From: Acetivibrio thermocellus ATCC 27405 | GTDB taxonomy: Bacteria; Bacillota; Clostridia; Acetivibrionales; Acetivibrionaceae | Direction of reading: 5' to 3' | DNA length: 24,000 bases | Assembly: GCF_000015865.1 (NCBI RefSeq) | Contig: NC_009012.1 | Location: 1,891,081 to 1,915,080 of the forward strand | In this document: one piece after another, positions 1 through 24,000 of the stretch | How positions within the stretch are numbered: the first letter of the stretch is position 1 | Layout of the letters: every line of letters starts with the position of its first letter | Position numbers and translations under genes: made by a program | The notes under the pieces: model-generated | Seen by the model: the letters and a program-made list of their open reading frames with translations, nothing else | Told to the model about the DNA's origin: nothing | Database searches by the model: none

Positions 1-455
1 CACAAAATTTAATTACCGGCATTTCAAAGAGCCTTGGCAATATTATCACCTTTTTTAATGTATTTGCATTGGTGCTTTTGGGCGTAACCTTGGTAATTTT
101 GACGGTGGTATTTTCAGCCTCAGCCAATGAACGAAAAAAGGAATTTGCTATTATGAGGATACTGGGGGCCACAAGGAAAAAGCTTGCTGCCGTTTTGATT
201 TGGGAGTCGCTGTATATCAGTGTGTCAGGCGGTGCTATAGGAACTATACTTGCGGCAATATTTGTATTTCCCTTTAACGTTTTCATTGGTGACAGCATAG
301 GATTGCCTTACATACAGCCTTCTCTTCTTTGGATTATAGCTATTTTACTGGGAACATTACTCGTGGCTTTTTCCCTTGGCCCAATTGCTTCAGCCTATTC
401 TGCCGTTAAAGTCAGCCGTTCCCAAACTTATCTGACATTAAGGGAGGGTGAGTAG
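1..455 (+). CDS. ABC transporter permease, FtsX/MacB-type, C-terminal part (5' end lies outside the window)
   Basis: The frame starting at base 3 is open up to the TAG at 453-455. The ORF-track piece 69..455 only begins at an internal TTG. The protein is hydrophobic with TM segments flanking the cytoplasmic loop 'ERKKEFAIMRILGATRKKL', which is typical of FtsX-domain permeases. The next gene is an ABC ATPase. Confidence 0.75.
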   Translation, partial: QNLITGISKSLGNIITFFNVFALVLLGVTLVILTVVFSASANERKKEFAIMRILGATRKKLAAVLIWESLYISVSGGAIGTILAAIFVFPFNVFIGDSIGLPYIQPSLLWIIAILLGTLLVAFSLGPIASAYSAVKVSRSQTYLTLREGE

Positions 456-456
456 A

Positions 457-1128
457 ATGCTGCTTGAAGTAAGTAATCTCAGTAAGGAATATATCCGGAG
501 CAACCGGCCGTTTTTCGCAGTCAGGGACGTTCATTTGAAAATGAAAGCAGGTGATTTTGCCATTATTATCGGCCGTTCCGGCAGCGGAAAGACTACCCTC
601 TTGAATCTAATCGGCGGACTGATTTCTCCAACCGGCGGTCATGTCAGTATTGACGGCTGTGATATCATGTCCCTGAAGGACAGGGAATTGTCTTCGTTTC
701 GCAACTCCTATATAGGCTATATACCGCAAGGACACAGTATTTTATCGAATTTGTCCGTTTTCGATAACGTCCGTTTGCCGCATTATTTACAAAAACGTCA
801 AGGAGATGTAAATAAGAGAGCCCTATCCCTTTTGGAGCAGGTCGGCATTGCACATTTGGCCAATGCCTATCCACAGCATTTGTCCGGGGGTGAACTTAGG
901 CGGGTCACCATAGCCAGGGCACTTATGAATAAACCGAAACTTCTTTTGGCCGATGAACCTACAAATGATTTGGATGCGCAGACTACTTATGAAGTTATGC
1001 AACTGTTTTCCGATATCGCCAATGAAGGTACGGCGGTTCTGTTGGTTACCCATGATCTTAGTACCATTCACTATGGAAAACATGTTTATCAAATGGACAA
1101 CGGAAAATTAAAATCCCATAATACATAG
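457..1128 (+). CDS. ABC transporter ATP-binding protein (MacB/LolD-like)
   Basis: Walker A 'GRSGSGKTT', signature 'LSGGELRR' and Walker B 'LLLADEPT' are present. ATG 457 lies 9 nt after GGAGG (443-447), so I prefer it to the ORF-track GTG at 448. Confidence 0.9.
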   Translation: MLLEVSNLSKEYIRSNRPFFAVRDVHLKMKAGDFAIIIGRSGSGKTTLLNLIGGLISPTGGHVSIDGCDIMSLKDRELSSFRNSYIGYIPQGHSILSNLSVFDNVRLPHYLQKRQGDVNKRALSLLEQVGIAHLANAYPQHLSGGELRRVTIARALMNKPKLLLADEPTNDLDAQTTYEVMQLFSDIANEGTAVLLVTHDLSTIHYGKHVYQMDNGKLKSHNT

Positions 1129-1155
1129 CATTCATATAAGTTTAATAAAAAATGC

Positions 1156-1184
1156 TTGACATTGTATATAGAAAAGTGTAATAT
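1156..1184 (+). promoter_or_regulatory. Sigma-A type promoter: TTGACA (1156-1161), 17-nt spacer, TAATAT (1179-1184)
   Basis: This is read directly from the sequence. The -35 hexamer is perfect, the spacer is exactly 17 nt, and the -10 hexamer matches TATAAT at 4 of 6 positions with TG just upstream. It sits about 50 nt before the GNAT start, in the only gap upstream of the nif-like block. Confidence 0.55.
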
Positions 1185-1232
1185 TTTAAAACATACTAAT
1201 CATATATGTTTAATACAAAAGGGGTGGTTTTT

Positions 1233-1772
1233 ATGGACTTACATATTAGAGAAGCGGATATATCTGACAGTGCATTGGTGCTTTCGTTTATTAAAGAACT
1301 TGCAGAATTTGAGGGGATGGGCAAAGAGGTTACAACGACTGAAGCAGAGCTTCGGGAATCCCTTTTTCAAAAAAGACAGGCAAATGTTTTAATAGCTGAA
1401 ATTGACGGTAATCCCGCAGCCTTTGCACTGTTTTATCCCGTATATTCCACCTTCTCCGGACGGCAAAACCTCTTTTTAGAAGACCTGTTTGTGAAAGAAG
1501 AATATCGAGGTAAGGGTATTGGTAAAGCACTTATGAAACAGCTTGCAAAGAAAGCTTTGCAAATGGGTGCGAAACGTCTTGACTGGTATGTACTTGAGGA
1601 CAATAAAAGCGGCTCAAGGTTTTATAAGCATCTGGGGGCAGTTCCCCTTTTAGACCGGCGTACATATCGAATGAGTGAAAAAAGTTTGGAATCTTTAGCG
1701 AACGGAGTGATGACAAATGTCAAAAATAAATTTATCCCTTCCGGAAGTACAGATAAGGGAAATTCGTATTAA
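1233..1772 (+). CDS. GNAT N-acetyltransferase, spermidine/spermine (SSAT)/thialysine acetyltransferase-like
   Basis: The motifs 'IREADISD..LSFIKELAEFEGM', 'LFLEDLFVKEEYRGKGIGKALM' and 'SRFYKHLGA' follow the SSAT-family pattern (IKELAxYE, YLEDFFV..YRGxGIG, FYKxxGA). The start is placed at ATG 1233 after 'AAGGGGTGG'. The 3' end overlaps the next gene by 56 nt. Confidence 0.85.
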   Translation: MDLHIREADISDSALVLSFIKELAEFEGMGKEVTTTEAELRESLFQKRQANVLIAEIDGNPAAFALFYPVYSTFSGRQNLFLEDLFVKEEYRGKGIGKALMKQLAKKALQMGAKRLDWYVLEDNKSGSRFYKHLGAVPLLDRRTYRMSEKSLESLANGVMTNVKNKFIPSGSTDKGNSY

Positions 1773-3192
1773 TTCAATAACGGGTTATCAGGGAGATGCT
1801 AAGGAACTGGTAGAAGCCCGCGAATTCGGTCTGAAGGATAAAGAACGTTCCTTTAGCCAATGCCTGGGCTGTGCTACCTCAAAAGCGGCCTGTATGACTG
1901 TGTTAATTCAGGACGCTGCAGTCATCAGCCATGGACCGGTGGGCTGTGCTTCCTGTCTGCATGAATTTGCCTTTACCTATCGGGTGAATTATCCTTTGCG
2001 CGGTATTGAACGTCCCACACCACGCCGTATCTTTTCCACCAATCTAAAGGAAAAGGATACAGTTTACGGAGGAAATATAAAGCTTGCCAATACCATTCGA
2101 GAGGTATATGAGAGAACGCATGCCAACGCTATTTTTGTATTGACCACATGCGCTGCCGGAATTATCGGCGATGATGTGGAAAGCGTTTGCAACGAAGCCG
2201 AGGAAGAGTTGGGAATACCGGTGGTAGCCATCTTTTGCGAAGGTTTTCGTTCCAAAGTATGGACCACAGGTTTTGACGCTGCTTACCACGGCATTGCACG
2301 CAAGCTGATTCAAAAACCCCGGAGGCGGCGGGATGACATGATCAATGTAATCAATTTCTGGGGCAGCGATGTGTTTTACGAATGGTTTGCTCCCTTTGGA
2401 GCAAAACCCAATTACATAATCCCTTTTTCTACAGTGAACGGATTAAAATATGCCAGCGAGGCCGCTGCCACCGTCCAGGCTTGCTCCACGCTGGGAAGCT
2501 ACCTGGGAGCAGTGCTGGAACAGGATTTTGGTGTTCCCGAAATTCCTGCCGCCCCACCCTACGGTATTGCACAAACGGATAGATGGTTCAGGGCGTTGGG
2601 AAAGATCCTCGGCAAAGAAGAAATTGCTGAAAAAATCATTGCGGAAAAAAAGAAAGAGTATCTGCCCAAAATTGAAGCTCTACGGGAAAAATTGGCCGGA
2701 AAAACGGCTTATGTAACAGCAGGTGCTGCCCATGGCCATGCGTTGCTGGATGTGCTGGGAGAGCTTGGCATTAAAGCAGTCGGTGCAGCGATTTTCCATC
2801 ACGACCCCATCTATGACAGCGGACGTGAGGAAAACGACCAACTGGCTCAGCGCGTAGCCGATTATGGAAATGTTTTTAACTACAATGTTTGCAACAAGCA
2901 GGAGTTTGAGCTGGTCAATGCCTTAAACCGCCTCCGTCCCGATGTATTGCTGGCCCGGCATGGCGGCATGACTCTCTGGGGAGCAAAACTGGGCATTCCG
3001 TCACTTTTAATTGGCGATGAACATTACTCCATGGGTTATGAAGGTCTGGTCAATTACGGTGAGCGTATTTTAGAAGTTATTGAAAACGATGAATTTGTAA
3101 AAAACCTCGAAAAGCATGCCATCAATCCATACACCAAATGGTGGCTTGAGCAGCCGCCGTATTATTTCCTGAAAGGAGGTACCGGTAAATGA
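1717..3192 (+). CDS. Nitrogenase-like component 1 alpha subunit (NifD/NifE family; MarD/NflD-like)
   Basis: 491 aa. 'LGC(52)ATSK', 'SHGPVGC(77)' and 'LTTC(145)AAGIIGDD' match the three alpha P-cluster cysteine motifs. 'CEGFR' is identical to NifD. 'VQAC(256)STLGSY..FGVP' aligns by eye residue-for-residue with NifD 'VHC(275)YRSMNY..YGIP'. There is a GGAG RBS, and a 4-nt ATGA overlap with the next gene. Confidence 0.9.
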   Translation: MSKINLSLPEVQIREIRINSITGYQGDAKELVEAREFGLKDKERSFSQCLGCATSKAACMTVLIQDAAVISHGPVGCASCLHEFAFTYRVNYPLRGIERPTPRRIFSTNLKEKDTVYGGNIKLANTIREVYERTHANAIFVLTTCAAGIIGDDVESVCNEAEEELGIPVVAIFCEGFRSKVWTTGFDAAYHGIARKLIQKPRRRRDDMINVINFWGSDVFYEWFAPFGAKPNYIIPFSTVNGLKYASEAAATVQACSTLGSYLGAVLEQDFGVPEIPAAPPYGIAQTDRWFRALGKILGKEEIAEKIIAEKKKEYLPKIEALREKLAGKTAYVTAGAAHGHALLDVLGELGIKAVGAAIFHHDPIYDSGREENDQLAQRVADYGNVFNYNVCNKQEFELVNALNRLRPDVLLARHGGMTLWGAKLGIPSLLIGDEHYSMGYEGLVNYGERILEVIENDEFVKNLEKHAINPYTKWWLEQPPYYFLKGGTGK

Positions 3193-4532
3193 GTAGATCC
3201 GGATTGATTGAACAAGAACGTTTTACCTGTGCAATCGGTGCTTTGCAAACCGTGGTGGCTATTCCGCGGGCCGTGCCGATTCTTCATTCCGGTCCCGGCT
3301 GCGGCGAGATGATTGCCGGATTTTTTGAACGGTCAACGGGATACGCCGGCGGTTCCACATCTCCCTGCACAAACTTTACAGAAAAAGAAGTTGTGTTTGG
3401 CGGAATCAACCGGCTGAGGGATATTATAGAAAACACCTACAAAGTATTGGATACGGATTTGCAGGTGGTTCTGACCGGCTGCACCGCCGGTATTGTCGGA
3501 GACGATGTGGACAGCCTTGTTTCTGAATTTGCCCAAAAGGGTAAGCCGATTGTATCCGTGGAAACTGCAGGATTTAAGGCCACCAACTTTGAAGCTCACA
3601 GCCTTGTGGTTAATGCCATTATAGATCAATATGTAAGCCGGTTTGAAGATGAGAATAAGCCAAAATCGCAAAAAAACACAGTGAATCTTATAGCCTCCAT
3701 TCCGTATCAGGATCCGTTTTGGAAGGGTAATCTGGCCGAATACAAGCGTCTGCTTGCCGGTATTGGGCTTAAAGCCAATGTTTTATTCGGACCCCAGTCG
3801 GGAGGTGTAAAAGAGTGGCAGTCCATACCGACAGCACTTTTCAATATTTTAGTTTCCCCATGGTACGGAAAACCCATTGCGGATCACCTCAAATCCAAAT
3901 ACGGGCAGGAATATACATGGTTTCATCACATTCCCATAGGTGCCAATCAAACCGAGGCGTTCCTTAATCAAGTTGTGGAATTTGCCATCGAACAAGGAGC
4001 AGATATTGACAAAGAATCAGCCCAGGAGTTTATCCGTCACGAGTCCCATGCCTACTATGAGGAGATTGATAACCTTGCCACCTTCCTTTTGGAGTTTCGC
4101 TACGGTCTTCCCAACCATGCCCATATCCTTCATGACGCGGGATATGTCGTCGCACTGTCTAAGTTTTTGCTGCACGAGGTGGGAATTGTACCAAAGGAAC
4201 AATTTATTACCGATGCTACACCGGAAAAATTCCATGAAGCCATTCGCGCCGATTTGAAAAGCACCAGCGATAAAAAGGAAATTCCGCTTTATTTTGAGCC
4301 CGATGCGGGAAAGGCGCAGGAGATTCTTAGGGGAATCCATCATAAAGGAAGGGGTCTTATCATCGGTTCAGGATGGGATAAGGAACTGGCAAAAGAAAAA
4401 GGCTATGATTTCCTTTCAGCTGCTTTACCTTCTCCCTACCGGTTGGTCTTGACAACCAATTACGCAGGATTTACAGGAGGGCTTCGGGTTATAGAGGACA
4501 TCTACCAGACGGTTCTTTCAACCTATGCATAA
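3189..4532 (+). CDS. Nitrogenase-like component 1 beta subunit (NifK/NifN family; MarK/NflK-like)
   Basis: 447 aa. 'FTC(14)AIGA', 'LHSGPGC(38)' and 'LTGC(98)TAGIVGDD' match the three beta P-cluster cysteine motifs of NifK; NifN keeps only one of them. The gene is translationally coupled to the alpha gene. Confidence 0.9.
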   Translation: MSRSGLIEQERFTCAIGALQTVVAIPRAVPILHSGPGCGEMIAGFFERSTGYAGGSTSPCTNFTEKEVVFGGINRLRDIIENTYKVLDTDLQVVLTGCTAGIVGDDVDSLVSEFAQKGKPIVSVETAGFKATNFEAHSLVVNAIIDQYVSRFEDENKPKSQKNTVNLIASIPYQDPFWKGNLAEYKRLLAGIGLKANVLFGPQSGGVKEWQSIPTALFNILVSPWYGKPIADHLKSKYGQEYTWFHHIPIGANQTEAFLNQVVEFAIEQGADIDKESAQEFIRHESHAYYEEIDNLATFLLEFRYGLPNHAHILHDAGYVVALSKFLLHEVGIVPKEQFITDATPEKFHEAIRADLKSTSDKKEIPLYFEPDAGKAQEILRGIHHKGRGLIIGSGWDKELAKEKGYDFLSAALPSPYRLVLTTNYAGFTGGLRVIEDIYQTVLSTYA

Positions 4533-4545
4533 GGAGGGCGACCGT

Positions 4546-4881
4546 ATGAGTTACCGTATTGGATTTGCCAGTATTGACGGCACTGTTATTGATCAACACT
4601 TTGGCTCGGCCAGATACTGGCAGATATATGATGTGGATAAAGAGGCGCGTTTTGTGGAGACCCGAAAAACGGCCGCCAAATGTCAGGGTCATTGCGAAGG
4701 CGGATTTGACCATCTTCTTTCAGTGTTGGAGGACTGTGATGCAATATTTGTTTTGAAAATAGGTCAGGCTGCGGCAGCTGTTATGATAGCCAAAGGCAAA
4801 AGAGTCTTTGAAGCAACCGGTGAAGTGGAAGAGATCCTTGCCCAACTGGTCGGTGGCCGCTTGCATGAAGAAGGCGGTTAA
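4546..4881 (+). CDS. NifX/NafY/NifB-C-terminal type dinitrogenase FeMo-cofactor-binding domain protein
   Basis: About 111 aa. 'RIGFASIDGTVIDQHFGSARYWQIYDV' is the hallmark N-terminus of the Nitro_FeMo-Co domain. ATG 4546 follows AAGGAGG; the ORF-track start 4525 has no RBS. Confidence 0.85.
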   Translation: MSYRIGFASIDGTVIDQHFGSARYWQIYDVDKEARFVETRKTAAKCQGHCEGGFDHLLSVLEDCDAIFVLKIGQAAAAVMIAKGKRVFEATGEVEEILAQLVGGRLHEEGG

Positions 4882-4893
4882 GGAGGAAGTTTT

Positions 4894-5769
4894 ATGGCAT
4901 TTACATATGAAGATCTGAAAAAAAATCATCCCTGTTTTGCGGCGGGAGCTAAAAACAATAAGGGTCGTGTTCATTTGCCGGTATCTTACGGGTGCAATAT
5001 TGCCTGCAATTTTTGCAAGCGTGACATCAACGATACGGATAACCGTCCCGGGGTTGCAAGCGGAATAATCACACCACAGGAAGCTGTAGATGCAGTGAGA
5101 AGAGCGGTGGAACTTTGCCCCGATATTACTGTAGCGGGAGTGGCCGGACCGGGTGATACCCTGGCAACACCTTATGCACTGCAGACCTTTCGCCTTATCA
5201 AGCAGGAATTCCCTCATATTATAAAATGCATGAGCACCAACGGCCTTCTTCTGCCGGAATACGCTGATGAGATTATTGATGTGGGCATTGACAGCCTGAC
5301 TGTTACCGTCAATGCAGTTGACCCGGAAATACAGGCACAGATTTGCGAGGGTATTGTCTATCATGGTAAGCGCTATACAGGAATTGAAGCCGCAAAAATT
5401 CTTATTCAAAATCAACTTGCCGGAATTAAGAAAGTATCCCAATCAGGAATAACCATAAAAGTAAATACAGTGTTAATCCCGGAGATCAACGCGGATCATG
5501 TGGTGGAAGTGGCAAAGACTGTTGCACAGCACGGAGCAAAAATCTATAACATTATTCCGCTGATTCCCCAGCACAAGCTTAGCTGGTGCAGCACACCGGG
5601 ATGTGATCTCATCAGCAAAGTGAGGTCAGAAGCCCAGGCCTATATCAATGTATTCCGGCATTGCCAGCGTTGTAGAGCAGATGCTGCCGGAATTCCAGGC
5701 GGTAAGGATATATCCTCAAGTTTATATATTAGGCCTGTAAAATTGGAAAATACCTTTTCCCATGGCTAA
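4894..5769 (+). CDS. nifB: NifB-type radical SAM enzyme (nitrogenase cofactor core/NifB-co synthase homolog; MarB-like)
   Basis: The motifs 'HPCF', 'GRVHLPVSYGCNIACNFC..RPGV' (CxxxCxxC), 'CMSTNG' and the C-terminal 'RHCQRCRADAAG' reproduce the NifB SAM-cluster and auxiliary K-cluster ligand motifs. There is no fused NifX domain. A strong RBS (TAAGGAGG) precedes the start. Confidence 0.88.
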   Translation: MAFTYEDLKKNHPCFAAGAKNNKGRVHLPVSYGCNIACNFCKRDINDTDNRPGVASGIITPQEAVDAVRRAVELCPDITVAGVAGPGDTLATPYALQTFRLIKQEFPHIIKCMSTNGLLLPEYADEIIDVGIDSLTVTVNAVDPEIQAQICEGIVYHGKRYTGIEAAKILIQNQLAGIKKVSQSGITIKVNTVLIPEINADHVVEVAKTVAQHGAKIYNIIPLIPQHKLSWCSTPGCDLISKVRSEAQAYINVFRHCQRCRADAAGIPGGKDISSSLYIRPVKLENTFSHG

Positions 5770-5839
5770 AAGTTGCGCAATTGAAAGCTTAAGAGTTTGT
5801 TAATGATATTGCCCTATATATTGTGCAGGTTGAAAGTAA

Positions 5840-5886
5840 ACATGATTGAAAACAGATGAACAGAGAGAAGTTTACATGATTGAAAA
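5840..5886. repeat. Perfect 13-nt direct repeat ACATGATTGAAAA (5840-5852 and 5874-5886)
   Basis: This is read directly from the sequence. The two copies start 34 nt apart, inside the only large gap (271 nt) of the nif-like block. Related TTGAAA cores also occur at 5781 and 5830. Confidence 0.6.
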
Positions 5887-5966
5887 AAATAAAAAATTGG
5901 CAGCAGCAAGTGTAACTTGATGAAATAAAGCTGTATATTTATCAATCCTTTAGGAGGTGGTTTGAT

Positions 5967-6056
5967 ATGTGTAGTGACTGTGACATGACGGAAATGCCCC
6001 GATGTATACTTTCAAATTTATTTATAGGAGGAGATTTAACATGGCAAACGAATTAG
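5967..6056 (+). CDS. Candidate 29-aa Cys/Met-rich leader peptide (MCSDCDMTEMPRCILSNLFIGGDLTWQTN) overlapping the metY start
   Basis: The ATG lies 9 nt after GGAGG (5953-5957). Six of the first 13 codons are Cys or Met. The ORF reads across the metY Shine-Dalgarno (about 6027-6032) and the metY ATG (6041) and stops at 6054-6056. It is too short to appear in the ORF track, so this is hypothetical. Confidence 0.3.
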   Translation: MCSDCDMTEMPRCILSNLFIGGDLTWQTN

Positions 6057-7357
6057 AAAAAACTGCATATCGGTTTGATACTCAAAGACTGCGGGCAGGC
6101 TATGATCCAAAGGAGCATAACTATGCCGTATCGCCGCCCATTTATCAGACCACTTCCTTTGACTTTCGCGATGTAGAGCATGCAAAAGCTTTATTTGGAC
6201 TTCGCGAATTGGGAAACCTTTATACCCGCATTGGAAATCCTACGGTTGCTGTACTGGAGCAACGGGTAGCGGCCCTTGACGGAGCCAGCGGTGCAGTGGC
6301 ACTGGCTTCCGGCATGGCAGCTATCAGTTATACTCTGCTCAATGTTGCAGAGGGCGGAGGTCGTATTTTGACTTCTCCCTATCTCTATGGCGGCAGTGCG
6401 GACAGTTTTAAAAAAGTTTATCCTAAATTTGGTATAACCTTCGATTTTGCTAAAAATATAGAAAATCCTGAAAAGCTTTCGGAAGAAATTAAGCCCGATA
6501 CCAAAGCAATCTATGTGGAAAGCATCAGCAATCCCAATGCCGCTCTTTTGGACATTGATGCGATTGCGAAAGTCGCCCATGAACATGGCATACCTCTGAT
6601 TGTAGACAATACAGTTGCAACGCCGTACTTGTATAACCCTATTTCCCATGGGGCCGACATTGTGGTCTACTCTGCGACCAAAGGATTGACGGGACACGGA
6701 AACGTTATTGCCGGACTGGTGCTGGAAAGCGGTAAATTCAACTGGCAGAGCGATAAATTCCCTCAGTTTTCGGAAAAGTATTATACCCTGCGGGACATTA
6801 ACGATAACTACCGCAGTTTTCTTGAAGTATTTCCGGAGGCTCCGTTTACCGGCAGGATACGCTTTAACTATCTCAACTACTTTGGAGCGGCATTATCGCC
6901 TTTTGATGCCTACCTTGTTTTAATCGGATTGGAAACCCTGTCTGAGCGCGTTGAAAAACAAGTGCGTAATGCCAGTATCCTGGCGGAATACCTAAAATCC
7001 CACAAGTCGGTGGAATGGGTTCGTTACCCCGGTTTGAAGGATAGCCCCTATTATGAGCTGGCACAAAGGGATTTCCCAAAAGGAGCGGGAGGAATCCTGT
7101 CATTCGGTTTCAAAGGGACAACGGCTCAAAGGGAAACTTTCTTGAACTCAGTGAAACTCTTTCATTATCATGTCAATATTGGGGATGCCCGCAGCCTGAT
7201 TGTAAATTCTCCGCAAACCACCCATAGTGAACTGGAGCCTGATGAGAAAAAATTTGCCGATATTCCGGAAAACTTAATTCGCATATCGGCAGGACTGGAA
7301 GATCCGGCAGATTTAATAGCTGATTTGGAACAGGCGTTTGAAAAGGCATATATATAA
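6041..7357 (+). CDS. metY: O-acetylhomoserine (thiol)-lyase / O-acetylhomoserine sulfhydrylase, PLP-dependent
   Basis: The sequence shows the Cys/Met-metabolism PLP enzyme pattern: 'YTRIGNPT', 'ESISNP', 'DNTVATPYL' and 'YSATKGLTGHG' (PLP lysine), with a length of about 438 aa. ATG 6041 follows AGGAGG; the ORF-track start 6002 adds 13 residues with no RBS. Confidence 0.9.
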   Translation: MANELEKTAYRFDTQRLRAGYDPKEHNYAVSPPIYQTTSFDFRDVEHAKALFGLRELGNLYTRIGNPTVAVLEQRVAALDGASGAVALASGMAAISYTLLNVAEGGGRILTSPYLYGGSADSFKKVYPKFGITFDFAKNIENPEKLSEEIKPDTKAIYVESISNPNAALLDIDAIAKVAHEHGIPLIVDNTVATPYLYNPISHGADIVVYSATKGLTGHGNVIAGLVLESGKFNWQSDKFPQFSEKYYTLRDINDNYRSFLEVFPEAPFTGRIRFNYLNYFGAALSPFDAYLVLIGLETLSERVEKQVRNASILAEYLKSHKSVEWVRYPGLKDSPYYELAQRDFPKGAGGILSFGFKGTTAQRETFLNSVKLFHYHVNIGDARSLIVNSPQTTHSELEPDEKKFADIPENLIRISAGLEDPADLIADLEQAFEKAYI

Positions 7358-7381
7358 TTTCGTAAAGGGGTGTGTTTTATC

Positions 7382-8443
7382 ATGAAAGGTTTTATAAAAT
7401 TGATCAGTGCAGTCGCTCTGTTTTCCATTTTTATAGGCTTGTTTTCCGGATGTGGCAGGACGAATACGGGAGGTACCCAGGACAACGGGAAAACGGGGAC
7501 ATCTTCAGCAGAATACAAATACGGAAAAATTGATATTCCCGGTAAAGACGGTTCACTTTGCGGTGCACCTATCTATATTGCATATGAAAAGGGCTTTTTC
7601 AAGCAAGAGGGCTTTGATGTCAACCTTATATCGGCAGATACCGAAACCCGTAAAATCGGTTTGAACAACGGTACCATCCCGATTGTCAACGGGGACTTTC
7701 AGTTCTTTCCCTCTATTGAAAACAATGTGAAGGTAAAGGTGGTGGACGGTCTCCACTATGGATGCATAAAACTGATTGTTCCGAAGGATTCACCGATTCA
7801 AGGAGTTCAAGACCTTAGGGGAAAAAAGATCAGCGTTGATGAAATAGGCGGCACTCCCCATCAGGTAGCATCGGTGTGGCTGGAGAAAAACGGAATTTCC
7901 GCAAAGCAGGAGGACGGAGAAGTTACGTTCCTTCCCTTCTCCGACGGAAATCTGGCAGTGGAAGCCCTGAGAAAAGGAGAGGTTGATGTTGCGGCACTGT
8001 GGGATCCCTTCGGCTCTGTTCAGGAAAAAACGGGAAATTACCGTGTAATTCTTGATATTTCCAAGGATGAACCTTTTGCCGGAAAATACTGCTGTTTCCT
8101 TTATGCTTCGGAAAAGCTGCTTGACGAAAAACCAGAACAGGTTGCCGCATTGCTGCGTGCATATAGGGCAGCCCAAAACTGGATTTCGGAAAACCCGGAA
8201 GAAGCCGTCGACATTATAATAAATGGTAAATACGCGCAGATTGAAGACAGAGAATTAGCCATTAAGCTTATCAAGAGCTATCAATACCCTTCTTATGCCG
8301 AACGGGAAAAAAATAAAACACAGGTTCGAGACAATGTTTACTATTTTGCCGAACAATTGAACCAAATTGGATATTTAAAGACGGATCCTGATACTTTCAC
8401 AAAGAATGCTTATGTCGAGGTCGACATCAACCTGGGTTTATAA
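7382..8443 (+). CDS. ABC transporter substrate-binding lipoprotein, NitT/TauT (SsuA/TauA/NMT1-like) family
   Basis: The signal peptide carries the lipobox 'LFSGC'. The periplasmic-binding fold resembles sulfonate/taurine/nitrate binding proteins ('GAPIYIAYEKGFFKQEGFDV', 'AALWDPF'). SsuC-like and SsuB-like genes follow. Confidence 0.85.
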   Translation: MKGFIKLISAVALFSIFIGLFSGCGRTNTGGTQDNGKTGTSSAEYKYGKIDIPGKDGSLCGAPIYIAYEKGFFKQEGFDVNLISADTETRKIGLNNGTIPIVNGDFQFFPSIENNVKVKVVDGLHYGCIKLIVPKDSPIQGVQDLRGKKISVDEIGGTPHQVASVWLEKNGISAKQEDGEVTFLPFSDGNLAVEALRKGEVDVAALWDPFGSVQEKTGNYRVILDISKDEPFAGKYCCFLYASEKLLDEKPEQVAALLRAYRAAQNWISENPEEAVDIIINGKYAQIEDRELAIKLIKSYQYPSYAEREKNKTQVRDNVYYFAEQLNQIGYLKTDPDTFTKNAYVEVDINLGL

Positions 8444-8458
8444 TATTTCCAAAGATTG

Positions 8459-8493
8459 TTTCCGCCCGGTGAACCGGAGGAACCGGGCGGAAA
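8459..8493 (+). promoter_or_regulatory. GC-rich intra-operon hairpin (11-bp perfect stem TTTCCGCCCGG / CCGGGCGGAAA, 13-nt loop)
   Basis: This is read directly from the sequence. It lies between the binding-protein stop and the permease RBS. No U-run follows, so it is more likely an mRNA-stabilising or decoupling element than a full terminator. Confidence 0.5.
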
Positions 8494-8523
8494 TAATAAA
8501 CACCCCACAGGAGGTATTCTGCT

Positions 8524-9591
8524 ATGTACGATTTAGTAAAACTACAAAGCCCAACATCCTCGGAATTAAAAGTAAAGCAACAATATGGAAAACTAAAAAC
8601 GGTTTCGGCCCAAAATTGGAGTACTAATTTTGTACTGACACTGGCAGGGTTTGCTGTAGCCATAGCAGCCAATATTCTGGTGAAGCAAGTGGCAAATGTG
8701 GAAATCAAAACTTATTTTGTTGCAGGAATTCCCTTCACATTTAATTTGCTTTACCGATTGGTCCTGGTAGTAATTATTTTGATTTATGCCGGTATGGGAA
8801 TATTTTCATATTTTGATCCTGTGCGAAGAGAAAAATTTTCCAGGCAGGCTCCCTTTCGTTTCGCTATGGGTCTGGCTATTACAGCTTGGGATATATTAGG
8901 AACAAAGCTTCTTTTATTACCGCAGCCGTTTTTCCCGGGACCGGCAAAAATTCTTGAATCCTTTTTGATTGAAGGAGATTTTATTTTACAAAATACCCTT
9001 TACTCCATTAAACTTTTTTTGGCCGGATTTACTCTGGGTGTGGTGTTTGGGGTGGGTACGGGAATTTTAATCGGTTGGTTTCCAAAGGTATATTATTGGG
9101 TATATCCAATATTAAAGATTACCGGTGTCATTCCTGCCGTAGCGTGGATGCCCTTTGCACTGACGCTTTTCCCGTCTCCGTTTTCAGCAGCTGTTTTTCT
9201 TATTGTAATATGCGCATGGTTTTCCATTGCGGCTCTTACAGCCCAGGGCATACAATCCACCCCAAAGTATCAGTTCGAAGTAGCTCGCACCCTGGGGGCA
9301 AAAACGCCATTTTTAATATTCCATGTTGCAGTGCCTCAGGCCATGCCCCAGATTTTTACCGGTATTTCCAATGCCAATGGTTTTGCTTTTACAACTTTGG
9401 TAATGGCAGAGATGATGGGCCAGCCGGGAGGATTGGGTTACTACATAAATTTAAGCAAGGTGTGGTCTGCCTACTATAAGGTATTTGCCTCCATTCTCGT
9501 TATGGCCCTGCTGTTCAGTCTAATTATGAAAATACTGGGGCTAATACAGGCGAATGTACTCCGGTGGCAGAAAGGATGGGTTAAGGAATGA
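8524..9591 (+). CDS. ABC transporter permease, NitT/TauT (SsuC/TauC-like) family, with an N-terminal extension of about 95 aa
   Basis: The core is a BPD_transp_1-type domain ('FEVARTLGAKTPFLIFHVAVPQAMPQIF' is the EAA-loop region). The N-terminal extension carries two extra hydrophobic helices. An AGGAGG RBS is present. Confidence 0.85.
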   Translation: MYDLVKLQSPTSSELKVKQQYGKLKTVSAQNWSTNFVLTLAGFAVAIAANILVKQVANVEIKTYFVAGIPFTFNLLYRLVLVVIILIYAGMGIFSYFDPVRREKFSRQAPFRFAMGLAITAWDILGTKLLLLPQPFFPGPAKILESFLIEGDFILQNTLYSIKLFLAGFTLGVVFGVGTGILIGWFPKVYYWVYPILKITGVIPAVAWMPFALTLFPSPFSAAVFLIVICAWFSIAALTAQGIQSTPKYQFEVARTLGAKTPFLIFHVAVPQAMPQIFTGISNANGFAFTTLVMAEMMGQPGGLGYYINLSKVWSAYYKVFASILVMALLFSLIMKILGLIQANVLRWQKGWVKE

Positions 9592-10391
9592 GCAAAAACT
9601 TATCGGTAATCAGTGATATTATTTTACATATAGAAAATGTAAATTACACTTATTATGACGACGCCGGAAACCATGTTGAGGTACTTCGGGATATCAATTT
9701 GTCCGTCCGCCGGGGAGAATTCCTTTCCATCATAGGTTCCTCCGGTTGCGGAAAGACGACGCTCTTACGGCTTATAGCAGGTCTTGACAAGCCGGAAACA
9801 GGAACCCTGATTCTTAACGGAGAGCAAATCTCCGGACCAGATCCAGAGCGGGGCTACGTTTTTCAGCATGGAGGTCTTTTTCAATGGCTGACTGTTGAGA
9901 AAAATATCGCAACCGGACTTAAGGCACGCCATGTTTATAGGGAGAATAAACACCGTATTGCCCATTATATAGACCTGATTGGACTTAAGGGGTTTGAAAA
10001 ATGTTACCCGCATCAGTTAAGCGGAGGTATGGCTCAGAGAGTTGCTATTGCCAGGGCATTGATCAATAATCCAAAGGTACTGCTTCTTGATGAACCCATG
10101 AGTGCCTTAGATTCCTTTACCCGTTCCGATATTCAGGATAAATTGCTTGAGCTTCATAAAGAAAATAAAACGACAATGATTCTGGTAACCCACGATGTGG
10201 ACGAAGCAATCTATCTTTCCGACCGTATTGTGGTTATGACTCCGCGGCCCGGAAAAATCAGTGAGATCATGGAGATTAATCTCCCACATCCTCGGCATCG
10301 TGGAGGAACCGAATTTCTTTCCCTTCGACGGAATATATTAGAAAAACTGCATCTGGCAAGTGCGCTGCCACAGCCGGAATATACCATATAG
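9588..10391 (+). CDS. ABC transporter ATP-binding protein, NitT/TauT (SsuB/TauB-like) family
   Basis: Walker A 'GSSGCGKTT', signature 'LSGGMAQR' and Walker B 'LLLDEP' are present. A 4-nt ATGA overlap joins it to the permease gene. Confidence 0.9.
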   Translation: MSKNLSVISDIILHIENVNYTYYDDAGNHVEVLRDINLSVRRGEFLSIIGSSGCGKTTLLRLIAGLDKPETGTLILNGEQISGPDPERGYVFQHGGLFQWLTVEKNIATGLKARHVYRENKHRIAHYIDLIGLKGFEKCYPHQLSGGMAQRVAIARALINNPKVLLLDEPMSALDSFTRSDIQDKLLELHKENKTTMILVTHDVDEAIYLSDRIVVMTPRPGKISEIMEINLPHPRHRGGTEFLSLRRNILEKLHLASALPQPEYTI

Positions 10392-10405
10392 ATTACGGAG
10401 GTTAG

Positions 10406-11266
<861 letters not shown>

Positions 11267-11331
11267 TTGGAGCGGTCGGCAGTTTCTGTTGACCGCTTTA
11301 CTTAGCGAAATTTCACGAACTGAAATGAACA

Positions 11332-11376
11332 AAAAGCGATGGGGGCTCGATGCCCTCGGAGCTTTTGTTTATTTTT
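11332..11376 (+). terminator. Rho-independent terminator closing the nif-like/sulfur block
   Basis: It is a two-part stem, AAAAGC..GCTTTT enclosing GGGGGC-TCGAT-GCCCTC, followed by TTTTGTTTATTTTT. A weaker 7-bp hairpin (AGCGGTC..GACCGCT, 11271-11297) precedes it. Confidence 0.7.
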
Positions 11377-11573
11377 AGCATTCATTCTGAGACATTTTAT
11401 CCTCTTCCAGCTCAAATGTAAGACCAAGAAACTTAAAAACTTCAATAATACACTATTCAAATGCACTTAAATAAGAACCTGTAACAAATCCCATAAATAG
11501 TCCCAAGCATGGCAGTGTAAAAATCTGTATACTAATACCCTGAAATTGAAAATCAGAGTTTGAGCCAAAAACA

Positions 11574-11606
11574 AAAGCCACCGGGACATCCGGCGGCAAA
11601 ATAAGA
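11574..11606 (-). terminator. Rho-independent terminator of the minus-strand hypothetical gene
   Basis: On the minus-strand RNA the hairpin GCCGCCGG-AUGUC-CCGGUGGC is followed by UUUUGUUUUUGG. It starts 12 nt after the stop at 11618. Confidence 0.65.
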
Positions 11607-11617
11607 ATGAATAACCC

Positions 11618-12361
11618 CTAATCAAACACAATCTCAGCCTTTGCCATCGGAATGGCACTTTCCATAACTATTTTAAGCGCCAGTGAAGGGTCTATGACAT
11701 CCTTCCCCTGAAGCAGTCCATCCTGTATCGCCAATCCAAATAAAACCGGCCACTCACGCGGGGAAGCGCAATACTTCTCAATACGGGGGAGGAACAACGG
11801 CCAAAAAGCCTTGACAAAATTGATCGGAACGTCTGCCGTCCGGTGTCCCTCTGGAATCCTTGGAATGCCGTAGTTCTCGGTACCGACCGTGGCAGAGACA
11901 TATTTGAAAATCTCAAGGATGTCAAAATCAATATTCACACCCATGTGCTGCACTATGCCGGCAGCCAGGGACCATACAGAATATTGATTTTCAAACAGCG
12001 GCTTGTTTATAAGGTCGCCAAAAAAGTACCTCTTGCCGTTTTTCGCCTGTATGACCGTAAACACCTGTTCTTCACTCAGTCCTCTGATCTCAACGAATTC
12101 TTTCCTCAGGCTCGCCTGGCATGAATAACCCGCAAGGGCTCCCAGTGCGCATATAAGAGTCTCAATATGTACACCTCTTGAATCCCTGACAGCATTCAAT
12201 AAAGTGTTGAAAATTTCTTTAGCACCCAGTTTGGCGCCTATCAACGGGTCTTCCTTTCTCCTCTCATTAATCTGGCGGAAAAATATATCATCTATTCTTT
12301 CGTAATCACTCCCGCTCTCAGCATTGCTTTCATTCTTTTTTTCTTTCCCATCATTCATCAT
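11618..12361 (-). CDS. Hypothetical protein (247 aa), no family recognised
   Basis: This long ORF has protein-like composition. ATG 12361 lies 6 nt after AGGAG, which I prefer to the ORF-track start 12409. The gene has its own promoter and terminator. I recognise no motif. Confidence 0.7.
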   Translation of the reverse strand: MMNDGKEKKNESNAESGSDYERIDDIFFRQINERRKEDPLIGAKLGAKEIFNTLLNAVRDSRGVHIETLICALGALAGYSCQASLRKEFVEIRGLSEEQVFTVIQAKNGKRYFFGDLINKPLFENQYSVWSLAAGIVQHMGVNIDFDILEIFKYVSATVGTENYGIPRIPEGHRTADVPINFVKAFWPLFLPRIEKYCASPREWPVLFGLAIQDGLLQGKDVIDPSLALKIVMESAIPMAKAEIVFD

Positions 12362-12619
12362 TTTCACTCCTGATATTTGAAATTGGTTTTTTGTAATCTT
12401 TTTATTCAACCAAAAAATTCCCTTTCCTGGCTATATAGCTACGAGTTTCCCGGATTAATGTTTATCAGTCTATATCTGAACTATCATCTAATTCTTTCAG
12501 TAATTCTTCAGGTGTTTTATTTCCTTCTTCAAAATCTTTTTCTATTCTTGTTATTTTCTTCTCCATTTTTTCGATAAATTCATCCTCAAATTGTATATTT
12601 TTGCATTCTTTTTTTAAAC

Positions 12620-12648
12620 ATTATATACTAACAATTTATAAGTATCAA
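12620..12648 (-). promoter_or_regulatory. Consensus sigma-A promoter on the minus strand: TTGATA, 17-nt spacer, TATAAT
   Basis: The reverse complement reads TTGATA (12648-12643), CTTATAAATTGTTAGTA (17 nt), TATAAT (12625-12620). It points toward the 11618-12361 gene and leaves a leader of about 250 nt. Confidence 0.6.
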
Positions 12649-13036
12649 TAAGCATATTGTTTAGCCTTTTGCAAAAATGTAATTACATTATATTACCTGT
12701 ACAATATTCACATACTATAAGTTATCATAATATCAGAGCATTTACTTTAGAAAGGCTCCGGTATTATGAGCAGAAGAAAACATGAAGCAAGTGGAAAAAT
12801 TAATTCACGTGGAGGACTTAATTAAAGCTTCATATCAGGATTGTAAAAATGCAAAACTTTATTGCAGGTCCTAAAGCTTATATAAATACATCTGTTCTTT
12901 TGCCAATAATTTCCTCAGAAGGAGGAAAATGATCCCCAGGTGCACGATACCGAATTGGCACCGGCCGCTGCGGTTGATGCCATTCGTGAACTTATTCGTG
13001 AAGATGAAACTCAATCAAAAGAAAGGAGGTGAAAAA

Positions 13037-13747
13037 ATGAGCAGAGTGCCCACTGCGCACAACGCAGCGGTGGAAGGACAAATTGCAAAAACGGTTTTGA
13101 TGCCCGGTGATCCACTTCGTGCAAAATTTATTGCCGAAACCTATCTGGAAAATGTCACTTGTTTTAATACAGTGCGCAATATGTTAGGTTTTACCGGCAC
13201 CTATCAGGGAAAGCCGGTGTCTGTTATGGGTCACGGGATGGGTATTCCCTCTATCGGTATTTATTCATACGAGCTTTTCAATTTCTACGATGTGGACAAT
13301 ATCATCCGCATAGGCTCGGCCGGTGCCTTAAGCGACGATCTGGATCTAAAAGATCTCGTTATCGCCATGGGAGCCTGCACCGACTCCAATTACGCCAACC
13401 AATACCAGCTCCCCGGAACGTTTGCACCTATTGCCAGCTACACGCTGATGCAAAAAGCCATTGAGGAAGCACAGAAAAAAGGAATCAGCGTCGCCATCGG
13501 CAATGTTCTTTCCACGGATGTGTTTTACAACGCCAATAAAGGCGCTAACGATGCCTGGAAAAGCATGGGCGTGTTGTGTATCGAAATGGAAGCGGCAGCT
13601 TTATACATGAATGCGGCCCAGGCAGGAAAAAATGCTTTGTGTATCCTGTCCATCTCCGACCACATCTACAAAGGTACAGAACTGTCGGCTCAGGAACGCC
13701 AGCTCGGTTTCAAAAATATGATTGAAGTCGCCCTTGGAATTATCTAA
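13037..13747 (+). CDS. deoD: Purine nucleoside phosphorylase, DeoD type (hexameric PNP-I family)
   Basis: Motifs 'VLMPGDPLRAKFIAE', 'GHGMGIPS', 'RIGSAGA' and 'IEMEAAALY' are present, and the length is 236 aa. ATG 13037 follows AAAGGAGG; the ORF-track start 12929 is an unsupported extension. Confidence 0.92.
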   Translation: MSRVPTAHNAAVEGQIAKTVLMPGDPLRAKFIAETYLENVTCFNTVRNMLGFTGTYQGKPVSVMGHGMGIPSIGIYSYELFNFYDVDNIIRIGSAGALSDDLDLKDLVIAMGACTDSNYANQYQLPGTFAPIASYTLMQKAIEEAQKKGISVAIGNVLSTDVFYNANKGANDAWKSMGVLCIEMEAAALYMNAAQAGKNALCILSISDHIYKGTELSAQERQLGFKNMIEVALGII

Positions 13748-13759
13748 CAAATAATTTGG

Positions 13760-13782
13760 TTTCAACATTAAATATGTTGAAA
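13760..13782. promoter_or_regulatory. Perfect 9-bp inverted repeat TTTCAACAT-TAAAT-ATGTTGAAA (candidate operator or weak hairpin)
   Basis: This is read directly from the sequence. It sits in the 82-nt gap between deoD and the BMP lipoprotein gene, and no U-run follows it. Confidence 0.35.
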
Positions 13783-13829
13783 ATGAGAAAAATAAATTAA
13801 ACAAAATATATTGAAAAGGAGATAAGAAC

Positions 13830-14897
13830 ATGAAAAAATTTCTGGCATTACTATTATCCGTTATAATAGTCTTTTCCCTGACTGCATGTGGCGGAAAAAA
13901 TTCCGGCAACAACAGCAATAACAGCAGTAATAACAACAGCAGCAACAATACCGGGGGCAAGAAGATTAAGATTGGTATGGTTACCGATGTTGGCGGTGTA
14001 AACGACGGCTCATTCAACCAGTCTGCCTGGGAAGGTCTGCAGCGCGCTCAAAAAGAACTTGGTGTAGAAGTTCGCTATGCCGAATCTGCAACCGATGCCG
14101 ACTATGCTCCCAACATTGAGGCTTTCATTGATGAAGGCTATGACCTCATCATCTGTGTAGGATACATGCTGGCTGATGCCACCAGAAAAGCAGCTGAAGC
14201 CAATCCAAATCAGAAATTTGCCATCATTGACGATGCTTCCATCGATTTGCCCAACGTTACCTGCCTGATGTTCGAGCAGAGCCAGGCTTCCTACCTGGTT
14301 GGCCTTGTTGCCGGTAAAATGACCAAAACAAACAAAGTAGGATTTGTTGTCGGTATGGTCAGCCAGACCATGAACGAATTCGGTTACGGGTATCTTGCCG
14401 GCGTGAAAGATGCCAACCCCAATGCTACTATCCTGCAGTTCAACGCTAACTCTTTCAGCAGCACCGAAACCGGTAAATCCGCTGCTACCACAATGATCAC
14501 CAACGGCGCGGATGTAATCTTCCACGCAGCTGGCGGAACGGGCTTAGGCGTAATCGAAGGCTGTAAAGACGCAGGCAAATGGGCAATCGGTGTAGACAGC
14601 GACCAGTCCCCGCTTGCTCCTGAAAACATTCTGACCTCTGCTATGAAACGCGTTGACAATGCATGCTTTGATATTGCCAAAGCCGTAAAGGAAGGCAATG
14701 TTAAGCCTGGCATCATCACGTATGACTTAAAGTCCGCAGGTGTAGACATCGCTCCTACCACCACCAACCTGCCAAAGGAAGTTCTCGATTATGTAAACCA
14801 AGCTAAGCAGGACATCATCAACGGTAAAATTACCGTTCCGAAGACCAAGGCTGAGTTTGAAGCAAAATACGGCAACATATACGAATTAGACGACTAA
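13830..14897 (+). CDS. BMP-family (PnrA/TmpC/Med-like) ABC transporter nucleoside-binding lipoprotein
   Basis: The lipobox is 'LTAC', followed by an Asn/Ser-rich linker. 'KIGMVTDVGGVNDGSFNQSAWEGL' and 'GVDSDQ' are hallmarks of the basic-membrane-protein family. Cognate ATPase and permease genes lie downstream. Confidence 0.9.
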   Translation: MKKFLALLLSVIIVFSLTACGGKNSGNNSNNSSNNNSSNNTGGKKIKIGMVTDVGGVNDGSFNQSAWEGLQRAQKELGVEVRYAESATDADYAPNIEAFIDEGYDLIICVGYMLADATRKAAEANPNQKFAIIDDASIDLPNVTCLMFEQSQASYLVGLVAGKMTKTNKVGFVVGMVSQTMNEFGYGYLAGVKDANPNATILQFNANSFSSTETGKSAATTMITNGADVIFHAAGGTGLGVIEGCKDAGKWAIGVDSDQSPLAPENILTSAMKRVDNACFDIAKAVKEGNVKPGIITYDLKSAGVDIAPTTTNLPKEVLDYVNQAKQDIINGKITVPKTKAEFEAKYGNIYELDD

Positions 14898-14951
14898 TTT
14901 TAACGATTTGAGCAAAATAACCTTGATTATCCAAGGAAGGGTGGCGAACAA

Positions 14952-16496
14952 TTGAGAGACATTTCCATGGAGCGCGTGAATGAAACGCGCAAGAAAATAC
15001 TGGATATCATCAAAAGCCCGATACTAACTCACGAGCAAAAGGTTGCTTCACTGACCAATACTGCCGATTCTCTGCTGGAAGTATTGGATTTGCCGCAGGG
15101 GCTGGACGAGCTGATGAATGTCCCGGCAGACAGAAAATGCATCTGCGACCTGAATGAGGGACACGCTCCGCTTCGTCCCCGATATATCATTCCCGACTAT
15201 GCCAAATTCATGAAGGAAGGCAGCCGGTTTCTGCAGCTTGCGCCACCGACCGACTTATATGAAGCGCTTAATTCTCTGCTGATTTTCTACAAGCATGTTC
15301 CAAGCGTAACCAACTTCCCGGTATATCTGGGACAGTTGGATACGCTGCTGGAACCTTTTATGCAAGACGTTGACGACACTACGGCCAAAAAACTTCTGCG
15401 AGGCTTTTTGGTGCACGTGGACCGTACTATTCTTGACTCCTTCTCCCATGCAAATATCGGTCCCAAGCCCACACGGACCGGCCGCTTGCTGCTTGAGGTG
15501 GAGGCAGAGCTTACGCAGGCCGTTCCCAATCTGACCTTAAAATACGAAGAAGGCGTAACCGATGACGACTTCGCCATTCAGGCTGTCAAGACAGCCCTGC
15601 GTTCGGCCAAGCCCAGCTTTGCCAACCACCGCATGTTTACGCAGGAACTTGGTGAGAATTATGTCATTGCCAGCTGCTATAACGGATTGCCGCTGGGCGG
15701 CGGATCATACACCCTTTGCCGCCTGATTTTGGGCAACATTGCAAAACGCGCGGGCGGAATTGAAGATTTCAGGACCAACCAGCTGCCCTATGTTATGGAC
15801 ATCATGGCACGTTACATGGACTCCCGTATCCGCTTTGAAGTCGAAGAAAGCGGCTTCTTTGAAAATAACTTCCTGGCCAGGGAAGGCTTTATCAGCCGCA
15901 AACGCTTCACTGCCATGTTTGGCCTGGTGGGTCTGGCGGAATGTGTAAATATCCTGCTGGAAAAAGAGGGCCGTCCCGGCCGCTTTGGCCACGATGAGTA
16001 CGCTACCGAGCTTGGTGAATCCATCATCAAGCAGATATATGAATTCAGTGAGAAACACCATAACCCCTACTGCGAAATAACCGGCGGTCATTTTCTGCTT
16101 CATGCGCAAGTAGGAATTTCAGAAGATCAAAATATCTCGCCGGGTACCCGTATCCCCATAGGAGAGGAACCCGACGAAATGATTGATCACCTCATGGTTG
16201 TCAATCATTTCCATAAATATTTTCCATCCGGAACGGGCGACATTTTCCCTATTGATGTTACTGTTCACCAAAATCCCGAATACGTGCTGGACATCGTCAA
16301 AGGCTCCTTCCGCAAGGAATTGCGCTATCTGTCCTTCTATGAGAAGAACAGCGATGTTATCCGTATCACGGGCTACCTGGTCAAACGGTCGGAAATCGAA
16401 AAGCTGAAAAGCGGTCAGAATGTGCTGCAGGACACCACCGCTTTGGGAATGGGCGCCGTCATGAATGGAAAGATTTTGGATAGAAAGGTGCGCTGA
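14952..16496 (+). CDS. yjjI: YjjI-family glycyl-radical enzyme homolog (short GRE of about 510 aa; function unknown)
   Basis: About 514 aa. A C-terminal glycyl-radical-type motif 'VIRITGYLV' matches the RVxG[FWY] pattern. A candidate Cys loop is 'VIASCYNG'. A GRE activase gene follows immediately. The start is TTG 14952, 7-8 nt after GGAAGGGTGG; ATG 14967 is the alternative. Confidence 0.8.
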   Translation: MRDISMERVNETRKKILDIIKSPILTHEQKVASLTNTADSLLEVLDLPQGLDELMNVPADRKCICDLNEGHAPLRPRYIIPDYAKFMKEGSRFLQLAPPTDLYEALNSLLIFYKHVPSVTNFPVYLGQLDTLLEPFMQDVDDTTAKKLLRGFLVHVDRTILDSFSHANIGPKPTRTGRLLLEVEAELTQAVPNLTLKYEEGVTDDDFAIQAVKTALRSAKPSFANHRMFTQELGENYVIASCYNGLPLGGGSYTLCRLILGNIAKRAGGIEDFRTNQLPYVMDIMARYMDSRIRFEVEESGFFENNFLAREGFISRKRFTAMFGLVGLAECVNILLEKEGRPGRFGHDEYATELGESIIKQIYEFSEKHHNPYCEITGGHFLLHAQVGISEDQNISPGTRIPIGEEPDEMIDHLMVVNHFHKYFPSGTGDIFPIDVTVHQNPEYVLDIVKGSFRKELRYLSFYEKNSDVIRITGYLVKRSEIEKLKSGQNVLQDTTALGMGAVMNGKILDRKVR

Positions 16497-16498
16497 TT

Positions 16499-17341
16499 AT
16501 GGTGGCCACTGTCAACAAAATCATACCTTTCAGCACCGTTGACGGGCCTGGCAACCGTACCGCTATCTTTTTACAGGGCTGCAATATGAACTGTTTGTAT
16601 TGCCATAATCCTGAAACAAGATGCAAATGTATGCACTGTGGGGCATGTGTCAACTCATGCCCCACAGGGGCATTAAGCTTCGAAGATGAAAAAGTTCGTT
16701 ACAACTGTGCCAAATGCGTCCATTGTGACAGCTGCATCAAGGCATGCCCTCATGACAGCAGCCCCAAAACCGTTGATATGACACCGGAACAGGTTTGGCG
16801 AAAGGTGGAAAAGCAAATCCCATTTATCCGCGGTATCACCGTTTCCGGCGGAGAATGCACACTTTACCCGGAGTTTCTGACAGAGCTGTTTATTCTGGCA
16901 CAGGCTCATGGCCTGTCCACCCTGATTGACTCCAATGGAACCCTCGATTTTGAACACTATCCTGATTTGCTGGCCGTTACCGACGGCGTAATGCTTGACA
17001 TAAAAGCATTTGACTGTGAAGAACACAAGCGGGTGACCGGATGGAGCAACCAGGTTGTATTGAAAAATGCACGTTTTCTTGCATCAAAGGGTAAGCTGTT
17101 TGAGGTTCGTACAGTAGTTTCACCAGGCCTTTTCGATGCAGAACAAACCATTACACAAACCAGCGACATGCTCAGTAGCTACTTACCCATTCGCCCCATC
17201 CGATATAAGCTTATATCCTATCGTCCGATGGGGGTTCGCCCGCAATATAAGGAGACTTTGCAAATTCCGACACGTAATCAAATGGAATATTACGCCGGGC
17301 TGCTTGCAGCCAAAGGCTTTAAAGATATTATTATCATTTAA
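16499..17341 (+). CDS. yjjW: YjjW-family glycyl-radical enzyme activating enzyme (radical SAM)
   Basis: 'STVDGPGNRTAIFLQGCNMNCLYCHNPE' is the PflA-type activase N-terminus. A ferredoxin-like insert carries 'CMHCGACVNSCP' and 'CVHCDSCIKACP'. The gene starts 2 nt after the yjjI-like stop. Confidence 0.85.
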   Translation: MVATVNKIIPFSTVDGPGNRTAIFLQGCNMNCLYCHNPETRCKCMHCGACVNSCPTGALSFEDEKVRYNCAKCVHCDSCIKACPHDSSPKTVDMTPEQVWRKVEKQIPFIRGITVSGGECTLYPEFLTELFILAQAHGLSTLIDSNGTLDFEHYPDLLAVTDGVMLDIKAFDCEEHKRVTGWSNQVVLKNARFLASKGKLFEVRTVVSPGLFDAEQTITQTSDMLSSYLPIRPIRYKLISYRPMGVRPQYKETLQIPTRNQMEYYAGLLAAKGFKDIIII

Positions 17342-17402
17342 ATTACAAGCAAATACACTACACAATTCCCGCAAGCCAACATATAAGGAGGGAAAAACGG
17401 AC

Positions 17403-18965
17403 TTGGAAAAAACAAGCCATATTGATCCGAACGTAGTTGCCGTTCAAATGACTGACATCGTCAAAAAGTTCGGTAACTTCGTGGCAAACGATCACATCAA
17501 CCTAACCGTTTACAAAGGCGAAGTTCACGCTATTCTTGGCGAAAACGGCGCCGGAAAAAGTACGCTGATGAACATATTGTACGGACTGTATAAACCGACA
17601 TCCGGTAGCATCTCCATATTCGGTTCTCCTGTGCATATCGAGAGTCCGCGCCATGCCATCGAACTTGGCATCGGCATGGTGCATCAGCACTTCATGCTGG
17701 TGGAACCCTTTACCGTTACCGAAAACATTATTCTCGGCATGGAGCCCACCAAAGGTATGGTGGTGGACATCAAAAAGGCACGCCGGAAAGTGTTGGAACT
17801 GTCCGAGCGCTATGGCATGCATGTGGATCCCGATGCCAAAATCGAAGACATTTCGGTAGGAATGCAGCAGCGTGTTGAAATCCTTAAAGTTCTGTACCGG
17901 GGCGCCAATATCCTTATTCTCGACGAGCCCACCGCCTCGCTGACACCGCAGGAAATCGAGGAACTGATCAACATCATCCACAACCTCACAGCCGACGGCA
18001 AAACCGTGTTGCTAATCACTCATAAGCTGAAGGAAATCAAGGCTTCGGCTGACAGGTGTACCATTATCCGACAGGGCAAATATATCGGCACTGTCGATGT
18101 AGAAGCTGTCAGTGAACACGATCTGGCTTCCATGATGGTAGGCCGCGATGTTCAATTTGTGGTGGACAAGAAGCCCATTGAGCCAGGTGAAGTCATTATT
18201 GACATACAGGACCTGCACGCCAGGGATTACCGCGGCGTGGAAGTGCTTAAGGGTTTAAGCCTTAAAGTGCGCCGTGGTGAAATCGTGGGTTTAGCCGGCG
18301 TAGACGGCAATGGTCAGACCGAGCTGGTGGAGATTTTAACCGGTTTGCGGAAAGGCGAATCCGGAAAAGTCATAATAGGCGGCAAAGATTTGTTCAACGC
18401 CGATGCACGTACACTGTTTGATAATGGCGTATCCAGCATTCCGGCCGACCGGCAAAAGCACGGGCTGATACTGGATTATTCTGTAGCTTACAATCTGGTT
18501 CTGCAAAATTATGAACAACCCCCTTTCTCCAAACGCGGTATTTTAAAGAAAGATGCGATTTACAAGCATGCGGCAGAGCTTGTCGAAAAATTTGACGTCC
18601 GGGGTGCTGACGGCGGCACCAAAGAAGCAGGCAAGCTGTCCGGCGGTAACCAGCAAAAGGTAATCATTGCCCGTGAGGTTACCAATGACAAGGATTTGCT
18701 TATCGCCGTTAATCCGACTCGCGGTTTGGACGTAGGCGCCATCGAGTTTGTTCACCGTTATATTGTGGAGCAGCGCAATAAAAATAAAGCTGTATTGCTG
18801 GTGTCCTTTGAACTGGATGAAATCATGAGCCTTTCCGACAGGATTGAAGTCATTTACAGCGGTAATATCGTAGGCAGTGTGCCAGGCCACGAGGCCGATG
18901 AAAAAGTCCTAGGACTGATGATGGCAGGAGGAACTAAAAATGAAACACAAAAACAACCAGAATAA
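17403..18965 (+). CDS. ABC transporter ATP-binding protein with duplicated ATPase domains (nucleoside/sugar CUT2 type, NupA/RbsA-like)
   Basis: There are two nucleotide-binding domains: 'GENGAGKST'/'ILILDEPT' and 'GVDGNGQTE'/'LSGGNQQK'. The start is assigned to TTG 17403 downstream of AAGGAGGG. The ORF-track start 17136 lies inside yjjW. Confidence 0.88.
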   Translation: MEKTSHIDPNVVAVQMTDIVKKFGNFVANDHINLTVYKGEVHAILGENGAGKSTLMNILYGLYKPTSGSISIFGSPVHIESPRHAIELGIGMVHQHFMLVEPFTVTENIILGMEPTKGMVVDIKKARRKVLELSERYGMHVDPDAKIEDISVGMQQRVEILKVLYRGANILILDEPTASLTPQEIEELINIIHNLTADGKTVLLITHKLKEIKASADRCTIIRQGKYIGTVDVEAVSEHDLASMMVGRDVQFVVDKKPIEPGEVIIDIQDLHARDYRGVEVLKGLSLKVRRGEIVGLAGVDGNGQTELVEILTGLRKGESGKVIIGGKDLFNADARTLFDNGVSSIPADRQKHGLILDYSVAYNLVLQNYEQPPFSKRGILKKDAIYKHAAELVEKFDVRGADGGTKEAGKLSGGNQQKVIIAREVTNDKDLLIAVNPTRGLDVGAIEFVHRYIVEQRNKNKAVLLVSFELDEIMSLSDRIEVIYSGNIVGSVPGHEADEKVLGLMMAGGTKNETQKQPE

Positions 18966-20058
18966 CAAGCCCTCTCAGAATATTTTGAAAATTAAAGCAC
19001 AAAGACTAATTCATCAAAATGCCCTATATACCATTATTGCTATTTTCTTCGGATTTCTGGTCGGCGGCATTTTCCTGTGGGCAGCCGGCTTCAGTCCCAT
19101 TGAAGCATATGCAAAGCTGTTCAGCAGCGTGTTCAGCCGTCCCAAATATCTCATTTGGTCGGTGATCTATGCAACTCCGCTGATATTTACGGGGTTAAGC
19201 GTGGCATTTTCTTACAAAATGGGTGTTTTCAACATCGGCGCCGAAGGGCAGTTTGTTGTAGGCTCACTGGCTGCTCTGTGCGTAGGCATCCTGGTGGACG
19301 CTCCTCCCGGGTTGCACGTGCTGCTATGTATGCTGGCCGCTGTTGCCGCCGGCATGCTGTGGAGCTTTCTGGTGGCAGTGCTGCGCGTCCGGTTCGGTAT
19401 CAATGAAGTTTTGTCCTTCATTATGTTCAACTGGATCGCCTTTTATTTTTCAAATTATGTAGTCAATACTGCAGCTATTCACAAGGTTGGCGGCGGAGAG
19501 GCTTCCAAGGATATTCGCGAATCTGCAAGAATTCTGCTGCCCCAATCGTTGCAGAATATTTTTCAGAGTAATAAAGCCAACTACGGTATTTTCCTGGCAA
19601 TTATTGCGGCAATTGTTATTTGGTTTATCCTGACGAAAACCACTCTTGGCTATAAAGTACAGGCCGTTGGTCTCAATCCTCACGCAGCCAAATACGGCGG
19701 TATTAATTCCAACAAGACGATGTATATTGCCATGAGCCTGTCGGGTGCTCTGGCAGCTTTGGGCGGTGCCGTGCAACTGATGGGTAACTCCATGCGCATC
19801 AGTCAGTTTGCCGGACAGGAAGGCTTCGGCTTCCAGGGAATCACCGTTGCGTTAATCGCAAGCTCTCACCCTATTGGTTGTATTTTTTCAGGGCTGTTTT
19901 ACGGTGCCATGAAATACGGCGGCTCCAAGCTCAATCTAATTGATGCTCCCACAGAAGTCGTTGACATCATTATGGGCACCATCGTGCTCTTTATCGCCAT
20001 ATCACATGTATTCCGCTATTTAATTACAAGACGGCTTAAGAATAAGGAGGACAAATAA
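18940..20058 (+). CDS. ABC transporter permease (BMP/nucleoside system, NupB/YufP-like)
   Basis: This is a polytopic membrane protein of the BPD_transp_2 type ('FNIGAEGQF', 'GINSNKT'). The start lies 8 nt after a GGAGG RBS. Confidence 0.88.
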   Translation: MKHKNNQNNKPSQNILKIKAQRLIHQNALYTIIAIFFGFLVGGIFLWAAGFSPIEAYAKLFSSVFSRPKYLIWSVIYATPLIFTGLSVAFSYKMGVFNIGAEGQFVVGSLAALCVGILVDAPPGLHVLLCMLAAVAAGMLWSFLVAVLRVRFGINEVLSFIMFNWIAFYFSNYVVNTAAIHKVGGGEASKDIRESARILLPQSLQNIFQSNKANYGIFLAIIAAIVIWFILTKTTLGYKVQAVGLNPHAAKYGGINSNKTMYIAMSLSGALAALGGAVQLMGNSMRISQFAGQEGFGFQGITVALIASSHPIGCIFSGLFYGAMKYGGSKLNLIDAPTEVVDIIMGTIVLFIAISHVFRYLITRRLKNKEDK

Positions 20059-20994
20059 ATGGAAGAACTGATTAAAAATCTCGGCTTGGTTATTAACGCC
20101 ACACTGATAGCTACACCTCCTTTGCTTTATGCTGCATTGGGCTCCACTTTTTCGGAACGCAGTGGCGTCGTTAACATTGGTATTGAAGGTATGATGACCA
20201 TCGGTGCTTTTGTAGGCGCGGCAGTGGCTCATTTCACCGGCAATGCCTGGCTGGCCTTTTTATGCGGAGGACTGGTTGGAGCTCTCTTCGGACTGATTCA
20301 TGCCATAGCCTGCGTTTCTTTCGGCGCAGACCAGACCATTTCCGGTACTGCCATAAACTTTTTGGCACCCGGCGTAGCTATCTTCGTATGCAAAGCACTG
20401 TTTGAACAATCCTCAAACACTCCTCCGCTGGACACAGCTCAAAAGCTGCCCAAGCTGTTCAACGGTGTTTTCGAGGTGGGAAGTTTCTGGAATAATGTTC
20501 TTAACACCTACGTTGCTACTTATCTGGCTTTTGTGGCAGTGGCTATCGTATGGTTTATCTTCTACAAGACCAGATTCGGCATGCGTCTTCGTGCCGTAGG
20601 TGAGCATCCCAAGGCTTGTGAAACTCAAGGTATCAATGTATTCCGCATCCGCTACATTGCCGTGATTGCTTCCGGCTTTTTCGCAGGTCTTGGTGGTGCT
20701 TATGTTACCCTGTGCACTGTCAGCCAGTTCCGTCCGGAAGTTATTGTCGGCCAGGGCTTTATCGCCATCGCCGCTGTTATCTTCGGTAAATTCACCCCTC
20801 ACGGAGCCATGGGTGCCTGCCTGCTGTTCGGATTGTGCAACGGCTTAAAGGTTCTTTTGGGTTCAGGCAATGTAATATCGCCCAACCTGATTTCCATGAT
20901 TCCTTACGTTGTAACAATCATTACGCTGGTACTGTTTGTCGGTAAATCCCGCGTACCTGCCGCCAGCGGCAAACCGTATTTAAAACAGAAGTAA
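20059..20994 (+). CDS. ABC transporter permease (BMP/nucleoside system, NupC/YufQ-like)
   Basis: This is the second BPD_transp_2 permease ('NIGIEGMM', 'GINVFRIRY'). Its ATG directly abuts the upstream TAA stop, and an AAGGAGG RBS is present. Confidence 0.88.
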   Translation: MEELIKNLGLVINATLIATPPLLYAALGSTFSERSGVVNIGIEGMMTIGAFVGAAVAHFTGNAWLAFLCGGLVGALFGLIHAIACVSFGADQTISGTAINFLAPGVAIFVCKALFEQSSNTPPLDTAQKLPKLFNGVFEVGSFWNNVLNTYVATYLAFVAVAIVWFIFYKTRFGMRLRAVGEHPKACETQGINVFRIRYIAVIASGFFAGLGGAYVTLCTVSQFRPEVIVGQGFIAIAAVIFGKFTPHGAMGACLLFGLCNGLKVLLGSGNVISPNLISMIPYVVTIITLVLFVGKSRVPAASGKPYLKQK

Positions 20995-21005
20995 ATGGGG
21001 CAGTC

Positions 21006-21050
21006 GGTATTCCGCCGTGCGCTTCTGCCGGCGGAGTATCCTTTTTCCCT
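21006..21050 (+). terminator. Internal intrinsic terminator or attenuator between the permease genes and cdd
   Basis: The stem GGTATTCCGCCG / CGGCGGAGTATC is about 12 bp including G-U pairs, with an 11-nt loop, followed by TTTTTCCCTTTG. No obvious promoter follows before cdd, so it is probably leaky. Confidence 0.5.
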
Positions 21051-21075
21051 TTGTATATAAGAAAGGAGCATATTT

Positions 21076-21492
21076 ATGACACGATCTGAGTTGATTTCCC
21101 ATGCTTTACAAGCACGTAAACAATCCTATTCCCCCTATTCGCATTTTGCGGTAGGTGCAGCACTGCTGTCCAAAGATGGGAGGCTGTATACCGGCTGCAA
21201 CATAGAAAATGCGGCCTATACACCCAGCAACTGCGCTGAACGTACTGCTTTCTTTAAAGCAGTCAGCGAAGGTGTCAGGGAGTTTTCCGCCATTGCCATT
21301 GTTGGTGGTCCGGAAGGAGCGGACACTCTGGCTTTGTGTGCCCCCTGCGGCGTGTGCCGCCAAGTCATGATGGAATTTTGCGATCCAAAAACTTTCGAAG
21401 TAATACTTGCAAAAGACCCTCAGCATTATGAAATTTTCACATTGGAGCAAATCCTCCCCATGGGTTTTGGACCAAAGGATTTGGAAAAATAA
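21076..21492 (+). CDS. cdd: Cytidine deaminase (homotetrameric type)
   Basis: 138 aa. The zinc and catalytic motifs 'CAERTA' and 'PCGVCRQ' are present. Confidence 0.92.
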
Positions 21493-21548
21493 CAATAGAA
21501 TATACAATACTTCGGAATATATTAATCGGTAGAAAGGAAGGCAATCTT

Positions 21549-22217
21549 ATGAATACACAAGACATATTATCCCATGTGGATCACACATTACTGTTGCAAA
21601 CTGCTACCTGGCCCGAAATCCAGGCACTTTGTGACGATGCTATCAAGTATCAAACCGCTTCAGTATGCATTCCGCCATGCTATGTGGCCCGCGCAAAAGA
21701 GTATGTAGGCGACCGCATGGTTATCTGTACCGTTATCGGCTTTCCCAATGGCAATATGACTACTGCCGCCAAAGTTTTTGAAACCCAGGACGCCATAGCA
21801 AACGGCGCAGATGAAATCGATATGGTCATCAATATAGGCGCCTTGAAAAACAAAGAATACGACTATGTACTTAAGGAAATTAAAGCCATTAAGCAAGCCT
21901 GCGGTGAACGTATTCTGAAAGTCATCATTGAAACATGCCTGCTTACTGAAGAAGAAAAGATTGTTATGTGCGATTTGGTAACCAGATCCGGGGCAGACTA
22001 TATCAAAACCAGTACGGGATTTTCCACTGCAGGCGCCACCTTTGAGGATATTGAGCTGTTTGCAAAACATGTTGGCCCCAATGTCAAAATTAAGGCAGCG
22101 GGTGGCATTTCCAATTTTAATGATGCCAGGAAATATATAGAGCTCGGTGCTGACCGTCTGGGAACCAGCCGTCTGGTGAAACTCATGAAATCCCAGTCGT
22201 ATGACGGTTTGTATTGA
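21549..22217 (+). CDS. deoC: Deoxyribose-phosphate aldolase
   Basis: 222 aa. 'VDHTLL', '[11 protein letters not shown]', 'IKTSTGF' (Schiff-base lysine) and 'KAAGGI' are present. Confidence 0.92.
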
Positions 22218-22322
22218 ACTGTTTTATAGTTTCACGTTCCTCTGTTAAGGTAGCACGGCGTTATCGGGAGAAGAGCTAAAGCAAGTTGCGCTGACTGCCG
22301 GAACCAAAGTGCCGGGAAATGC

Positions 22323-22379
22323 TTTGAGAAAGTGAAAGTATTTGAGAAAGAGAAAGTACATTATAAAAGTACATTATAA
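22323..22379. repeat. Two adjacent tandem duplications: TTTGAGAAAG(T/A)GAAAGTA x2, then AAGTACATTATAA x2
   Basis: This is read directly from the sequence. The 18-nt units are at 22323-22340 and 22341-22358 (1 mismatch). The 13-nt units are at 22354-22366 and 22367-22379 (perfect). The region is non-coding. Confidence 0.6.
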
Positions 22380-22392
22380 CAAGGAACCGATT

Positions 22393-22423
22393 AGGAGGTA
22401 GCTGATTATTTCAGCTACCTCCT
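22393..22423. terminator. Perfect 13-bp hairpin (AGGAGGTAGCTGA-TTATT-TCAGCTACCTCCT) between convergent genes
   Basis: This is read directly from the sequence. It lies between the deoC end and the response-regulator end. The flanks are non-canonical: the A-run follows the hairpin on the plus strand and the T-run precedes it on the minus strand. The terminator call is therefore tentative. Confidence 0.5.
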
Positions 22424-22442
22424 GTAAAAAAGTGACTGCCTT

Positions 22443-23222
22443 CTAATCTGTGTTTTCGCTTATGAAACGTGCCGGAGAACAACCGATATATTTTTTGAAT
22501 ACCTTAATAAAATATTTATAATCGGAAAAACCAACCATTTCTGCAATTTCATATATCTTATACTGATTTTCTCTTAACAAATCTACCGCCTTTTGGATAC
22601 GATACCGATTCAGATAATCGTTAAATGTATATCCCGTCTCATTTTTAAATTTTACATTCAGATAAGTACAGGACATTCGGCATTGCTCACTAATATCGGT
22701 AAGAGCCAGCCGTGTATGATAATTGTCATGAATTGTTTGAATCATAAAATCTACATAACGGTTCCCTGTTTTCCTTTCCTTATATTCCAGGATTCCTAAC
22801 TTTTTCTTTTCAGCATCTATCTGACGAATTGCATTCTTTATATTCGTATCGGCATTTCTCTTAGCCTGAATCTTTCGAATGGCTTCATAGAGCTTAGAAT
22901 AATCAATTGGCTTTAACAGGTATTCCGTAACTCCCAGGCTAATACCTCTTCTTGCATATTCAAATTCCCCATAGCCTGACACAATAATAGCATCATACCC
23001 ATATTCCCGTATACTTTTTTCCAGCATTTCAAGCCCGTCCATGACCGGCATGTTAATGTCTGCAATTACAATGTCCGGACGGTACTTTTGAATTTTCTCC
23101 AAACCATCCTGGCCATTTACCGCCTCTCCTACCACAATGCAATCCACTTCATGCCATTTTGGCATAAACATTAATCCTTTTCGCATAATGTCTTCATCTT
23201 CTACAATTAACACCTTATTCAT
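22443..23222 (-). CDS. Two-component response regulator, CheY receiver plus AraC-type HTH (YesN-like)
   Basis: 'VLIVEDEDIMRKGL', 'DIVIADINMPVMDGLE' and the C-terminal AraC HTH 'IAEMVGFSDYKYFIKVFKKYIGCSPARF' are present. ATG 23222 has GGAG 7 nt upstream; ATG 23228 is the alternative. The gene overlaps the kinase stop. Confidence 0.9.
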   Translation of the reverse strand: MNKVLIVEDEDIMRKGLMFMPKWHEVDCIVVGEAVNGQDGLEKIQKYRPDIVIADINMPVMDGLEMLEKSIREYGYDAIIVSGYGEFEYARRGISLGVTEYLLKPIDYSKLYEAIRKIQAKRNADTNIKNAIRQIDAEKKKLGILEYKERKTGNRYVDFMIQTIHDNYHTRLALTDISEQCRMSCTYLNVKFKNETGYTFNDYLNRYRIQKAVDLLRENQYKIYEIAEMVGFSDYKYFIKVFKKYIGCSPARFISENTD

Positions 23223-24000
23223 TATCATCTCCCCTGTTTATTGGAAGAATTATATTTACCACTGTGCCTTTTCCATAGGTACTTTCTATTTTTAATCCAT
23301 ACGGCGGTCCGTATAGCAGTCTGATAACTCTGTGGGAATTATACATTCCTATGTGTTCTTTATATACATCTTCTCTTTCCAAATCCTTAATTAATTCGTT
23401 CAGTATTTCAGGTTCAATCCCTGAACCATTATCCTCAACACTCAGCCTCAAATTTTCATTTTCAACGGAGGCAGTAATGTTTACATTAATAGTTTCAACA
23501 TTTTTCATCCCATGTTTTAATGCATTCTCTACAATTGGTTGGATTACTAATTTGGGAACTTTACATTCCATAAGTTCCTCAGGTATATCAATACTATATG
23601 TCAAACGACGATTATAACGCATCTTTTGCAACATTAAATAATCTTTTACATGTTCTATGTCCGTCTTAAGAGGTACAATGGTATCTCGATAATATATGTT
23701 ATAACGCATTATATTTGCGAAAGCCATTATCATCTCTGAAGCTTTAGCCGGATCAATCATAACCTCATAACGTAAAGTTTCCAGAACATTAAATAAAAAA
23801 TGAGGATTAATTTTTTCTTCCAGTTGTCTGATTTCCATTATTCTTTTTCTCTCCATCAGCTCATTGTTTCTTTTTTGAAGCTCTTCGCGCTGCAACACCA
23901 TTTGCCGGAAAGTATCATTCAATTCCTGAAACTCCTCAAAAACATGCGGACGCAACGAATACTCCATATTCCCTCTTCCCATTTCCAATATAGATTTTCT
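23215..24000 (-). CDS. Sensor histidine kinase, YesM/LytS-type (His_kinase plus HATPase_c), N-terminus outside the window
   Basis: 'QLEEKINPHFLFNVLE' is the phospho-acceptor box of the PF06580 type, and the ATPase region carries 'QPIVENALKHG' and 'VEDNGSGI'. The frame stays open to base 24000, so the gene is truncated by the window edge. Confidence 0.88.
   Translation of the reverse strand, partial: RKSILEMGRGNMEYSLRPHVFEEFQELNDTFRQMVLQREELQKRNNELMERKRIMEIRQLEEKINPHFLFNVLETLRYEVMIDPAKASEMIMAFANIMRYNIYYRDTIVPLKTDIEHVKDYLMLQKMRYNRRLTYSIDIPEELMECKVPKLVIQPIVENALKHGMKNVETINVNITASVENENLRLSVEDNGSGIEPEILNELIKDLEREDVYKEHIGMYNSHRVIRLLYGPPYGLKIESTYGKGTVVNIILPINRGDDNE

Follow-up and report, generated by a model that had tools for sequence, protein, structure and literature searches.

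A probable Group IV-A (Nfa-type) nitrogenase-like reductase encoded among sulfur genes in Acetivibrio thermocellus

Two adjacent genes of the nitrogenase family, here called D and K, lie in a 24,000-nucleotide stretch of the Acetivibrio thermocellus ATCC 27405 genome (NC_009012.1, positions 1,891,081 to 1,915,080; the window in what follows), and they raise the question of whether their products form a catalytic enzyme or an assembly scaffold and, if an enzyme, of which kind. The analysis supports a catalytic pair with a predicted P-type [8Fe-7S] cluster and Cys-anchored complex cofactor. We further consider it likely that D and K together form the heterotetrameric catalytic component of a nitrogenase-like reductase of Group IV-A ("Nfa-type"), encoded in a sulfur-salvage operon. 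Retention of P-cluster and cofactor ligands in Group IV has already been published, on structural grounds for methylthio-alkane reductase (MAR) and as a prediction for Group IV-A, so that in this respect D/K adds only another member. What Group IV-A does is under dispute, N2 fixation being one view and some other role the other. The host of D/K is a thermophilic, genetically tractable model organism with no other nitrogenase-family enzyme, and a strain deleted for its NifH-like gene, AG2078, exists (PMC5887222); the function of Group IV-A is thus directly testable.

Both proteins belong to PF00148 (Oxidored_nitro), D scoring 312 bits (E = 7e-93) and K 210 bits (E = 7e-62) against a gathering score of 28.6 bits, and the stop codon of D is overlapped by the start ATG of K (ATGA). 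They are the only PF00148 genes in the 3.84-Mb genome, which also has one NifB homologue and one true NifH-family gene, each in the D/K operon (Table 1), and from which NifEN is absent. The NifH-like protein scores 460 bits against C. pasteurianum NifH (1CP2) and 299 bits against R. rubrum MarH. No nitrogen-regulation or ammonium genes were found within the window, where the neighbours are sulfur genes, and a search of the entire window against Rfam returned no riboswitch or T-box, hence no RNA element linking the operon to methionine or SAM. The combination of NifX-like, NifB-like, MetY, ABC importer and NifH-like genes in one operon points to sulfur salvage.

Table 1. Features of the D/K operon, in window coordinates
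Feature	Position	Strand	Remarks
Promoter-like site, 5' of operon	1156..1185	+	TTGACA-17-TAATAT; consensus match only
GNAT acetyltransferase	1206..1772	+	first gene of the operon; 56-nt overlap with D gene
NflD/NfaD-like alpha subunit D	1717..3192	+	491 aa, P0001
D Cys52	1870-1872		putative P-cluster ligand
D Cys77	1945-1947		putative P-cluster ligand
D Cys145	2149-2151		putative P-cluster ligand
D Cys256	2482-2484		putative cofactor residue
D Arg414-His415	2956-2961		putative cofactor residues
NflK/NfaK-like beta subunit K	3189..4532	+	447 aa, P0002
K Cys14	3228-3230		putative P-cluster ligand
K Cys38	3300-3302		putative P-cluster ligand
K Cys98	3480-3482		putative P-cluster ligand
NifX-like cofactor-carrier protein (PF02579)	4525..4881	+	gene separate from the NifB-like one
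Truncated NifB-like radical-SAM protein	4894..5769	+	covers nifB model positions 9-279
O-acetylhomoserine sulfhydrylase, MetY type	6002..7357	+	
ABC importer (SsuA/NMT1-family binding protein, permease, ATPase)	7370..10391	+	
NifH-like Fe protein	10412..11266	+	
Terminator-like hairpin, 3' of NifH-like gene	11340..11358	+	consensus match only

A preliminary description of the locus had matched cysteines of both subunits by eye to the cluster ligands of Mo-nitrogenase, and its motifs and residue numbers are exact: in D, Cys52 (GCATSK), Cys77 (HGPVGC), Cys145 (TTCAAGIIGDD), Cys256 (VQACSTLGSY) and CEGFR at 174-178, and in K, Cys14, Cys38 and Cys98. The claimed superposition also holds residue for residue when the comparison is made with the solved R. 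rubrum enzyme (PDB 9FMG), in which D Cys52, Cys77, Cys145 and Cys256 align with MarD Cys66, Cys91, Cys158 and Cys270, and the three K cysteines with MarK Cys32, Cys56 and Cys121; in the cryo-EM structure of MAR these residues are the ligands of its P-cluster and of its [Fe8S9C] cluster (PMC12552129). All eight ligand positions of this homologue are present and invariant in D/K. On a true NifD (9P1X_A), D Cys77, Cys145 and Cys256 align with the motifs HGPIGC, TCPVGLIGDD and LLCHRS. Across 78 loci, the ligand cysteines do not vary in any of 72 D and 69 K orthologues, which goes far beyond chance.

Two histidines had to be reassigned. His191 (AAYHGIA) had been taken for the equivalent of NifD His195, a position at which Phe186 aligns in 9P1X_A, His191 lying five residues further on. 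The same alignment places Trp182 at NifD Gln191 and Cys59-Met60 at NifD Val70, and MarD has Trp195 and Phe199 in place of NifD Gln191 and His195 (PMC12552129). The cofactor histidine, which the earlier reading had been unable to locate, can now be placed at His415 in LLARHGG, equivalent to MarD His429 and preceded by Arg414, equivalent to MarD Arg428. Its loop is specific to Group IV and is not the one carrying the His442-type ligand of NifD. The histidine of the GDEH motif, His436, corresponds to MarD His450; in mutagenesis of MAR, Cys270 and His429 were essential and mutation of His450 had no effect.

The structural comparison agrees. An AF2 model of D (pLDDT 90.9) superposes on MarD (9FMG_A) with TM scores of 0.93/0.97 and an rmsd of 1.3 Å at 42% identity, far better than on NifD (TM about 0.7) or NifE (0.68). 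The P-type [8Fe-7S] cluster and Cys-anchored complex cofactor foreseen in the preliminary description are therefore supported as predictions from the MAR structure; none of the Group IV-A enzymes having been purified, cluster identity rests on a homologue with 42% identity.

Within Group IV, phylogeny and cysteine patterns favour the Nfa type. In a tree of D, the clade of the window protein (support 100/100) has as its sister a clade (95/97) containing P0125; of the representatives this is the one nearest R. rubrum MarD, at 616 bits to 9FMG_A vs 437 for the window D. The D cysteines at 49, 52, 59, 77, 80, 145 and 256 parallel those published for NfaD of Endomicrobium proavitum at 50, 53, 60, 78, 81, 146 and 257 (Zheng et al. 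2016; reviewed in PMC13474568), and among five clades compared the full set occurs only in that of the window. K has the 24/60 cysteine spacing of NfaK (Cys13, Cys37 and Cys97), as do all 69 of its orthologues, whereas the spacing of MarK, 24/65 or 25/65, is seen in eight of eight lower-identity K sequences from the same loci (two of these fall immediately beyond the core clade). The comparison with E. proavitum NfaDK was made by published residue numbering, which makes the Group IV-A assignment indirect, and no Endomicrobium proteins were among the homologues listed or in the cluster entries of ten representatives. The two systems also share the Group IV-type Arg-His cofactor ligand and a cluster with NifB-like and Fe-protein genes and without NifEN. 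They differ in the Fe protein, which in A. thermocellus is nearly canonical NifH and in E. proavitum (NfaH) reportedly shares only 41% identity with A. vinelandii NifH; in the A. thermocellus operon being centred on MetY and an ABC importer; and in regulation and role, the E. proavitum system reportedly being ammonium-repressed and supporting N2 fixation.

A MarDK (Group IV-C) orthologue was our first choice for D/K, from the top matches to 9FMG and 9D9U, and was dropped on the grounds of 42% identity, position in a sister clade and NfaDK-type cysteines. It now seems unlikely that D/K is a true methylthio-alkane reductase, cleaving dimethylsulfide (DMS), ethylmethylsulfide (EMS) or 2-(methylthio)ethanol (MT-EtOH) into methanethiol, which MetY would use, and methane, ethane or ethylene. 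The resemblance is considerable: MarD and MarK are the top solved-structure matches (E = 5e-130 and 1e-113), and the fold, the six P-cluster cysteines and the equivalents of Cys270, Arg428 and His429 are all shared, together with Trp182, Phe186 and His361 around the cofactor (MarD Trp195, Phe199 and His375). MAR likewise needs a NifB homologue and not NifEN, its gene context is one of sulfur and methionine, MetY lies in the D/K operon, and functional MAR systems with split nflX and truncated marB exist in Clostridia. According to the literature, however, the ligand set is common to nearly all Group IV clades and so does not discriminate between them.

Other features argue against MAR. D falls outside the clade with the R. 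rubrum-type representative, and both kinds of D stand side by side in single genomes (Pectinatus, loci L077 and L069; Treponema, loci L049, L052 and L084), which makes redundancy unlikely. At L077 and L069, the K that pairs with the Mar-type D paralogue has the 24/65 spacing and a Cys52-type cysteine, whereas the window K and its 69 orthologues have neither: the stretch from the second to the third cluster cysteine is 5 residues shorter and contains a cysteine of its own, Cys60, and the position of MarK's seventh cysteine, Cys52, is occupied by Ser34 (Ser in 66 of the orthologues, Ala in 3). In D, MarD His194 and Gln74 are replaced by Val181 and Met60, and two extra cysteines stand where MarD has Gly63 and Gly94. 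Group IV-A systems expressed in R. rubrum stayed under the MAR threshold, with little or no activity on MT-EtOH, EMS and DMS apart from that of Clostridium magnum on DMS, although systems with NifH-like (Group I) reductases did poorly in this host for unrelated reasons. Nor would a dedicated ABC importer be expected for volatiles that diffuse freely.

A working alternative nitrogenase that fixes N2, as reported for E. proavitum, appears less probable still. D/K and NfaDK share clade signatures; E. proavitum, whose only such enzyme is Nfa-type, incorporated 15N2 according to the review; and the Fe protein of the D/K operon is close to canonical NifH. Acetylene reduction by C. thermocellum was reported in 1986, as cited in PMC8209448, and D/K is the only nitrogenase-family enzyme of the genome. 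The 1986 activity was reportedly not repressed by ammonium, and MAR also reduces acetylene and does not reduce N2. Val70, Gln191 and His195, which NifD requires to reduce N2, are replaced by Cys59-Met60, Trp182 and Phe186, the surroundings within the window hold sulfur genes and none for nitrogen regulation or ammonium, and the review itself doubts that N2 fixation is the primary function of Nfa. With the Mo-nitrogenases of A. vinelandii and C. pasteurianum, D/K has in common the superfamily, the positions of the P-cluster cysteines and of Cys275, the CEGFR motif and a NifH-type partner, but identity is only about 20%, the histidine ligand sits on another loop, the A. thermocellus genome lacks the NifEN of those systems, and scores on the NCBIfam models (nifD 139 bits vs a cut-off of 654; nifK 82 vs 427) are far below the cut-offs.

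NifN keeps a single cluster cysteine, vs three in K. A NifEN-like scaffold is highly improbable, and so is an enzyme of the DPOR/CfbD kind whose one cluster is a bridging [4Fe-4S]: D does score the same on the NCBIfam nifE model as on the NifD subfamily model (171 bits each), and its C-terminal GDEH region had been thought NifE-like, but all nif-family scores lie far under the curated cut-offs (nifE 171 vs 505; nifN 40 vs 327), the three cluster cysteines of K are invariant in 69 orthologues, the fold of D is much nearer MarD than NifE, D has a conserved buried cofactor site anchored by Cys and His, and the genome encodes no further protein of the D/K type that could accept a cofactor, which would leave a scaffold without a client. 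Ligands, fold, the NifX-like and NifB-like genes directly downstream of D/K, and genome content agree with the catalytic reading first put forward from the motifs.

The sulfur-salvage part of the preferred Group IV-A reading draws on gene neighbourhood. In the 47 orthologous loci whose sequence extends 9.5 kb or more 3' of D, the B gene is present in 43, H in 43, X in 41, MetY in 26 and an SsuA-type binding protein in 22; about 20 of the 47 lack both MetY and the importer, which counts against a sulfur role. Expression data put Cthe_1565 under common regulation with the upstream cysteine synthase homologue, in one cluster with urea-utilisation genes (PMC3478167). The only physiological data on Group IV-A, from E. 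proavitum and Heliophilum fasciatum, favour N2 fixation and not sulfur.

Under the Group IV-A reading, and by analogy with the MAR structure, the P-type [8Fe-7S] cluster would sit at the D/K interface, held by Cys52, Cys77 and Cys145 of D and Cys14, Cys38 and Cys98 of K, and an L-cluster-type [Fe8S9C] cofactor would lie inside D, with Cys256 and His415 binding its two ends and Arg414 touching a belt sulfide. Gene content suggests that this cofactor is built by the NifB-like radical-SAM protein and passed on by the NifX-like protein with no NifEN step, and that electrons are supplied by the NifH-like ATPase, whose gene closes the operon. The least certain steps are those suggested by context: an organosulfur compound taken up by the ABC importer may be reductively cleaved by D/K, and the thiol or sulfide released may enter methionine or homocysteine through the O-acetylhomoserine sulfhydrylase. 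Any reduction of N2 or acetylene would then be a side activity.

A broader proposal, which we put forward tentatively and think rather doubtful as a whole, is that the Group IV-A "alternative nitrogenases" are first and foremost reductases for sulfur salvage whose substrate is an imported organosulfur compound, that D/K was the source of the ammonium-insensitive acetylene reduction of 1986, and that D Cys49, Cys59 and Cys80 and K Cys60, beside the P-cluster ligands, confer on the electron-transfer cluster coordination, or redox-linked ligand exchange, of a kind new relative to nitrogenase and MAR. These four further cysteines are clade-specific and, as a point against the P-cluster prediction, could provide cluster coordination differing from that of the canonical P-cluster; K Cys60 is invariant.

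The α-like subunit (D, 491 amino acids) and β-like subunit (K, 447 amino acids) of the putative enzyme have their best solved-structure matches in the methylthio-alkane reductase (MAR) of R. rubrum: D matches the MarD chains 9FMG_A and 9D9U_A (E value 5e-130, 437 bits; next match 135 bits), and K the MarK chain (E value 1e-113). D Cys52, Cys77, Cys145, and Cys256 align with MarD Cys66, Cys91, Cys158, and Cys270, and K Cys14, Cys38, and Cys98 with MarK Cys32, Cys56, and Cys121. By cryo-EM, the first three MarD residues and the three of MarK are the P-cluster ligands and MarD Cys270 is the cysteine ligand of the [Fe8S9C] cofactor; the four MarD residues have been equated with A. vinelandii NifD Cys62, Cys88, Cys154, and Cys275 (PMC12552129). 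Aligned directly to a true NifD (9P1X_A), Cys77, Cys145, and Cys256 fall on the HGPIGC, TCPVGLIGDD, and LLCHRS motifs. Homologues taken from 78 related loci show no variation at any of the seven cysteines (72 D and 69 K orthologues). The preliminary description, whose quoted motifs and residue numbers were all exact when re-checked, had placed these cysteines at the P-cluster and Cys275 positions, as the alignments and the invariance bear out. A structural superposition agrees: the AlphaFold2 prediction for D (mean pLDDT 90.9, pTM 0.90) fits 9FMG_A with TM-scores of 0.93/0.97, an rmsd of 1.3 Å, and 42% identity, versus a TM-score of ~0.7 and ~20% identity for NifD chains and a TM-score of 0.68 for NifE.

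The ligand set is present as first reported, but the accompanying claim that the histidine of AAYHGIA (His191) corresponds to NifD His195 is wrong. Opposite NifD Gln191 and His195, the alignment places Trp182 and Phe186 of D, and His191 lies five residues after Phe186; this agrees with the published replacement of the two NifD residues by Trp195 and Phe199 in MarD (PMC12552129). The histidine left unplaced is His415 (in LLARHGG), which aligns with MarD His429, a residue that binds cofactor Fe8 from a family-specific loop (PMC12552129). Arg414 aligns with MarD Arg428, and both Arg414 and His415 are invariant in the 72 D orthologues. His436 (in GDEHYSMGYEG) aligns with MarD His450, in the same loop as NifD His442; in MAR mutants, changing His450 had no effect, and substitution of Cys270 or His429 inactivated the enzyme (PMC13474568). 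By analogy with MAR, we infer that D/K would carry a P-cluster at the subunit interface and, held by Cys256 and His415, an L-type [Fe8S9C] cofactor.

The D-side cysteines alone do not discriminate between NifD and NifE; judged from sequence, the K side and the genome content do. K retains all three cluster cysteines, and NCBIfam nifE, nifN, nifD, and nifK scores are all far under their cut-offs. The genome is a single contig of 3,843,301 bases, with the window at 1,891,081–1,915,080. Its only PF00148 genes are D and K; like them, its one NifB-like gene and its one true NifH-family gene lie in this operon, so that a scaffold would be left without a client and D/K is the only pair for the NifB-like and NifX-like proteins to serve. 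A scaffold role was rejected because of the three K cysteines and the missing client, and the initial interpretation of D/K as a catalytic pair with a P-cluster and a complex cofactor is supported by homology.

A first reading of the pair as a MarDK orthologue was dropped, given the modest identity to MarD, the tree placement, and an Nfa-type cysteine pattern. Trees drew on locus sequences and on 94 full-length proteins from the 150 matches listed for a 1.84-billion-protein representative library. Both a quick tree (117 sequences) and a careful one (50 sequences) group D in a clade (support 100/100) whose sister clade (95/97) contains P0125, the library representative closest to R. rubrum MarD among the sequences compared (616 bits to 9FMG_A versus 437 for D). 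Group IV-A (Nfa, from Endomicrobium proavitum and Heliophilum fasciatum) is implicated in N2 fixation, IV-B is CfbD, IV-C is MAR, and IV-F is isethionate reductase; the functions of IV-D and IV-E are not known in the literature. A preprint on clostridial methyltransferase clusters assigns the Mar-like genes of such clostridia, including H. thermocellum, to Group IV-A, in which ligand retention has already been published. The E. proavitum residues (NfaD Cys53/78/146, nearby Cys50/60/81, and cofactor Cys257; NfaK Cys13/37/97; PMC13474568) form a pattern that recurs, offset by one residue, in D Cys52/77/145, Cys49/59/80, and Cys256 and K Cys14/38/98. Of the five clades compared, the full set of three extra D cysteines occurs only in that of the window; in R. 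rubrum-type sequences, the Cys49 and Cys80 positions are occupied by Gly, Ser, Gln, Arg, or Ile. K cysteine spacing is 24/60 in 69/69 orthologues, whereas it is 24/65 or 25/65, as in MarK, in all eight K sequences of lower identity from these loci. The equivalent of MarK Cys52 is Ser34 in K; the cysteine is kept in the two lower-identity K sequences with Mar-type D partners and in one further K. Because of the tree position, the extra cysteines, and the K spacing, D/K would be a Group IV-A (Nfa-type) enzyme, an assignment made indirectly through published E. proavitum numbering; this clade is already described, and the pair would belong neither to MAR nor to nitrogenase proper.

Window-type copies occur beside copies 39–43% identical to them in Pectinatus (L077), L069, and Treponema (L049/L052/L084). 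Two or three D/K pairs of different Group IV clades adjoin in L077 (Pectinatus frisingensis), L079 (Clostridium algifaecis), L069, L025, and L049/L052/L084, which argues that the subfamilies are not functionally redundant.

The extra D cysteines, which pair with P-cluster ligands Cys52 and Cys77 in CxxC arrangements, are conserved only in the window clade (Cys80 in 71/72 orthologues and 1/9 paralogues); their NfaD counterparts have been flagged as possibly altering cluster coordination (PMC13474568). A fourth K cysteine, Cys60, 22 residues past the second P-cluster cysteine, is invariant in 69/69 orthologues; at this position, 6/8 lower-identity K sequences have Ser or Thr and R. rubrum MarK has Ser. 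The MAR cofactor-pocket residues MarD His194 and Gln74 are replaced by hydrophobic Val181 and Met60 in D (Val, Ile, or Met at 181 in 72/72 orthologues; Met at 60 in 56/72), a possible determinant of substrate specificity.

Features of the window, with codon positions of selected residues
Feature	Position	Strand	Remarks
GNAT acetyltransferase	from 1206	+	gene 1; overlaps D by 56 nt (1717-1772) in a different frame
D-like gene	1717-3192	+	gene 2
D Cys49, Cys59, Cys80	1861-1863, 1891-1893, 1954-1956	+	extra cysteines
D Met60, Val181	1894-1896, 2257-2259	+	pocket positions
K-like gene	3189-4532	+	gene 3; start overlaps D stop
K Cys60	3366-3368	+	fourth cysteine
NifX-like protein		+	gene 4
NifB-like radical-SAM protein		+	gene 5; truncated
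O-acetylhomoserine sulfhydrylase (MetY)		+	gene 6
SsuA/NMT1-type binding protein, permease, ABC ATPase		+	genes 7-9
NifH-like protein	10412-11266	+	gene 10
Terminator-like hairpin	11597-11577		next to 263-aa ORF
263-aa ORF	11618-12409	-	without Pfam match
Promoter-like site	12648-12620		upstream of 263-aa ORF; strong, 11/12 positions
DeoD-type phosphorylase, Bmp-family binding protein, ABC transporter	12929-22217		nucleoside block
YjjI-like glycyl-radical enzyme and activase	14952-17341		inserted in nucleoside block

The ten closely packed operon genes (1206 to 11266) are preceded by a promoter-like site and followed by a terminator-like hairpin (consensus matches only); an Rfam scan of the whole window matched no family. 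Gene order agrees with the published numbering from Cthe_1565 (nitrogenase homologue) to Cthe_1573 (nifH), or Clo1313_2331/2332/2339. With 460 bits to C. pasteurianum NifH versus 299 to R. rubrum MarH, the Fe protein, encoded 5.9 kb from D/K, is an almost canonical NifH; this type occurs in 39/47 orthologous loci with enough flank, and in a few loci (L045, L063, L064) its place is taken by a more distantly related Fe protein encoded upstream of D.

Function is less certain than cluster content. In 47 orthologous loci, each extending 9.5 kb or more downstream from D, the partners are NifB-like (43), NifH-family (43), NifX-like (41), MetY (26), and SsuA-type binding (22) proteins. Cthe_1565 is co-regulated with a cysteine synthase homologue just upstream, and urea-utilisation genes are in the same cluster (PMC3478167). 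The partner genes, this co-regulation with cysteine synthase, the lack of any nitrogen-regulatory gene in the window, and the absence from D of residues needed for N2 reduction point to a role in sulfur metabolism. Plain MAR activity would be cleavage of MT-EtOH, EMS, and DMS, on which Group IV-A systems placed in R. rubrum had low or no activity (except that of C. magnum on DMS), although systems with NifH-like reductases, the kind found here, also worked poorly in that host; Val181 and Met60 near the cofactor also speak against it, and the dedicated importer hints at a non-volatile substrate. N2 fixation by D/K is favoured by E. proavitum physiology and by an old report, as cited in PMC8209448, of acetylene reduction in C. 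thermocellum not repressed by ammonium, but MAR reduces acetylene and not N2, so that the observation is compatible with a non-nitrogenase; D/K, as the only nitrogenase-family enzyme in the genome, was likely its source. The host is a genetically tractable thermophile that has only one such system and for which a nifH deletion strain is available (PMC5887222); work in this organism could settle the dispute over what Group IV-A enzymes do.

A GNAT gene at least 40% identical to that of the window accompanies D in 5/47 orthologous loci with enough flank; in the two Acetivibrio loci, the identity is 96%. D itself is 97% identical in its nearest named relatives, A. straminisolvens, A. clariflavus, and an Acetivibrio sp. 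MAG; such identity is unusually high for separate species and suggests either that the operon is strongly constrained or that it was transferred recently within the genus.

Follow-up and report, generated by a model that had tools for sequence, protein, structure and literature searches.

A glycyl-radical enzyme of the YjjI family and its YjjW activase lie within a predicted nucleoside-importer gene cluster of Acetivibrio thermocellus

Gene cluster around yjjI and yjjW

The window, a stretch of 24,000 nucleotides of contig NC_009012.1 of Acetivibrio thermocellus ATCC 27405, carries the genes deoD-lbp-yjjI-yjjW-ATPase-permease-permease-cdd-deoC in this order, all on the + strand. The genes and the motifs within them are as follows, by position in the window.

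13037-13747, + strand: deoD, DeoD-type purine nucleoside phosphorylase, 236 aa (NF004489, 347.5 bits; TIGR00107, 306 bits)
13830-14897, + strand: lbp, lipoprotein of the BMP/PnrA family, ABC-transporter substrate-binding protein (PF02608, 263.9 bits)
14952-16496, + strand: yjjI, YjjI-family glycyl-radical enzyme, 514 aa, Cthe_1577, ABN52803.1 (TIGR04040, PF11230, exact database match)
15675-15677, + strand: codon of Cys242, predicted thiyl-radical cysteine in an S-C-Y-N loop (invariance in family alignments; alignment to NrdD Cys384)
16359-16382, + strand: glycyl-radical motif IRITGYLV, residues 470-477, with the Gly474 codon at 16371-16373 (read in the sequence)
16499-17341, + strand: yjjW, YjjW-family glycyl-radical-enzyme activase, 280 aa, Cthe_1578 (TIGR04041, exact database match)
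16580-16603, + strand: radical-SAM cluster motif CNMNCLYC of YjjW, C28, C32 and C35 (sequence; PF04055 match)
16619-16756, + strand: two-cluster ferredoxin insert of YjjW, two CX2CX2CX3CP motifs (Fer4_7; cysteine positions)
17403-18965, + strand: ABC transporter ATPase with two ABC domains, TTG start at 17403 (two PF00005 stretches)
18940-20058, + strand: first ABC permease, BPD_transp_2 (PF02653, 148.5 bits)
20059-20994, + strand: second ABC permease, BPD_transp_2 (PF02653, 158.8 bits)
21076-21492, + strand: cdd, cytidine deaminase (NF004064, 142.8 bits; TIGR01354, 142 bits)
21549-22217, + strand: deoC, deoxyribose-phosphate aldolase (TIGR00126, 253.5 bits)

The true start of deoD is the ATG at 13037, which is preceded by an AGGAGG site. 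The first-pass annotation had described a single operon from deoD to cdd and deoC. The gene order and the common direction hold, but gaps of 54-82 nt occur along the run and the published operon call comprises six genes only, from lbp to msd (PMC7471329), so the run from deoD to deoC is described here as a co-directional cluster. A promoter and terminator scan gives counts not above those of shuffled sequence and so does not inform on the operon boundaries. Rfam scans of the window (gathering thresholds) and of the deoD leader (E <= 1) give no match, and no riboswitch is recognisable in either. The operon is weakly expressed on cellulose or cellobiose (PMC5327387).

The predicted transporter

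Pfam and NCBIfam annotation of the flanks places yjjI and yjjW between the gene of the binding lipoprotein and those of the ATPase and the permeases, as had been proposed. By domain composition, the subunit set is of the BMP/PnrA nucleoside-importer type, with a PnrA-like lipoprotein, a double ATPase and two BPD_transp_2 permeases, and the best NCBIfam matches of the ATPase are BMP- and sugar-type double ATPases. The same set (PF02608 lipoprotein, double-domain ATPase and two BPD_transp_2 permeases) makes up the importers of Treponema pallidum (PnrA/TmpC, 2FQW) and Streptococcus pneumoniae (PnrA, 6Y9U), and these PnrA structures match Lbp in phmmer at E 1e-48 to 1e-51. In the ordinary layout of BMP importers, seen for example in loci L020, L026 and L056, the ATPase gene directly follows the binding-protein gene, whereas in A. 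thermocellus yjjI and yjjW are interposed. The transporter around the pair is thus predicted from its sequences to be a BMP/PnrA nucleoside importer.

Residues 23-355 of Lbp are 100% identical to the PDB entry 7X0R, named "Lbp". In this 1.5 Å structure the density of a co-purified ligand was fitted as guanosine by the depositors, which is a fit to density and not a binding measurement, and neither laminaribiose nor cellobiose fits it; a transporter-L mutant also retains growth on laminaribiose (PMC9601137). An older ITC study (2009), as tabulated in PMC11212667, gives binding of laminaribiose by Lbp with a Kd of 0.13 uM. The genomic context lends independent support to the view that A. thermocellus Lbp binds nucleosides and not laminaribiose, a point that is disputed in the literature.

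YjjI and its catalytic residues

Each protein is identical to a database entry of A. thermocellus ATCC 27405, YjjI to Cthe_1577 and YjjW to Cthe_1578. The 514-aa form of YjjI starts at a TTG codon; an alternative ATG at 14967 gives a form of 509 aa, which is annotated in other strains. YjjI matches TIGR04040, "YjjI family glycine radical enzyme", with 690.9 bits (cutoff 498.3, E 8e-208) over profile positions 2-497 of 497, and PF11230 with 757.1 bits over positions 1-485 of 485. E-values of this order exclude chance for the family matches of YjjI and YjjW. The first-pass annotation had reported a 514-aa frame with a C-terminal IRITGYLV, followed directly by a PflA-type activase with a two-cluster ferredoxin insert, and had cited TIGR04040 and TIGR04041 for the pair; frame, motif, activase and accessions are all correct.

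The glycyl-radical motif R-x-x-G-[YF] is present as R471-I-T-G474-Y, and R471 and G474 are invariant in a 19-sequence alignment of the family. Cys242 is invariant in this alignment and in a second alignment, of 33 sequences, where it is the sole invariant cysteine, and the surrounding S241-C242-Y-N244 is invariant or nearly so. Gly474 and Cys242 are unchanged over about 20 divergent YjjI clusters. YjjI has no cysteine C-terminal to residue 374.

A single genome scan gives YjjI relatives for at least 586 bacterial species, among them abundant gut Lachnospiraceae and A. thermocellus. TIGR04040 is typed "hypoth_equivalog" and, in agreement with the earlier statement that the family has no assigned reaction, the papers found in the literature searched deal with regulation and with screens, and none gives a reaction, radical or phenotype for any YjjI or YjjW member. 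The E. coli proteins belong to the same families (TIGR04040/PF11230 and TIGR04041), share the Gly and Cys motifs, and are 40% (YjjI) and 41% (YjjW) identical over the full length to Cthe_1577 and Cthe_1578, respectively.

The YjjW activase

A gap of 2 nt separates the stop codon of yjjI from the start of yjjW, whose product matches TIGR04041, "YjjW family glycine radical enzyme activase", with 397.8 bits (cutoff 250.2). The CX3CX2C motif is formed by C28, C32 and C35, and the ferredoxin-type CX2CX2CX3CP motifs span residues 44-54 and 73-83, within a Fer4_7 dicluster match at 43-86. The closest activase models outside the YjjW family are those with a two-cluster ferredoxin insert (NCBIfam). Cthe_1578 was also considered as a pyruvate formate-lyase activase, and this assignment is rejected, as the protein is a YjjW equivalog whose gene adjoins that of its own enzyme; it should not be counted among spare pyruvate formate-lyase activases. 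Cthe_1578 was undetected in a cellobiose proteome (PMC3492117).

Fold of YjjI

The AlphaFold model of YjjI has a pLDDT of 93 and a pTM of 0.91. All 50 PDB matches listed by Foldseek for this model are glycyl-radical enzymes, with a best E of 2e-16, which bears out the glycyl-radical fold expected for the protein. The best matches are class III ribonucleotide reductases (RNRs), namely 8p2s (TMq 0.75) and the T4 enzyme 1h78 (TMq 0.72, TMt 0.70), and PFL-type enzymes rank after them with a TMq of about 0.6. The model thus supports, in an NrdD-like form, the fold of the glycyl-radical-enzyme superfamily, a ten-stranded alpha/beta barrel that carries a cysteine on a finger loop and a glycine on a C-terminal loop. 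A phmmer search of all PDB chains finds no sequence homologue of YjjI at E <= 1, so YjjI has no direct structural homologue.

YjjI shares with NrdD the fold, the finger-loop thiyl cysteine, the C-terminal glycyl-radical loop and a nucleoside- or nucleotide-related context. However, the identity is only 12-15%, YjjI is about 100-200 residues shorter, and it lacks the second active-site cysteine, the zinc ribbon and the ATP-cone. In hhalign, Cys242 falls on Cys384 of E. coli NrdD, and NrdD Cys175 falls on a gap beside the invariant R77-Y78 of YjjI. The activases also differ, that of YjjI being of the PflA/ferredoxin-insert type and that of NrdD being NrdG. The assignment of YjjI as a class III ribonucleotide reductase is rejected: Pfam NRDD (PF13597) scores 21.9 bits, below its gathering threshold of 26.2, and counterparts of C175 (C79 in T4) and of the C-terminal four-cysteine zinc site are absent. 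The assignment as a pyruvate formate-lyase-like enzyme is also rejected, as PF02901 scores 19.4 bits, below its gathering threshold of 24.3, and the S-C-Y-N loop has neither a Cys-Cys pair nor Cys-x-Glu.

Glycerol dehydratase, CutC, HypD and PflD share with YjjI the superfamily barrel (Foldseek E 1e-11 to 1e-14) and a single catalytic cysteine, and glycyl-radical eliminases and dehydratases have activases with a two-cluster ferredoxin insert. PflD has a solved structure with 1,5-anhydromannitol-6-phosphate bound. These enzymes differ from YjjI (514 aa) in their length of about 770-860 aa, and their TM-scores to it are below those of NrdD. Glycyl-radical eliminases carry a Cys-x-Glu loop, where YjjI has Cys-Tyr-Asn.

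Neighbourhoods in other genomes

The clostridial survey covers 80 species-level loci of close clostridial relatives, the best 80 of at least 586, found with a 10-sequence alignment as query; deoD matches in the locus tables refer to E. coli DeoD. At least one nucleoside gene lies in the available flanking DNA of 72 of the 80 loci, bmp is directly upstream of yjjI in 59/77, and the exact six-gene core (bmp-yjjI-yjjW-ABC) is present in 46/66. Rearranged clostridial orders, such as yjjI-deoD-deoB-crp-yjjW, keep the linkage. Adenosine deaminase (add) is a repeated neighbour of the pair.

In E. coli K-12, yjjW (b4379) and yjjI (b4380) adjoin deoCABD, as had been stated, but they are divergent from it across a 258-bp gap and form a separate FNR-activated unit, whereas the A. 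thermocellus pair lies between binding-protein and ATPase genes. In both organisms the enzyme gene is followed by the activase gene, with deo genes alongside. Haemophilus-like loci have the order yjjI-yjjW-nupC-deoD. One lineage (P0128) has genes for a nucleoside hydrolase, ADP-ribosylglycohydrolase-like and ribokinase-like proteins and a PNP, then yjjI, yjjW, MFS, Bmp and ABC genes, and in another (P0132) the pair lies near a nucleoside hydrolase and BMP-type permeases. Locus L172 has the order yjjI-yjjW-bmp-ABC-deaminase-deoD, and in four further loci yjjI and yjjW are separated by a NUDIX gene. The evidence for a linkage common to a Firmicute and a gammaproteobacterium is stronger than had been known: it spans three families of nucleoside transporters (BMP-ABC, NupC and MFS) and two families of enzymes that cleave the glycosidic bond (PNP and nucleoside hydrolase), with independent gene orders in Bacillota and two orders of Gammaproteobacteria. 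The most consistently linked enzyme is the DeoD-type phosphorylase.

Several lineages lack this linkage. No nucleoside genes lie near the pair in the lineages P0130, P0136 and P0124 or in a group with ruvAB-queA-tgt, and in many Haemophilus-like loci yjjI is beside recQ, without yjjW, nupC or deoD. At 60% identity, 6 of 15 clusters lack a nucleoside neighbour, and 3 of these 6 are on short contigs. Many nucleoside-linked yjjI clusters lack deoC, and no base-degrading genes (xanthine dehydrogenase, dihydropyrimidinase and similar) are found in any locus examined. The nucleoside linkage of yjjI and yjjW is recurrent and not universal.

Anaerobic regulation

E. coli yjjI is directly activated by FNR (PMC3688515), and yjjI of Yersinia intermedia is reported to be 4.3-fold higher without O2. 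A cMonkey bicluster groups yjjI with nitrate-respiration genes (PMC3228777), which shared FNR control would also explain. Known nucleoside catabolism requires no radical step, and the role of YjjI could be conditional or minor.

Proposed function and alternatives

YjjI and YjjW belong to a known family, and the functional lead given by their neighbours is new and well supported. We consider it quite likely that the pair is linked to nucleoside or ribosyl metabolism, and YjjI itself is probably a radical enzyme, activated by YjjW, for an imported nucleoside or a ribosyl product of it. This oxygen-sensitive pair would act on something delivered by the surrounding genes of nucleoside uptake and breakdown. 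The SAM-binding [4Fe-4S] cluster of YjjW, fed by two ferredoxin-type clusters, would generate a 5'-deoxyadenosyl radical, which by family membership is expected to take hydrogen from Gly474 of YjjI. The radical would next reach Cys242, placed at the finger-loop tip within the NrdD-like barrel, and the Cys242 thiyl radical would take a hydrogen atom off the substrate; Gly474 and Cys242 are marked out by conservation and alignment. Candidate substrates are ribosyl compounds from imported nucleosides, namely a nucleoside, ribose 1-phosphate or ribose 5-phosphate. A role in catabolism, as against salvage, is a proposal, and so is the choice of substrate.

Because YjjI has only one invariant cysteine, a redox-neutral radical 1,2-elimination or rearrangement would be favoured over a reduction of the ribonucleotide-reductase type. 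Ribosyl elimination specifically is a tentative proposal, somewhat unlikely as it stands, drawn from the fact that no further cysteine is conserved and from analogy with the glycyl-radical eliminases and dehydratases as template. A further version, in which YjjI is a pared-down descendant of the anaerobic RNR fold that acts on free ribosyl compounds (a ribonucleoside or ribose 1- or 5-phosphate) by radical 2-dehydration or deoxygenation, is doubtful.

YjjI could instead be a reductase derived from class III RNRs, which would remove the 2'-hydroxyl of a free ribonucleoside or ribose phosphate with formate or a thiol as reductant, so that the deoxyribosyl product goes to DeoC cleavage or deoxynucleoside salvage. 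The NrdD-like fold with its aligned thiyl cysteine, the weak NRDD match, the presence of deoC within the A. thermocellus cluster and next to the E. coli pair, and activation by FNR alongside formate-producing metabolism all agree with it; the missing counterpart of C175, the absent zinc ribbon, the sub-gathering NRDD score and the many linked clusters without deoC make it improbable.

The same low probability is given to a linkage without functional meaning, in which the pair is a hitchhiker with an unrelated role, for example in nitrogen metabolism as predicted from co-expression with narG. The lineages without nucleoside neighbours, the divergent E. coli genes without co-transcription and the nitrate-respiration bicluster would fit such a role. 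However, the linkage recurs with varied transporters, cleaving enzymes and gene orders across Bacillota and two orders of Gammaproteobacteria, and a random 20-kb window would hold such genes in about a few per cent of cases, a rough estimate and not a measured value.

An action on a released or modified nucleobase, with anaerobic ring modification after DeoD, Cdd or Add, would suit the consistent linkage to the phosphorylase and the frequent deaminase neighbours (cdd, add and an MtaD/DadD-like amidohydrolase). The lack of further base-degrading genes and the sugar-centred character of other neighbours (ribokinase-like, NUDIX, ADP-ribosylglycohydrolase-like, deoB and deoC) leave it little likelihood.

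Disposal of 5-deoxy or 5-thio sugars from the radical-SAM by-products 5'-deoxyadenosine or methylthioadenosine is very improbable. DeoD-type phosphorylases can cleave nucleosides of this type, and the L172 amidohydrolase between the transporter and deoD matches generic TRZ/ATZ-family models of NCBIfam best and also scores well against 5'-deoxyadenosine deaminase and MTA/SAH deaminase models, all below cutoff. However, this arrangement is seen in L172 alone, known 5-deoxyribose salvage requires no radical enzyme, and the transporter context points to an external substrate.

That the transporter imports laminaribiose, as originally annotated, and that YjjI acts on a sugar derived from beta-glucan is hardly credible, as the ITC value stands against the 7X0R density, the growth of the mutant, the PnrA family of Lbp and the adjacent deoD, cdd and deoC.

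Significance

The comparative evidence on YjjI narrows the search for its substrate from any compound to nucleosides and their ribosyl products. Tractable organisms for this pair are E. coli, Haemophilus and A. thermocellus, a biofuel organism for which the transporter-L mutant exists. Glycyl-radical enzymes have repeatedly been found behind key anaerobic chemistry. If the radical 2-dehydration or deoxygenation of ribosyl compounds were true, it would open a new anaerobic route from ribonucleosides to C2 and C3 products, for example into cleavage of the DeoC type, that bypasses the pentose phosphate pathway and would occur in E. coli, in Haemophilus and in numerous Clostridia, both gut and cellulolytic.

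Gene organization around yjjI and yjjW

The yjjI-yjjW pair is embedded in a co-directional cluster of nucleoside importer and catabolic genes, which is organized in the window as follows:

13037-13747, forward strand: deoD, start of the cluster
13830-14897, forward strand: lbp, BMP/PnrA-type lipoprotein
14952-16496, forward strand: yjjI, 514-aa ORF (TIGR04040, PF11230)
16499-17341, forward strand: yjjW, 280-aa ORF (TIGR04041)
17403-18965, forward strand: double-domain ABC ATPase
18940-20058, forward strand: permease 1
20059-20994, forward strand: permease 2
21076-21492, forward strand: cdd
21549-22217, forward strand: deoC

The yjjI stop and the yjjW start are 2 nt apart, and yjjW, the dedicated activase gene, is probably translationally coupled to yjjI. 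The 54 nt that separate lbp from yjjI contain, directly before the yjjI ribosome-binding site, a perfect short inverted repeat (CCTTG ATTATC CAAGG, 14921-14936); it might keep the genes after it less expressed than the binding protein. A 263-aa ORF (11618-12409, reverse strand) has no match in Pfam or NCBIfam; between it and deoD lie some 600 nt of non-coding, AT-rich DNA with no Rfam match, even at E ≤ 1. Convergent to the cluster (22443-23988, reverse strand) are a response regulator of the AraC type and a histidine kinase, whose translations look YesN/YesM-like on inspection. Upstream lies a nitrogenase-like cluster (448-10391, forward strand), presumably a nitrogenase-like sulfur-compound salvage system by analogy, which has a GNAT protein and another ABC ATPase in addition to these genes:

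1717-3192 and 3189-4532, forward strand: two PF00148 component-1-type proteins
4525-4881, forward strand: Nitro_FeMo-Co protein
4894-5769, forward strand: radical-SAM protein
6002-7357, forward strand: Cys/Met-metabolism PLP enzyme
7370-10391, forward strand: NMT1-type binding protein with ABC permease and ATPase

Identity and spread of YjjI and YjjW

By exact sequence match, YjjI is Cthe_1577 (ABN52803.1, UniProt A3DFS4) and YjjW is Cthe_1578 of Acetivibrio (Clostridium) thermocellus ATCC 27405, and RefSeq already names both as members of these families. The yjjI product matches TIGR04040 ("YjjI family glycine radical enzyme") over the full profile with 690.9 bits (cutoff 498.3) and Pfam PF11230 with 757 bits, while the yjjW product matches TIGR04041 ("YjjW family glycine radical enzyme activase") with 397.8 bits (cutoff 250.2); both accessions had been given correctly in the first-pass annotation. 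The observation made there is confirmed in every detail: the 514-aa protein carries the C-terminal glycyl-radical motif IRITGYLV at residues 470-477, which includes the radical Gly474, an activase with a two-cluster ferredoxin insert follows directly, and the pair separates the nucleoside-binding lipoprotein gene from the transporter genes (lbp-yjjI-yjjW-ATPase-permease-permease). YjjW has one CX3CX2C radical-SAM motif and two CX2CX2CX3CP ferredoxin motifs. In the compared loci L086 (11557-12309) and L089 (2785-3528), from the lineages P0136 and P0126 of distant relatives, the partner activase has only 247-250 aa and no ferredoxin-domain match, so the two-cluster insert is not universal among YjjW-type activases. 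Cthe_1578 has been listed among four putative pyruvate formate-lyase (PFL) activases and was undetected in a cellobiose proteome (PMC3492117); we reject the PFL activase assignment, since it is a YjjW equivalog encoded next to its own enzyme.

The YjjI family occupies little sequence space, with 526 matches among 1.84 billion 50%-identity representatives and about 20 full-length clusters, yet it is widespread: a single scan found it in the genomes of at least 586 species.

Fold and active site of YjjI

A sequence search of the PDB with YjjI detected no related solved structure at E ≤ 1. The AlphaFold model, built on an alignment of 33 family members (30-88% identity), is confident (pLDDT 93, pTM 0.91) and places the protein inside the glycyl-radical fold, since the Foldseek matches listed from the PDB are glycyl-radical enzymes only. 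The top matches are class III ribonucleotide reductases (NrdD), from Prevotella copri (8p2s, TMq 0.75) and phage T4 (1h78, TMq 0.72, TMt 0.70), followed at TMq about 0.6 by PFL-type enzymes such as HypD, PflD, CutC and benzylsuccinate synthase.

Profile comparison (88% probability, 315 columns) aligns YjjI Cys242 with E. coli NrdD Cys384, the thiyl-radical cysteine. NrdD has a second active-site cysteine, C175, but in YjjI this position is a gap, adjacent to the invariant R77-Y78. Invariant in 19 full-length sequences are C242, G474, R471, E69, R77, Y78, D130, D157, H166, N193, S241, N244, R257, E311, H384, Q386, D392, and R400; with 14 more sequences, some of them fragments, only C242 and E311 are strictly invariant. 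C242 is the sole invariant cysteine, and the A. thermocellus protein has no cysteine after residue 374 and therefore lacks an NrdD-type zinc ribbon. Thus, NrdD has the closest fold and an aligned thiyl cysteine, but YjjI has neither the second active-site cysteine nor the zinc ribbon. Neither the NRDD nor the PFL-like Pfam model reaches its gathering score, and membership in either known group was rejected; YjjI thus forms a short branch of its own within the glycyl-radical superfamily, with a fold nearest to NrdD, yet not an NrdD.

Nucleoside genes around yjjI

Close relatives were taken as the best 80 of at least 586 species-level loci (69-92% identity), mostly from Lachnospiraceae and other Clostridia. 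In this set, yjjI directly follows bmp in 59 of 77 loci and is itself directly followed by yjjW in 66 of 80, and the exact core bmp-yjjI-yjjW-ATPase-permease-permease is found in 46 of the 66 loci of sufficient length. At least one nucleoside gene is present in 72 of the 80 loci (deoD in 39, cdd in 39, deoB in 28, deoC in 28); of the eight loci that lack one, two are contigs no longer than 3.3 kb. Recurrent unlabelled neighbours are, by Pfam, adenosine deaminase, a Crp/Fnr-type regulator and a YczE/DUF6198 membrane protein. Rearranged clostridial loci retain the linkage (transporter-yjjI-deoD-deoB-crp-yjjW; deoD-yjjI-yjjW). In three clostridial loci (L017, L031, L071) an intact yjjI has no adjacent yjjW and is directly followed by the ATPase gene.

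Distant relatives were collected from 50%-identity representatives and a metagenome scan. In E. coli yjjWI adjoins deoCABD, as the first-pass annotation had stated, and Haemophilus-like loci have the order pgk-fba-heptosyltransferase-yczE-yjjI-yjjW-nupC-deoD-rplK-rplA-rpoB, in which NupC belongs to another nucleoside-transporter family (CNT). In P0128 the order is nucleoside hydrolase, ADP-ribosylglycohydrolase-like, ribokinase-like, PNP, sulfatase-like, yjjI, yjjW, MFS, Bmp, and ABC; the P0132 lineage has nucleoside hydrolase, ADP-ribosylglycohydrolase-like and BMP-type permease genes, and L172 reads yjjI-yjjW-bmp-ABC-amidohydrolase-deoD. A Bmp ABC system lies at 6 kb in P0135, and yjjI is downstream of a BMP-type permease in P0141. 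Translated with table 11, the P0141 gene (L098:1264-2805, GCA_024449855.1) does not give the recorded protein, perhaps because it uses an alternative genetic code or because the sequences differ. Four environmental loci (L146, L149, L156, L166; e.g. L149:7744-8214) carry a NUDIX hydrolase gene between yjjI and yjjW, and these insertions, together with the ADP-ribosylglycohydrolase-like genes of P0128 and P0132, may be a sign that the substrate comes from ADP-ribose or another ribosyl diphosphate.

The YczE/DUF6198 protein recurs beside yjjI in two phyla (e.g. L110:9131-9787, reverse strand; L041:19640-20272, forward strand) and may belong to the same pathway as YjjI. In the 60%-identity cluster to which the Haemophilus-like loci belong, its gene is adjacent to yjjI and divergent from it in 34 of 45 loci; in 12 clostridial loci it precedes a second deoD.

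The conserved linkage proposed in the first pass holds for 8-9 of 15 single-linkage clusters at 60% identity, but nucleoside neighbours are absent in 6 of the 15, three of which are short contigs. No nucleoside-type neighbours were found in the examined loci of P0130, P0136 and P0124; in a clostridial-like group the pair adjoins ruvAB-spoIID-queA-tgt instead; and in many Haemophilus-like loci (e.g. L104, L106-L108) yjjI is beside recQ, without yjjW, nupC or deoD. The activase of yjjW-less loci may be encoded elsewhere or lost. By our rough estimate, a random 20-kb stretch would hold such genes with a chance of a few per cent. The association involves three families of transporter, two of glycosidic-bond-cleaving enzyme and several gene orders, and this convergence makes chance or simple inheritance an unlikely cause.

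Regulation and the ligand of Lbp

Orthologues of yjjI are under anaerobic control: E. coli yjjI is directly activated by FNR (PMC3688515), and Yersinia intermedia yjjI has a 4.3-fold anaerobic induction in reported expression data. CRP ChIP-seq peaks are located within the yjjI coding region (L001, the E. coli locus, 10516-12066) and in the yjjI/deoC intergenic region (PMC4287617), a pattern consistent with deo-operon control elements reaching into yjjI. In A. thermocellus, lbp is transcribed at a very low level on cellulose or cellobiose (PMC5327387), and the six-gene lbp operon is increased on xylose in a xylose-engineered strain (PMC7471329).

Lbp residues 23-355 are 100% identical to PDB 7X0R, and its mature N-terminus is an Asn/Ser-rich low-complexity linker, NSGNNSNNSSNNNSSNN. 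The protein was named laminaribiose-binding protein in 2009, with laminaribiose binding by ITC, as cited in PMC11212667. In the 1.5 Å crystal structure of Yan et al. (2022), neither laminaribiose nor cellobiose fits the density of the co-purified ligand, guanosine fits well with PnrA-like contacts, and the transporter-L mutant keeps growth on laminaribiose (PMC9601137). We favour reading Lbp as a nucleoside-binding protein, because it is flanked by deoD, cdd and deoC and this nucleoside-gene context is conserved across species. The operon figure of the same study draws yjjI and yjjW only as "hp" and "rsam" (PMC9601137); the locus has thus been published as a drawing, yet never interpreted.

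Proposed reaction and alternatives

YjjW would generate the glycyl radical at Gly474, which would turn Cys242 into a thiyl radical able to take a hydrogen atom from the substrate, putatively a nucleoside or ribose phosphate. Where the neighbours differ from lineage to lineage, they all still lead to the ribosyl unit: phosphorolysis to ribose 1-phosphate, hydrolysis with a ribokinase-like kinase, deoB, deoC, and NUDIX and ADP-ribosylglycohydrolase-like enzymes. The invariant Arg, His, Asp and Asn set would suit a polar, possibly phosphorylated ligand. On the model of the glycyl-radical dehydratases, our tentative preference is for a redox-neutral radical 1,2-elimination or rearrangement over reduction of the RNR type, because YjjI has just one conserved cysteine. 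This same cysteine count makes an RNR-like reductase producing deoxyribosyl compounds rather improbable. The pair might instead have a function that is unrelated to its neighbours, the linkage being incidental; the older co-expression-based guess of "nitrogen metabolism" (PMC3228777) falls under this reading. It would accommodate P0130, P0136, P0124 and the ruvAB-queA-tgt group; we consider it about equally improbable, given the recurrence with different transporters, cleaving enzymes and gene orders. Action on the nucleobase has a still smaller chance, as no base-degrading enzymes accompany the pair in the loci examined, and disposal of 5'-deoxyadenosine-type by-products is very unlikely. A laminaribiose-related role, which the 2009 ITC report would support, is the least credible in view of the density misfit and the mutant growth.

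Significance

YjjI is an already catalogued member of a known, uncharacterised family, and the A. thermocellus gene order had been published without comment; nothing is overturned. The new elements are the breadth and convergence of the nucleoside association around yjjI-yjjW and the NrdD-like, yet single-cysteine, active-site picture. Two annotations are affected, Lbp towards a nucleoside-binding protein and Cthe_1578 towards a YjjW rather than a PFL activase, and the function of E. coli YjjI becomes a question directly testable with a short substrate list.
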